Part shown: piece by piece, positions 1 to 32,000 of the stretch
How the letters are laid out: each line of letters begins with the position of its first letter
How positions within the stretch are numbered: the stretch's first letter is position 1
Assembly (NCBI RefSeq): GCF_000020025.1
Contig: NC_010628.1
Coordinates: forward strand, 4,230,001 to 4,262,000
Direction: 5' to 3'
Origin: Nostoc punctiforme PCC 73102
GTDB taxonomy: Bacteria > Cyanobacteriota > Cyanobacteriia > Cyanobacteriales > Nostocaceae
Length of the DNA: 32,000 nt
The notes under the pieces: model-generated
What the model saw: the letters and a program-made list of their open reading frames with translations, nothing else
Database searches by the model: none
What the model was told of the DNA's origin: nothing
Made by a program: the position numbers and the translations under genes

Positions 1-16
1 ATGATAATCAAATAGT

Positions 17-51
17 GGGGGAGGAGGCAAGCTTCTCTTGCCTTCTCCCCC
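17..51. other. Hairpin with a 15-bp stem and 5-nt loop, nested in a 9-bp outer inverted repeat (1-9 / 65-73)
   Basis: GGGGGAGGAGGCAAG (17-31) and CTTGCCTTCTCCCCC (37-51) are reverse complements with one G:U-type mismatch. ATGATAATC (1-9) pairs with GATTATCAT (65-73). The structure lies at the window edge, so its context is unknown. Confidence 0.5.
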
Positions 52-463
52 TCTCCCCATACACGATTATCATTCTTATTAAGACTATTTTGAGTATTTT
101 AGCTGATTGACAAAAGGCGCTTTATTCTAACCTCTTACGGATGGGCCCAGACTAGTTTTTGCGTAATGCTTCAAGAGAGTACAAAATTAATAACCTAAGT
201 TGCTAGCGATCGCAAAGTACTTTTTTTAAGTACAAAACTTAATTCTTAGTATCTAAACACTACTTAAAAAATAGCTTTTGATACAAAATTAATACTGTTT
301 ATAGGTACTAACTAGCAACTTATGTTAATAGTGTTTGAGGCAGTATAAGACTTATATTTGATTTTTGAGAAACTAAGCTGCCTAGAAGCTTGACACATCA
401 AGCTTTCCTTGTGAGTATAATGAGGAAAATGTAAGATTCCTACGTTAGTGGCTAACTAACAAC

Positions 464-703
464 TTAGTCAAGTCCCAAAGTTGCTAGTGTTATTGTTTTT
501 ATTGTCAAGATAGCTGTTGTTTCTGTTGTTGGTATAGCTGTTGTTGTTGTAGCCGTTACTGTTGTTACTGTTATTATTGTTGAATTGAGTCCACCCTGAA
601 TGCTGAGAGCATCACTTTCAGACAATTGGTCCAAATAGCTTTCGGAATCATCAAATAATTCACTGCCAGTAACGGATAGATTATCAATTTTTATTGTACT
701 CAT
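464..703 (-). CDS. Double-glycine-leader RiPP/bacteriocin precursor (family A) with a Thr-rich, Cys-free core
   Basis: 79 aa. The 38-aa leader MSTIKIDNLSVTGSELFDDSESYLDQLSESDALSIQGG fits the LSxxELxxIxGG pattern. It is paralogous to the leaders of ORFs 1435-1626 and 1800-2021. The 41-aa core has 17 Thr, 1 Ser and 0 Cys. AAGGAGA lies 8 nt upstream of the ATG. Confidence 0.75.
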   Translation of the reverse strand: MSTIKIDNLSVTGSELFDDSESYLDQLSESDALSIQGGLNSTIITVTTVTATTTTAIPTTETTAILTIKTITLATLGLD

Positions 704-1115
704 TGCTTTATCTCCTTTGAAGAATTATTCAGGTTGCATAGGTATTAATTGCTGTATTTACCAATACTTACCTGAAAATATCTATATCTTAAAAGTTAAG
801 ATTAGCAAATTCAATTTACAAAATTACTTTTTGATGACATAATTATTTCATTATTAGCTTAATTTTAAATATAAAAAAAGTTTTTAGACAAATTGAAGAG
901 TTTGCTTTTAATATAAGACATTAACAAGGCTCATCTCTATTATTATGGGTAAAATAATCTAGGAGAAATCCAATTATAAAATTATAGTATATTAAAAAGA
1001 GACAAAACTAATTCATTTATGCGATCGCAAATTTTAAATCTGAGCAAAAACTAGAAAAAAATCAGCCCAAAATCCCTCTTGGACTGAACGATAAAAATTT
1101 AGATTTTGACTTTGT

Positions 1116-1304
1116 TCAAAGTAGTTCACTGTTTGAATTCGCTTCTTTCTGCTCAATATGTTGGCTCTGTTGTTGGCGACCTAGATATGAATCTTTATCG
1201 TTCTTACCTACAATGTATCCAAAGGCTGCACTTCCAATAGCTAGGAACAACAGTAGAACAATGCCTTCGTAACCATTGGGTTGATAAACAGGAGGCTGAC
1301 TCAT
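1116..1304 (-). CDS. Small single-pass membrane protein with a core-peptide-like segment (candidate immunity or leaderless paralogue)
   Basis: 62 aa with a hydrophobic stretch GIVLLLFLAIGSAAFGYIV. LAIGSAAFGYIVGKNDK matches the C-terminus LGLASAALGYAVGRNDR of the adjacent precursor at 10 of 17 positions. It has no double-glycine leader. Confidence 0.5.
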   Translation of the reverse strand: MSQPPVYQPNGYEGIVLLLFLAIGSAAFGYIVGKNDKDSYLGRQQQSQHIEQKEANSNSELL

Positions 1305-1434
1305 AAATTAATTTCCCGTTAATACAACTAAAAATTTACCTTAAATGCAGAGTGAAGGACATGAGTATTAAGACTAAGCCCTTCACTAAATGAACTGAAA
1401 ATTTTTGAATGATCTACAGAGGGATTATAGCTTA

Positions 1435-1626
1435 CTAGCGATCGTTACGACCCACTGCATATCCTAGTGCAGCAGAAGCTAAACCAAGGCTGATAAGTGC
1501 AAAAATGGTGAAACCACCATGAGATGATCCTGCTTGTTCATCAGATAGCTCGTTGAGAAAGCTTTCCTGATCTATAAAAAGAGATGAACCGGCTGGTTTA
1601 ATGTCGCTAATACAAATGGTTGCCAT
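1435..1626 (-). CDS. Double-glycine-leader RiPP/bacteriocin precursor (family A), hydrophobic 25-aa core
   Basis: 63 aa. The leader is MATICISDIKPAGSSLFIDQESFLNELSDEQAGSSHGG and the core is FTIFALISLGLASAALGYAVGRNDR. AAGGAAA lies upstream of the ATG. Confidence 0.75.
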   Translation of the reverse strand: MATICISDIKPAGSSLFIDQESFLNELSDEQAGSSHGGFTIFALISLGLASAALGYAVGRNDR

Positions 1627-1677
1627 GATTGAATTTCCTTTTATTTCAATTAAGCGAAAAGTGGTTTTTGCTGATTG

Positions 1678-1715
1678 CTAAACCTACATATATATAGGAA
1701 ATAATGTAGGTTTAG
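1678..1715 (-). other. Perfect 12-bp stem hairpin between two precursor genes (possible attenuator or processing site)
   Basis: CTAAACCTACAT (1678-1689) and ATGTAGGTTTAG (1704-1715) are exact reverse complements with a 14-nt loop. No clear U-tract follows on the minus strand. Confidence 0.4.
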
Positions 1716-1799
1716 AATAGTCTTGCTAAATCAATCAGACTTTTTAAACTACATACAAATGCTTCTTAACCTGTTCAAAATATTTAGAACAAGCAGAGT

Positions 1800-2021
1800 T
1801 TAGTAGTAGCGACCTTTAATGTAGGAAGCAACAAAAGTAACACCAACAACAGTAAGACCAATGCTTAAACAAGCTCCACTACTAGCTGTAGTGATAACTG
1901 TCCAAATAGCACCACCTTGATTACCTAATTCATCTTCAGTTAAAGACATCAGATAGCTTTCTTGATCGGCAAACAAATCGTAACCGGCTGGGCGTAAATC
2001 GGAAATTTTGATAGTAGCCAT
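1800..2021 (-). CDS. Double-glycine-leader RiPP/bacteriocin precursor (family A), 36-aa Ser/Thr-containing core with one Cys
   Basis: 73 aa. The leader is MATIKISDLRPAGYDLFADQESYLMSLTEDELGNQGG and the core is AIWTVITTASSGACLSIGLTVVGVTFVASYIKGRYY. AAGGAAAG lies upstream of the ATG. Confidence 0.75.
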   Translation of the reverse strand: MATIKISDLRPAGYDLFADQESYLMSLTEDELGNQGGAIWTVITTASSGACLSIGLTVVGVTFVASYIKGRYY

Positions 2022-2301
2022 CAGATGCTTTCCTTTGATTATCTAATTAATTATGCTTAGTAATAATCAGATATTTTCCTGATTTATTACATATTTATTG
2101 TATTTTTTAAATAGCTATAACTCAATACAAAAAACTAATTTAGCTTGACACAATAAAAACATTAATGTCCCATATATAAAATATATTTAGTTGGTATAAA
2201 TTTTTTGTCTTGCTATTTTTAAACCAATAAAATATCTGCCTTTTAAGACAAGAGGCAGATATTGATAAACAATAACAAATTAAACGTAAAATTTAACGAA
2301 A

Positions 2302-3057
2302 TCAAGCATCAGGAGTAGAAGCCGTTCTCTCTTCTAGCCAATTTATGAAGAGAAATTCTAAAATCTGCTCTCTGATTTCACTCAAGTCAGATGGAAACCA
2401 CTTCTCAACTCTAAGGATGTGATAACCAAGTTGAGTTTGAATTGGGCCTACTAATTCACCTACATCAATATCAGCAATAGCATTTGTAATCTCCGGTAAC
2501 AATTCTGTTAAAAACCGAATACCAACAAAAGCACCATTTTCTTTAGACTGCTTACCCTGAGAGTATTCTAAAGCTAATGCACAAAAAGAATCTTTTTTGT
2601 CCCGAAGCGCTTTAGTGATTTTCATTGCTTCTGTCAAATCACGAACAAGGATCTGAGACAAAGCCACCCGCTTATAACTATCCCGGTTATTTATATAATG
2701 ATCGTCCACCGCCACACCGAAAAGATGTTCTTTCAACTTTTGAGATAGCAATGATATGCGAATGATTTCCGACCAATCCTCTACACTAATGCGCTGATGT
2801 GCTAGCCATGCCAGAGTTTCAGATGTTCCCAGCAATTTGTTTTCTTGGCGAAATGTATCGCCTGCTGCTTGTAACTCTTCGTCTGTCACTTTAATATCTA
2901 GCTGTTCGCATAGTTTCAAAGTCAGAATATTTCTTTCAGCAGCAACAGCAATTTCAGCTATTTTGCAAGAATGGCGCAGGTAAGCAAGGATATCTTCATC
3001 ACGTGCAGGTGTAATTTCTGGAAATGTAAGTTTTTCTAAAGAGTGTTGCATGGTCAT
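2302..3057 (-). CDS. Parvulin-type peptidyl-prolyl cis-trans isomerase (PpiC/SurA-like) with an N-terminal helical domain
   Basis: 251 aa. The C-terminal GAFVGIRFLTELLPEITNAIADIDVGELVGPIQTQLGYHILRVEKW resembles the rotamase consensus (G..G.f......pe...a.f.l..Ge..gPv.t..GyHii.v). Confidence 0.7.
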   Translation of the reverse strand: MTMQHSLEKLTFPEITPARDEDILAYLRHSCKIAEIAVAAERNILTLKLCEQLDIKVTDEELQAAGDTFRQENKLLGTSETLAWLAHQRISVEDWSEIIRISLLSQKLKEHLFGVAVDDHYINNRDSYKRVALSQILVRDLTEAMKITKALRDKKDSFCALALEYSQGKQSKENGAFVGIRFLTELLPEITNAIADIDVGELVGPIQTQLGYHILRVEKWFPSDLSEIREQILEFLFINWLEERTASTPDA

Positions 3058-3151
3058 AGTATGTAATTCTGATCAAAATACATAATTTGTATCTTGTTGT
3101 GCAGTTATAGCCAGAAAATATTAACTATTAACTGCCTTGTATTTTTTTGAT

Positions 3152-4168
3152 TTAGGAGCGATAAATCAAGTTTTCTGGCAAAATATTTTTGATAGAAAGT
3201 TGATTGCGGTGTAAATCTCCATACAAATTCAGGTAATTAATTTCGGCAGGCGTAAGTTTGCCTTGCTTGACACTAGAAATGGCTGCATCAATTTCTTCCC
3301 GACGTTGCCATCCAGCCAAGCAAACATCTACACAGTTCTGGCTTAAAGAGTAGCGATATAAATCAGGTACTGAAGGCTGCCAACAATTTTCTGGCAGACC
3401 TTGGGGAGGGTTCCAAAGAGCGCCTGTATGAGAGCCTGTAGATTTAAAAGTAACGATACCTGGTCTATGAGAGTCTTGGGAGTCTAGTTGATTAAACAGT
3501 TGCGATTGAGCAGACTTATGAGCAACATTGTGTCTAACCATTACTACATCTAATAAAGGGCTGTTAGACCATTGTTGAGCCAGATTCATATCATGAAAAG
3601 ATGCTCCGACATAGCGAACAGCTCCCATTTTCTTAAGGCGTTCTGAAATTCCAACTATTTTTTCAATACTACGCTGATATACAGAATTAGCTCCTTTTAA
3701 ATCAGGAGACAGCTGTAAACAATCTTGTAAAGCTGACCCATCCTTAGAACCGATCCAGCCCCAGAAAAACACATCAATATAGTCAATACCTAATTCTACA
3801 AACTGATCGAGCAGTGCTGCGATCGCCATGTCTGGACTTTTAATGTAAGTTACTGTCGCTAGCACTACTTTCTCTCGCACCAAGGAACCACGTCCACACA
3901 TCTGGCGCAGTGCTCCAGCCATTGAGCTATAGATATAATGGTGCAGGTCACTGGAGTAAAAAAAGTAGTTAATTCCTTGGTCAAAGGCGTAAAGCGTATC
4001 CTCACTGGAAATGCTTCCACCACCTCCTAAGCCAAGACAGCTAACTGTTAAGTCAGTTCGCCCTAATTTTCGGTAGAAAGGTAAATCTGATTTTGGGAAT
4101 TTAGCATTTAGAGAATCAACTCCATCTGATTTGATTAAGGATTGTGGCGTAAGATTAGTTATTAGCAT
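3152..4168 (-). CDS. Aldo/keto-reductase-like oxidoreductase
   Basis: 338 aa. The N-terminal YRKLGRTDLTVSCLGLGGG is like the AKR start motif. Later IDYIDVFFWGW and VRYVGASFH resemble AKR TIM-barrel strands. Its ATG overlaps the stop of the upstream HopA1-like gene by 7 nt (ATGCTAA). Confidence 0.6.
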   Translation of the reverse strand: MLITNLTPQSLIKSDGVDSLNAKFPKSDLPFYRKLGRTDLTVSCLGLGGGGSISSEDTLYAFDQGINYFFYSSDLHHYIYSSMAGALRQMCGRGSLVREKVVLATVTYIKSPDMAIAALLDQFVELGIDYIDVFFWGWIGSKDGSALQDCLQLSPDLKGANSVYQRSIEKIVGISERLKKMGAVRYVGASFHDMNLAQQWSNSPLLDVVMVRHNVAHKSAQSQLFNQLDSQDSHRPGIVTFKSTGSHTGALWNPPQGLPENCWQPSVPDLYRYSLSQNCVDVCLAGWQRREEIDAAISSVKQGKLTPAEINYLNLYGDLHRNQLSIKNILPENLIYRS

Positions 4169-5280
4169 TCGTTCAATAACTGATAAATATTTTCCGAGTT
4201 AGCATTCAAGTAGACAGATTGCAAATCAATTCCCGCTAGAGAAAATTGCTCATGGATAGCCTGCATCCGTCCCTCTGGGGAGTCATCTCCTTGATACCAA
4301 GCTTTTAGTAATCCATTCGCCACAATCTGACAACGATTCATCCCAAAACTTTCCTGTTCAGCAAACTTTTTGTCTGGTTCTTCTGCTAACCCTAATCCTG
4401 GTAGAAGCTGCATCGTGAATAAAGGAACCTCTGGCTGAAAATAAGATTTATTTTCTCTATATACAACTTGTAAAACTTCTTTAACTACCTGATAATCCCT
4501 CTTATCAAAATACAAAACCCCTGAATCATGCCGTCCATAATCTTTTGGATTATACAAAACCTTAAAACTAAAAGGAATTGCTAACTTATTCAGTTGCTGT
4601 GTCAGACTCCTCATTACTGTCACAGCACCTTCAGGAGTCAAATTAAAATAGATTCGCACAGTTACTAATGGGTCGTTAGCATCCAGTAAACGAGTAAATC
4701 CTTGATTACCAACTGCCATATAAAAGCCATTTTGTACCCGATTTTTAGGCATCCGAATAGCTACCATATCACCTACTTTAGCGTCTTGGTCAATAGCTTG
4801 AAGATGCTTTTCAGGATGAATATGTAACCTCAAACCACCCTTTGTTACTACTAAACTACCGTCTATTTCTTCTTTAATAACAGACCAACCAAGGTCAAAA
4901 TTGCTGTCTCCACAATTACTTTCATGTAATTGCTCATACAATTCCAAATCTATTCCTAGAAAAGTATTATTTTCCAAATCTATGAGCAAACTATTTTCTT
5001 CTCCATCTAGTGCTAAAGCACTTCGCATAGAACCGTTGTAATATATCCCATAGAGAAAAGCCCGCAATTGCAGACTCAGATATTTCTGTTGCATCTGGGG
5101 TGGCATATTCTGAAAACGTTCAACTATCTCAGATGATAATTCCAAAGGTTTGTAATCTGGATGGTGGATGGAAAAATCAGATTTTATCTCAATTTTTTGA
5201 GCAATATCTTGTAAAACATCCAGTAATTGCCCAGTTAATCCAACCTCTAATTGAGTTTGGGAAGAATTTAATAATTGCAT
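4162..5280 (-). CDS. HopA1-effector-family-like protein (candidate phospho-Ser/Thr lyase partner of the adjacent kinase)
   Basis: 372 aa. Motifs I recall from HopA1-family proteins are present: VRIYFNL, FKVLYNPKDYGRHDSGVLYF, GLAEEP....ESFGMNRC. It is immediately downstream (28-nt gap) of an APH-like kinase, as in known kinase/HopA1-like dehydratase pairs. The assignment is from memory and needs an HMM check. Confidence 0.55.
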   Translation of the reverse strand: MQLLNSSQTQLEVGLTGQLLDVLQDIAQKIEIKSDFSIHHPDYKPLELSSEIVERFQNMPPQMQQKYLSLQLRAFLYGIYYNGSMRSALALDGEENSLLIDLENNTFLGIDLELYEQLHESNCGDSNFDLGWSVIKEEIDGSLVVTKGGLRLHIHPEKHLQAIDQDAKVGDMVAIRMPKNRVQNGFYMAVGNQGFTRLLDANDPLVTVRIYFNLTPEGAVTVMRSLTQQLNKLAIPFSFKVLYNPKDYGRHDSGVLYFDKRDYQVVKEVLQVVYRENKSYFQPEVPLFTMQLLPGLGLAEEPDKKFAEQESFGMNRCQIVANGLLKAWYQGDDSPEGRMQAIHEQFSLAGIDLQSVYLNANSENIYQLLNEC

Positions 5281-5308
5281 AATTTTTATTTAGTAATCAC
5301 AAAATGAT

Positions 5309-6469
5309 TTAAACAGGAGAATTATTTAGATGGCCTAATTCAACAGCAGCAGCACCAAAAATTGTTGGCATCGATTGTACAGGACGGCTTAATAACGTCT
5401 TAGCAACCTGAAGCATAGCAATCCCCATATTGCCAAAAGATTTTTGATATTGAATCATCGCCTGAATTTGTTGAATCAACGTAAAACCCGTAAATTGCAC
5501 TACCCGTTGCAAGAAATCAGAGCGGTGGTCTAGAATTTCTGGAAAAGTCTTCAAATAAGCTTGGGTTAATGTACTAATTGAAGGCTGAAGTACTTCTAAA
5601 GGTGTAATTGCCAAACGTAGAGACTCTTCAATACTCAAAGAATTACTAATAACCAAGCTACCCAACCAGATTTGGACATAGCTGCTAATTAGTGTTCCTA
5701 AATCAAAAGCTGGATCTCCCCAAGCAGAGCGTTCCCAATCTATTAGCCGGACAATATTGTTACTAGAATCTTGCCAATCTTTGTGCAGGAGAATATTATT
5801 TAGTTTTAAATCATTATGGGTGAGACAAGAGGGTGTTACAGCATTGCCCAATTCGGCGATCGCTTGCCCCAAGCTATCATAACGTTGATAGAGAGCAAAA
5901 AACTTTAACCCATCGCTAGGAACTATACCAAAAATTTCCGGTTCAACCCGTTCTAATCTGCGAACTAAATGTAATACTTGATCGCCCATTAAATTATCTG
6001 AATTTTTAGTAAAGAATTCCTGATATTCTTGGCGGTTGAAAGTATCACGATGGATAGTCCCTAAAATATTACCAATTGCCGTAGCGATTTCTATATTAAA
6101 GCTATTTCCCTTGGTATAAAAATCCATTAAATCCCGATAATCATCGAAATATTTAAAGACAATAATGGAATTTTCGACATCAAAATGCAGTACTTCTGGT
6201 AAAAATGAACGGTAGTTGCTAAGGTTTGGAAATTGTTGTAAAAACTCTTGAATTCGCCACTCAATTAAAAATTCACCAGCCGCTTTCCCTTCGGGATTGT
6301 GTCGTTCTTGTTTAACTAAAAGTTTGCGATCGCCTGGTAAAGTCACTAATAAGTTGAAATTCTTGGCTGTAAGTTGTTCTATTTTAGCGGGAGGTTGCTC
6401 GGATTGATTACATAATCCTTTTTCAAGCAAATAATTGAAAACATTCTGTGAATTTAAGATAAATGTCAT
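5309..6469 (-). CDS. Aminoglycoside-phosphotransferase (APH)/MtnK-like kinase-fold protein
   Basis: 386 aa. It has the catalytic-loop-like LTHNDLKLNNILL (HxDxxxxN) and the metal-binding IDWERSAWGDPAFDLG (DWE...GDP..DL) characteristic of the APH/choline-kinase fold. Confidence 0.8.
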   Translation of the reverse strand: MTFILNSQNVFNYLLEKGLCNQSEQPPAKIEQLTAKNFNLLVTLPGDRKLLVKQERHNPEGKAAGEFLIEWRIQEFLQQFPNLSNYRSFLPEVLHFDVENSIIVFKYFDDYRDLMDFYTKGNSFNIEIATAIGNILGTIHRDTFNRQEYQEFFTKNSDNLMGDQVLHLVRRLERVEPEIFGIVPSDGLKFFALYQRYDSLGQAIAELGNAVTPSCLTHNDLKLNNILLHKDWQDSSNNIVRLIDWERSAWGDPAFDLGTLISSYVQIWLGSLVISNSLSIEESLRLAITPLEVLQPSISTLTQAYLKTFPEILDHRSDFLQRVVQFTGFTLIQQIQAMIQYQKSFGNMGIAMLQVAKTLLSRPVQSMPTIFGAAAVELGHLNNSPV

Positions 6470-6482
6470 AGGTCTTAATCAA

Positions 6483-6683
6483 TTAGTTGTAACTTTTGAA
6501 GATACCAGCTTCCTTCTCAATGCGATCTAAAGCCTTCTTTGCTCTAAAAATCAGCCGCAAATAGTTTAACTGACTATTCCAAGCTGAACGAGGTAACAGG
6601 GTTAGTAAAGGCTCTACCTCATTCTGGGATTGTTCAATATGAGTAATATTCGGATCTTCTGGAGGGATAAATTTACTTGACAT
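6483..6683 (-). CDS. Hypothetical 66-aa protein translationally coupled to the rSAM gene
   Basis: Its ATG lies 1 nt after the rSAM stop (TAA T ATG), and its stop is 13 nt before the kinase ATG. I recognise no motif. Confidence 0.45.
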   Translation of the reverse strand: MSSKFIPPEDPNITHIEQSQNEVEPLLTLLPRSAWNSQLNYLRLIFRAKKALDRIEKEAGIFKSYN

Positions 6684-6684
6684 A

Positions 6685-7974
6685 TTATTTATCTGAATGA
6701 GATTTAGAACTAACTAAGGATGAAACTAATGGTTCTTCTTTCCAACCTTCTGGCCATTGAATGCGATCGCTAGTAAAATGAAGTGGATCGTTTTCAGGCC
6801 AAGCGGTATTAATCGGTTCCTCAATCAGAGCAAACTCGCCATTATCAAAGGGATTTCCATCTGCACGACGTTGAAGAAATACTCGCTCTCGAATACCGCC
6901 TTTTTCCTGAGTGAGGGCGCGATGATGGCAGTAAGGATTGTTACCTCGTTTATCAAAGAAAACGTGAGCAGTCCAACTGCAACCACCTCGACAGAGTTCC
7001 GCAAATTCGCAAGACTTGCAGAAACCCCATAAATGTGATGTTCCTTTGGGAGTATCAGCTTCGAGATTGAACCGTAGTTCTTCAGTTTCTTCAATAATTG
7101 TCCGCAGTGAATGGTCACGGATGTTACCACCAGTGTAGGCTGTGGTCGGTAGTGAGGGACAACCTTTGATAGCACCATCGGCTTCAATACCTAAAGCAGA
7201 CAGTCCAGCGCTACATCCCTGCCAAAATGACCAAGCATCTCCACCCCGTAGCAGTCGTTCATAGGGCCCGTAGTAGCCGATGTTATTCCCAGGCTGTATC
7301 TGCACCCCTTCTTCCTTGGCGCGTTCAGCAACACGAGCAATCATTGGGTATATATCCAATAGTTCGTAAGGTTGCAGCAGAATATCACCATTATCAGCAG
7401 CATTGCCCATCGGTACAGTTAACTGAATTTGCCAAGCGAATACTCCAGCGTCGCGGATACGCTCATAAATTTGGGGAAATTCTGGTGCAGACAGACGATT
7501 GATTTGCGTATTGCAGCCGAAAGGGATACCTGCTTCCTTAAGATTGCTCATGGTCTTAAACGCCCATTGCCACGAGCCTTGTTTGCCCCGCAGACGGTCA
7601 TGAGTTGCTTCTAAGCCATCAACCGACACAGAAACCACGCCAATACCAGCTTCTTTCATCCGGCGGGCTGTGTCTAAGGTGATACCATAACCCCCAGTAG
7701 TCATACCACACAACATCCCAGCTTTAGTAATTGCTTGGGCAATCTCTAACCAGTCAGGACGCAGAAATGCTTCACCACCAATTATGGTTACTTCTGTGAT
7801 TCCAACTTCCGCCATTTGTTTGACTAAATCAAGGGCTTCTGCTGTGGAAAGTTCGTTAGCCCTTGTATGACCCGCACGAGAACCGCAGTGTTGACAGGCT
7901 AGATTACACTTGAGTGTAATTTCCCAAACTGCATAACTAATTCGGCGATAAGTCATAAAAATACCCTCAATCAA
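6685..7974 (-). CDS. Radical SAM enzyme with a full SPASM domain (Nif11-class peptide maturase-like)
   Basis: 429 aa. It has the CNLACQHC (CxxxCxxC) cluster at residues 23-30 and the SPASM signature CSAGLSALGIEADGAIKGC ... CKSCEFAELCRGGC (Cx2Cx5Cx3C). An alternative start at 7956 (MTYRR) has a GAGGG Shine-Dalgarno-like motif. Confidence 0.9.
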   Translation of the reverse strand: MIEGIFMTYRRISYAVWEITLKCNLACQHCGSRAGHTRANELSTAEALDLVKQMAEVGITEVTIIGGEAFLRPDWLEIAQAITKAGMLCGMTTGGYGITLDTARRMKEAGIGVVSVSVDGLEATHDRLRGKQGSWQWAFKTMSNLKEAGIPFGCNTQINRLSAPEFPQIYERIRDAGVFAWQIQLTVPMGNAADNGDILLQPYELLDIYPMIARVAERAKEEGVQIQPGNNIGYYGPYERLLRGGDAWSFWQGCSAGLSALGIEADGAIKGCPSLPTTAYTGGNIRDHSLRTIIEETEELRFNLEADTPKGTSHLWGFCKSCEFAELCRGGCSWTAHVFFDKRGNNPYCHHRALTQEKGGIRERVFLQRRADGNPFDNGEFALIEEPINTAWPENDPLHFTSDRIQWPEGWKEEPLVSSLVSSKSHSDK

Positions 7975-8005
7975 TTAATTTTTCTACAAAGGGACGGATA
8001 AATCC

Positions 8006-8131
8006 CTATCTATCCCTAGTTTTAACTATTTGGTTACATTGTTCTTTGCTATTAACGCTTTCAATTTGATGACGAAACGCTTCATCATTTGCTAGATTTT
8101 CGTAGAAAGCTTTGACATTTTTTATGGGCAT
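8006..8131 (-). pseudogene. Truncated Nif11-type leader paralogue (41 codons, no core peptide)
   Basis: My own translation is MPIKNVKAFYENLANDEAFRHQIESVNSKEQCNQIVKTRDR*. This aligns with residues 1-37 of ORF 8288-8620 (MSLEHVKAFYQKLANDEAFSNQIQGVNSKEECSQIVK). It then runs directly into a copy of that gene's 3' hairpin region. AGGAGA lies upstream of the ATG. Confidence 0.6.
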
Positions 8132-8225
8132 AAGATTCTCCTAACCTTGATTAATTAAATATATTTTTTACTTTTATGCATGATTTTTTTATCTGTCATT
8201 TCGATTCTCTTGTGAATTTATAAAA

Positions 8226-8249
8226 GGACGGACAAGTCCCTATCCGTCC
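8226..8249 (-). terminator. Candidate intrinsic terminator/attenuator after the Nif11 precursor gene
   Basis: The minus strand reads GGACGG-ATAGGGACTTGT-CCGTCC followed by TTTTATAAATT. A diverged copy (7989-8016) follows the truncated leader, just upstream of the rSAM gene. Confidence 0.55.
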
Positions 8250-8287
8250 CCAGAATTTTAAACTGTTATGGTCGCAATCCAGGTTCC

Positions 8288-8620
8288 CTAAAGTGTGTCA
8301 TCTACCCGGATAACTCCATACATAAGTTGGTAGGGTGGCCATACAACTCCATATAATGGTTGGATTCTTGGTTTCCCAGTTAATCCACCAAAAACTGCTG
8401 CTAGTTCTTTTTCACTTAAATCTTTGAGTTCACCTTCACCATCGGCAGATTCTAACAATTGAGCGGTATATTCTTCATACTCTTCTAGAGTGAAATCGTA
8501 GCCGGCAGCTTTAACTATTTGGCTACATTCTTCCTTACTATTAACGCCTTGAATTTGATTACTAAACGCTTCATCATTTGCCAGCTTTTGATAAAAAGCT
8601 TTGACGTGTTCTAGAGACAT
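8288..8620 (-). CDS. Nif11-like-leader RiPP precursor with double-glycine cleavage motif
   Basis: 110 aa. The N-terminus MSLEHVKAFYQKLANDEAFSNQIQGVNSKEECSQIVKAAGYDFTLEEYEEY fits the Nif11 leader family. LSEKELAAVFGG is a textbook LSxxELxxIxGG. The core is LTGKPRIQPLYGVVWPPYQLMYGVIRVDDTL. AAGGAG lies upstream. Confidence 0.85.
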   Translation of the reverse strand: MSLEHVKAFYQKLANDEAFSNQIQGVNSKEECSQIVKAAGYDFTLEEYEEYTAQLLESADGEGELKDLSEKELAAVFGGLTGKPRIQPLYGVVWPPYQLMYGVIRVDDTL

Positions 8621-8676
8621 AATTTTCTGCTCCTTGAATTACTTAACAGTTGGTAATTATATTAGAATATTGAACC

Positions 8677-9114
8677 TTAGCCGGCAGCGAGGTTTGACAC
8701 TTCAATGGTTACTTCAGACGGATTGTAGTTATCTGTAATTACTTGCGGACAACGCATACAAGCTGCTTTGCCTTCTTGGTTCCACCACCGACAATCTCGG
8801 CGGATAGAACAAGGAGGCAATTCCTCTGCAACTACGGTTAATTTTCCGGCAATTTGCTTCGCTAGACGACAATCTTCTCCATCAAAATGCAGACAAGCTT
8901 TAGTGGCACAAGGTGCTGCTGTGCGAAAAATTTCAGCAGGTGTAACTGGACTAGCTTTTGCTATCAGTTCATCGGTGATAGGTATGGGTTGCTTGAGATA
9001 AGTTACACGTGGTTCTGCAACTGTTCCACTGATTATGCCGAAAACAACACTATTTTCAGATTCTGGCCTAGCACTGGGGCAAAGTGTAGTTTTATCCACA
9101 ACAATGTCTTCCAT
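8677..9114 (-). CDS. Cys-rich hypothetical protein (145 aa) between two precursor genes
   Basis: It has nine Cys, including APCATKACLHFDGEDCRLA and PPCSIRRDCRWWNQEGKAACMRCP. There is no signal peptide and I recognise no family. Confidence 0.55.
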   Translation of the reverse strand: MEDIVVDKTTLCPSARPESENSVVFGIISGTVAEPRVTYLKQPIPITDELIAKASPVTPAEIFRTAAPCATKACLHFDGEDCRLAKQIAGKLTVVAEELPPCSIRRDCRWWNQEGKAACMRCPQVITDNYNPSEVTIEVSNLAAG

Positions 9115-9258
9115 TAATTGAGCCTCCAGCAGAGAAAGCCTTTATAAATACGAGCTTTCAGTCGAATTGGGATATACCATTCTTAAATCATTCGTGAAAA
9201 ATTATATCCCCGACTTTTTTACGAAATGAGGGATTTTGATACCACAAATTTTCACAAA

Positions 9259-9504
9259 TCAGATAGAATTGTCAACTGCTACGAGTCCTATAGTAATAGG
9301 AGGAATAAAAATCTTACCAAGTATTATGGGAACCAATTTTGATTCTCCACCTGAAACGCTTTTTGCTTCCTCATCAGACATAGATAACAAAGCTTCTTCT
9401 GAATCCAAAACTTCGTTTCGACGTGTGACGGCATTTTTCACAGCATCATCAATCAAATCGTTAACTTCAATTTGACTGTGATACTTTCTTTCTTTAGCTT
9501 CCAT
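9259..9504 (-). CDS. Double-glycine-leader precursor (family C), hydrophobic Pro/Ile-rich core
   Basis: 81 aa. The leader ends LSMSDEEAKSVSGG and the core is ESKLVPIILGKIFIPPITIGLVAVDNSI. GAGGGAAA lies upstream. I prefer this minus-strand reading to the antisense ORF 9236-9475 because of the GG-leader architecture. Confidence 0.6.
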   Translation of the reverse strand: MEAKERKYHSQIEVNDLIDDAVKNAVTRRNEVLDSEEALLSMSDEEAKSVSGGESKLVPIILGKIFIPPITIGLVAVDNSI

Positions 9505-9899
9505 GTTGATTTCCCTCTGATTTTTTAACTATTTTTAGGCAATTGCAATTATTATATTTATCAGTGTAATTGCCTAGGATTTACTCATATTAGTAAATAA
9601 TAAAGCTAATTACTTGATTTTTTACAACTTTAAATTAGACAGAAATAAAACTTTTATGTCACTAAAAAACGATAATCTTTGCTTTGAGTTATCCATCTTT
9701 TTATATATGGGCATATACAAAAGTGTTGAATGTTAAGAAAAATCCGATAAAAATAGCCCAAAATATGACAGGTGAATTCTAGCTCCCGTGTTGAATTTGA
9801 GAGAGCCGCCGCCAACACAGAAACCATGTATCGATCATTTATAGCTGTTCTGCGTGACTTTTGGCGAATACTGCGACGAAAAGATGTTTCTCGTTCTAA

Positions 9900-10811
9900 G
9901 AGGTTGTTTGAAAAGTTCCCAGTTGATTAAAAAAAGCTCTCAGGGCATAAGCTGTAGATACGTATATACAGCACCATTGAGAGCGATGAGTAAAGCATAC
10001 TCTAGTAACCTGACCCAAAGTCAATTCGAGTTAATTGAACCGCTGATCCCTGTGGCTAAATCTGGTGGTCGTCCACGAGAAGTAGAAATCTGGGCAGTGC
10101 TAAACGCCATTTTTTATGTACTGGTTCAAGGCTGCAAGTGGCGAGACCTACCTGAGAATTTCCCGGCATGGCAGACGGTGTATACATATTTCCGTAATTG
10201 GCGTATTGATGGGACGTGGATAGAAATCCATGATCGTCTACGGGCATGGACAAGAGCGGATCATGAGCGATTGCCAAGTCCCTCTGAAGCCATAGTGGAC
10301 AGCCAAAGCGTTGAAACAGCAACTATGATTCATCAAGCCGTCGGCTACGACGCTGCCAAGAAGATCAAGGGACGCAAACGGCATATGACTGTCGATACAT
10401 TGGGTTTGGTGTTGCGCGTACTGGTGACTGCTGCTAATGTACCTGAGCGAGAAGGCGGCAAACAAGTCTTACTAAAAGTTCAACAGATGGGGAGTATGGT
10501 ATCTCGGCTGAACACGGTTTGGGTTGATGGCGGTAGGAACAGCGAGCCATTTATGCGTTGGCTCATGGATTTTTGTCGTTGGATTGTGCAAGTGGTGTTG
10601 CGACCTCAACACCACAAGAAATTTGTTTTGCTTACGAAACGCCCTTGTGGTTGAGCGTACTTTCGGTTGGCTCAACTGGTACCGCCGACTTAGCAAAGAA
10701 TATGAGCAATTACCCGAAACAACTGAGACTTTCATTTACCTTGCTATGATTCGGCTTATGCTCAGACGACTTGCATAATTTTTTACTGGCTTTCACTTTT
10801 CAAACAACCTC
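9900..10811 (+). mobile_element. IS5-family insertion sequence (912 bp) with 17-bp perfect terminal IRs and a TAA target duplication
   Basis: GAGGTTGTTTGAAAAGT (9900-9916) is the exact reverse complement of 10795-10811. TAA flanks both ends (9897-9899 and 10812-10814). Confidence 0.85.
9986..10778 (+). pseudogene. IS5-family DDE transposase, frameshifted near 10640
   Basis: MSKAYSSNLTQSQFELIEPLIP...GRPREV...KWRDLP...AIVDSQSVET...KGRKRHMTVDTLG is typical of IS5 transposases. The C-terminal [22 protein letters not shown] continues in another frame (ORF 10524-10778), consistent with a 1-nt indel in the cgccc run. Confidence 0.8.
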
Positions 10812-10863
10812 TAAGGCATTGAGGGCAATGCGACGTAGTAAAGCAAAGTTTTGTATCGACATT

Positions 10864-11095
10864 CAACATTTCTGGGACATATACTAGTACCGCAAGGCGG
10901 AAGTCAAAAGTCAAAATCCAAAAGTTAAAAGTTAAAAGTTTTATGGAATAAGCTCTTTAGGGATTTTCAATGATTGCTCTATTTACGCCGCCTTGTACTA
11001 GTTACTCAAGCTGTCAAATCTTTCCGACTAATTCAAATTAGATATCTCAGGCAATTTTGACTATTAACTAAAATATTTATGTCCCGAAAATGTTG
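10864..11095. repeat. MITE-like element with nested inverted repeats
   Basis: The outer IR is CAACATTTCTGGGACATA (10864-10881) against TATGTCCCGAAAATGTTG (11078-11095). The inner IR is ACTAGTACCGCAAGGCGG (10883-10900) against CCGCCTTGTACTAGT (10988-11002). There is no ORF inside. Confidence 0.4.
10903..10937. repeat. Heptamer tandem repeat (5 units), STRR-like
   Basis: The units are GTCAAAA GTCAAAA TCCAAAA GTTAAAA GTTAAAA. Confidence 0.6.
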
Positions 11096-11744
11096 CCAAT
11101 TTATATATCATGTCCGCTTGAGCAGAAAAAACAAGCTTATTGATACTATAAATTACACGCTACCAAACCAATTTTTTCCACAACTCAACCCAACAAATTG
11201 AGCAAATATAAGCATTTGGGTAAGGCTGGAAGCCCTGCTCATATTGATGCTGTCCTCTCCGTCGCTAGAAGAACTCAAATCGATCACTTAACTTCCTGCA
11301 TCGACTCTCTTCATCAAAATTGGGTGGACTTGTACGATAGCCTCAAAGAGAAAAAGTAAGTCGAATTATCCGTTTTTTCGCCAACATGTGCCAAAAATGA
11401 TATCAACTCTGATATCAATGCCCGACCAGAGTAAGCGTTCACCACCGTAGATGGGCGGTTACGCCATCGCGCTGACGTGGGGAGCGCCAAAGCGCAGCTA
11501 TTCCAAAGGTAGTGCTAAAAATCAGCCAAAGTCGCCACTATAAGGAGTAACCCCCAAGCCTTGTACAGAGAAAGGATAGATATTTGCCAAACTTATCAAT
11601 GGGGGTGAAATTGGGATTTTCAGGGGTGTGAATGATAAGCGTGACTTAACTGAAGTAATTTTCGGGGTGGTTATTCACGACAGAATCAGGGTTTGGGACG
11701 ATGAGAACTGTTGGTATTTAGCGGCTTAATACGAACAGTAGAGA

Positions 11745-12335
11745 TTGGTAAAAATGCTGGTACGTCGTAAGAATGAGGATTACAGGTCACGGGAATATCT
11801 TACAGTACGTGAGGTAAATAGCATTCTACGAGGGGCAAAAGTTTACGGGCGGTACAAGGTGAGGAACTATGCCTTGGTACTGTTAATATTTCGCCACGGG
11901 CTGCGGGTGTCGGAGGCTTGCGATTTGCGATGGGATGCGATTTCATTTCTGGATGAGGAGATTTTTATCACGCGCAAAAAAGGGAGTGATAGCGGGGTTC
12001 ATCCGTTGCCTGTGGATGAAATCGAGGCATTGAAACAATTAAAGGAATTAAATATTGGTGGCAATTACGTTTTTATTGGGGAAAGGGGGGAGAGGTTAAC
12101 CCCGGCTGCGGTACAAAGATTGTTGACCAGGTTGGGGGAAGTCGCAGAATTAAACATTAAAATCCACCCGCACCAGTTACGCCATGCTTGCGGTTACTAC
12201 CTTGTGAATGAGGGGCATAGTACTAGATTTATTCAGGAATTTTTAGGACATAGAGATATACGCCACACCGAAAAATATACCAAAGTAAATTCCAAACGTT
12301 TTTCTGGTATCAAGTGGAACACAATTGATGAGTAA
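11745..12335 (+). CDS. Small tyrosine recombinase (FimB/FimE-size, phage-integrase family)
   Basis: 196 aa. It has GLRVSEACDLRW (the Arg I region) and HPHQLRHACGYYLVNEGHSTRFIQEFLGHRDIRHTEKYT (the HxxR ... H ... Y catalytic box), closely resembling the FimB/FimE C-terminus. An ATG alternative start lies at 11754. Confidence 0.85.
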   Translation: MVKMLVRRKNEDYRSREYLTVREVNSILRGAKVYGRYKVRNYALVLLIFRHGLRVSEACDLRWDAISFLDEEIFITRKKGSDSGVHPLPVDEIEALKQLKELNIGGNYVFIGERGERLTPAAVQRLLTRLGEVAELNIKIHPHQLRHACGYYLVNEGHSTRFIQEFLGHRDIRHTEKYTKVNSKRFSGIKWNTIDE

Positions 12336-12407
12336 TGAAATTAACTGATAATCGCATCTCTATTCAATGCGTTTTGATTGGGGTGAGGTGATGTCCACGT
12401 CTCTGCG

Positions 12408-12626
12408 GTGCGAAAGCTGATTGGGCGATTGGCAGCACAGGCTGGGCTTGATATCAAAGTTCACTGTCACATGATGCGCCATGCCTGCGGTTACTATCTG
12501 GTGAATCACGGTTACAACACTAGGGAAATTCAAGACTTCCTGGGACACCGTGATATCAAACACACTGAAAAATATACCTTGCTGAATGCTCGACGCTTCC
12601 TGAATTTTGATTGGGGTGATTTGTAA
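12408..12626 (+). pseudogene. C-terminal fragment of a second tyrosine recombinase
   Basis: RKLIGRLAAQAGLDIKVHCHMMRHACGYYLVNHGYNTREIQDFLGHRDIKHTEKYT parallels residues about 123-185 of the neighbouring recombinase. The N-terminal two thirds are missing. Confidence 0.75.
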
Positions 12627-12932
12627 AATTTTAACTGTAGTCGCACGCAATTCATCGCCACAAAACTAGTCAGTAAATCTTTTATTTGAGCGATATACCC
12701 CCCGTATAATATTCAACAAACTTCTTCTATCTAGAGAAGTAATTTGTTAGCTAAAAAAGAATTATACAGATTTGTAGAGTATATTCTACAGATTGATTTG
12801 TTTGACTAAATTTTCTTATATAAATTTCTTAGCAAATAATTGTCCGAGGAATTCAGTAATCAAAGGAGATACAAATCTTTTTGATGCTGATGACCAAGCA
12901 GCTAGAGGATAAAGATATTTTGTCTGTGAACG

Positions 12933-13309
12933 ATGGATGGTGTTATTAAACGTATATTGATTTGTGATGATGTGGCTGATAACTCAATTCTTATGAAAAC
13001 GATTCTAGAAGCAGAGTCATGCCAGATTGAAATTGTTGATTCGGGAGCAGAGGTGCTAGCCTTTCTTGAAACAAACCTAACCCAACTGACCTGCTAATAC
13101 TAGATGTTCAGATGCGTTTAATGGATGGATTTGAAGTTGTTAGACGCATCCGACAATCGACTAAATTTAAATTTATTCCTATTTTGTTGGTGACAGGTAT
13201 CGCTGAAGATGATGCTCAGAAGGCTCTTGATATAAAGATTGATGGATTTATCCAAAAGCCTATTGATTGTGATGCAGTAATCGCTCAGGTCCGAGCAATT
13301 TTAGACTAA
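12933..13309 (+). pseudogene. CheY-like response-regulator receiver domain, frameshifted
   Basis: Frame 1 reads MDGVIKRILICDDVADNSILMKTILEAESCQIEIVDSGAEVLAFLE and then stops. A second frame, open from 13070, reads KPNPTDLLILDVQMRLMDGFEVVRRIRQ...PILLVTG...KPID. Together they form a complete receiver (DD ... D ... T ... K). The indel is near 13066-13075. Confidence 0.7.
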
Positions 13310-13389
13310 AATTGAGAAAAGGATTTTAAAATTAAGAGGTGATTGGAGTTGATCCATAATAGTAAAGATGGGTAGGAGAAAGACTGTTT

Positions 13390-13641
13390 ATGAATAATGT
13401 TTCCAAAGATTTAGAAGCTCTAGAAGAAATTTTTATAGCTATAGAAGTTCCTGACTTGAATGATGTAGTAATCCTTCAAGGGTCAGCAATTGTTGATTTA
13501 GCCGAATTTCAATTAACACCTCAAGAAACTATGAAGTTTAAAAAAATATTTGAAAAAGTGAATACCAAACTTGCAGAGTCATTATATGAACAGTTTCCTG
13601 CTAGTTCAATTATCTCTGAGATTCGAGTAAAATCGCAGTGA
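13390..13641 (+). CDS. Hypothetical protein (83 aa)
   Basis: ORF only, with GGAGAA upstream. I recognise no motif. Confidence 0.35.
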   Translation: MNNVSKDLEALEEIFIAIEVPDLNDVVILQGSAIVDLAEFQLTPQETMKFKKIFEKVNTKLAESLYEQFPASSIISEIRVKSQ

Positions 13642-13832
13642 TTCGGCATTTTTCAGTCCATGTCAGGATTTGGAAACTTCAGAACAAGGTCCTATTTACA
13701 AAGATAATCAAGTGAATAATTGTCAAACTAAGTGATTCTGATTCCAAAACGGGTATTTTAATACTAAATGTAGATGTAAATGTAAAAGCAACGTGAAATA
13801 AATAAGTCTAGATTTGTACTAAGAAGATTTTT

Positions 13833-14096
13833 TTGAATATGGATAACGACAATCAGATAGACAATAACAATTTTATCTACCAGCGCTATCGATATCTTGG
13901 AAAGTACACGCCTCAAAAATTTTTATTCAATGCTAATCTTCAAGAATTTTCTGAACGTGTCTGTCATCTCTCTAATCTACAGACTTCGGGGAAAATTTCT
14001 TCACAGAAATGCTATGAGGAAATTGAGTTACTCTGGCATCAGTTAACACAGAGCTTTAAGGCGCTAATAAGTGATGAGTTTGACGTAACTGAATAA
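13833..14096 (+). CDS. Hypothetical protein (87 aa)
   Basis: ORF only. It vaguely resembles small conserved cyanobacterial proteins. No motif-level support. Confidence 0.35.
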   Translation: MNMDNDNQIDNNNFIYQRYRYLGKYTPQKFLFNANLQEFSERVCHLSNLQTSGKISSQKCYEEIELLWHQLTQSFKALISDEFDVTE

Positions 14097-14276
14097 TTGT
14101 TACACTTGATTACTCCTGGTTTGCTAGTATTCTTTTAAACAAAAAGTTTTAGGTACTGAAACATACACAAGAAAATTTGCATAGTTCTGGGCTGATTCTG
14201 ATGACTTTTCCACATTGTCAACAATGTATACAAAGTGGTAAATTTACTGTGTACGCTGTTGACAAAGTGGAAAGAT

Positions 14277-15053
14277 ATGGGGAAAAAAACCAAGGAATCG
14301 CCTATTGTAAGCTTCCGTGTGCCACATTCGGTTGTCGAAAAGTTAATTACAGAAGGCAGATTGAAGCCTAACCATATAAAGTCAGAGTTATCCAACCTAA
14401 TCAAAAATGACTGGTTAGCCTCTGTTGATGCTGGTGTAGAACCAACCGTGAGTGTAAATACTGTTTATGAGCAACTAGCAAAAATAGATAGAGTTCTAGA
14501 AATACTTGAGGACAATAAACCGAATGGCGTTATTGATGACAATGTAGACAGTGTTGACAAAATTAGCATCCCTGAAAGCGTAGACTCAATCTCGCCAGAT
14601 AATCAGCTTGTAGAGGTTGCCAATAGTAATGTACATCTCGTAGAGGAAATAAATGGGGATAATAAACCGAATGGCGTTGTTGATGCCAATGTAGACAGTG
14701 TTGACAAAATTAGCATCCCTGAAAGCGTAGACTCAATCTCGCCAGATAATCAGCTTGTAGAGGTTGCCAACAGTAATGTACATCCCGTAGAGGAAATAAA
14801 TGGGGATAATAAACCGAATGGCGTTGTTGATGAAAACAGTATTGAGTCATTGAATTTGAAAAGAAATACTTATACGGCGCTTAAAGATGCAAAAGTTAAC
14901 ACAATAGAAGATTTAAATAAATATGGTGTCACAGGCTTGCGAACACTGAAAAATCTGGGAAATAAATCTGTATCTCAGATAGTTGAAGCATTGCTCTTCC
15001 GAGGGATTGAGTTACCAGAGTTACCAGACCCGGAACACACGCCTTCTCTCTGA
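14277..15053 (+). CDS. Modular protein: RHH-like N-terminus, 49-aa tandem repeats, RpoA alpha-CTD-like helix-hairpin-helix tail
   Basis: The likely start is MGKKTKESPIVSFRVPHSVVEKL (the track ORF begins at 14235). It contains 2.2 copies of a 49-aa repeat. The C-terminal LNLKRNTYTALKDAKVNTIEDLNKYGVTGLRTLKNLGNKSVSQIVEALLFRGIEL resembles the RNA polymerase alpha C-terminal domain consensus (L.LS.R..N.LK.agI.tv.dL......eL....N.G.KS..Ei...L...Gl.L). Confidence 0.55.
   Translation: MGKKTKESPIVSFRVPHSVVEKLITEGRLKPNHIKSELSNLIKNDWLASVDAGVEPTVSVNTVYEQLAKIDRVLEILEDNKPNGVIDDNVDSVDKISIPESVDSISPDNQLVEVANSNVHLVEEINGDNKPNGVVDANVDSVDKISIPESVDSISPDNQLVEVANSNVHPVEEINGDNKPNGVVDENSIESLNLKRNTYTALKDAKVNTIEDLNKYGVTGLRTLKNLGNKSVSQIVEALLFRGIELPELPDPEHTPSL
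14514..14832 (+). repeat. 147-bp tandem repeat, 2.2 copies, inside the CDS
   Basis: Units start at 14514, 14661 and 14808 (AATAAACCGAATGGCG...). Units 1 and 2 differ at 4 of 147 positions. Confidence 0.9.
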
Positions 15054-15308
15054 GCAGTAATTCCGAAAGCTACGCGCTAGGACTTGATGAGCCGTTTTCA
15101 ATATCGCAGTGTCAAAAACGTTGTAGTCTGTGGGCGGTGATGTCGGCAAATAGTAGATTGGGTGTAAGGAGGGTAAGAGTTTAAGGGTGTAAGGGTTTTG
15201 AACATTTACGCCTCCACACCTCATTCGGCTGACGCTCACGGCACAAGCCTATACTCTTATAGCCCTCGTCATCCAAAATACTGATTTTCTATCACTGCAT
15301 TAGTCCTA

Positions 15309-16586
15309 TTACTGGATACAGTTGGGGGTAGCGTCAGGAGTAGCATCGGGATAAAAAGTACGGATACCGCCTTGTCTTCTGACAAATACGGCTTGAAAAG
15401 TTCTATTCTCATCTGTGATGCCCAGAAGACATGCTTGGTTAGTGGTGCTAGTGTTGGGGTTGTTCTTGTAACCTAAAGATGCGTTTGACAAAATTTCTTC
15501 AGCATTGAGGGTGTAAGGATAACCTTTGATAGTAGACTGAGCAGTGCCAGTACCTACCTTCATGACAACACCCATTGTGTAGACTGTGTTGGGAACAACT
15601 TCTTCCCTAAACGTATTATTATTCAGTCGTCCAGCTAAACCCTTATTTTGCAGTTCCACATAACGACCAACAAAATGTAGCCCACCAATAGAGCCTCCTT
15701 GAACTGGTTCTCCACAGAATACATGGTCAAAACCTGCGACATTAAACCAAAGATTGGTTAAATCGTTCAAGAAATCAGTATCTGAAGTACGACCTACTTT
15801 GAGATATCCTCCCACGTATGCTTTGATATTTGCCAAGACAGTAGGGTTATTCTGCATCATAGACTGGAAGCCAGTGCGACTGACAACAGTACCTGGAACG
15901 CTGCAAAGATTGACTACTGCTGTGTCAAAGCTATTGAGGGCTGGGGCGCTCGGTGTAACATCAGCCGGGCTACCATAGGCTAACCCGGATACAGGGTTGT
16001 TGATATCGTCAAACAAAGGTACAGAACCGGCTGGTAGAGAAGGAGAAGTGGAACCGGAAGAACCATAATCATTAATTATGATGTCATCAATGTTGGTTCG
16101 GTTTGCAGTTCCATCAGTCTTACGAATTTCACAGCGAACACTACCAGAGATGTTGGGTGTAAAAGTCGCTGTTTGCAAGGCTGTAGAAGTGGTATTGACA
16201 GTGGAGCCGATTTGTATCCATGAAGAGCCACTGTTAGTTGAACACCAAACACCCCAAGTAGTATTAGCGTCAGTACCAAACTTAGCGTATTTGATAGTAA
16301 TAGAGCCTGCACCTGTAGTGCGATCAAATCGCATCGTCACTCTACCACTATTACGAATGCGGGCAGACTTTGCACCATTTTTTCTGTCAGTGCTGAGATC
16401 ACCAATTAGAGCATCATTCAAATTCCATAAGCCTGTGCTGAGATTAACATCAGCATCTGCATAACTTGTTTTTGTACCACTCTCAAAACCTTCAGAAATT
16501 GTGGTGCTATTTGCACTAGTTACGCAAAGGGTAAGCAGTATAACTGCTCCTGTTGATACTTTTAAAGTGAAAGCTAACTTAGACAT
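15309..16586 (-). CDS. Secreted two-domain protein: N-terminal beta-sandwich-like module plus C-terminal EndoU/XendoU-like ribonuclease domain
   Basis: 425 aa. The signal peptide is MSKLAFTLKVSTGAVILLTLCVTSANS. A Gly/Ser linker GSSGSTSPS separates the domains. AGFDHVFCGEPVQGGSIGGLHFVGRY resembles the XendoU catalytic block (G-F-E-H-V-F-x-G-E ... G-x-H-x-W). Confidence 0.5.
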   Translation of the reverse strand: MSKLAFTLKVSTGAVILLTLCVTSANSTTISEGFESGTKTSYADADVNLSTGLWNLNDALIGDLSTDRKNGAKSARIRNSGRVTMRFDRTTGAGSITIKYAKFGTDANTTWGVWCSTNSGSSWIQIGSTVNTTSTALQTATFTPNISGSVRCEIRKTDGTANRTNIDDIIINDYGSSGSTSPSLPAGSVPLFDDINNPVSGLAYGSPADVTPSAPALNSFDTAVVNLCSVPGTVVSRTGFQSMMQNNPTVLANIKAYVGGYLKVGRTSDTDFLNDLTNLWFNVAGFDHVFCGEPVQGGSIGGLHFVGRYVELQNKGLAGRLNNNTFREEVVPNTVYTMGVVMKVGTGTAQSTIKGYPYTLNAEEILSNASLGYKNNPNTSTTNQACLLGITDENRTFQAVFVRRQGGIRTFYPDATPDATPNCIQ

Positions 16587-16788
16587 ACTTAATAGGTTAG
16601 TTACTTGAGTTAATTAGTAGTTGATATTGACCCTAAATAGGTAGATTAGCTCCAATAAATTACTTCATTTGAAACGAATAAATAAAGAAACAATACATAA
16701 TTAAAAATCCTAATAAATCAGCAAAGATTAAATCATTTGATTTAAAAAAATCTGCATGACTATTGGTAATGTAGTTACTGAGTATGCT

Positions 16789-16844
16789 GAAGGGGCGACA
16801 TGAAGCCTATAAAGCTGACTGTATAAGCTTCATGTCGCCCCTTC
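16789..16844. other. Perfect 18-bp stem hairpin (extendable to 23 bp with one mismatch)
   Basis: GAAGGGGCGACATGAAGC (16789-16806) is the exact reverse complement of GCTTCATGTCGCCCCTTC (16827-16844). Confidence 0.7.
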
Positions 16845-17015
16845 AGGTCAACTAGTCAAGAAGCTGACAAGTTAACCAGTCAACCAGATAAATTACTAAC
16901 AAGTCGAAAATCTGACAAGTCAACAAGTCATCAAGATAAAGTGTCAACTAGTCAAGAAGCTGACAAGTCAACAAGGCAGCAATCCAAGAGTGAATATACA
17001 TTTGACGCTTCAACA

Positions 17016-18685
17016 TAGGGTGTTGACTTTGTAGGGAAATTGCTAAAAAAACTTCATACAATTACTGTGTCGTCAATTGAGGTCGAAAATACAATTTTTC
17101 TTTTTGAGAGTGTGGACTGACCAAAAACTTGAGATGACCAAGCCTTAAGGTCAAGATAGCGAACAGTTTCTAATGCCTCCTTAACCATCAGACTAGTAAA
17201 ATTCATAGTACATAAAGAAATATTTAGAATCATCTGACCTATCTGTTTGAAAGGACATCTAGAAGAAAAATGTTTGTATTTACCAAAAATAGATTCGATT
17301 ATATCGGAAGTCGCCAAAAAAGTCTTTTCTAGAGGAATTTGAGAACTTTCAACTGTAATATATTCAAGAATATTGTGTCGAAAAGCCGAAATAATATTAG
17401 TTGAGGTTGGAAATTGCTTATTCTCAAACTCAATTCTCGATTGTTGGTTAATTCCGTTGATTTTAAGTTGAGCTTCTATTGTCCTAGTCATCAAAAGCAT
17501 TTGCTCCCAAATACAAAGTTCCTGTTGATAGTCTCTTCACCAACCAAATTTCCTAATTAGTTTTTGATTAAGGCTTTCTGGGTCACTAGTTGGTGCTAAT
17601 TTTAATAAAGTTTCGATGGGGCAATTCAAAAGCTTTTGTGCCCAATTAATTAACTTTTCAATATTTAAATAACGACATCTAGAGCGTTGAGATGGAGGGG
17701 AAATAAATGATAACTCTGTTTGTTGAAGTTGATGTAGGCACTGGTTACATTTTTGGATGAAAGACTGATATTTTTCTGAGGTGGCTAGCTCATGTTTCAG
17801 TAATAAAGCCATTGCATGGGTTACATCATAAGTATAAATAACAGAGGGGTGTTTTGAAGAGTACAGTTTAATTCCTTTTTCGAGGTCACTGCCATGATCT
17901 GCTATTATTTGTATTGGGCAACCAACCATATCAGTCAGCTCACAAAGCTTTTGTTCGATAAGTTCTCCTCTGGTAGAGTCCATAATTTCCAGGGCTAAGA
18001 GTTGAACATCATGGTGTTTTAGCCCTCGTTTTTCTGGAAAAACGGTTGATTCCAGGTATTGTTGAGAAACTCCTATAATTACCAAGCATTTTTGTTTACC
18101 TAGTTCTACTGTTAGGTCAATAATAAAAACCCAATCAGTTCGATATTCTTTTATTCTTTGAAGCTCGTACAACCCAATTCGTCCTAACCAATTCCTTACA
18201 CTACTAAAATGCGGAGTAGAAATTTCCGACTCTGATGCGTCAAACTTCAGGTTTTTCTCAACTCCTCGTAAGCTACTTCCAGAATCAACTGTTTGTTGTA
18301 CTGCTTTTTGTATTATTTGAATGTTGTAATTATGCCCAACAGCTTTCAGCGTCTCTATTTTTTCGGAAACTTCTTCCCCTTTTTTTGTGCATCAACTGAG
18401 TTGGTGCTTATAATACGTAATTCTTTTTCTGCTTTCATGGTACGCTTTTTCCAATTCTCCCGTGAAAGCGATAAATCCCTAATTTTTATTTCTAGCGCTC
18501 TTAACTTTTGTTGTCTTTCAAGTGCTGTTTCTTTCCAATTCTCCCGACTTTGTTTAAACAGACGAACTAATCGGCTGGACGAACTTTTTAATTCTTTCAT
18601 TAACCACCAATTTTTTGGGGAGATTTTGAGACATGTATTATGTATGAATAAATATCATCTCAAAACACCCAAAGTCAACACCCTA
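17016..18685 (-). mobile_element. 1670-bp insertion sequence with 16-bp IRs and a 9-bp target duplication (possibly ISKra4-like; family uncertain)
   Basis: TAGGGTGTTGACTTTG (17016-17031) is the reverse complement of 18670-18685. GCTTCAACA flanks both ends (17007-17015 and 18686-18694). Confidence 0.8.
17054..18600 (-). pseudogene. DDE-type transposase broken into at least three frames
   Basis: Three consecutive minus-strand ORFs cover it: 18600-18355 (coiled-coil SRENWK repeats), 18172-17537 and 17500-17054. All lie inside the IR-bounded element. Confidence 0.65.
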
Positions 18686-19023
18686 GCTTCAACAAGTCAG
18701 CCAGATAGCACACCAATCATTCAACCAAACAGTAATTCAACAAGCGAGAAAGCTAACTTTTTAACAAGTCAACAAGTCAACGTAGAAAAAATTTCATTGC
18801 GTAAATCTACATTTCAAATCAGTGAAGAGGTGCTGCATCAGCTAGACAAACTGCACCTTACACTCCAGTTAGAGCTAGGAAAAGCTAATGCTCCTTATAC
18901 AGAAGTGATTGTAGAAGAAGCTTTAGTACAACTTTTAGAGTCGTTTAACTCTGATCGTGCGACTTTGATAGAGGTATTGATGTCAAGGCAGAAAAGCAGG
19001 GACAAACTTTGAAAGAGGAGTGT

Positions 19024-19054
19024 GCGATAACGTAACCGCCCGCCGTAGGCGATC
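19024..19054. repeat. 31-bp inverted-repeat arm (left) of a ~406-bp cassette
   Basis: GCGATAACGTAACCGCCCGCCGTAGGCGATC matches the reverse complement of 19399-19429 at 28 of 31 positions. Confidence 0.7.
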
Positions 19055-19102
19055 ACTTCGGTGGCGGCGATCGCACTTAAAGCGACATCTAACCAGAAGC
19101 CG

Positions 19103-19306
19103 TTATTCCTGATCGTTGCCGTATGTCACACAAGGACTATCAACTTCCTGCATCGGTTGGAATGAATTGCAGAAATTTACAGTAGCACAATTAACACCTG
19201 CTTCATCGGGGTGAATACATTGCACAACGCCCTCTAAAACATGAAAGGCACAATCATTACAGATAGTTTTACATGGCAATGGTTGAGCGTCGATTAAGTT
19301 TGACAT
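19103..19306 (-). CDS. Small Cys-rich hypothetical protein (67 aa)
   Basis: It has eight Cys (PCKTICNDCAFH...VQCIHPDEAGVNCATVNFCNS...SPC). It is the only sizeable ORF inside the IR-flanked cassette. Confidence 0.4.
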   Translation of the reverse strand: MSNLIDAQPLPCKTICNDCAFHVLEGVVQCIHPDEAGVNCATVNFCNSFQPMQEVDSPCVTYGNDQE

Positions 19307-19398
19307 AGATCAAAATTTTCAAGAGAGGAAACAGCAGCAATAGCAAGCATAAAGCTGAGATGCCTTTTAGCTTCAGTGAAAACCATGTTAATTGCTGC

Positions 19399-19429
19399 GA
19401 TCGCCTACGGCAGGCGGTTACGCCATCGC
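19399..19429. repeat. 31-bp inverted-repeat arm (right); its last 17 nt recur at 11454-11470
   Basis: The arm is GATCGCCTACGGCAGGCGGTTACGCCATCGC. GGCGGTTACGCCATCGC is identical at 11454-11470. Confidence 0.7.
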
Positions 19430-19435
19430 ATCCTT

Positions 19436-20041
19436 TTAAATCAATATACTCACAACATATAAAAATAAAATAATACAAATGACTATTGCTACTAAAAATA
19501 AAAAATTATTATTGAAAACTTTACCTAAAACAGTAGGTTCCCTTTTCTTAATTTTCTTCTTCTTGTTTTTCTCCCCGACTATGCCTTGTCTCAACCGATT
19601 GTGGGGTTCATATCGTCTGGATATTAAATATTTTGGGATTTCCTCTCTCTCTTGACTTGCACGTTCAATATCTCTAGGAATTATAGGCAAAGAAACACTT
19701 AGTTTTTGATGATTTTGACCGTAATCCTGATGATTATTATTTGGTATTTGCGCTACATTACTACGCTCCATTAACTGAATAACTTGTTGCAAATATGCGT
19801 TCTTTGTAAATTCAAACCACTCCCTATAAACATTAAATGACTTACAAGCTTGATGAATCTCTTTCTCTACTTTGTAAACGTCAGTAACAAATACAGAATG
19901 AATGAGTTTCAACGGGTAGGGACTTTGACGGCTATTCAGTTCTTTTAATCTTTCCTCTGGTGTCCGTGGTGCTACAGTTAGCCCTATTTTGTATCTATAG
20001 GTGCCTACACTATGAATTAAATAAATGTACCCTGGTTTCAT
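19436..20041 (-). CDS. GIY-YIG-type (T5orf172/MUG113-like) domain protein with a Lys-rich linker and C-terminal TM anchor
   Basis: GYIYLIHSVGTYRYKIGLT...RLKELN...EKEIHQACKSFNVYREWFEF fits the GIY...YIG...R...E...EWF pattern. The C-terminus is KNKKKKIKKR followed by FLFLVAIVICIILFLYVVSILI. Confidence 0.7.
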   Translation of the reverse strand: MKPGYIYLIHSVGTYRYKIGLTVAPRTPEERLKELNSRQSPYPLKLIHSVFVTDVYKVEKEIHQACKSFNVYREWFEFTKNAYLQQVIQLMERSNVAQIPNNNHQDYGQNHQKLSVSLPIIPRDIERASQEREEIPKYLISRRYEPHNRLRQGIVGEKNKKKKIKKREPTVLGKVFNNNFLFLVAIVICIILFLYVVSILI

Positions 20042-20489
20042 TATTGTATCACTGTTCGTAGTTCTTCTAAAGCTGCAATCGCGTCTGCAACTGTAAAATC
20101 TGGTGAATATTTTACCTTTTTGTAGTCGGGATGCTGTTTGATTTGCTTTAAAATTAATTATGATTGATTAAGTAAATCAGTTAGCTTCATGAAATCTGTA
20201 GCCATAATTAATCCTTAAAAATAATAGGTTGACCATTGAAGCGTTTGTAAATATCTCTGGTCTTAGCCAACTTGGGAAACTTACCTTGTATTCCTCTAGT
20301 TCGTTACCATCTGCATCTACTAGACTAAGGAATATGCTTATACTGACAATTTATTTAATATGAATATAAATATATGGTTCAACGGATTGAAGAAATTTGT
20401 AGCAAAGCTTGCTGCTACTGACATCGAGGCAAGGCTTTGCTCCCAACCAGAAACTATATTTAGCCTGAAATTAGAAAGGTGAGTAATTA

Positions 20490-21911
20490 ATGAAGAGACA
20501 AATATTGCTTGGGATGATAGCAAGCTTAACAGTTTTGGGTGTAAGCTTCCTACCAGTTCCGGCTCAAAAAACAACAGCCAGTCAACCAAATTCTAACCTG
20601 GTCAATGCAATCACACAGACTATTGATAAAGAATTTGCAGATGCTGATTTGAATGAGATTAAAAGCGTTCTAACAGGCGAACAGAAGGCCCTCGGTGGCC
20701 CTGGGATGCAGGACACCGTTTTCTACAGCGAACACATTAAAGCCGCGACTGCCGTAACTGAGGTCTTTGGTGATGGGCAGCGTCTCACGTCTGTTATCGT
20801 CGACTATGATATGCCGATCAAAAACAGCAGCCTCTCGACTACTGCCTTTACTGTCTCCGGGCGTAATATCATACGAGTGTATGCCAATGCTCGCCCCGAA
20901 AAATCACTTGTGGGCAGAGATGGAAACTTTGTCGTCATCGAACTGGATACAGCCGATGACAACGCCCCTACTTACAACCCTCAAGGCCCGGTGCTGCGCC
21001 AGGCATCCGTTACCGTAAATCAGACGGCAAGAGTCCAAACAGCATCTGGACTATGGTATGCCCCGACCACTAAACTCATCTCGAACACCCGACAAATGAA
21101 CTTGATCGTGGATGATTTTCAGCAGTTCAAGTTCACCGATCCAGTGACAGGCTTGGTTCTCACGTATAACCTTTTCATTCCCAAAAACTACGCTCCGAAC
21201 ACGAAATACCCGATGGTGCTGTTCATGCATGATTTGGGTGTCACCAATATCAACCCCTATACGACATTGGTGCAGGGTTTGGGCGCGACCGTTTGGGCCA
21301 GTTCTGAGGAGCAGGCCAAACACCCGGCGTTCGTCTTGGCTCCGCAGTATCCCGTGGCGCTTGCCAACGATAGCTCCCAAACCTCTGATTACGCAGATGT
21401 TACTGTCCGGCTGATACAAGATTTGCAAAAGCGATACAGCATCGACGGGAACCGCTTGTATAGCACAGGCCAGTCCGGGGGATGCATGACGGCTATCGCT
21501 CTGAACATCTTGCACCCCAAGTTGTTCGCAGCTTCATTACTTGTCGCCGGTCAGTGGGATGCGACCAAAGTTGCACCGATGGCGAAAAACAAGCTGTGGA
21601 TCGTAGTCTCTCAAGATGACGACAAAGCCTACCCTGGCATGAATGCTATCACCGCTGAACTGGAAAAACACGGCGCGAGAGTGACCCGTGCCGTGTGGGA
21701 CGGCAACACCAGTGGCGCACAGTTCAAGCGTGACGTGGCGGCCCTGCTCCAAGCGGGGCCGGACAGCAATATTTATTATGTCGCTTTCCGACAAGGCACA
21801 GTGATTCCTCCGGGGCAAAGCACCGCTGGTGCGGCAGGGCACCGTAACACCTGGCGCGTCGCCTACACGATTGAAGGCATCCGCAACTGGCTGTTCCAGC
21901 AGCATAGGTAA
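20490..21911 (+). CDS. Secreted alpha/beta-hydrolase (esterase / S9-like peptidase family)
   Basis: 473 aa. The signal peptide is MKRQILLGMIASLTVLGVSFLPVPAQ. It has the nucleophile elbow GQSGGCM (GxSxG) and a later SQDDD..YP segment. The body of the gene is clearly more GC-rich than its surroundings. Confidence 0.75.
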   Translation: MKRQILLGMIASLTVLGVSFLPVPAQKTTASQPNSNLVNAITQTIDKEFADADLNEIKSVLTGEQKALGGPGMQDTVFYSEHIKAATAVTEVFGDGQRLTSVIVDYDMPIKNSSLSTTAFTVSGRNIIRVYANARPEKSLVGRDGNFVVIELDTADDNAPTYNPQGPVLRQASVTVNQTARVQTASGLWYAPTTKLISNTRQMNLIVDDFQQFKFTDPVTGLVLTYNLFIPKNYAPNTKYPMVLFMHDLGVTNINPYTTLVQGLGATVWASSEEQAKHPAFVLAPQYPVALANDSSQTSDYADVTVRLIQDLQKRYSIDGNRLYSTGQSGGCMTAIALNILHPKLFAASLLVAGQWDATKVAPMAKNKLWIVVSQDDDKAYPGMNAITAELEKHGARVTRAVWDGNTSGAQFKRDVAALLQAGPDSNIYYVAFRQGTVIPPGQSTAGAAGHRNTWRVAYTIEGIRNWLFQQHR

Positions 21912-21914
21912 ATC

Positions 21915-22094
21915 TTGGTAGCTGGCAATGTAATCTTTGCAGGCGTGTATCTCTTTCCACCGCTTGTTACTGCGGCTGGTTTCCCCCACATACAAAATCA
22001 GACCAGTCGCAGAGTCAATGATGAAATACAAACACGCATCACCAGGGCTATCATCTGGCATTTTCCAAAACGAGAGCGATCGCACTAGATACAC
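21915..22094 (-). pseudogene. Fragment of a conserved cyanobacterial GIY-YIG-like protein, cut at both ends
   Basis: Only the first ~60 codons of track ORF 21537-22094 look like a real protein (WKMPDDSPGDACLYFIIDSATGLILYVGETSRSNKRWKEIHACKDYI). The rest is antisense to the esterase gene. The 5' end abuts the IS630 terminus at 22097. Confidence 0.4.
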
Positions 22095-22165
22095 TAGTAG
22101 TCTACCAAGGTAACTTTGCTAAGTAAAACCTCTAATTGGTAAAATAGCCAAAAACGGGGTGTAAC

Positions 22166-23333
22166 ATGGCAAAAAAGTACATTGTTGACTTGAATGAAGA
22201 TGAAGTTTCCCAACTGCAATCGATAATTAAGAAAGGTAAGCATAAGGCAAGAACCATAAGCCGTGCAAACATTCTTTTGATGGCTTCCGAAGGAGAAACG
22301 GATCAAGCGATCGCTAGCATAGTTAGAGCGCATGTTGCAACAGTGCAACGAATACGAGAAAAATTTGTCATTGGAGGGTTAGATTTTGCTTTAAAGGATG
22401 AAGTTCATCCACCAAAACATAAAAAATTAGATGAAAAGCAAGAAGCATTTTTGATTGCAACAGCTTGTTCTAATCCGCCAGAAGGAAGAGTGCGTTGGAC
22501 AATGCAATTATTAGCAGATCATTTAGTGAACGTTGGTATCATAGATTCAATCTCAGATGAAACAGTACGTCAAACTTTAAAAAAAATGAAATTAAGCCTT
22601 GGTTGAAAGAACAATGGTGTATTCCTGAAGTTAACGCAGAATATGTTTTCCGAATGGAAGATGTGCTGGATTTATACAATGAGCCTTATGATCCTAAACG
22701 CCCTGTAGTCTGCTTTGATGAACGTCCATACCAATTAGTAGAAGAAGTAAGACTTCCTTTGCCACCACAGCCAGAGCAACCTGAACGTTATGATTTTGAG
22801 TATAAACGTAACGGGACAGTAAATTTATTCGCATGTTTTCAACCCTTGGCTGGATGGCGGCATATCGAAGTTACAGAACGTCGAACTAAAGCCGATTTTG
22901 CTAAACAAATGAAAAATTTAGTAGATGTTTCCTACCGAGATGCCGATGTTATTCGTTTAGTAGTTGATAACTTGAATATTCATACACCCAATGCATTATA
23001 TGAAGTTTTTCCACCAGAAGAAGCACGTCGAATTATTCAAAAGTTAGAGTTTCACTATACTCCTAAACACGCTTCTTGGTGAGCCAGTGCGTTGGGCGGG
23101 TTCCCCGACTTGAAGCAACTGGCGAACCCGAAGGGCTGAATCAGGTAGAAATCGAATTATCTGTTTTATCTCGCCAATGTTTAGAACGGCGTATTCCTAA
23201 TGCAGAAACATTAACTTCTGAGATTGCCGCTTGGGAGAAAAAACGTAATCAGCAAAAAGCTAGTGTTTATTGGGGTTTTCAAACCAAAGATGCTCGCCGA
23301 AAAATGGAGCGTTTATATCCAAATTTAACATAG
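22166..23333 (+). pseudogene. IS630-family transposase, in three frames
   Basis: The HTH part is ORF 22166-22606. The frame changes at an A8 run (22579-22586), giving [15 protein letters not shown]. The DDE part (22603-23082) ends at ...TPKHASW. A 56-nt insertion then separates it from LNQVEIELSVLSRQCL (in ORF 23076-23333). Confidence 0.8.
23080..23135 (+). repeat. 56-nt mini-insertion element inside the IS630 transposase gene
   Basis: The sequence is TGAGCCAGTGCGTTGGGCGGGTTCCCCGACTTGAAGCAACTGGCGAACCCGAAGGG. Deleting 23080-23135 joins TGG to CTGAATCAG in frame (HASW-LNQVEIE). It is related to 24003-24060. Confidence 0.65.
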
Positions 23334-23434
23334 CAAAGTTAGCTTGGCAGACTACTAGTTGGGGTAAATTATGTCCTTCATTTTCTCAAAAGGACTTCAG
23401 AGATTAATTGTGGTTCAGCAATACCTCTGCCAAT

Positions 23435-24872
23435 TTACGAGGGTTCAACGCCACCAGAAACGGGATGAATACGTCCTAAAGCAGTAAGCTTGACAAAAAT
23501 CTTGGTTAATAAAATAGGCTCAGGGGTTTCTGGAAGCATTTTTAACATTTCACGAACATATCGAAGACCACGGTAGTAAGCCTTAAGATCAATAATGCCG
23601 GAGTCGGGATTATGTTGACGAAAATCAGATAGAAGATGATGGGATAAGTTGACCATAAAGAATGCCAAGTTAGCAGCATTAGTCACGGCAGCTTGGCTCA
23701 GGTTCATAAAATCTTCCAATCCCCAAAACTGTTTGTTTGGCATCTCGAAAGTTAAACTCGATTTGAAAGCGCAGTTTGTAGTAGTCGATTGTCTTTTCGT
23801 ATGACAATTTTAGGTCACTAGAAAATAGAATTACATGACTACGAGCATTAGTTTTGAGATTGGTTTTGACTAAAATAACTATATTTAGTGCTTGAGCAAA
23901 TTCCTTGTGAAGGAGAGTGCATTGATAAATATCAGTTTTGATATCCTCGTCAATGGTACTTTTACACAAATATGCGTCAGGTATATTACAATAATCCAGC
24001 TTGTCGCCCTTCGGGTTCAGCAGTCCCCTGCGACGGGAAACCCGTCTTCAGGGCTGCTTCACCGTATTTACGACGAGAGCGACGATTAGGGTCAGGGTTT
24101 TGGTAAGGTATGTATAGTGCCGAATCATGGTGCAATTTGGAAATTATGTGCAAGTTAACAAGACGTGCCATCTGCAAGGCATTATTGTTCCCAAAATGAC
24201 CATCTAAAACTAAGTAAGTTAGGGGGATAAAGTTAGCTATCAACTGGACTAACTCATTAATCATCTTCTTAATTCTTAGTAATTCAGATGTGAGAATTAC
24301 TTCTGTTTTATTTTTGTTCTTACTCCCTTTTGGTCGTCCACGTTTACGTTGAGCTTTAAGTTTTACTTCTGGAGTTGATGATGAGCTATTTTTTTCTACA
24401 TCGCTTTTAATCACCTGTTCTATTAAAATCGGAAATGAGTGTCTTTCTTGAACACTTACTAATGATAATGCAAAAAAAGATAGTCCTGATATCGGTTTAT
24501 TTACTAGACTAGAAAAAAATCTATCCAACCCATAAGTTTTTTTGCCTGCCTTACTGACTACAACTTCATCTCCTGCTAGCAAATATACCTCATTCGCACG
24601 GAACAAATGCTTGCGGAAAAATAGCCAAAACAATGGAGCCCAAGGTATTACTGTATGAAAGAACCTTAACATCGTCCGATAACTACCACCAGTCCTGTCC
24701 AACGAGAAATCCCCAACATCGTGACTCGGCCGCTCATTGCTAACATAGCCAGGATTATCTGGTTTAATTGCTGCATCGTTGTAGCGTTTATCTGCGGCAA
24801 GAGGCACTGTAACAGTGATAGGATGTCGGACATGGGCTGATTGTGGTTTTGAGTTGTCGTTGTGAGAGACAA
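23435..24872 (-). pseudogene. DDE transposase (IS4/IS701-like) split into four overlapping frames
   Basis: It is covered by ORFs 24872-24666, 24807-23986, 23969-23679 and 23743-23435. Motifs include LLAGDEVVVSKAGKKTYGLDRFFSS, YLVLDGHFGNNNA and YKLRFQIEFNFRDAKQ. Confidence 0.7.
24003..24060 (-). repeat. 58-nt mini-insertion element inside the IS4/IS701-like transposase gene
   Basis: The minus strand reads GAAGCAGCCCTGAAGACGGGTTTCCCGTCGCAGGGGACTGCTGAACCCGAAGGGCGAC. Deleting 24003-24060 fuses RRKYG to KLDYCNIPDAYLCKSTIDEDI in frame. It shares CGGGTT.CCCG.C......ACTG..GAACCCGAAGGG with 23080-23135. Confidence 0.6.
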
Positions 24873-24992
24873 TAACTCTACTACATCAGCCCTCTCTCTT
24901 CATCCTCTTATTTTGGCTAAGGTATTGGTTCAGTATAAGGCTTTCCGTATATATGCCGAATGGCACGCTTGAAAAGCCGAAACACTTGCGGT

Positions 24993-25893
24993 TTAAGCAG
25001 TTTGCAATTGTTTGCGTAATTCATGCCGGGGTTTGCTCATTAAGGGGTAAGCTTTCGGGCGACGTTTACGGACTCGTGGTTCATTTCTCGCAGGACGGTC
25101 GGGAACAGCCTTGTGAGCGATAACTTTAAGTTGCATTGCAATAAATTTGAAGACGTTTTGTTGAAGTTGCGGCTAACAATTCGGGAATAAAGTTATTTAA
25201 ATGATGGCAAGTAGCTTGCAGTGATAGGCGCAATGGAGGAGTACGGTAAGTAGTACCTGACGACCACATCAAACCACGAAGTAGATTGTAAGCAAGCAAA
25301 TAAACATAAATTTCTTTGCGTACCATTGAAGGAGTTTTACAGCGTAAAACATCCATTCCCAGAGTAGTTTTTAGATGTCTCAAATCTATTTCAACATCCC
25401 AACGTTTACCGTAAAGCCCAACAATATCCAGAGTTGAATAAGTTGTTATATCTAAGAGAGTAGTAATTAAACTAACTTGTTCAGTACGAAAGCCAGGAAC
25501 AACAATGTAATAATAAATTTCTCGTAGATTTATGGTTAAAGGTAGAGCATAAAATTCATCTTTACTCAATCCCTTTGGACATTTTTCAGGCTTATACCAA
25601 GTTACCAGCTTGTCACAACTTCCAACAATTTTACCTTTACGCATGGACGTTTTTCGAGCTTGACAATAAGAACTTGTATCTGTTGATGGAAGTTCTACTT
25701 CTTGTCCAGCCAAATAAGAAATGACTTTACTTACTGTATTGTGACAACTTTTATCAGTATCCAAAACCTGAGACAAAAACGCCCAAATCGTTACTATTGG
25801 GTCAAACAATTGTCGATAATATCTAATTTTTAGTTCCTTCATGGCTTGCTCAATTACACTTGTTGGTAATAGCTCTTTAAAAGGTAATCCCAA
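24993..25893 (-). pseudogene. IS4-family transposase remnant (internal deletion plus C-terminal frameshift)
   Basis: It has the N-terminal LLPTSVIEQAMKELKIRYYRQLFDPIVTIWAFLSQVL and C-terminal YGKRWDVEIDLRHLKTTLGMDVLRCKTP...YNL (YxxRWxxExxxxxxK). The tail PRVRKRRPKAYPLMSKPRHELRKQLQTA is in another frame. At 255 aa the ORF is too short for an intact enzyme. Confidence 0.7.
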
Positions 25894-26266
25894 GCTTTGA
25901 CCAAATTTATCAAGAGAGAATTTGTACTCGTAGTGTCACAGTAGATTTATGTTGTTGGCTTATTCGTATCAATGAAAGTATTTCATGAACGAGTAAGCTT
26001 TTCCTATCTCTAAAAAATTTTTGAACAACTTGTACATCTTTGCACTGCTTCTGTCAGGCACAGCGATCGCAGTACTGCATCAAAGATAATTGCCTGCCCC
26101 ATACCAAGACCTTCACCCTTCAATAGCTGTAGCGCCTATCCCACATAGCTTAGAGCTTTTCTTACTGCCATTCGACTCTCAATGGTATACCTCTACTTCC
26201 CGGCTGTACCCCTATCTGCTCATCTTTTCCTGTTTAGGACTACCCTTATTTGCCAATGTATTGACT

Positions 26267-28390
26267 TTAGAACACCTTGCGCTCTTCTAAATGAGCTAGG
26301 ATATCTGAGCGCTGATGCCAAACTGGACGCAAATGTTTGAGAGTGAACAGCTGTAACTGATCGCTAAGATGGGGCGAACCTGGTTGAGTAGCATTGCCGT
26401 AGCTAATGAGTGCCATTGCCTTTACTGGTTGAGAAAACTCAATCGCAGCGACGAACGAATCACCAGCAACTGCTTGAAAGCGACTTTGCGATCCCGGAAC
26501 AAAATTGAGAACGCGGAAAATACCAAGTTCTCCAACGCCACCATTAGCAGGCAAATCCTTATTGCCGATCGCTACCCGAAAAACATCTCCCCATGCCACA
26601 TCTATTGTCCCGTATGCTTTTTCAACTTTGGTAGCAGCAGCTTCTAGTATTGCGACTGCACTAGATGGATCGGCTAAACCGTCTGGTGTGGTGAATGGAG
26701 ATTTTTCACTCCAAGGTTTGCTAAACCCTTTATCCCAGTTCATCTGTTCTGCCCAAGCGGCAAAGAGTACCGCACCCTTGCTATCTGCATTGGCTTGCCG
26801 ATCCCAGGCTTCTAGGGTATCAGCAGCTAGCCGCGCTAAGGAACTTCCTTGCTTGCGTGCTGCCGGGATTAAGTCATCCAAGATGCGATCGGCTAGTTCC
26901 ATGCGGGTCGAATGTTTGTATTGCACCATTTCATCAAAGGAGATTTTCTCATCCTCAAAGAGCATTTTTAGAGAACGCTCTGTCCGAAAATTCATCGGAA
27001 AATACGGGGAACGAGGTGCCATGTAAGAAGGGTAACTATCTGCTTTAATAGCAGCAGGAAACGTCGTTGTCCAAGGCGGGTCGTTGGTATTTTGCAACCA
27101 TCCGCTTTTCGGGTTGATAATGCGTGGTAAATCTTTATAAGGATGGATTTTCGTCCATAATGTCTTGGAAGTATCACCAGAAATAATCCTTTCCCAGTAT
27201 TCAAAATTACCTTGAGAACGAACTGGAACATTACCGTTGAAATGGTGCATGATATTCCCATTTCTATCTGCATACATCACCGTGAACATTGGCAATTGCA
27301 AGCGCTGGAGTACGGTTTGAAATTGTTTCAAATTTTGGGAGCGCGCCATATCCCACCACTGTTCAAGTACCTTTGGTCGATCGAGACCGACAACGCGTAG
27401 TGCTATAGCTTTACCGCCTTTCTCTGTCAGCACTGGTCCGTGGATAGAACGTTTTACAACTAGAGGTTGGTTGCGTATTGTGCCGTCTTCTTGTTTTACC
27501 TTCAAAGAAAGGGTTGTGGTCTCGAAGGGACGAACTTTGCCATCGAAGCGATAACCATTGTCAACTAATTTAAGTTCGTAAGCATCCCAGCCATCGAAAG
27601 TGTTGACGGTATGAGTCCAGCCCAAATTATTGTTAAATGCGATCGCCAACACAGGAATTCCCACAAGTGTTGCTCCGTAAGCATCAATACCTGGAGCAGT
27701 CAGTTGGGCTTCGTACCATAAGTATAAATCCGCCCAAGGCAAGTGTGGGTTTGCAAGCAGCATCGCTTTGCCATTTGCAGAATGTGATGGAGCGATCGCC
27801 CAACCATTAGACCCTGCTTTTGGCTCATGCTGAATATCCCCTGCAACACTTGCTGCAACCTCTTCTGGGCTAACAATAAAAGTAAAATGCAGAACTCGAT
27901 GTAAGTGAGCCAGAACATCTTCTGCTTTGACTGGCAACACTACTTCTACTTCATCATCAATCAGTTCGCCATGCTCCCGAGCATAAGCATTAATTCCAGC
28001 AGCAAAGGCATTCAGGTAGCTACGAAAAGCTGGACTTTGAGAAGTGTACCAAGAACGAGCGCGTTCTGGAACTCCCATAGTCTGTACCCAACGGTCTGAT
28101 TCTAAATATTTCTCTCCCCAATATTCGGCAGCACGTCCACGTGCTTGACCATAAAGTCGCAAAAGCAAGTTACCATGACTTTGCATCTGCGCCCAACCGA
28201 AGGCTTGAAATGCACTTGGGACATCCTTGCCATATATGTGAGGTATGCCATAGGTATCCCAGAGTATTTCAGTGGATTTTGTGACCTGTGCAGGAGTGTA
28301 GCTTCCAACAACGAAAGTAAATAAAATACCAAGTATAAAAGCTAAAAGTCGAAATAATTTTTTTTTGAAACCTTTATGTAAATAGCTCAT
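26267..28390 (-). CDS. Ntn-hydrolase of the penicillin-acylase family (PvdQ / AHL-acylase-like)
   Basis: 707 aa with an N-terminal signal/anchor. GSNGWAIAPSHSANGKAMLLANPHLPW matches the autoproteolytic Ser-Asn beta-chain start and the NPH.PW block of PvdQ-type acylases. Confidence 0.85.
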   Translation of the reverse strand: MSYLHKGFKKKLFRLLAFILGILFTFVVGSYTPAQVTKSTEILWDTYGIPHIYGKDVPSAFQAFGWAQMQSHGNLLLRLYGQARGRAAEYWGEKYLESDRWVQTMGVPERARSWYTSQSPAFRSYLNAFAAGINAYAREHGELIDDEVEVVLPVKAEDVLAHLHRVLHFTFIVSPEEVAASVAGDIQHEPKAGSNGWAIAPSHSANGKAMLLANPHLPWADLYLWYEAQLTAPGIDAYGATLVGIPVLAIAFNNNLGWTHTVNTFDGWDAYELKLVDNGYRFDGKVRPFETTTLSLKVKQEDGTIRNQPLVVKRSIHGPVLTEKGGKAIALRVVGLDRPKVLEQWWDMARSQNLKQFQTVLQRLQLPMFTVMYADRNGNIMHHFNGNVPVRSQGNFEYWERIISGDTSKTLWTKIHPYKDLPRIINPKSGWLQNTNDPPWTTTFPAAIKADSYPSYMAPRSPYFPMNFRTERSLKMLFEDEKISFDEMVQYKHSTRMELADRILDDLIPAARKQGSSLARLAADTLEAWDRQANADSKGAVLFAAWAEQMNWDKGFSKPWSEKSPFTTPDGLADPSSAVAILEAAATKVEKAYGTIDVAWGDVFRVAIGNKDLPANGGVGELGIFRVLNFVPGSQSRFQAVAGDSFVAAIEFSQPVKAMALISYGNATQPGSPHLSDQLQLFTLKHLRPVWHQRSDILAHLEERKVF

Positions 28391-28427
28391 AATAACCTGG
28401 TTTAGATTTCAGAAGTGAGGCAAAGGA

Positions 28428-29207
28428 TTAAGGGAGCAACTGTATCTCGCTGGTAATTTGCCACAATTCTTGAGACAAAGACTCTAGCAGGAGTGATTGG
28501 GCTGAGTGCAGGAAAAAATGGTTCCCAGGAAACATTTGTAATAAGAATGCAGCATTTGTCTGCTCCTGCCAAGCTTGGAGTTCATCGTAACTAACCTTGC
28601 GATCCTGTAAACCACCAAAAGCGGTGATGGGGCAGTTAAGTGGTGATTCGGTAGTGTACACATAAGTTTCCAGAACCGCAAAGTCTGCACGAAGAATCGG
28701 AACAAGAAGTTGCATCAGTTCGGCGTTTTCTAGCACTGCTTCAGGAGTCCCATTCAGACGGCGTAGTTCTTCTTTGAAAGCAGGTTCGCTTAGAGCATGG
28801 ATGGGTGGATCTGGATCGGGAATTTGCGGAGCGTGGCGACCCGAAACAAACAAGTGTATGGGTGACAAACTGTACTGTTTGCGAAGTAAACGGGCTAGTT
28901 CAAAGCTGACGATCGCTCCCATACTATGACCGAAGAAGGCGAATGGTTTATCTAAATGTGGAAGCAGGACTGGAGCGATCGCACTGATAAGGGGTTCTAA
29001 CTGCGAGAATAGGGCTGTCCTCATTTGCATACCTCGTCCAGGTAGTTCAATGGGACAAACTTCGACAGTTGTGGGTAGACTGTCTAACCATGTGCGAAAA
29101 ATGAGAGAACTACCACCTGCGTATGGGAAGCAGAATAAACGCAGCGAAGCTTGAGGATTTGGCTTGGGATAGGTAACGCAGAAGTTCAATGTTGGTGTTG
29201 TTGTCAT
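28428..29207 (-). CDS. Type II thioesterase (NRPS/PKS editing)
   Basis: 259 aa with LFCFPYAGGSSLIFRTW and the GHSMGA nucleophile motif. Confidence 0.9.
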   Translation of the reverse strand: MTTTPTLNFCVTYPKPNPQASLRLFCFPYAGGSSLIFRTWLDSLPTTVEVCPIELPGRGMQMRTALFSQLEPLISAIAPVLLPHLDKPFAFFGHSMGAIVSFELARLLRKQYSLSPIHLFVSGRHAPQIPDPDPPIHALSEPAFKEELRRLNGTPEAVLENAELMQLLVPILRADFAVLETYVYTTESPLNCPITAFGGLQDRKVSYDELQAWQEQTNAAFLLQMFPGNHFFLHSAQSLLLESLSQELWQITSEIQLLP

Positions 29208-29282
29208 GAATAAAACAGCCCGATAGAGAGCCTTTGGTAGGCATTCTTCCTTATAGTTAAAACCTCTTACTAATCAGTAGCG

Positions 29283-29510
29283 TTATGTCTGGCTATGAGC
29301 TGCTTCTTCCATCTTCTTCCTTAAACTTAGTGGTCTCATGTCCGTCCATACTTGCTTTATATACTCAAGACATTCCGCCTTTAGACCACTATGACCTGCA
29401 TCTCGCCAACCAAGAGCGTTTTCTCGGTCAATAGGCCAAATGGAATATTGCTCCTCATGATTGACTACTACTTTGTAAATCGTCGTGTCTTCTTTGTCGT
29501 CTTGATACAT
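29283..29510 (-). CDS. MbtH-like protein
   Basis: 75 aa. [26 protein letters not shown]...[18 protein letters not shown] matches the MbtH signature (NxExQxSxWP...GW...CL...WTDMRP). Confidence 0.9.
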
Positions 29511-29594
29511 AATTTATCTCCTGCGATTTGCCTTGTACGATGTTAATTTAGTTCTTGTATTCTTATTTTCTCATTTTATGACTCACTTCTTTTG

Positions 29595-29942
29595 CTAACC
29601 TACTGATGCTTTAACCTGCACGGGTTCGTCAACTGGAATATCGAATAAAAGTGTATTTCTACAAAACTCTTGCCATTCAGATGTTACGTTATCAAAAATG
29701 ATATTTTTATCCTGAAAAATACCATCTGTGACTACATAAGTTTCTTGCAGATAAAGAAAGTCGTCATCAGTTAGTTCTCGATTGATTTCGACTTCTTTAC
29801 TGCCGATTTGTTTCTTTTCTTTTTTGCTATTTTCAACACGTTCTGTCCACTGGCTGAACTGACGTAATTTTTTGAGAGAGTAAGCTTTACAGTATTTTCC
29901 CATTGTTGCCATAGTGATACCTCTGTTTATATTCTTTTGCAT
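29595..29942 (-). CDS. Hypothetical protein (115 aa)
   Basis: ORF only, in the same orientation as the flanking genes. I recognise no motif. Confidence 0.4.
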   Translation of the reverse strand: MQKNINRGITMATMGKYCKAYSLKKLRQFSQWTERVENSKKEKKQIGSKEVEINRELTDDDFLYLQETYVVTDGIFQDKNIIFDNVTSEWQEFCRNTLLFDIPVDEPVQVKASVG

Positions 29943-30071
29943 GAGTTGGTCTATTTACCTTTAATAGGTATTTTTATAAACTGACTGCAATATTGAAGGT
30001 TGTATATTTGTCACAGTCTTGATTTTATGCTCTACCATCTAATGAATTGGCTTTCCCCAGATTCTGAACCT

Positions 30072-31082
30072 CTAGTCAAGCCCAAAAATGGCACGCGGTT
30101 TGTATGGCTGCTCTAGCAAGGTGCGCTCGTCGTTATCCATAACCAAATCTAATGTAGCTACAGCTTCTTCTAGGTGCTCTATCTTTGTGGCACCAATAAT
30201 GGGAGCAGTAACACTTGGTTGGTGTAGAAGCCAAGCTAGAGAAATCTGAGCAGCAGATACACCGCGTTGCTTTGCTATATTCATAACTCGGTCAACTATT
30301 TCAAAATCAAACTCTTCATAGTCGAGTTGATAATCGGTTCTAGCACGAATAGTCTTAGCAGGACTATGCCGAGGCTGATTACCAGCTAGAAAGCCTCGTG
30401 CAATAGGACTCCACGGAATCACCGCGATGCCCTCAGTTTGACACAACGGCAGCATCTCTCGCTCTTCTTCGCGGTAAATCAAGTTGTAAAGATTCTGCAT
30501 GGAAACAAAACGAGTCCAACCATGCATATCAGCCAAGTAAAGCGCTTTAGCAAACTGCCAAGCGTACATGCTAGAAGCCCCAATGTAACGAGCCTTACCT
30601 GCCTTTACAATATCATGCAGTGCCGCAAGAGTTTCCTCAATCGGTGTCTCGTAGTCCCAGCGATGAATCTGATAAATATCTACATAATCTGTCTGTAATC
30701 GTCGTAACGAGGCATCGATACTGTTCATGATGTGCTTACGAGACAAGCCTTTGTCATTTGGACTATCCCCCATCGGATAGTAAACCTTGGTGGCAATAAC
30801 AACCTGCTCCCTTTTGGCAAAGTCCTTGAGCGATCGGCCAAGGATTTGTTCGCTAACTCCCTGCGAGTACATATCAGCAGTGTCAAAAAAATTAATTCCC
30901 AACTCTAGGGCTTTTTGGATGAACGGACGACTCGTTTCTTCTGGAAGTATCCATTCTTCCCATTGAGGACTACCATAACTCAGAGTGCCGAGGCACAAAC
31001 GCGAAACTTTCAATCCAGTTTTACCAAAATTGACATATTTCATACGAGAAAAATGCGGAGTATTTGAGAAGATTTTGTCCAA
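30072..31082 (-). CDS. Aldo/keto reductase (Tas/YajO-like)
   Basis: MKYVNFGKTGLKVSRLCLGTLSYG, FFDTADMYS, DYVDIYQIHRWD, ARYIGASSM and TAPIIGATKIEHLEEA are classic AKR blocks. The true start is probably the internal MKYV. Confidence 0.85.
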   Translation of the reverse strand: MDKIFSNTPHFSRMKYVNFGKTGLKVSRLCLGTLSYGSPQWEEWILPEETSRPFIQKALELGINFFDTADMYSQGVSEQILGRSLKDFAKREQVVIATKVYYPMGDSPNDKGLSRKHIMNSIDASLRRLQTDYVDIYQIHRWDYETPIEETLAALHDIVKAGKARYIGASSMYAWQFAKALYLADMHGWTRFVSMQNLYNLIYREEEREMLPLCQTEGIAVIPWSPIARGFLAGNQPRHSPAKTIRARTDYQLDYEEFDFEIVDRVMNIAKQRGVSAAQISLAWLLHQPSVTAPIIGATKIEHLEEAVATLDLVMDNDERTLLEQPYKPRAIFGLD

Positions 31083-31153
31083 GCATTGAACATTTATTTT
31101 AAATAGGAATTTACTGATGAATTCATTTAATAAAATAAAGTTATCCTAACTTC

Positions 31154-31918
31154 TTAGCTAGTTTTACGGCAAACAAAGCAGACCATATCTGCTTCTGCGA
31201 TTAATGCTAAGTCAAGTTTAAAATCATATACACTAACTTCTGTGAAACCAACATTTTCTAAAGTTGACTGAACTTCAGCCCTAGAATAACCAATGACTGA
31301 AAAACTAGTATCTAGGCGTTTCCAGCAATCTATTTCTCTTAATTGAAAAGTTGTTACAAAAACTCGGCATTCTTTGGTTTCTGGATAATAAATATTTTTC
31401 ATACCCCAAGCATATTCATCTTTAATATCACCTAATATACGACCGTTCAAAGTAGAATTATATGCCTCTTCTAGACGTAAGTCAAATATAAATATACCGT
31501 TGCTATGAAGTGTACTATATACATTATGGAAAGTAGCTGTTAATTCTGACAAATTCAGAATGTGATTAAAACCCAAACCCATTGAAGAAACTGCATGGAA
31601 AATAGGCGGCAATTCAAAGAAGCGTACATCACCAAGAATCAATTTGCAATTAGGTGCATTCTGATGAGCATATTCCAACATTCTCTGGGAGCGATCAATT
31701 CCAGTTACCTGATAGCCTTTATTTAGCAGCCATTGTGACAGTTCCCCTGTGCCACAACAGAGGTCAAGGATACTCGCTCCTTCTGGAACGTAAGGTAATA
31801 GTAATTTTTCTAGGGTAGGCAAGGCTATTTTGTTGTAACTTGGCCCCAAAGCTTCGTTATATATTCGGGCAAATGGTTCATCAAATTTGTTATAGCTAGT
31901 TGCTGAAGACGAAGACAT
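31154..31918 (-). CDS. Class I SAM-dependent methyltransferase
   Basis: ILDLCCGTGELSQWLLNKGYQVTGIDRSQRMLEYA corresponds to motif I and post-I. Confidence 0.85.
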   Translation of the reverse strand: MSSSSATSYNKFDEPFARIYNEALGPSYNKIALPTLEKLLLPYVPEGASILDLCCGTGELSQWLLNKGYQVTGIDRSQRMLEYAHQNAPNCKLILGDVRFFELPPIFHAVSSMGLGFNHILNLSELTATFHNVYSTLHSNGIFIFDLRLEEAYNSTLNGRILGDIKDEYAWGMKNIYYPETKECRVFVTTFQLREIDCWKRLDTSFSVIGYSRAEVQSTLENVGFTEVSVYDFKLDLALIAEADMVCFVCRKTS

Positions 31919-32000
31919 AAAAGGTTTTCCTTTGCTTCATATTTAATGATAAATAATGGTCTACTTGCGTTAATATGCAAGTTAAAGGTGAAACAATTTA

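Follow-up and report, generated by a model that had tools for sequence, protein, structure and literature searches.

Two kinds of described system lie closest to the locus considered here. Spliceotide systems carry a signature consisting of a radical SAM (rSAM) enzyme X, a small gene Y directly downstream and cores with XYG motifs (PMC11414181, PMC5995677); the definition in the literature also includes a Nif11/NHLP precursor, with Leu or Met as the native X residue of the motif. PlpY and PcpY are encoded by a small gene directly 3' of X and work via a helix (PMC5995677, PMC11414181). The PlpX family is given as IPR026482 (PMC11002830), and no spliceotide has yet been isolated as a native product. 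The second kind was described by Eyles et al. (2021) as cyanobacterial HopA1/phosphotransferase 'Family 1A' clusters, with a PPIase and a peptidase-ABC transporter, a double-glycine (GG) leader and several precursors whose variable cores are without conserved Ser, Thr or Cys, and a small subset of them adjoins Nif11 and rSAM clusters (PMC8153245). Liang et al. (2022) described cyanobacterial 'type-B' LanA peptides of class V (PMC9486802). Among class V lyases, R187, K219, R229 and Y236 of CaoY are essential by mutagenesis.

The window analysed here, a stretch of 32,000 nucleotides from Nostoc punctiforme PCC 73102, contains between 9504 and 464 a RiPP island in which every listed open reading frame (ORF) lies on the minus strand. 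The ORFs, coordinates, strand, GG motifs and junctions given by the first-pass annotation were all reproduced, its five GG strings occur verbatim in the ORF translations, and the ORFs and profiles bear out its island with three leader families. To these we add three minus-strand ORFs that it had passed over (145-aa Cys-rich, 41-aa Nif11 leader and 62-aa). In our view the island is likely to be a mosaic in which three RiPP modules (M1, M2 and M3), each able to stand alone, would have been packed head-to-tail within a sub-lineage of the Nostocales. M2 and M3 are of already described kinds, and M1 is an uncharacterised pair. The features are as follows.

9854–10654, plus strand: IS5-family transposase (NF033580, 161 bits)
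9259–9504, minus strand: M1 precursor candidate, 81 aa (ORF; GG leader)
8677–9114, minus strand: M1 partner, 145-aa eight-Cys protein (ORF; Cys conservation)
8288–8620, minus strand: M2 candidate spliceotide precursor, 110 aa (PF07862, TIGR03798, X-Tyr-Gly core)
8006–8131, minus strand: remnant Nif11 precursor, 41 aa (PF07862)
6685–7974, minus strand: M2 radical SAM/SPASM enzyme, splicease 'X' candidate (TIGR04103, PF04055, PF13186)
6483–6683, minus strand: M2 putative small 'Y' accessory protein, 66 aa (position and helix)
5309–6469, minus strand: M3 LanK-like Ser/Thr kinase, APH fold (PF01636, motifs)
4162–5280, minus strand: M3 LanY-like phospho-Ser/Thr lyase, HopA1 domain (PF17914, conserved residues)
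3152–4168, minus strand: M3 AKR-superfamily-like TIM-barrel protein (partial PF00248, hhalign, AF2/Foldseek)
2302–3057, minus strand: M3 parvulin-type PPIase, PPI-1 (PF00639)
1800–2021, minus strand: M3 Family 1A precursor A3, 73 aa (leader, GG)
1435–1626, minus strand: M3 Family 1A precursor A2, 63 aa (leader, GG)
1116–1304, minus strand: leaderless ORF, 62 aa (resembles A2 core by BLASTP)
464–703, minus strand: M3 Family 1A precursor A1, 79 aa (leader, GG)

Profile searches upheld the rSAM/SPASM, kinase, HopA1-like, parvulin and Nif11 leader families, and the island was set against 84 related cyanobacterial loci. M2 (8620–6483) appears from its sequence to match a type I spliceotide system, PlpX and PcpX having been compared by their descriptions. 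The 110-aa precursor (PF07862, 62.8 bits; TIGR03798, 57 bits) has a Nif11 leader ending in LSEKELAAVFGG and a core, LTGKPRIQPLYGVVWPPYQLMYGVIRVDDTL, in which the X-Tyr-Gly splice motif occurs twice, as LYG and as MYG. This motif, mostly as LYG or MYG, is present in all 118 distinct homologous cores (127 of 129 precursor ORFs), against a mean of 22.6 and a maximum of 37 in shuffled cores, and a Nif11 precursor is found in 78 of 80 loci. The rSAM protein reaches 832 bits against TIGR04103, a model with a cut-off of 725 which we take to be equivalent to the PlpX family, 90 bits on PF04055 and 22 bits on SPASM (PF13186); it carries the cluster motif C23x3C27x2C30 and the SPASM cysteines C254/C272, C319x2C322x5C328x3C332 and C349, and translation probably starts from the ATG at 7956, so that the protein begins MTYRRISY. 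In 80/80 loci a Y homolog neighbours the rSAM gene, almost always immediately downstream of it, and the 66-aa protein has a conserved C-terminal helix, LLPRSAWNSQLNYLRLIFRAKKALDRIEKEA. The Y protein would activate the radical SAM/SPASM enzyme, and the prediction, by analogy with the characterised PlpXY and PcpXY systems, is that the pair removes a tyramine equivalent from the Nif11-leader precursor at LYG and MYG. The ORF at 8006–8131 (PF07862, 37 bits) is a pseudogene, because leader residues 1–40 alone remain; the rest of this precursor was not found in any frame, and an intact paralog occupies the same position in three related loci (L005, L010 and L016).

M3 (6469–464) has the gene content of a cyanobacterial class-V-lanthipeptide-like Family 1A cluster of Eyles et al. 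The kinase and HopA1-like assignments made earlier hold, with PF01636 at 45 bits and PF17914 at 212 bits, the HopA1 domain spanning residues 177–358. The kinase has LxmK as its best NCBIfam match (NF038156; 85 bits, below the 315-bit cut-off) and keeps the catalytic motifs HNDLKLNN (residue 218) and DWE (residue 244). In the HopA1-like protein R209, K240, R250 and Y257 are spaced as are the four CaoY residues, and the R/K/R/Y set is kept in 39–40 of 41 homologs. We expect the kinase to phosphorylate Ser/Thr residues of the three hypervariable cores, and the lyase would then eliminate the phosphate, giving Dha/Dhb, by analogy with CaoK/CaoY and TvaC/TvaD; this dehydration is extrapolated from actinobacterial homologs, since the literature searched characterises no Family 1A product from cyanobacteria. 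Because two of three cores are Cys-free and there is no cyclase gene, M3 products would be mostly dehydrated and not lanthionine-bridged. Precursors A1–A3 share the "MATIKISDL" leader family. In A3 the leader ends in LTEDELGNQGG and the core is AIWTVITTASSGACLSIGLTVVGVTFVASYIKGRYY (9 Ser/Thr, 1 Cys), with homologs in 40 of 80 loci; the A2 core is FTIFALISLGLASAALGYAVGRNDR (3 Ser/Thr, no Cys); the A1 leader ends in LSESDALSIQGG and is followed by a 41-aa core with 17 Thr and no Cys, identical copies occurring in 56 index blocks of public assemblies, four of which are L001–L004. The 62-aa ORF, whose hydrophobic segment is identical to the A2 core at 12 of 23 positions (BLASTP E 4e-7) and which is kept 3' of an A2 homolog in L006, L016 and L049, may be an immunity protein, a decoy or the relic of a precursor.

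The next two M3 genes encode an AKR-like protein and a parvulin. The former had been called a reductase-fold protein, and its superfamily likeness stands (PF00248, 28.7 bits, partial, residues 98–216; hhalign probability 95% against the true AKR of this window), whereas the canonical active site does not: the tetrad D/Y/K/H corresponds to Y71/Y80/V106/G137, with one of the four catalytic residues kept and three lost. The AF2 model (pLDDT 52) has only AKRs as top Foldseek matches (TM about 0.4), and the best 120 of 580 homologs are cyanobacterial wherever the source names the organism. The parvulin gene follows, as had been noted, and we measure 94 nt between the two (PF00639, 53.8 bits; TIGR04500, 67 bits, below the 180-bit cut-off), and a copy at least 59% identical is present in 21/21 loci with the AKR-like gene and in no others. 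The two proteins may form an accessory unit in M3, and our guess is a non-redox role in scaffolding, binding or isomerisation. The true AKR is encoded separately within the same window.

M1 (9504–8677) is an uncharacterised GG-leader peptide together with an eight-Cys protein, the former being a candidate precursor only. The 81-aa peptide matches nothing in Pfam and NCBIfam profile searches; its leader reads MEAKERKY..EVNDLIDDAVKNAV.RRNE..SDEEAKSVSGG and its core is semi-conserved (PIILGK..PPITIGLVA). Homologs occur in 61 of 80 loci, always beside the gene for the 145-aa protein, in which C12, C69, C74, C82, C102, C108, C119 and C122 are invariant and an LCPSA motif is present. This protein has 1131 close homologs under the NCBI name 'nitrogen fixation protein' (1061 representatives at 50% clustering), no Pfam domain among the profiles searched, no match in a PDB profile search and an AF2 model of pLDDT 38.

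The first-pass annotation had proposed one novel operon serving all leaders, and gene order here would suit a single integrated pathway in which the rSAM enzyme, kinase/lyase, reductase-fold protein and PPIase act jointly on all GG precursors. The recomputed junctions are tight, with 1 nt from rSAM to the 66-aa ORF, 13 nt from there to the kinase, 28 nt from kinase to HopA1-like gene and a 7-nt overlap of the latter with the AKR-like gene, and are close enough for co-transcription in this genome, as had been claimed; co-transcription of M2 and M3 is likely here because of the 13-nt Y–kinase junction, which is also seen in L022, L024, L031 and L032, and the two gene sets adjoin in 33 of the 61 loci whose flanks are long enough. 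Each set is, however, found complete and alone elsewhere. The rSAM, 66-aa ORF and Nif11 precursor recur together in 80/80 loci, with or without kinase/HopA1 (in 17 loci without these two but with the exporter); the kinase–HopA1–AKR-like–PPIase genes with their own precursors and no rSAM are found in Chroococcidiopsis, Trichocoleus, Coleofasciculus and Dapis (L085–L088; 4/4 other genera checked); and the M1 pair stands without the other modules in a Microcoleus locus (L089). Moreover, the kinase/HopA1 block is opposite in strand to rSAM, and the two sets convergent, in 8 of the 33 loci having both, Y and the kinase are set apart in many loci by 300–2000 nt and a gene for a Family 1A precursor, and the Nif11 cores are XYG/Pro-rich and Ser/Thr-poor, while a conserved YG is missing from Family 1A cores. 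The enzyme blocks recur beside GG-leader precursors across cyanobacteria, but the six-gene block splits into separately occurring M2 and M3. Joint action on all precursors is very improbable. The M2–M3 fusion is lineage-specific and required by neither pathway, although the junctions and the adjacency may leave room for functional coupling. The combination had, moreover, already been remarked on by Eyles et al. (PMC8153245); consecutive protein accessions of [Tolypothrix] sp. PCC 7415 suggest that Family 1A and Nif11/rSAM genes also share one GenBank record.

Two further readings concern the products of the mosaic. M3 might make true class V lanthipeptides with (methyl)lanthionine rings, the AKR-like protein being a new, possibly metal-dependent cyclase in place of LanX. 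The LxmK match, the correspondence of HopA1 to LanY, the single Cys of core A3 and an AKR-like protein rich in invariant Cys and His without a canonical redox site all point this way, and antiSMASH-type rules label such clusters 'lanthipeptide-class-v', the commonest predicted RiPP class in cyanobacteria. We hold it to be quite improbable, given that the AKR-like gene is missing from 16 of 33 kinase/HopA1 loci, about half, that cores A1 and A2 have no Cys, that Cys is confined to about 22% of the 92 distinct Family 1A cores taken from related loci, and that no LanC, LanM or second APH-fold (LanX) gene was found in the window or in the 8 kb to its left. All three leader types end in GG, and the absence of LanC/LanM and of a C39 exporter from the window, noted earlier, agrees with our profile searches, a search for a PCAT over a further 8 kb to the left likewise finding no C39 ABC transporter. 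In 46 of 61 related loci with enough flank there is a convergent HTH-PCAT-HlyD-PPIase operon (a cNMP-binding/C39-peptidase ABC transporter, HlyD, a second parvulin and an IS630-like HTH protein), which we infer to be a shared cleavage and export machine. Its absence here is a local loss in a transposase-rich context, and cleavage and export must therefore depend on genes at other sites in the genome, unless this copy is crippled. That the window is a displaced, decaying copy whose exported products are no longer made is suggested by the missing operon and trmB/thf1 flank of the relatives (trmB and thf1 there occupy the position of the IS5-family transposase, which marks the right-hand synteny break), by the IS5 transposase, integrase and further transposases at the borders, with a 94-aa ORF on the left that has no profile match and that we read as a transposase-like fragment, and by the one truncated Nif11 precursor. 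This we consider unlikely: every enzyme ORF is intact with its catalytic motifs kept, the 79-aa precursor and neighbouring M3 genes are identical (100%) in several independent sequencing runs, and, as GG leaders are generic, the island could rely on a PCAT from another locus.

The mosaic of three modules can thus be placed against known systems part by part. The relatives' exporter resembles NHLP/Nif11 bacteriocin export (TIGR03796 PCAT, TIGR03794 HlyD; Haft et al. 2010) in pairing a C39-peptidase ABC transporter with HlyD, and the island leaders share its GG terminus; it differs in its N-terminal cNMP-binding domain, in scores below the NHLM equivalog cut-offs (581 vs 853; 75 vs 156), in its parvulin and IS630-like HTH companions and in that its genes are absent from this window. 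M2 resembles PlpXYA and PcpXYA (Pleurocapsa spp.; Morinaka et al. 2018; Richter et al. 2024, PMC11414181) in its cyanobacterial rSAM/SPASM gene with a small gene directly downstream, its Nif11-type leader and its one to three X-Tyr-Gly sites per core with X as Leu or Met, two in this precursor as in PcpA. It differs in having no rSAM epimerase (PlpD-like) gene, in an rSAM enzyme unusually conserved across orders (orthologs 84–98% identical across Nostocales, Moorena and Microseira) and in its position between the 81-aa peptide/Cys-rich pair and the kinase/lyase cluster. With LxmK/LxmY/LxmX and CaoK/CaoY (lexapeptide, cacaoidin) and the thioamitide TvaC/TvaD, M3 shares a separate kinase and HopA1-like lyase, which jointly dehydrate Ser/Thr in those systems, and the Arg/Lys/Arg/Tyr constellation of class V lyases; unlike them, it has no LanX cyclase, cysteine decarboxylase or F420-dependent reductase, its cores are mostly Cys-free, its leader, with a GG cleavage site, is of another type, and its kinase falls well short of the LxmK model. 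It is closest to Family 1A (PMC8153245) and 'type-B' (PMC9486802) clusters, with which it shares the paired APH kinase and HopA1-like protein; further shared features are a GG leader that is conserved, multiple hypervariable cores that differ from one another and a PPIase, and an aldo/keto reductase column stands in the co-occurrence table of Eyles et al., but this copy is without the peptidase-ABC transporter. Beyond the Family 1A description, M3 has an AKR-like partner without the catalytic tetrad, and the adjacency that Eyles et al. saw in a small subset is, from the rSAM side, frequent (33/61 loci).

The genes named in the first-pass annotation are all recovered in the ORF list of the window, on the minus strand from 9504 down to 464, and its five double-glycine strings are found verbatim. 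The recomputed junctions also agree: the 66-aa ORF starts 1 nt past the stop of the radical SAM (rSAM) gene, the kinase gene follows after 13 nt and the HopA1-like gene after a further 28 nt, and the HopA1-like and aldo/keto reductase-like (AKR-like) genes overlap by 7 nt; a gap of 94 nt, likewise recomputed, leads from the AKR-like gene to that of the parvulin (PPIase). Profile searches bear out the enzyme and leader families that had been proposed, with a match for the AKR-like protein that is weak and partial. LanC, LanM and C39-peptidase ABC transporters (PCATs), said to be missing, are indeed absent from the ORFs of the window, which contain no second APH-family ORF either.

Profile matches of the island proteins
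rSAM protein: PF04055, SPASM (PF13186) and NCBIfam TIGR04103, 'nif11-class peptide radical SAM maturase 3', at 832 bits (cut-off 725)
Kinase: PF01636 at 45 bits; top NCBIfam model LxmK (NF038156, class V lanthionine synthetase kinase) at 85 bits (cut-off 315)
HopA1-like protein: PF17914 at 212 bits, full model covered
AKR-like protein: PF00248 at 28.7 bits (cut-off 24), residues 98-216 only
PPIase: PF00639; TIGR04500 weak
110-aa peptide: TIGR03798 / PF07862

Three further features had been missing from the earlier list:
8677-9114, minus strand, 145-aa Cys-rich protein
8006-8131, minus strand, truncated 41-aa Nif11 leader
1116-1304, minus strand, 62-aa ORF

The 62-aa ORF is leaderless and has a hydrophobic segment that resembles the core of the 63-aa precursor A2 (12/23 identical, E 4e-7). 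It is kept just 3' of an A2-type precursor in three related loci (L006, L016 and L049), and by its sequence could be an immunity protein, a decoy protein or a decayed precursor.

A single operon in which an rSAM enzyme, a kinase/lyase pair, a reductase and an isomerase act on several leader types would be striking if true. What had been proposed as such an operon, novel and serving all the leaders, resolves instead into known building blocks, whose gene sets occur apart in relatives. A genome scan with the rSAM alignment, at one genome per species, gave 381 relatives, of which the best 80 were kept with 10-kb flanks. The rSAM proteins of these loci, Moorena and Microseira among them, are 84-96% identical, and Pleurocapsa falls outside them; across cyanobacterial orders, in Nostocales, Moorena and Microseira, the identity is 84-98%; the closest homologs, among the best 120 listed, are from Nostoc.

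Genes accompanying rSAM in the 80 best loci
66-aa ORF homolog adjoining the rSAM gene: 80/80 (directly downstream in nearly all)
Nif11 precursors, upstream: 78/80
145-aa protein: 62/80
81-aa peptide: 61/80
Kinase: 42/80
HopA1-like protein: 41/80
AKR-like protein: 21/80

The canonical order is (lnt, gyrA)<- thf1, trmB, followed by the 81-aa peptide, the Cys-rich protein, the Nif11 precursor(s), the rSAM enzyme, its small downstream partner Y (the 66-aa ORF in the window) and an optional kinase/HopA1 block, which then faces a PPIase, an HlyD protein, a 909-aa ABC transporter and an HTH protein on the opposite strand. Counting downstream genes in the 61 loci whose downstream sequence reaches 8 kb or more, we find kinase and HopA1 together in 33 (same strand in 25, opposite in 8), the AKR-like gene in 16 and the exporter in 46, including 17 that have the exporter without kinase/HopA1. 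By its domains (cNMP-binding, C39 peptidase, ABC membrane and ATPase) the 909-aa transporter is a PCAT; the PCATs of the related loci are related to NHLP export systems. The HTH protein 5' of the exporter (L027:18758-19474), homologs of which adjoin the PCAT in at least 23 loci, is similar to the DNA-binding N-terminus of IS630 transposases (NF033545, 80 bits) and lacks a DDE domain; on this pattern it may be a domesticated regulator.

The kinase/HopA1 block also stands alone in four other genera. Chroococcidiopsis, Trichocoleus and Coleofasciculus carry precursor, kinase, HopA1, AKR-like and PPIase genes beside an HTH-PCAT-HlyD-PPIase set, with no rSAM gene; the contig from Dapis stops before the kinase, and its visible part is the same as in the other rSAM-free genera. 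The island is therefore best described in parts. Its reading as a three-leader RiPP island, with the families assigned to it, stands, while the integrated pathway is not supported: we observe a juxtaposition of two known RiPP kinds and one uncharacterised pair.

The first known kind is M2, which comprises the Nif11 precursor, the rSAM enzyme (X) and Y. In type I spliceotide systems, a cyanobacterial rSAM X (PlpX, PcpX) has a small Y directly downstream, which activates X via a helix (PMC11414181, PMC5995677). Their precursors carry Nif11 or NHLP leaders and X-Tyr-Gly motifs, the native X being Leu or Met, and a tyramine equivalent is cut out at X-Tyr-Gly, giving an alpha-keto-beta-amide (-C8H9NO). 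Likened to the PlpX and PcpX systems by its sequence features, M2 is probably a type I spliceotide system. The rSAM protein has the CX3CX2C motif and a full SPASM cysteine set (C23x3C27x2C30, C254/C272, C319x2Cx5Cx3C332, C349). The Y family shares a C-terminal helix, judged as such from the sequence pattern LLPRSAWNSQ.xYLR..FRAKKALDRIEKEA. The core of the 110-aa precursor in the window, LTGKPRIQPLYGVVWPPYQLMYGVIRVDDTL, contains both LYG and MYG, and at least one XYG motif is present in 127 of 129 Nif11-like ORFs of the related loci (LYG in 114, MYG in 45). All 118 distinct cores contain YG; shuffles that preserve composition give 22.6 on average and 37 at most. TIGR04103, the family of the rSAM protein, we take to be identical with IPR026482. 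A review puts PlpX in IPR026482 (PMC11002830).

The feature at 8006-8131 is a second Nif11 precursor of which only the first 40 leader residues are left; intact paralogs occupy this position in L005, L010 and L016, with cores such as LTGW..ILIYGAPGGLWNFW. The listed rSAM start, TTG at 7974, adds six residues that are absent from most homologs; since most of these begin MTYRRISY, translation more likely starts from the ATG at 7956. The neighbours of the rSAM gene diverge far more than the gene itself (Y 46-89% and kinase 39-88% identity, the precursors likewise), and the gene usually has a fixed chromosomal position, close to trmB, thf1 and gyrA. Such conservation is unusual for a 'secondary metabolite' enzyme, and together with the usually fixed locus it points to a role in physiology that has been conserved, more than to an antibiotic of sporadic occurrence. 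According to the literature, no native spliceotide product has yet been isolated.

The second known kind is M3, made up of the APH kinase, the HopA1-like lyase, the AKR-like protein, the parvulin and the precursors A1 (79 aa), A2 (63 aa) and A3 (73 aa). Eyles et al. (PMC8153245) described 570 peptides in 183 clusters, found in cyanobacteria only, that share a HopA1/phosphotransferase pair (Family 1A). These clusters have a conserved GG leader, hypervariable cores without conserved Ser, Thr or Cys, several precursors each, PPIases and peptidase-ABC transporters, and the co-occurrence table includes an aldo/keto reductase column. By the make-up of its genes, M3 is such a Family 1A cluster. Its three paralogous precursors have a common leader, MA.IKISDL.PAG..LF.D.ES.L, that ends in a GG motif. 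Both enzymes look competent from their sequences: the kinase carries HNDLKLNN and DWE motifs, and R209, K240, R250 and Y257 of the lyase, kept in 39-40 of 41 homologs, have the spacing of R187, K219, R229 and Y236 of CaoY, which are essential by mutagenesis according to the literature. By homology, Ser and Thr residues would be phosphorylated and the phosphate then eliminated to yield Dha and Dhb. The core of A1 has 17 Thr in 41 residues (41%) and, if fully dehydrated, would be an extremely Dhb-rich peptide. In the literature searched we found no characterised product of a cyanobacterial HopA1/kinase cluster. Many Family 1A cores of the 80 rSAM loci (L005-L084) start with [Ile/Leu/Val]-[Thr/Ser]-Pro right after the GG, as at L036:16929-17120 and L010:14415-14612. 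Such cores occur in clusters with a kinase and one or two parvulins, are absent from the three precursors of the window, and are reminiscent, in their [Thr/Ser]-Pro starts, of phospho-Ser/Thr-Pro recognition by Pin1-type parvulins.

The AKR-like protein belongs to a family of 580 homologs, the best 120 of which have 74% identity or more and come from cyanobacteria wherever the organism is named. Alignment by hhalign with the genuine AKR of the window (30072-31082) gives 95% probability, and the top 50 Foldseek matches of its AF2 model (pLDDT 52) are all AKRs at a TM of about 0.4, which is coarse fold evidence only. At the positions of the catalytic Asp, Tyr, Lys and His it has Y71, Y80, V106 and G137, and across 27 homologs the last three never vary and Y71 hardly does. 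From these residues we take it to be an AKR-superfamily barrel without the canonical reductase site. That it works like LanJ, as an ordinary enzyme reducing Dha/Dhb with NAD(P)H, is unlikely, since only one catalytic residue of the four is kept; it seems more likely to serve as a scaffold, to bind or to act in some non-redox way. The gene is always accompanied by a same-strand parvulin gene, with at least 59% identity to the parvulin of the window, and about half of the kinase/HopA1 loci lack the AKR-like gene. No paper characterising an AKR-like partner was found in the literature searched.

The uncharacterised pair, M1, consists of an 81-aa GG peptide and the 145-aa eight-Cys protein. The leader of the peptide, ..EINDLIDDAV.NAV.RRNE...SDEEAK.VAGG, is conserved and its core is semi-conserved; the peptide is always found with the 145-aa protein, in which eight Cys are invariant. 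The two move together in L017, L060 and L061 and occur by themselves in Microcoleus. The invariants of the eight-Cys family are LCPSA, R64, C69, C74, C82, C102, R105, C108, C119 and C122 (P0369-P0518); close homologs number 1131, and clustering at 50% leaves 1061 representatives. The name that NCBI gives to the family, 'nitrogen fixation protein', has no evident basis. Ten representatives, eight of them longer forms, show no Pfam domain, a PDB profile search with the Cys-rich protein gave no match, and its AF2 model (pLDDT 38) offers no usable structure.

Neither the exporter nor the housekeeping flank is left in the window, one of the Nif11 precursors has been cut short, and mobile elements abound around the island. 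Extended leftwards through contigs with an identical copy of the 79-aa precursor gene, the sequence continues with a 94-aa ORF, which on our own reading, with no profile match to it, is a transposase fragment, and then an MFS transporter and an NRPS. The peptidase-ABC transporter is absent from both the window and this left flank; a 707-aa ORF (26267-28390) considered as the missing PCAT was rejected, being a penicillin-amidase/PvdQ-like acylase. To the right of the island lie an integrase, a toxin and, besides that of IS5, three transposase genes; features with coordinates here are:
9854-10654, IS5 transposase
11745-12335, tyrosine recombinase
15309-16586, EndoU-domain toxin
22166-23082, IS630-like pair

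The whole of 9854-25893, from the IS5 transposase onwards, is rich in mobile elements and also holds a T5orf172/MUG113 protein and DDE_5 and DDE_Tnp_1 transposases. Genes of the NRP-metabolism type occur on both sides, with a PvdQ-like acylase, a type II thioesterase and a canonical AKR on the right (26267-31082), and an MFS transporter and an NRPS C-A-T-TE module on the left, beyond the window (L001:3017-8727). No near-identical match to the island was found in the plasmid collection.

How, then, do the modules relate? All three leader types end in a double glycine after an acidic/Leu-rich stretch, a pattern that fits cleavage by one C39 PCAT. Since the PCAT operon accompanies M2 alone or M3 alone in different genomes, a shared exporter would be the simplest link between them. 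The 13-nt junction between Y and the kinase is common to the window and four loci (L022, L024, L031 and L032); elsewhere the distance is 49-2181 nt, often with a precursor gene in between, and the likely co-transcription here is therefore a lineage-specific fusion. A scan for promoters and terminators did not rise above chance and speaks neither for nor against a single transcript. The literature already records the juxtaposition of M2 and M3, and GenBank apparently does too: the near-consecutive accessions of HopA1 (AVH79456), rSAM (AVH79461) and Cys-rich (AVH79464) proteins from [Tolypothrix] sp. PCC 7415 suggest that the composite locus is already one record. What novelty remains lies in the products of the cyanobacterial kinase/HopA1 clusters, in the catalytically degenerate AKR-like/parvulin unit and in the peptide/eight-Cys-protein pair, the latter two being conserved, without assigned function and still worthwhile. 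That new chemistry hides in the AKR-like/parvulin pair, M1 or the operon fusion we consider rather unlikely. The AKR-like protein, with invariant Cys/His and no redox tetrad, could form a new RiPP tailoring or chaperone unit with its dedicated parvulin. This unit might install a non-lanthionine modification, such as a new crosslink, in the Cys-free, Thr/Ser-rich Family 1A peptides, or it might process Dhb or couple isomerisation to a phospho-intermediate. M1 could be a new RiPP class, and the splicease-kinase/lyase fusion could permit co-regulation, even functional coupling, of three peptide families via one exporter.

Compared with class V lanthipeptide systems, to which Liang et al. (PMC9486802) assign the cyanobacterial peptides as 'type-B' class V LanA, M3 has the LanY-like lyase, but LanX or another lanthionine cyclase is not found among the window ORFs and the cores mostly lack Cys for (Me)Lan: A1 and A2 have none, A3 has one, and Cys occurs in 22 of 92 distinct related Family 1A cores. 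With Cys so scarce and no cyclase gene, lanthionine rings cannot be the general outcome of M3, and 'lanthipeptide' is thus probably a misnomer for the cyanobacterial 'class V' clusters, which, according to the literature, are predicted more often than any other RiPP class in the phylum. The likeness of M3 to the Family 1A clusters of Eyles et al., on the other hand, extends to the GG leader, hypervariable cores, several precursors, the PPIase and the cyanobacterial host; it differs within the window in having no peptidase-ABC transporter, which is present in its relatives. For M2, the match to type I spliceotide systems covers the rSAM/SPASM enzyme, the adjoining downstream Y, the Nif11 leader and the XYG core.

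What the first reader, a model, noticed from the sequence alone, without database searches (positions are those of the whole stretch)
464..703. Precursor core with 17 Thr in 41 residues and no Cys
After the GG site the core reads LNSTIITVTTVTATTTTAIPTTETTAILTIKTITLATLGLD. That is 17 Thr and 1 Ser, alternating with Ile/Val/Ala/Leu, with no Cys. The DNA is a low-complexity GTTGTTGTT-type tract on the plus strand. If the adjacent kinase/HopA1-like pair acts on it, up to 18 dehydrations are possible with no thiol available for ring closure. If unmodified, the alternating T-x-T pattern resembles beta-rich Thr-ladder surfaces. Either way it differs from the other two family A cores, which look like hydrophobic class II bacteriocin-type peptides.
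Basis: partly seen in the sequence, partly recalled or inferred. Interest (0 to 1): 0.7.

Follow-up and report, generated by a model that had tools for sequence, protein, structure and literature searches.

The report
Threonine-rich peptide precursor in Nostoc
This is a real small gene in Nostoc punctiforme for a secreted-peptide precursor whose business end is 41% threonine; it belongs to a widespread cyanobacterial peptide family, already catalogued but chemically uncharacterised, whose partner enzymes probably turn those threonines into reactive dehydro-residues.

Summary
ORF 464..703 (-) encodes 79 aa: a 38-aa double-glycine leader and a 41-aa core with 17 Thr, 1 Ser and no Cys.

It is a genuine gene. 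It has a conserved ribosome-binding site and a conserved upstream block of about 170 nt. Its leader is under purifying selection.

The window is Nostoc punctiforme PCC 73102. This exact peptide is already listed, without comment, in the supplement of Eyles et al. 2021 among cyanobacterial precursors next to HopA1/kinase pairs ("Family 1A"; "type-B" in Liang et al. 2022). No product of this branch was found in the literature searched.

The core is not a one-off. Its leader defines a subfamily (IDNLSVTGSE[FL]FSDSESYLDQL..DALSI[KQ]GG) found in many Nostocales:
- Cores are 22-27% Thr, rich in Ile, Val and Pro, and mostly Cys-free.
- Thr is usually the first core residue.
- Other members reach 53% Thr.
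- In several genomes these genes sit directly behind kinase-HopA1.

Both enzymes keep their catalytic residues. The most likely outcome is multiple Thr-to-dehydrobutyrine conversions without rings, then export. This is untested. The tract grew by ACA-codon and short tandem repeats.

Verdict: new member of a known, orphan family; moderate interest.

The parts
464..703 (-). Precursor gene (79 aa): start codon 701-703, leader 590-703, core 467-589, stop 464-466
   Evidence: ORF listing and translation. Identical protein P0001 is annotated 'hypothetical protein [Nostoc punctiforme]'. It is listed as RiPPER peptide WP_012409787_4 in the supplement of PMC8153245. It scores 91 bits against the subfamily leader HMM.
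467..589 (-). Thr-rich, Cys-free core (41 aa; 17 Thr, 15 of them ACA codons) built from nested tandem repeats
   Evidence: Codon table and composition. TRF repeats of 9, 15 and 24 nt at 493-582 correspond to TII/TVT/TVT, ATTTT/AIPTT and TTAIPTTE/TTAILTIK.
711..718 (-). Ribosome-binding site AAAGGAGA, 7 nt before the ATG
   Evidence: Read from the sequence. CAAAGGA is invariant in the 8-sequence upstream alignment A1.
704..880 (-). Conserved upstream block (5' UTR and probable promoter). A tentative TTGAAT-17-TAAGAT lies at 814->786.
   Evidence: blastn of window 590-879 finds the upstream regions of subfamily precursors in L030, L041, L019 and L020. Alignment A1 has 71% mean column identity. 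The tentative hexamers match only 8 of 12 positions and were not reported by the promoter scan, so the promoter is inferred.
1062..1087 (-). Terminator-like hairpin that closes the upstream operon, making the Thr-rich gene a separate transcription unit
   Evidence: 11-bp stem plus a T-run.
5309..6469 (-). Peptide Ser/Thr kinase (APH fold, LxmK/LanK-like)
   Evidence: PF01636, E 1.5e-11. NCBIfam LxmK model scores 85 bits, below its cut-off of 315. H218-x-D220-x-K222-x-x-N225, D244, K53 and E70 are conserved in 75-78 of 78 orthologues.
4162..5280 (-). HopA1-type phospho-Ser/Thr lyase (LanY-like), WP_012409787
   Evidence: PF17914, E 5.6e-63. Match to the LxmY chain of PDB 9DK1, E 1.5e-7. R209, K240, R250 and Y257 have the spacing of CaoY R187/K219/R229/Y236 (PMC9486802) and are conserved in 80-81 of 81 sequences. 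It is paired with the kinase in 79 of 80 loci.
3152..4168 (-). Diverged AKR-like protein (weak aldo/keto-reductase match) that has lost the canonical AKR catalytic tetrad; an accessory gene present in only 15 of 80 related loci
   Evidence: PF00248, 28.7 bits. Alignment to a canonical AKR in the same window. Invariant residues among orthologues. Distribution across loci.
2302..3057 (-). PpiC/parvulin-type prolyl isomerase within the operon (weak match to TIGR04500 'peptide maturation system protein')
1800..2021 (-). Sibling precursor (general Family 1A leader, hydrophobic core with 1 Cys)
   Evidence: Also listed in the supplement of PMC8153245.
1435..1626 (-). Sibling precursor (general Family 1A leader, hydrophobic Cys-free core)

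Best explanation
The ORF is a genuine, separately transcribed precursor-peptide gene of the cyanobacterial HopA1/kinase RiPP (ribosomally made, enzymatically modified peptide) family. This family is 'Family 1A' in Eyles et al. 2021 and 'type-B putative class V LanA' in Liang et al. 2022. The organism is Nostoc punctiforme PCC 73102.

The proposed mechanism has four steps:
1. The conserved leader (..LFxDSESYLDQL..) docks on the kinase-lyase complex.
2. The kinase phosphorylates Thr/Ser side chains of the core.
3. The HopA1-type lyase eliminates the phosphate, giving dehydrobutyrine/dehydroalanine. With 17 Thr, 1 Ser and no Cys, the result would be a linear, multiply dehydrated, very hydrophobic peptide without thioether rings.
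4. A C39-peptidase ABC exporter removes the leader after GG. That exporter is encoded elsewhere in this genome, but lies next to the precursors in relatives.

The Thr-rich tract arose by in-frame expansion of ACA codons and short tandem duplications inside a hypervariable core cassette. Selection in this leader subfamily favours Thr/Ile/Val/Pro-rich, Cys-free cores.

Shown here:
- the gene is real, and it belongs to the family and to the subfamily;
- Thr-rich cores recur;
- precursors of this subtype are linked to the enzyme pair;
- the catalytic residues are intact;
- the tract has a repeat origin.

Inferred, not shown:
- that the enzymes act on this peptide at all;
- how many Thr are dehydrated;
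- export and cleavage;
- the function of the product.
For: Gene reality:
- The ribosome-binding site and about 170 nt upstream are conserved across genera.
- Leader codons show 109 synonymous against 61 non-synonymous differences in 10 pairwise comparisons.

Family and subfamily:
- An HMM search of 80 related loci found about 140 distinct family cores.
- 23 of the precursor hits in those loci score at least 75 bits on the subfamily leader model.
- 45 subfamily proteins were found in the protein database.
- Subfamily cores are 22-27% Thr, 14-15% Ile and 10-13% Pro, with about 1% Cys. 45 of 54 are Cys-free, and Thr is core residue +1 in 37 of 45.

Independent Thr-rich cores:
- L030 has three: 18/34, 15/29 and 9/29 Thr. 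L051 has 14/38, L013 12/27, L063 10/39 and L007 10/32.
- L051, L013, L063 and L070 use mixed Thr codons. Thr-richness is therefore selected at the protein level and is not only a microsatellite effect.
- Two L030 paralogues differ by an in-frame TTTIP indel.

Link to the enzymes:
- Kinase and HopA1 are paired in 79 of 80 loci.
- In L030 the only modification genes next to three Thr-rich precursors are the kinase and HopA1, followed by SurA, HlyD and a C39-ABC exporter.
- The catalytic residues of both enzymes are conserved.
- Every one of 140 family cores has at least one Ser/Thr. Ser/Thr is enriched at the core N-terminus: 75/140 against 48.6+-5.6 in shuffles.

Precedent: homologous pairs fully dehydrate Ser/Thr-rich cores. 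CaoK/CaoY carries out 8 dehydrations (PMC9486802), and KinC/KinD acts on four N-terminal Thr (PMC10880069).
Against: - There is no experimental evidence for transcription, translation or modification of this gene. The Logan contigs that carry it could not be typed as RNA or DNA.
- The gene lies behind a terminator, 3.5 kb from the enzymes, and no exporter is present in the 32-kb window.
- The exact core is strain-specific: the database cluster has a single member sequence. The gene is absent from the closest related locus, L001.
- Near-uniform ACA codon use (15 of 17) points to a very recent expansion, which could be neutral.
- Eyles et al. saw no conserved Ser/Thr/Cys in Family 1A cores.
- The kinase scores far below the NCBIfam LxmK cut-off (85 against 315 bits), so substrate chemistry may differ from class V enzymes.
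- No product of the cyanobacterial branch has been reported.
Confidence: 0.55

Rival explanations
1. Minimal modification. The peptide is exported essentially as a beta-branched, hydrophobic, unmodified or singly modified double-glycine peptide. The kinase/HopA1 pair acts only on one N-proximal Ser/Thr (here S3/T4). The Thr/Ile/Val-rich body acts through its physical properties: beta-sheet self-assembly, membrane insertion, or matrix or amyloid formation like the EbfG double-glycine peptides of Synechococcus elongatus, or a class II bacteriocin-like activity.
For: - The only positionally conserved Ser/Thr in the family is at core positions 1-2: Thr at +1 in 37/45 subfamily members, and [ST]P within the first five residues in 44/140 cores against 6.9+-2.4 in shuffles.
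- Many subfamily cores are mostly Ile/Val/Leu runs with few Thr, for example TWTIIIIIIIL and TGVIIIIIII.
- T+I+V = 61% gives a very high beta propensity.
- AlphaFold2 draws a hairpin, though at low confidence.
- Small double-glycine secreted peptides support biofilm formation in a cyanobacterium (PMC4997328 abstract).
Against: - Characterised kinase/HopA1 pairs are processive and dehydrate most or all available Ser/Thr (PMC9486802, PMC10880069).
- Thr enrichment throughout the core, with mixed codons in several lineages, is hard to explain if only one Thr matters. Ile/Val would serve a purely structural role equally well.
- The AlphaFold2 model is uninformative (pLDDT 57, pTM 0.21).
Confidence: 0.25
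2. Evolutionary by-product. The tract is a recent, nearly neutral ACA-microsatellite or tandem-repeat expansion in a redundant, relocated precursor cassette. The gene may be expressed, but the Thr-rich core has no specific selected function. It would be one transient draw from a hypervariable core library.
For: - 15 of 17 Thr codons are ACA and 29 of 41 core codons end in A.
- Nested tandem repeats are present.
- The same ACA monotony occurs in the related L030, L007 and L002 cores.
- The core is strain-specific and is missing from the nearest relative, L001.
- In other AKR-type clusters this precursor type sits just upstream of the kinase (L002, L029, L086). Here it lies at the far end behind a terminator, next to a region with a transposase and an integrase.
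- One relative (L002) carries a frameshifted copy.
Against: - The reading frame, leader, ribosome-binding site and upstream block are all intact and conserved.
- Slippage of ACA repeats is not frame-neutral for indels that are not multiples of three, yet all expanded copies remain in the Thr frame rather than the Asn or Gln frames.
- Thr-rich cores arose independently with other codons (L051, L013, L063, L070).
Confidence: 0.15
3. Not a gene: a chance open frame across a low-complexity TGT-rich tract.
For: Low-complexity DNA keeps several frames open. One reverse-strand frame across the core is also free of stop codons.
Against: - The 38-aa N-terminus scores 91 bits against the subfamily leader model and is 70-87% identical to leaders in other genera, with an excess of synonymous change.
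- The ribosome-binding site is conserved.
- NCBI annotates the ORF, and a published RiPP-mining pipeline picked it up.
Confidence: 0.02

Closest known systems
Cyanobacterial HopA1/phosphotransferase-associated precursors: 'Family 1A' (Eyles et al. 2021, PMC8153245), also 'type-B' putative class V LanA (Liang et al. 2022, PMC9486802)
   Same: This ORF is a member, and the exact sequence is in that paper's supplementary RiPPER table. It shares the conserved double-glycine leader, the hypervariable core, several non-identical precursors per cluster, and restriction to cyanobacteria.
   Different: Neither paper discusses this peptide or a Thr-rich subgroup. Eyles et al. state that the cores have no conserved Ser/Thr/Cys. 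Here a leader subfamily shows Thr at core +1 and 22-27% Thr overall. No product is known for the family.
Class V lanthipeptides (lexapeptide, cacaoidin, pristinin A3) and their LanK/LanY dehydratase (LxmK-LxmY structure, PDB 9DK1)
   Same: It has the same two-protein dehydration machinery: an APH-fold kinase plus a HopA1-type lyase with the Arg/Lys/Arg/Tyr active site. The precursor is leader-dependent.
   Different: - The core has no Cys, so no lanthionine or aminovinyl-cysteine can form.
- No class V cyclase or decarboxylase was recognised nearby.
- The leader is a double-glycine type matched to a C39 exporter.
- The kinase scores well below the LxmK family cut-off.
- The branch is cyanobacterial rather than actinobacterial.
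Kintamdin (KinC/KinD) and thioamitides (TvaC/TvaD, TsaC/TsaD)
   Same: A kinase/HopA1 pair converts clustered Thr/Ser into dehydro-residues. The kintamdin core starts with a Thr-rich stretch that becomes dehydrobutyrines (PMC10880069).
   Different: Those products go on to thioether or aminovinyl macrocycles or to thioamides, using extra enzymes and Cys. Neither is available here.
Linaridins (cypemycin, legonaridin, salinipeptins)
   Same: The predicted product class is similar: linear, ribosomal, hydrophobic peptides with several Thr-derived dehydrobutyrines and few or no rings.
   Different: Linaridin dehydration uses unrelated LinH/LinL-type proteins, and none is present in the cluster. The leader and export logic also differ. 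The resemblance would be convergent and is untested.
Unmodified double-glycine secreted peptides of cyanobacteria (Wang et al. 2011 bacteriocin clusters with a long C39-ABC, HlyD and SurA; EbfG biofilm peptides of Synechococcus elongatus)
   Same: They share the double-glycine leader. In relatives they also share the SurA/HlyD/C39-ABC export module with an N-terminal cyclic-nucleotide-binding domain. Both are small hydrophobic secreted peptides.
   Different: Here a conserved kinase/lyase pair accompanies the precursors in 79 of 80 loci, so modification is expected.

Membership tests
Family 1A / type-B cyanobacterial HopA1-associated precursors | Conserved N-terminal leader ending in a double-glycine motif | tested here: met
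   Leader HMM hits. Subfamily HMM 91 bits. Alignment A2 has 15 invariant leader columns, including the GG.
Family 1A / type-B cyanobacterial HopA1-associated precursors | Encoded on the same strand near a HopA1-domain protein paired with a phosphotransferase | tested here: met
   HopA1 at 4162..5280 and kinase at 5309..6469, both on the minus strand. The published RiPPER table gives the distance as 3458 nt, same strand.
Family 1A / type-B cyanobacterial HopA1-associated precursors | Restricted to cyanobacteria; hypervariable core; several precursors per cluster | tested here: met
   All 80 loci and all 45 protein hits that carry an organism name are cyanobacterial. The cores cannot be aligned. 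The window has three family precursors.
Class V lanthipeptide | LanK kinase plus LanY (HopA1) lyase with catalytic residues | tested here: met
   However, the NCBIfam LxmK equivalog score is 85, below the cut-off of 315, and the lyase matches no NCBIfam model.
Class V lanthipeptide | Cys in the core to form (methyl)lanthionine or aminovinyl-(methyl)cysteine | tested here: not met
   0 Cys in the core. 45 of 54 subfamily cores are Cys-free.
Class V lanthipeptide | Dedicated class V cyclase and, where relevant, a LanD-type decarboxylase in the cluster | tested here: inconclusive
   No Pfam or NCBIfam match of that kind among the ten neighbouring proteins. No structure-based search was done. The diverged AKR-like protein is of unknown function.
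Class V lanthipeptide | Thioether cross-links in the mature product | not testable with these tools
   Requires mass spectrometry or NMR of the product.
Linaridin | LinH/LinL (CypH/CypL)-type dehydration proteins | tested here: not met
   None among the cluster proteins scanned. Dehydration here would be by kinase/HopA1.
Linaridin | Linear product with several dehydrobutyrines | not testable with these tools
   Predicted only. The core mass minus n x 18.011 Da is given.
Unmodified class II-type double-glycine bacteriocin | Double-glycine leader with an adjacent C39-peptidase ABC exporter and no modification enzymes | tested here: not met
   The leader is present, but there is no exporter in the 32-kb window. 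The kinase/lyase pair is conserved with the precursors. An exporter is present in the relative L030.
Aldo/keto reductase (for the neighbouring 338-aa protein, as a possible dehydro-residue reductase) | Catalytic tetrad Asp-Tyr-Lys-His | tested here: not met
   Aligned to a canonical AKR of the same window, the tetrad positions read Tyr71, His76, Val106 and Trp/Gly. Val106 is invariant among 15 orthologues.
TxT 'Thr-ladder' beta-solenoid (insect antifreeze type) | Regularly spaced TxT motifs on successive coils of a confidently folded beta-solenoid | tested here: not met
   There are 7 overlapping TxT but no regular coil period in 41 residues. AlphaFold2 gives one weak hairpin, with pLDDT 57 and pTM 0.21.

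The most novel reading that the evidence does not exclude
The cyanobacterial kinase/HopA1 systems may be dedicated makers of ring-free, poly-dehydrobutyrine linear peptides rather than lanthipeptide machines. That would be a route convergent with linaridins. New cores would be generated by in-frame ACA/tandem-repeat expansion. The frequent Thr at core +1 would give an N-terminal 2-oxobutyryl cap after leader removal.
Probability: 0.3. Interest if true: 0.65.

Novelty: new member of a known kind. Interest (0 to 1): 0.45.

Why it matters
The HopA1/kinase clusters are among the most widespread orphan peptide gene clusters in filamentous cyanobacteria. Eyles et al. 2021 counted 183 clusters and 570 peptides. 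No product has been described.

This precursor is a very sensitive reporter substrate. It has 18 possible dehydration sites, no Cys to complicate the chemistry, and sits in a genetically tractable model strain. One co-expression experiment would show what the enzyme pair does in cyanobacteria, how processive it is, and whether Cys-free dehydropeptides are the real products.

The subfamily pattern found here gives concrete, testable rules for the family:
- Thr at core +1;
- Thr/Ile/Val/Pro-rich, Cys-free cores;
- [ST]P enrichment at the core N-terminus.

If the enzymes do little, the finding is simply an odd low-complexity member of a secreted-peptide library.

Tried and rejected
- Literature searches (8 queries) for a characterised product of the cyanobacterial HopA1 clusters, or for an AKR link, found none. 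Recent N. punctiforme RiPP papers (nostolanthin, nostolysamides) concern LanM clusters, not this one.
- An Rfam scan of window 1-10000 gave no known RNA element.
- An AlphaFold2 model of the precursor with a 39-sequence alignment had pLDDT 57 and pTM 0.21. It is too poor to use, so no fold search was run.
- Transcription evidence was sought from public assemblies. The ORF occurs on 56 short Logan contigs (<10 kb) with variable upstream ends. I could not tell whether the runs are RNA or DNA, so no conclusion was drawn.
- The idea that the neighbouring 'aldo/keto reductase' reduces dehydrobutyrine to D-aminobutyrate was considered and set aside. The canonical tetrad is lost, the gene is absent from 65 of 80 related loci, and it is absent from loci that carry Thr-rich precursors, such as L030.
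- The sigma-70 scan found nothing above shuffle expectation. The tentative promoter at 814->786 matches only 8 of 12 positions.
- Iterating the leader HMM drifted into other double-glycine families (Nif11 and the 'NNAVARRN' family), so the subfamily was defined with a separate, stricter model.
Full report
**1. Observation**

ORF 464..703 on the minus strand encodes 79 residues:
- leader: MSTIKIDNLSVTGSELFDDSESYLDQLSESDALSIQGG
- core: LNSTIITVTTVTATTTTAIPTTETTAILTIKTITLATLGLD

The core has 17 Thr, 1 Ser and 0 Cys in 41 residues, and T+I+V = 61%. With a local Thr frequency of 5.8%, P(>=17/41) is about 3.5e-11.

The DNA is low-complexity. 15 of 17 Thr codons are ACA, and 29 of 41 core codons end in A. 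Tandem Repeats Finder reports nested repeats of 9, 15 and 24 nt at 493-582. In peptide terms these are TII/TVT/TVT, ATTTT/AIPTT and TTAIPTTE/TTAILTIK.

**2. Is it a gene?**

Yes, for these reasons:
- An AAAGGAGA ribosome-binding site lies 7 nt before the ATG (711-718).
- About 170 nt upstream are conserved with the upstream regions of homologous precursors in other strains and genera (blastn; alignment A1, with CAAAGGA invariant).
- Leader codons compared with ten homologues show 109 synonymous against 61 non-synonymous codon differences. Against L050 the split is 12 to 2. This indicates purifying selection on the protein.
- A terminator-like hairpin at 1087->1062 follows the preceding gene, so the ORF is probably its own transcription unit. 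A tentative TTGAAT-17-TAAGAT promoter at 814->786 is inferred only: it matches 8 of 12 positions and falls below the scan threshold.
- No Rfam family matches the region.

**3. Where it comes from and what is already known**

An identical protein is annotated 'hypothetical protein [Nostoc punctiforme]' on an 8,234,322-bp contig.

The supplementary RiPPER table of Eyles et al. 2021 (PMC8153245) lists this exact sequence as peptide WP_012409787_4 of Nostoc punctiforme PCC 73102. It places it 3458 nt from the HopA1 protein WP_012409787, on the same strand. That paper defines 'Family 1A' as follows:
- 570 peptides in 183 clusters;
- found only in cyanobacteria;
- a conserved double-glycine leader;
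- hypervariable cores 'without conserved Ser, Thr or Cys';
- products unknown.

Liang et al. 2022 (PMC9486802) call the cyanobacterial set 'type-B' putative class V precursors. Eight literature searches found no characterised product for this branch.

**4. Gene neighbourhood**

All of the following are on the minus strand, listed from upstream to downstream:

| Coordinates | Gene |
|---|---|
| 9259..9504 | Precursor of another double-glycine family |
| 8677..9114 | Cys-rich 145-aa ORF |
| 8288..8620 | Nif11-type precursor |
| 6685..7974 | Its radical-SAM maturase (TIGR04103, 832 bits) |
| 6483..6683 | 66-aa ORF |
| 5309..6469 | APH-fold kinase |
| 4162..5280 | HopA1-domain protein (PF17914, E 5.6e-63) |
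| 3152..4168 | AKR-like protein |
| 2302..3057 | PpiC-type isomerase |
| 1800..2021, 1435..1626 | Two Family 1A precursors |
| 1116..1304 | 62-aa membrane peptide, followed by the terminator |
| 464..703 | The Thr-rich precursor |

A transposase and an integrase lie just beyond the cluster. No C39 ABC exporter is present in the window.

**5. Comparative genomics**

The 80 loci kept are all cyanobacterial and mostly Nostocales.

- Kinase and HopA1 are paired in 79 of 80 loci. The AKR-like gene with its operonic PpiC occurs in only 15 of 80.
- Mining all small ORFs with leader HMMs found about 140 distinct family cores.
- The Thr-rich precursor's leader defines a sharp subfamily, M[AS]TIKIDNLSVTGSE[FL]FSDSESYLDQL(TEL)SESDALSI[KQ]GG. 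It has 23 precursor hits in the loci scoring at least 75 bits on the subfamily leader model and 45 in the protein database.

Subfamily cores compared with the rest of the family:

| Feature | Subfamily | Rest of family |
|---|---|---|
| Thr | 22-27% | 9.8% |
| Ile | 14-15% | not compared |
| Pro | 10-13% | not compared |
| Cys | about 1% | 3.6% |
| Cys-free cores | 45 of 54 | not compared |
| Thr at core +1 | 37 of 45 | not compared |

The window core (41% Thr) ranks third. Other Thr-rich cores:

| Locus | Organism | Core | Thr |
|---|---|---|---|
| L030 | Nostoc sp. FACHB-280 | LIITTPTTTIPTTTIPTITTTPTTTRTPPTTWYC | 18/34 |
| L030 | Nostoc sp. FACHB-280 | second paralogue | 15/29 |
| L030 | Nostoc sp. 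FACHB-280 | third paralogue | 9/29 |
| L051 | Microseira wollei | TGNNPPTRPITTTWPTTWPTTTWTITIEESMMTTIVPD | 14/38 |
| L013 | - | - | 12/27 |
| L063 | - | - | 10/39 |
| L007 | - | - | 10/32 |

- The first two L030 paralogues differ by an in-frame five-residue TTTIP repeat, and all copies stay in the Thr frame rather than the Asn or Gln frames.
- L051, L013, L063 and L070 use mixed Thr codons, so Thr-richness is not just an ACA microsatellite.

Against this, L002 carries a copy with a frameshift in the leader. The nearest related locus, L001 (HopA1 88% identical), has no such gene.

**6. Link to the enzymes**

- In L042, L043 and L050 the subfamily precursor begins 0.4-0.8 kb after the HopA1 gene. 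In L008, L012, L019, L027, L033, L041 and L051 it lies 1.5-2 kb downstream.
- L030 shows a minimal cluster: kinase, HopA1, three Thr-rich precursors, then SurA-like PPIase, HlyD and a cyclic-nucleotide-binding/C39-peptidase ABC exporter on the opposite strand. The AKR-like protein is therefore not needed for this precursor type.
- In AKR-type clusters the subfamily precursor usually sits just upstream of the kinase (L002, L029, L086). In N. punctiforme it has moved to the far end of the cluster with its own upstream block.

**7. Are the enzymes competent?**

The HopA1 protein matches the lyase chain of PDB 9DK1 (E 1.5e-7). That entry is the LxmK-LxmY class V dehydratase complex (PMC12141560).

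Its R209, K240, R250 and Y257 reproduce the spacing of CaoY R187, K219, R229 and Y236. Mutagenesis showed R187 and K219 to be required for phosphate elimination, and R229Q made it inefficient (PMC9486802). R209, K240 and R250 are invariant in 81 sequences, and Y257 is conserved in 80 of 81.

The kinase has H218-N-D220-L-K222-L-N-N225, D244 (IDWE), K53 and E70, conserved in 75-78 of 78 orthologues. It matches the NCBIfam LxmK model only weakly: 85 bits against a cut-off of 315.

**8. Mechanism**

Most likely, the leader docks on the kinase-lyase complex. Thr/Ser residues are phosphorylated and the phosphate is eliminated, giving dehydrobutyrine/dehydroalanine. With no Cys, the product stays linear. 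A C39 exporter encoded elsewhere removes the leader after GG.

Precedents support extensive dehydration: CaoK/CaoY performs 8 dehydrations, and KinC/KinD converts a Thr-rich N-terminus.

Family-wide statistics also point to Ser/Thr as the target:
- all 140 cores contain Ser or Thr;
- Ser/Thr occupy one of the first two core positions in 75/140, against 48.6+-5.6 in shuffles;
- [ST]P occurs within the first five residues in 44/140, against 6.9+-2.4.

The number of dehydrations, export and function are all inferred. Predicted masses are 4189.35 Da for the unmodified core and 3883.17 Da after 17 water losses.

**9. Rivals**

- (a) Only an N-proximal Ser/Thr is modified, and the beta-branched body acts physically, by self-assembly or as a bacteriocin-like peptide.
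- (b) The tract is a recent, nearly neutral repeat expansion in a redundant, relocated cassette.
- (c) It is a chance ORF. This is effectively excluded by the leader conservation.

The 'Thr-ladder' idea has no support. AlphaFold2 gives pLDDT 57 and pTM 0.21 with one weak hairpin, and the TxT motifs have no regular period.

**10. Comparison and novelty**

The ORF works like a class V lanthipeptide, kintamdin or thioamitide substrate at the dehydration step. It fails the defining lanthipeptide feature, Cys for thioethers. Its predicted product resembles linaridins but would be made with unrelated enzymes.

It is a member of the known but chemically orphan Family 1A, and it is already in a public table. 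The new elements are:
- the recognition of a Thr/Ile/Val/Pro-rich, Cys-free leader subfamily with Thr at +1;
- the repeat-driven origin of the tract;
- the positional Ser/Thr enrichment;
- the finding that the AKR-like neighbour is not a canonical reductase.

Rating: new member of a known kind; interest 0.45.

Noticed in passing
window 1116..1304 (-): This is a leaderless 62-aa membrane-type peptide. Its residues 15-37 are 52% identical to the core of the neighbouring precursor 1435..1626 (IVLLLFLAIGSAAFGYIVGKNDK against IFALISLGLASAALGYAVGRNDR). It is conserved only in L001 and L011. It could be an immunity protein or a precursor that lost its leader.
   Followed up: partly
window 3152..4168 (-): The 'aldo/keto reductase' has lost the canonical Asp-Tyr-Lys-His tetrad (Tyr71, His76, Val106, Trp/Gly). 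It nevertheless has 145 invariant positions among 15 orthologues, including YFFYSSDLHH, WGW and RHNxAH. This suggests an AKR-derived protein with a different, unknown activity. It occurs in 15 of 80 loci, always with an operonic PpiC-like gene.
   Followed up: partly
window 9259..9504 (-) and 8677..9114 (-): This is a third double-glycine precursor family (leader ..NDLIDDAVxNAVxRRN..EEAKxVxGG, core rich in I/P/G). It sits next to a Cys-rich 145-aa ORF that has no Pfam match. The pair recurs in 40-43 of the 80 related loci, upstream of the Nif11/radical-SAM module.
   Followed up: no
family-wide (L001-L080 cores): [ST]P is strongly enriched at the very start of Family 1A cores (44/140 against about 7 expected), and a parvulin-type prolyl isomerase is always nearby. 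A kinase making phospho-Thr-Pro next to a parvulin recalls Pin1-type logic. This is untested speculation.
   Followed up: partly
window 9854..10654 (+), 11745..12335 (+), and further transposase-like ORFs at 17-26 kb: Mobile-element genes abut the cluster, and no C39-ABC/HlyD export module lies within the 32 kb. Relatives such as L030 carry SurA-HlyD-cNMP/C39-ABC next to the precursors. The N. punctiforme cluster looks rearranged.
   Followed up: partly
L002 8448..8677: A subfamily precursor in Nostoc sp. 106C is split by a frameshift inside the leader. Its downstream frame still reads a Thr-rich core, YLTINYTTVLTTKTIVTTPYTIIGTGPIIQPTPPVFIA. This is either a pseudogene or a sequencing error.
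   Followed up: no
L002, L007 and proteins P0002, P0003: The closest leader relatives (short leader without the TEL insert) share a C-terminal PTPPV[FYV][LI] motif after their Thr-rich part. The window core lacks it, so its C-terminal half is not orthologous to theirs.
   Followed up: no
L081-L085 (Logan contigs of SRR16631387, SRR21010787, SRR16479519, SRR12750588, SRR14090608): The ORF is found on 56 short public contigs (<10 kb) with variable upstream ends and a common downstream end. If some of these runs are RNA-seq, they would show transcription. This could not be determined here.
   Followed up: partly

Follow-up and report, generated by a model that had tools for sequence, protein, structure and literature searches.

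The kinase gene and the adjoining HopA1-like gene of Nostoc punctiforme PCC 73102 raise the question of which reaction their products carry out together and on which substrates. We addressed this question in the window, i.e., the whole stretch of 32,000 nucleotides that contains both genes, for which a sequence-only reading had proposed a split Ser/Thr dehydratase without a cyclase in a cyanobacterial context. Both open reading frames are present on the minus strand (Table 1). The gap between the kinase gene and the HopA1 gene amounts to 28 nt, and a gene encoding an AKR-like protein overlaps the HopA1 stop codon by 7 nt (ATGCTAA). The best homologues are found in Nostoc and other Nostocales (65–98% identity), in agreement with the proposed cyanobacterial context. 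Transposases flank the locus on its upstream side. Promoter and terminator scans of positions 1–10000 gave signals at or below the shuffle expectation and were therefore left out of the argument.

Table 1. Features of the kinase/HopA1 locus, with positions counted from the first nucleotide of the window.
Feature	Position	Strand	Evidence
Precursor, Family-1A double-glycine leader; Thr-rich, Cys-free core	464–703	-	leader HMM E 3.4e-18
Leaderless ORF, 62 aa, related to the 1435–1626 core (uncertain part)	1116–1304	-	
Precursor, Family-1A double-glycine leader; core FTIFALISLGLASAALGYAVGRNDR	1435–1626	-	leader HMM E 1.1e-17
Precursor, Family-1A double-glycine leader; core AIWTVITTASSGACLSIGLTVVGVTFVASYIKGRYY	1800–2021	-	leader HMM E 1.1e-18
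In-operon PpiC/parvulin-domain protein, 251 aa	2302–3057	-	Pfam Rotamase E 3.9e-14
Divergent AKR-fold protein, gene translationally coupled to lyase gene	3152–4168	-	weak PF00248, E 9e-7
HopA1-family phosphoSer/phosphoThr lyase (LanY-like, predicted), 372 aa	4162–5280	-	PF17914, phmmer, conservation, Foldseek
APH-fold peptide Ser/Thr kinase (LanK-like, predicted), 386 aa	5309–6469	-	Pfam APH, NCBIfam LxmK
66-aa ORF	6483–6683	-	
rSAM/SPASM protein, TIGR04103	6685–7974	-	rSAM_nif11_3, 832 bits vs cutoff 725
Nif11 fragment	8006–8131	-	
Nif11 precursor	8288–8620	-	Nif11 leader E 1.5e-15
8-Cys protein, 145 aa	8677–9114	-	
81-aa GG-leader peptide, second type	9259–9504	-	

Membership of ORF 4162–5280 in the HopA1 family, as claimed from the sequence alone, was borne out by the Pfam profile PF17914 (E 5.6e-63; score 212 bits, cutoff 22.7), which is covered entirely by residues 177–358. 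Similarity to the lanthipeptide lyases was significant as well, with phmmer aligning the catalytic block to that of LxmY (9dk1_B, E 1.5e-7). Residues R209, K240, R250, and Y257 align with R187, K219, R229, and Y236 of CaoY at the same spacing (K-to-R +10, K-to-Y +17), and each of them is at least 99% conserved among 121 cyanobacterial sequences. In CaoY, little or no elimination is left after the exchanges R187A and K219A, and R229Q makes it less efficient; the role of Y236, which was not among the mutated residues, is deduced from Tyr158 of SpvC. LanY-family lyases have other residues in place of the catalytic Lys/His pair of OspF (PMC9486802). [quoted passage not shown] The search for lyase homologues yielded 1,439 close ones, with several copies in many genomes.

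The kinase is matched by Pfam APH (E 1.5e-11), and its top NCBIfam family is NF038156 LxmK (E 4.7e-24), which aligns over nearly the full length (residues 28–369); the score of 85 bits lies far below the LxmK equivalog cutoff of 315, and the next family reaches 22 bits. The HxDxxxxN and DWE...GDP..DL motifs that had been read from the sequence are indeed present (H218-x-D220-xxxx-N225; D244-W-E...G251-D-P..D256-L) and invariant or nearly so in 35 homologues, in which the catalytic residues K53, D220, N225, and D244 are invariant. LxmK was not retrieved by kinase sequence and profile searches of the PDB. The top fold match of the AF2 model was still LxmK (9dk1-3_A); however, the model was poor (pLDDT 53), and the fold search was therefore counted as weak support only.

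The two genes adjoin each other in 78–79 of 80 cyanobacterial loci. Natural APH–HopA1 fusion proteins also occur in cyanobacteria, such as P0258, whose N-terminal half is 51% identical to the kinase family (hhalign E 5e-101), and fusions to LanC are known from relatives. Homology supports the pair as a counterpart of the LanK/LanY two-component Ser/Thr dehydratases (LxmK/LxmY, CaoK/CaoY, TvaC/TvaD), of which CaoK/CaoY and LxmK/LxmY perform exactly such kinase and elimination chemistry in vitro (PMC9486802, PMC12141560). No characterised product or activity was found for cyanobacterial members in the literature searched. We consider it probable (roughly 0.68) that this LanK/LanY-type pair dehydrates GG-leader peptides, which are exported as mostly linear Dhb/Dha products. 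The APH-fold kinase would use ATP to phosphorylate Ser/Thr in the cores of double-glycine-leader precursors, with the peptides 1800–2021, 1435–1626, and 464–703 as candidate substrates in the window. The HopA1-family lyase, probably forming a heterodimer with the kinase, would then remove the phosphate by β-elimination, K240 taking the α-proton and R209, R250, and Y257 assisting, to yield dehydroalanine and dehydrobutyrine. Finally, a C39-peptidase ABC transporter together with HlyD would cut after Gly-Gly and export the peptides.

A transporter set is absent from the window, whose edge is located 463 nt past the last peptide, and the transporter half of the cluster would lie outside it. In the closest locus (L001), a SurA/HlyD/C39-ABC transporter set occupies the spot that corresponds to the region just past window position 1, and such a set is found in 66–70 of the 80 loci. 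With regard to cyclisation, LanC, a second APH protein (LanX), and an HFCD flavoprotein (LanD) were absent by Pfam from the 31 main ORFs of the window, on both cluster sides. The earlier remark that no cyclase-like gene is visible thus holds for the window, but it fails family-wide, as a LanM gene adjoins the pair in 8 of the 80 related loci. As LanC, LanX, and LanD are absent from the locus and two of the three cores lack Cys, the products are most likely Dhb/Dha-containing, mostly linear, hydrophobic, and bacteriocin-like, and not lanthipeptides. Of the split dehydratase without a cyclase, the homology, the conserved catalytic residues, the predicted fold, the gene linkage, the fusions, and the lack of a cyclase in the window stand, while the activity, the substrates, the heterodimer, and the structure of the product are inferred.

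Of 81 sources (the window and the 80 loci), 75 contain Family-1A GG-leader peptides, at a median of two per locus. The 464–703 core is free of Cys and consists of Thr to about one half, and Thr/Pro-rich cores resembling it occur in three other loci (L030, L013, L051). The 1435–1626 core has no Cys either, whereas the 1800–2021 core has one, which could form a thioether non-enzymatically; a C-terminal Cys is absent from all three. Orthologues of the 1800–2021 peptide are found in L001 and L011, and 1435-type and 1800-type peptides alternate three times in L001. The leaderless ORF 1116–1304, which has homologues in L001 and L011 only among the 80 loci, shares a motif with the 1435–1626 core (...SAAFGYIVGKNDK vs ...SAALGYAVGRNDR). 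Across the family, Cys is absent from 90 of 159 unique cores, and Ser/Thr is present in 158 of them, which is not strong evidence, since at least one Ser/Thr is near chance expectation at about 27 residues; Thr makes up 11.5% of the core residues. Conserved Ser/Thr positions were not found family-wide, as Eyles et al. saw too, and about a quarter of the cores start with hydrophobic-Ser/Thr-Pro.

The cluster type itself is not new, as it has been catalogued under the names "group II", "Family 1A", and "type-B". The cyanobacterial clade forms the largest HopA1/phosphotransferase RiPP family, with 183 BGCs and 570 peptides (PMC8153245, Eyles 2021), and appears among "type-B" LanA clusters (PMC9486802, Liang 2022) and "group II" bacteriocin clusters (PMC3140520, Wang 2011); the view of these pathways as actinobacterial is accordingly out of date. 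The locus shares with this clade the leader type (M-A-x-I-x-I-S-D-L-x-P-A-G-x-x-L-F-x-D-x-E-S-Y-L...GG), which is that of the sequences in the Eyles dataset and to which the three window peptides are matched by leader HMM at E 1e-17 to 3e-18, as well as the kinase–HopA1 pair and several hypervariable cores; the SurA/HlyD/long C39-ABC partner genes match in its relatives. Nothing essential differs, and this copy adds optional AKR-like/PpiC and Nif11/rSAM modules; co-occurrence of peptidyl-prolyl isomerase and of aldo/keto reductase is already given as columns in the supplementary table of Eyles (PMC8153245).

Compared to the class V systems of lexapeptide (LxmK/LxmY) and cacaoidin (CaoK/CaoY), a separate APH kinase and HopA1 lyase lie side by side in each case, but sequence identity to LxmK/LxmY is only 15–22%, and the window lacks LanX, LanD, LanJ(F420), and the methyltransferase. 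The leader also differs, as a double-glycine leader, the substrate of C39 ABC transporters, takes the place of the actinobacterial type-A leader of class V. With one APH protein, no flavoprotein, and no C-terminal Cys in the window cores, the locus does not fall into class Va; nor does it fall into class Vb, which combines LanC or a HopA1–LanC fusion with Cys-containing cores, as the window has no LANC_like domain, 90 of the 159 family cores lack Cys, and LanM is limited to 8 of the 80 related loci. Since most cores lack Cys, lanthionine or AviCys does not define the product. The thioamitide pairs TvaC/TvaD, TsaC/TsaD, and ThoC/ThoD and the kintamdin pair KinD/KinC likewise combine a phosphotransferase with a HopA1-like lyase to give Dha/Dhb, and in kintamdin several N-terminal Thr become Dhb; however, these pathways add YcaO/TfuA thioamidation, an HFCD decarboxylase, and AviMeCys-type rings, for which the locus has no genes. 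Phosphorylation followed by β-elimination is also shared with class III/IV LanKC/LanL and with OspF/SpvC (weaker fold matches to CuvL, ThurKC, and OspF), but LanKC/LanL fuse lyase, kinase, and cyclase in one polypeptide, whereas the genes are separate here.

The dehydro residues need not be the end point, and the sequence-only reading had allowed for their consumption by the AKR or the rSAM enzyme. It is possible, though unlikely, that they are intermediates for other proteins of the locus, either in a LanJ-like reduction to D-amino acids by the AKR-fold protein or in a PpiC isomerisation or cross-linking with the hydrophobic-Ser/Thr-Pro motif, in which case hardly any dehydro residues, or none, would be left in the mature product. 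In this genome as in two others (L082, L083), the AKR-like gene overlaps the stop codon of the lyase gene; it is found in 14–15 of the 80 loci, always with an in-operon PpiC gene, whose orthologues (60–89% identity) come after it. Where this sub-module is present, cores tend to be longer (medians of 33 vs 22 aa) and start with x-[ST]-P more often (46% vs 18%), which would suit such a step, and class V and class II pathways do reduce Dha/Dhb with LanJ enzymes (PMC9486802, PMC11519912). However, when the AKR-like family profile was aligned to Kv-β2 and to the canonical AKR of the window (30072–31082), an alignment that covers the N-terminal half, F70, V106, and G137, invariant in the family, stood in place of Asp, Lys, and His of the catalytic tetrad, with Tyr80 alone being kept, which makes it doubtful that hydride transfer from NAD(P)H takes place at a site of the standard kind. 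To our knowledge, no LanJ is an AKR. Furthermore, about 80% of the kinase/HopA1 loci lack the AKR-like gene, which therefore cannot belong to the core chemistry. With the canonical tetrad reduced to a single residue, consumption by the AKR is weakened, and a role as LanJ-type Dhb reductase was rejected as unsupported. The in-operon PpiC protein scores 67 bits, under the cutoff, with TIGR04500 ("peptide maturation system") and is distinct from the transporter-linked SurA (~30% identity). As SurA/PpiC genes are likewise found with "group I" clusters, which are of the transporter-only kind and lack kinase and lyase (PMC3140520), a distribution that speaks against a dehydration-linked function, and as only the in-operon second copy co-varies with the AKR-like gene, its candidacy as a kinase-tied, Pin1-like phosphoSer/Thr-Pro isomerase was downgraded. 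The absent tetrad residues, the hydrophobic-Ser/Thr-Pro start of about a quarter of the cores, and the association of the AKR-like/PpiC genes with longer cores are new details.

The upstream modules, where present, always lie 5′ of the kinase gene on the same strand and in the fixed order peptide, Cys-rich protein, Nif11, rSAM, 66-aa ORF, kinase, HopA1. With this constant order, the tight spacing, and Ser/Thr at +2 of both cores (LTGKP... and ESKLV...), the Nif11 (8288–8620) and/or 81-aa GG (9259–9504) peptides of the same operon could be the true kinase/lyase substrates instead, working with the rSAM maturase. We regard this as quite improbable, as the modules are optional (Cys-rich protein in 41–43, Nif11 and rSAM in 25–30, with 26–30 for rSAM, and the 81-aa peptide in 37–40 of the 80 loci) in contrast to the Family-1A peptides, and TIGR04103 rSAM and Nif11 are defined as a maturase/precursor pair of their own. 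The rSAM, which the sequence-only reading had considered as a consumer of the dehydro residues, belongs to this separate Nif11-precursor cassette. Small molecules are the usual substrates of APH-family kinases, the kinase has weak matches to choline, thiamine, and MTR kinases, and the protein HopA1 is a type III effector, all of which would fit a kinase directed at small molecules or cellular proteins and a HopA1-like effector or regulator of phosphoproteins, or a protein without lyase activity. Such a function outside peptide maturation is very improbable given that the nearest family and fold matches are LxmK and LxmY and not small-molecule kinases, that linkage to GG-leader peptides and the C39 exporter is near-universal, that relatives are fused to LanC, and that PADLOC defence-system models gave zero matches.

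In terms of principle, the window brings nothing new; it is of use as an example that is well equipped, carrying three cores of diverse sequence as well as AKR-like/PpiC and Nif11/rSAM modules. As a tentative extension, the cyanobacterial kinase/HopA1 clusters might represent a non-lanthipeptide RiPP class of exported, mostly linear, hydrophobic Dhb/Dha peptides, sometimes two-peptide sets, which in the sub-type seen here would be further tailored by the non-canonical AKR-fold protein and the parvulin at the conserved N-terminal hydrophobic-Ser/Thr-Pro motif, possibly in a phosphoThr-Pro or Dhb-Pro isomerase/reductase step, and the 464–703 precursor might give a poly-Dhb peptide. Kinase/HopA1 clusters are among the commonest RiPP-like loci of filamentous cyanobacteria. 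If the pair dehydrates Cys-free GG-leader peptides, the clusters would stand for a large family of dehydropeptides without lanthionine, and peptide engineering would gain a dehydratase that is guided by a leader and independent of a cyclase.

Tightly packed genes on the minus strand, running from about position 9504 down to 464 of the window, include a HopA1-family gene that lies 28 nt behind a gene for an APH-fold kinase. The sequence-only reading had proposed that the two products act as a split Ser/Thr dehydratase without a cyclase. The profile search confirmed the HopA1 identity of the second protein, and its single meaningful sequence relative in the PDB was chain B of 9DK1-3 (E 1.5e-7), i.e., LxmY from the lexapeptide dehydratase LxmKY (PMC12141560). 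Residues R209, K240, R250, and Y257 align to the LxmY counterparts of R187, K219, R229, and Y236 in CaoY, the cacaoidin lyase, which has the same K-to-R (+10) and K-to-Y (+17) spacing, and each is at least 99% conserved among 121 cyanobacterial sequences. Mutagenesis of CaoY showed that phosphate elimination is lost with K219A, almost lost with R187A, and impaired with R229Q; the role of Y236, which was left unmutated, was inferred from SpvC Tyr158 (PMC9486802). With the AlphaFold2 model (pLDDT 76), the top three Foldseek matches were LxmY (E 3.6e-16, TM 0.64–0.77, up to 365 aligned columns), followed by P. syringae HopA1 and then by lyase domains of the class III/IV synthetases CuvL and ThurKC, and OspF. 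Similarity to HopA1 and lanthipeptide lyases, on which the proposal depended, is thus evident from the PF17914 profile, the LxmY sequence match, the residue block, and the LxmY fold.

Features of the window discussed in the text
Feature	Position	Strand	Length	Match or content
Family 1A peptide	464-703	−
62-aa ORF, leaderless	1116-1304	−	62 aa
Family 1A peptide	1435-1626	−
Family 1A peptide	1800-2021	−
AKR-like protein	3152-4168	−		AKR, weak, E 9e-7
HopA1-family protein	4162-5280	−	372 aa	PF17914 E 5.6e-63, full profile covered
APH-fold kinase	5309-6469	−	386 aa	Pfam APH E 1.5e-11
Nif11/rSAM module	6483-8620	−		Nif11-leader precursor, TIGR04103 rSAM/SPASM maturase, conserved 66-aa ORF
Truncated Nif11 leader domain	8006-8131	−	41 aa	MPIKNVKAFYENLANDEAFRHQIESVNSKEQCNQIV...
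8-Cys protein	8677-9114	−	145 aa
Second GG-leader peptide	9259-9504	−	81 aa
Mobile-element-rich region	9854-10654, 11745-12335, 15309-16586, 22166-25893
Second, unrelated gene row	26267-31918	−		penicillin-amidase family protein (707 aa), type II thioesterase, SAM methyltransferase
Canonical AKR of second row	30072-31082	−		E 1e-80

The APH motifs quoted for the kinase were likewise found: H218-x-D220-xxxx-N225 and D244-W-E...G-D-P..D-L, together with the beta-3 Lys K53, are (nearly) invariant among 35 homologues. The best NCBIfam model was NF038156, class V lanthionine synthetase subunit LxmK (E 4.7e-24, residues 28–369), with a score of 85 bits, far under the equivalog cutoff of 315; the second-ranked family reached 22 bits. 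PDB sequence searches with the kinase gave no link to LxmK. The top three fold matches of its poor AlphaFold2 model (pLDDT 53) were LxmK chains (E 3e-5 to 2e-4), with aminoglycoside kinases behind, weakly suggesting an LxmK-like fold. A kinase orthologue lies directly upstream of the HopA1 gene in 78–79 of the 80 compared loci, which come from different cyanobacterial species, the exceptions being contig ends; a phosphotransferase also adjoins 96% of the 1,340 HopA1 proteins of Eyles et al. 2021 (PMC8153245). Furthermore, the 2,821 representatives from a HopA1-family search include proteins of 760–830 aa with N-terminal APH and C-terminal HopA1. Such single-chain fusions are P0256, from the cyanobacterium Oculatella sp. 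LEGE 06141, P0258, P0280, and P0293, and the N-terminal half of P0258 is 51% identical to the kinase family of the window (hhalign E 5e-101). HopA1-LanC fusions occur among the relatives as well; P0351, P0359, P0360, and P0386 complete the listing of both fusion types.

The LxmY sequence and fold match, the lyase residues, the kinase adjacency, and the fusions make the predicted dehydratase function of the pair well supported by homology. We put at roughly two in three the probability that the pair works like LxmKY and CaoKY. The kinase would phosphorylate core Ser/Thr in a leader-guided, ATP-dependent manner, the HopA1-type lyase would yield Dha/Dhb by beta-elimination, and a C39 transporter would cleave after Gly-Gly and export the peptide. 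The basis of this mechanism is homology, residue conservation, fold, gene linkage, and fusions; from it we infer activity, complex formation, and substrate choice of the pair, and the final structure of its product.

De novo clustering of all ORFs from the 80 loci revealed a conserved partner set on the strand opposite to the kinase/HopA1 row, comprising genes for a PpiC/SurA protein (70/80 loci), HlyD (67/80), an ABC transporter with cNMP-binding domain and C39 peptidase (66/80), and an HTH protein (56/80). These partner genes come immediately after the peptide genes in L001 (Nostoc sp. NMS8, 88% identity), the closest locus; for the window, the matching position lies past coordinate 1. Optional modules, where found, are always upstream of the kinase and on its strand: a second GG-leader peptide (37–40/80 loci), the 8-Cys 145-aa protein (41–43/80), a Nif11 precursor (25–26/80), a TIGR04103 rSAM (26–30/80), an AKR-like gene with a second, in-operon PpiC gene (14–15/80), and LanM (8/80).

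The three downstream peptides of the window have the same leader type as the Family 1A peptide list of Eyles et al. 2021, a family of 570 peptides from 183 BGCs that is exclusive to Cyanobacteria and combines a GG leader with variable cores lacking conserved Ser/Thr/Cys (PMC8153245). An HMM built from these three leaders identified 193 peptides in 75 of 81 sources (80 loci plus window), with a median of two and a maximum of six per locus, and a terminal Gly-Gly is present in 167 of 172 full-length matches. The cores are hypervariable; 158 of 159 unique cores contain Ser/Thr (Thr 11.5%, Ser 7.7% of residues), and 90 have no Cys. Directly after Gly-Gly, 41/154 unique cores start with hydrophobic-Ser/Thr-Pro (ITP, LTP, ISP, FTP, and similar), or 22/112 after de-replication, with about 1% expected from composition; Ser/Thr occupies position +2 in 36% and Pro position +3 in 30%. 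Cores of this kind are found in the window (1435-1626) and in L002–L004, L007, L009, L017, L021, L022, L025, L027, L036, L037, L042, L043, L046, L048, L050, L053, L054, L060, L067, and others. The combination of a parvulin with a neighbouring S/T-P motif and Ser/Thr kinase suggests a possible link. Two core types, both long, hydrophobic, and Gly/Ala-rich, alternate in tandem in L001 (13262-15432, A-B-A-B-A-B), L002 (13179-14600), L003, and L063, and window peptides 1800-2021 and 1435-1626 form one A-B pair; by analogy, this arrangement resembles two-peptide bacteriocins. The 62-aa ORF contains ...LAIGSAAFGYIVGKNDKD..., like ...LGLASAALGYAVGRNDR in the 1435-1626 core, and has homologues only in L001 and L011 among the 80 loci; it may represent either a degenerate copy of a precursor or a membrane peptide of the immunity type.

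Pfam scans of the window for LanC, a second APH, and an HFCD flavoprotein found none, in agreement with the proposed lack of a cyclase. Since, in addition, two of the three window cores have no Cys, the products are probably linear dehydropeptides rather than lanthipeptides. A full-length LanM (DUF4135 plus LANC_like) adjoins the pair in eight loci from Moorena, some Nostoc, and Calothrix (L045, L047, L055, L065, L066, L074, L076, and L080), where peptides with Family 1A leaders have Cys-rich cores, e.g., SECPSPFPTSHPGNCPTGTEVF; there, one leader type appears common to two different dehydratase systems. Consumption of dehydro residues by the rSAM or AKR enzymes, also envisaged earlier, appears less likely. 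The rSAM (TIGR04103, 832 bits vs. a cutoff of 725) forms a distinct maturase/precursor pair with Nif11, and most loci lack this rSAM. Regarding the AKR-like protein, its family profile was aligned to Kv-beta2 and the canonical AKR of the window. Because invariant F70, V106, and G137 stand where the catalytic Asp, Lys, and His would be expected, standard hydride transfer, as in LanJ-like Dhb reduction, is unsupported; with only Tyr80 of the tetrad kept, we rejected the LanJ-like role. Other invariant residues (D74, H76, H77, K110, H192, D193, H213, N214, and H217) hint at a different active site. The family comprises 580 homologues, cyanobacterial only among the matches listed, with 74–90% identity among the top 120. 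Its gene is translationally coupled to the lyase gene in the window, with a 7-nt overlap at the HopA1 stop, and the coupling is also seen in Chroococcidiopsis and Rivularia. Core length is greater in loci carrying this gene (median 33 vs. 22 aa), and x-[ST]-P starts are commoner in loci with the AKR-like/PpiC module (46% vs. 18%).

Regarding the upstream modules, Nif11 cores repeat the motif QP-LYGV(I/V)-WPP...YQ(L/P)-(L/M)YGVI, which may be the rSAM cross-linking site; literature searches returned no chemistry for a TIGR04103-type maturase like that of the window. The 41-aa ORF is probably a decayed second precursor, because two full Nif11 genes occupy the matching place in L001. Neither Pfam nor NCBIfam yielded a match for the 8-Cys protein, whose conserved blocks include CPSARPE, CATKxCQHFDGxDCRLA, LPPCSIRRDCRWW, and ACMRCPQVITDNYN. 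The 81-aa peptide invariably precedes this protein; it represents a second double-glycine leader family (EINDLIDDAVNNAVARRN...LSDEEAxNVAGG), and its variable core has a PIxxG(L/I)IA-like motif at the end. Roughly half of the kinase/HopA1 loci carry both. Further upstream, in the mobile-element-rich region, an IS4/5-family transposase is the immediate neighbour of the first peptide gene. The region also holds a phage-type integrase, three more DDE transposase ORFs, and a protein with a bacterial EndoU nuclease toxin domain; L001 has a methyltransferase and housekeeping genes on this side instead. The second gene row may mark the border of a further secondary-metabolite locus.

The assumption that such systems are actinobacterial and newly met here in a cyanobacterium is unsupported, as the cyanobacterial pair is already described bioinformatically (PMC3140520, PMC8153245, PMC9486802) and the window is another member of a catalogued family. 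Wang et al. 2011 described 'group II' clusters with the SurA/HlyD/long C39-ABC set and extra modification genes (PMC3140520), the supplementary table of Eyles et al. 2021 includes columns on co-occurrence with peptidyl-prolyl isomerase and with aldo/keto reductase (PMC8153245), and Liang et al. 2022 termed the cyanobacterial precursors 'type-B' (PMC9486802). Literature searches for a characterised cyanobacterial product of this very widespread cluster type found none.

Follow-up and report, generated by a model that had tools for sequence, protein, structure and literature searches.

A probable type I spliceotide cluster flanked by two other peptide modules in Nostoc punctiforme PCC 73102

What does a radical SAM (rSAM)/SPASM enzyme do to its substrate when the neighbouring Nif11-type precursor carries two near-identical (L/M)YGV(V/I) motifs in its core, and what is contributed by a 66-aa open reading frame that begins directly behind the enzyme gene? 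We address these questions for a locus of Nostoc punctiforme PCC 73102 in a window of 32,000 nucleotides (NC_010628.1, positions 4,230,001 to 4,262,000), within which all coordinates below are given; the features listed between 2302 and 9504 lie on the minus strand. A sequence-only reading had delineated precursor (A), enzyme (X) and small ORF (Y), all of which are present when the sequence is re-read, and had interpreted them as a crosslinking system. That interpretation was half right, as its views of the maturase, the partner, the substrate and the target motifs held, whereas the crosslink chemistry did not.

The locus is very probably a type I (three-component, cyanobacterial) spliceotide cluster, a placement made from a TIGR04103 match and gene order, with PlpX and PlpY compared by description. 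The A–X–Y trio is an uncharacterized member of an established RiPP class and the finding is not new: spliceotides were first described in 2018, and the locus has the type I anatomy of PlpX, PlpY and PlpA (Morinaka 2018). By itself the trio is of little consequence: its enzyme is already labelled by genome annotation pipelines, spliceotides have a rule of their own in antiSMASH, and their chemistry has been established since 2018.

The enzyme

X (6685..7956) is an rSAM/SPASM splicease homologue of 423 aa when read from its ATG. Its ORF extends to a TTG at 7974; the CxxxCxxC cluster (7885–7908) is C17/C21/C24 when counted from the ATG (7956) and C23/C27/C30 when counted from the TTG. Three observations make the ATG the more probable start: homologues are 419–421 aa long, they align from M1, and a GAGGG lies upstream of it. 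X scores 831.9 bits against TIGR04103 (nif11-class peptide rSAM maturase 3 equivalog), above the NCBIfam cutoff of 725, and so combines the CxxxCxxC cluster, a SPASM domain and the family match that mark the subfamily. We take TIGR04103 to be the InterPro subclass IPR026482 given for PlpX; in our literature search no paper named TIGR04103, and IPR026482 was found in one review only.

Pfam places Radical_SAM from residue 18 and SPASM at residues 254–322 (SPASM Cys region about 6928–7215), and the homologue alignment has seven invariant Cys in the C-terminal region, including CX2CX5CX3C. In a PDB search, SkfB from residue 113 onward and PqqE from residue 32 onward align from X residue 11. These alignment starts, together with the position of Radical_SAM, leave no space for an N-terminal RRE, and with the TIGR04103 score they bear out the earlier description of X as a peptide-modifying maturase that lacks one. 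The related loci that we compared are the best 80 of 380, in which X homologues from 80 species genomes are at least 84% identical to X. Among the matches listed they span Nostocales, Moorena, Microseira and Hyella; the closest Pleurocapsales locus of these 80 is from Hyella (L077, X identity 85%), and Pleurocapsa is not among them.

A conserved small partner

The start codon of Y (6483..6683) lies 1 nt past the X stop (TAA-T-ATG), and the two genes are translationally coupled. Y recurs in all 83 related loci among the matches listed, always on the X strand and, except in L079, directly downstream of X; across the loci listed it shares the strand of X in 85 of 85 cases, mostly less than 50 nt from the X stop. 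The ORF is a real gene, with homologues in 189 clusters whose named matches are all cyanobacterial, and the expectation that it would be conserved in related loci held throughout. About 32 residues are conserved, in the segment LLPRSAWNSQxxYLRxxFRAKKALDRIEKEAG, and the AlphaFold2 (AF2) model consists of a lone helix at residues 32–59 (6507–6590; pLDDT 87–97) behind a variable, disordered tail (residues 1–31) modelled with low confidence.

The PqqD/RRE fold is a winged helix of about 80–90 aa, with three strands and three helices in order. Y has neither this length nor this set of elements, 40 members of its family gave zero matches to PF05402 and related Pfam models even at E ≤ 10, and its family profile had no match in a PDB search. 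Together with the single modelled helix, these searches exclude Y as a PqqD-type RRE. As there is no detectable sequence similarity between Y and PqqD, we draw its putative mode of action from the literature, where PlpY and PcpY are essential for the activation of their enzymes, PlpY is judged too short to adopt the RRE fold, and a ‘structurally conserved helix’ activator model has been published. The disordered tail and confident helix of Y agree with that model. The earlier suggestion that the 66-aa ORF could supply a missing function is thus supported, with Y as a conserved partner that would provide it to X much as its counterparts do for theirs. The sharply conserved helix motif of Y is now defined and, together with the site map below, is relevant to splicease protein engineering.

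The precursor and its XYG sites

A (8288..8620; TIGR03798 57.2 bits, PF07862 62.8 bits) encodes a 79-aa Nif11-type leader that ends in GG (8384–8620) and a 31-aa core (8291–8383), LTGKPRIQPLYGVVWPPYQLMYGVIRVDDTL, which contains three Tyr and one Trp and is without Cys. Both LYG and MYG occur in it, the combination of Nif11 leader and XYG sites by which spliceotide precursors are recognized. Splicing at the predicted site L10-Y11-G12 (8348..8356; codons tta-tat-gga) would give α-keto-β-leucine, and at M21-Y22-G23 (8315..8323; codons atg-tat-gga) α-keto-β-methionine. A near-identical core is found in Nostoc sp. NMS8 (L006).

Across related loci the dipeptide YG is present in 125 of 125 distinct cores, compared with 23 ± 4 (maximum 37) in 1,000 composition-preserving shuffles of the same cores; a separate count gave 128 of 128, and YG is the sole invariant feature of the cores. 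That the duplicated (L/M)YGV(V/I) motifs are the targets, as had been proposed from the sequence, is well supported by this invariance. The residue before YG, over 212 sites, is L in 49% and M in 21%, and the site logo QP(L/M)YGV(V/I) sits in a wider context of P-x-x-Q-P-(L/M)-Y-G-V-(V/I), so that the census provides a natural-variation map of splice-site context. The core segments PRIQPLYGVVWP and LMYGVIRV are similar to the validated tags GGPIRPLYGLPI and AVAA(M)YGVVFP, from PlpA2 (PIRPLYGLPI) and PlpA3, respectively, and native PlpXY sites include both MYG and LYG.

Proposed chemistry and known systems

In the Plp pathway, tyramine is excised at XYG from Nif11/NHLP precursors by PlpX (WP_019503880.1), an rSAM/SPASM enzyme for which InterPro has a dedicated subclass, and plpY (product WP_019503879.1), a small hypothetical gene directly downstream, is essential for activity. 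From characterized homologues we infer the reaction, the role of Y as activator and the activity of the product: X most likely removes Tyr from Leu-Tyr-Gly and Met-Tyr-Gly to leave keto-amide β-amino acids. After translation of the Nif11-leader precursor A, the C-terminal amphipathic helix of Y would dock on X, activating it and bridging it to the precursor; for PlpAXY and PcpAXY an arrangement has been published in which the Y helix docks on X and a YG site lies beside the SAM cluster. X, with a SAM-binding [4Fe–4S] cluster at C17/C21/C24 and its SPASM clusters, would then excise C8H9NO, the equivalent of tyramine, from each of Tyr11 and Tyr22, and rejoining of the backbone would convert Leu10 and Met21 to α-keto-β-amino acid (ketoamide) residues. 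A C39-peptidase ABC exporter encoded elsewhere would then cleave off the leader at GG; neither a C39 exporter nor a leader peptidase was found in the window. The product would most likely be a serine/cysteine-protease inhibitor.

The closest described systems are the type I sets PlpA/PlpX/PlpY of Pleurocapsa sp. PCC 7319 and PcpA/PcpX/PcpY of PCC 7327, described by Morinaka et al. 2018 and Richter et al. 2024. In common with them, the locus has an rSAM/SPASM enzyme that lacks an RRE domain and is followed directly by a small ORF, a Nif11-type precursor whose leader has a GG site and whose core has LYG and MYG in a context near that of validated splice tags, and a cyanobacterial host. The present locus differs in its Nostoc-type host and in being known from sequence alone; no PlpD-like rSAM epimerase occurs among the window ORFs examined, one intact two-site precursor is accompanied by a deleted second copy, and two other peptide modules flank the locus. 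Type II systems from Rheinheimera (RhaX/RhaA, RasX/RasA, RcsX/RcsA) carry out the same net XYG chemistry, at MYG, LYG and DYG, and their ketoamides inhibit Ser/Cys proteases. They are without Y, a helix of the precursor leader filling the site on X that Y holds in type I, whereas a separate Y is found here in every related locus (83/83, among the matches listed).

The two-gene logic of a SPASM rSAM enzyme without a recognition domain and a small separate partner is also that of PqqE/PqqD. PqqE ranked second to SkfB in the PDB search and was alone in aligning near full-length (query 11–344). Nevertheless, PqqD has the complete winged-helix fold of an RRE in about 90 aa, whereas Y offers one predicted helix and no PqqD match, and PqqE makes a Glu–Tyr C–C crosslink rather than excising Tyr.

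Neighbouring peptide modules

Three distinct precursor-like peptide families lie inside one 9.5-kb stretch of the window. Upstream of A, orf81 (9259–9504) encodes a precursor-like peptide with a GG site and is paired with Cys145 (8677–9114), a 145-aa protein with eight invariant Cys. The pair is present in 63–65 of the 83 loci among the matches listed and, in L084 and L086, is found where there is no splicease, which makes it separable from A–X–Y. The orf81 leader is conserved (EINDLIDxAVxNAVxRRN...SDEEAKxVxGG) and its core is hypervariable and hydrophobic. Cys145 is highly conserved, in a family of 1,064 clusters at 50% identity, and is without a Pfam or NCBIfam family; a PDB profile search returned only noise, long family members carry no fused Pfam domains and the AF2 model (pLDDT 39) is unusable.

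Downstream of Y, Pfam and NCBIfam matches identify an APH-type kinase (5309–6469), a HopA1-type lyase (4162–5280; HopA1 domain 212 bits), a weak AKR-like protein (3152–4168) and a PPIC prolyl isomerase (2302–3057). These genes occur in only about 40 of the 83 splicease loci among the matches listed and follow a different precursor family: double-glycine peptides are encoded in 37 of 39 listed loci with APH/HopA1 and in 11 of 45 without. Their genes are co-directional with APH/HopA1 in 91 of 94 cases, and their cores are 18% Ser/Thr, with Cys in 20 of 95. Three such peptides are encoded in the window, at 464–703, 1435–1626 and 1800–2021. Searched against NCBIfam at E ≤ 1, the leaders of orf81 and of the double-glycine peptides returned nothing meaningful. 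The APH/HopA1/AKR/PPIC genes more likely constitute a separate module, and their membership of the spliceotide pathway is uncertain.

An APH-family kinase beside a HopA1-family protein is also the arrangement of LxmK/LxmX in class V lanthipeptides and of KinD/KinC, a likeness confined to these neighbour genes; in cyanobacteria, no RiPP call by antiSMASH is more frequent than ‘lanthipeptide-class-v’. As differences from class V systems, the LxmK model gives the kinase 85 bits against an NCBIfam cutoff of 315, no cyclase was recognized and most associated cores are without Cys. Both neighbouring modules are of more interest than A–X–Y itself. A tentative and rather speculative reading would make the window a three-module RiPP island, in which orf81/Cys145 represent an undescribed RiPP class or peptide–partner system and the APH/HopA1/AKR/PPIase genes make dehydrated linear peptides or a hybrid of ketoamide and dehydroamino acids. 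As late as 2022 no mature native spliceotide was known, and such recurrent neighbour modules might explain why they have been elusive.

Alternative readings

The chemistry first proposed for X was aromatic side-chain crosslinking within the YGV and WPPY motifs (cyclophane, Trp/Tyr C–C or ether bonds, at −2 Da per link), in the manner of triceptide-, darobactin- or dynobactin-type maturases. An aromatic-rich core with short repeats is what such enzymes would act on, and X has the general SPASM scaffold of DynA, PapB and WgkB. However, its matches to crosslinking families among those listed in NCBIfam are partial and far under the cutoffs, at 58–81 bits (DynA 60, WgkB 81), as against 832 bits for TIGR04103, and what the substrates conserve is Tyr-Gly rather than two residues to be linked, where the need for Gly and the L or M at −1 fit a splice motif. 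Nor does WPPY behave as a partner of the repeats, since close orthologues have R, F, I or M in place of its Trp15 and Tyr18 yet keep both YG sites unchanged, and in 48 cores YG occurs only once and further aromatic residues are few. Characterized relatives, moreover, take the Tyr side chain away rather than link it. Crosslinking is very improbable, and the expected mass change becomes −135.07 Da per Tyr-Gly site instead of −2 Da, with calculated core masses of 3586.937 Da unmodified, 3451.869 Da after one splice and 3316.801 Da after two. It is likewise very improbable that X has another substrate, with its adjacency to the Nif11 peptide incidental. The three precursor-like families within 9.5 kb would supply orf81-type or downstream double-glycine peptides as candidates, and lower-ranked NCBIfam matches to heme and PQQ cofactor rSAM families a non-peptide cofactor intermediate, but the latter reach at most 154 bits, far under their cutoffs. 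Of the peptides, orf81 is missing from about 20 of the loci listed and its pair with Cys145 persists where X is absent, and the double-glycine peptides follow APH/HopA1 rather than X, whereas a Nif11 precursor with XYG sites lies directly upstream of X in 81 of the 83 loci listed, which strengthens the earlier pairing by adjacency.

A further possibility leaves splicing in place and adds to it, with the APH kinase, HopA1 lyase and AKR-like protein tailoring the same Nif11 core, for instance through a dehydration that turns Thr2 or Thr30 into Dhb, or through reduction of its ketoamide. The genes follow Y co-directionally at spacings of 13, 28 and −7 nt, APH and HopA1 lie at most 7 kb from X in about 40 of the 83 loci listed, every core in such loci has at least one Ser/Thr, and according to the literature it is pairs of this type that dehydrate Ser/Thr in the class V lanthipeptides and in kintamdin. 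Even so, Ser/Thr content of Nif11 cores is barely different with the kinase (9.0%) and without it (7.8%), Thr30 varies among close orthologues and the pair is absent from about half of the splicease loci listed. With no meaningful Ser/Thr enrichment and a much stronger association with the double-glycine family, we rejected tailoring of the Nif11 core by APH/HopA1 as the working explanation, and a hybrid pathway of this kind is unlikely. Splicing at both XYG sites of A by X and Y is the reading that we prefer.

A hairpin and a precursor remnant

Just 3′ of the A stop codon lies a terminator-like hairpin (8230..8249) that probably acts as an attenuator between A and X; L004 and L006 have kept a hairpin of related sequence upstream of X. 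Between hairpin and X lies the remnant of a second Nif11 precursor (8006..8131; PF07862 37 bits over residues 1–38), of which about 38 leader residues are left. Aligned at the DNA level with L006 and L004, the locus has lost about 260 bp, a deletion that removed the remainder of this second leader along with its core and the spacer.

A spliceotide-like locus and its radical SAM enzyme

On every feature tested, the three minus-strand genes for the Nif11 precursor A, the rSAM/SPASM enzyme X and the 66-aa protein Y read, as judged from sequence, like a working type I spliceotide cluster, PlpX and PlpY being compared through their published description. Spliceotides were first described by Morinaka et al. 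(2018), and the published outline of these systems comprises an rSAM/SPASM 'X protein' (PlpX), precursors with Nif11 or NHLP leaders, and a small 'Y' gene immediately 3′ of X, initially unannotated and essential for activity. All the features noted in the sequence-only reading are present (the rSAM ORF, the 66-aa ORF 1 nt on, and the Nif11 precursor with its core), but the finding is not novel, because the class is established and antiSMASH carries a rule for it. The locus adds a new member, still uncharacterised, to a RiPP class already known, and the remaining novelty lies not in A–X–Y itself but in two neighbours, the orf81/Cys145 pair and the kinase/HopA1 genes with their double-glycine peptides.

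From its TTG start the ORF of X spans 6685–7974, with CxxxCxxC beginning at residue 23. The ATG at 7956, in frame and with GAGGG 5′ of it, gives a protein of 423 aa (C17/C21/C24) and is probably the true start codon, because homologues are 419–421 aa long and align from that Met. Pfam places Radical_SAM from residue 18 and SPASM at 254–322. In comparisons with solved structures, residue 11 of X pairs with residue 113 of SkfB, past the N-terminal RRE of that protein, and with residue 32 of PqqE; X therefore lacks an N-terminal recognition domain. For the NCBIfam equivalog model TIGR04103 ('nif11-class peptide radical SAM maturase 3'), whose cutoff is 725 bits, X scores 831.9 bits; we take this model to be equivalent to IPR026482, the InterPro subclass quoted for PlpX. 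The second-best family reaches 412 bits, under its own cutoff, and cofactor and crosslinking rSAM families reach at most 160 bits. These results uphold the earlier view of X as an RRE-less RiPP maturase, and X does not group with a non-peptide family such as those of cofactor biosynthesis.

In a pattern scan limited to a single genome of each species, X had 380 relatives, of which the best 80 were examined; these are 84–96% identical and come from Nostocales, Moorena, Microseira and Hyella. Such conservation is unusual, identity staying at or above 84% between cyanobacterial orders (best 80 of 380 relatives; loci L004–L083). Mean column identity is 92% for X in a seven-sequence alignment, and Y averages 53%.

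The partner protein Y

Y (6483–6683, minus strand) starts 1 nt past the stop codon of X. The related loci, a set of 83 that contains a few redundant contigs, all carry Y on the strand of X; it lies immediately 3′ of X in all but L079, and in about three quarters its start is no more than 50 nt past the stop codon of X. Homologues form 189 clusters, nearly all of 55–75 aa, and all named matches are cyanobacterial. This retention, together with the essential role of characterised Y counterparts, favours the suggestion that the 66-aa ORF is a partner supplying the missing function.

The approximately 30 N-terminal residues of Y are variable and the approximately 32 C-terminal residues strongly conserved (LLPRSAWNSQxxYLRxxFRAKKALDRIEKEAG). 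An AlphaFold2 model from a 40-sequence alignment contains one helix (residues 32–59, pLDDT 87–97) and a low-confidence tail. Among 40 Y members there was no convincing match to PqqD or other Pfam families, even at E ≤ 10, and the Y profile had no match in the PDB. A 2025 survey considers PlpY too small for an RRE fold, in line with the single helix predicted for Y and the failure of the searches to match it to PqqD. In the published outline of type I systems, Y proteins activate X and mediate its contact with A, the Y helix binding X where the leader helix sits in the Y-less type II systems.

Precursor cores and predicted splice sites

Precursor A (8288–8620, minus strand) matches TIGR03798 and PF07862 and carries a GG site followed by the core LTGKPRIQPLYGVVWPPYQLMYGVIRVDDTL. 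A terminator-like hairpin (8230–8249) directly 3′ of the gene fits the usual arrangement, in which precursor is abundant relative to enzyme. A second Nif11 precursor persists as a leader-only stump of 41 aa (8006–8131, minus strand); compared with L004 and L006, both Nostoc loci, about 260 bp has been deleted, taking the remaining leader and the entire core, and the stump terminates at a conserved hairpin-like sequence 5′ of the rSAM gene.

The survey of cores drew on all Nif11-type precursors in the window and in the 83 loci. At least one XYG occurs in each of the 128 distinct cores (two in 73, one in 48, three in 7), and under a stricter parse YG is found in 125 of 125 cores, against 23 ± 4 (maximum 37) in 1,000 composition-preserving shuffles. 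Gly directly follows 212 of the 280 core Tyr residues, and the site logo reads P-x-x-Q-P-(L 49% / M 21%)-Y-G-(V 69%)-(V/I 80%). The cores are otherwise hypervariable, in contrast to the conserved X. Published type I cyanobacterial spliceotides are described with Met or Leu as the native residue X of XYG; next to the experimentally accepted tags GGPIRPLYGLPI (PlpA2) and AVAA(M)YGVVFP (PlpA3), the window core has PRIQPLYGVVWP and LMYGVIRV.

The YGV repeats stand as the predicted target, as the sequence-only reading had proposed, but the chemistry assigned to them there, aromatic crosslinking at −2 Da per link, is contradicted by the low scores of the crosslinking families and by close orthologues of the LTGKPRIQPLYGVVWPPYQLMYGVIRVDDTL core, in which W and Y of WPPY change to R, F, I or M and both YG sites are constant. 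By analogy with spliceotides, Tyr would be expected to be destroyed rather than crosslinked, giving −135.07 Da per site instead of −2 Da. In the proposed splicing mechanism, the Y helix would dock onto X, which would remove tyramine from core Tyr11 and Tyr22, converting Leu10 to α-keto-β-Leu and Met21 to α-keto-β-Met; the predicted monoisotopic core mass is 3586.937 Da unmodified, 3451.869 Da after one splice and 3316.801 Da after two. A C39 ABC exporter would cleave the leader at GG; none was found within the window, and such exporters adjoin related loci. As characterised spliceotides are described as inhibiting Ser/Cys proteases through their ketoamide, the same function is likely for this product.

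Neighbouring peptide modules

Upstream, orf81 (9259–9504, minus strand) encodes a precursor-like peptide with a leader conserved up to GG (EINDLIDxAVxNAVxRRN...SDEEAKxVxGG) and a hypervariable, hydrophobic core with a recurring φ-G-(L/I)-(I/V) element. Its neighbour Cys145 (8677–9114, minus strand; 145 aa) is very conserved, with eight invariant Cys, and belongs to a family of 1,064 clusters at 50% identity. It matches no family in Pfam or NCBIfam, so its NCBI name, 'nitrogen fixation protein', appears unsupported; its AF2 model was unusable. The pair lies 5′ of the splicease genes in 63–65 of 83 loci. Loci that lack a splicease carry it too, in Microcoleus and in Calothrix PCC 7507, such copies being L084:5614–6426 and L086:5756–6438. 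The module could represent a RiPP-like system not yet described. Some distant, longer Cys145 relatives (P0361 and P0362) carry an N-terminal stretch resembling the orf81 leader helix, then GG, a low-complexity linker and a fused Cys-rich domain, an architecture that hints at joint action of peptide and Cys-rich protein.

Genes for an APH kinase, a HopA1-family protein, a weak AKR-like protein and a PPIC prolyl isomerase follow Y at apparent operon spacing (2302–6469). APH and HopA1 adjoin only about half of the splicease loci, and their presence showed no correlation with the Ser/Thr content of Nif11 cores. They track instead a third precursor family with double-glycine leaders (M(A/S)TIKISDL...ESYL...GG), present in 37 of 39 loci with the kinase versus 11 of 45 without it (Fisher p = 1.4e-11, uncorrected for phylogeny). 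Its cores are 18% Ser/Thr, and 91 of 94 of its genes are co-directional with the closest APH/HopA1 gene. The window holds three members on the minus strand (464–703, 1435–1626 and 1800–2021), one with a very Thr-rich core. We therefore provisionally assign kinase and lyase to a separate class-V-lanthipeptide-like module, the type most commonly called among cyanobacterial RiPPs by antiSMASH; the data suggest that kinase, lyase, AKR and PPIase form a dehydration-type RiPP module of their own rather than tailoring the spliceotide.

Surroundings of the peptide island

At the upstream edge of the island lie an IS4/5 transposase with DUF4096 (9854–10654) and a phage-type integrase (11745–12335). Mobile-element genes at 9854–12335 and 22166–25893, including further DDE transposases, flank the island and suggest a plastic genome region. 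Unrelated to it, 15309–16586 encodes a 425-aa protein with a C-terminal, toxin-like bacterial EndoU nuclease domain. Genes for a penicillin amidase, a type II thioesterase, an aldo/keto reductase and a methyltransferase stand in a row at 26267–31918 and may mark the border of another biosynthetic cluster.
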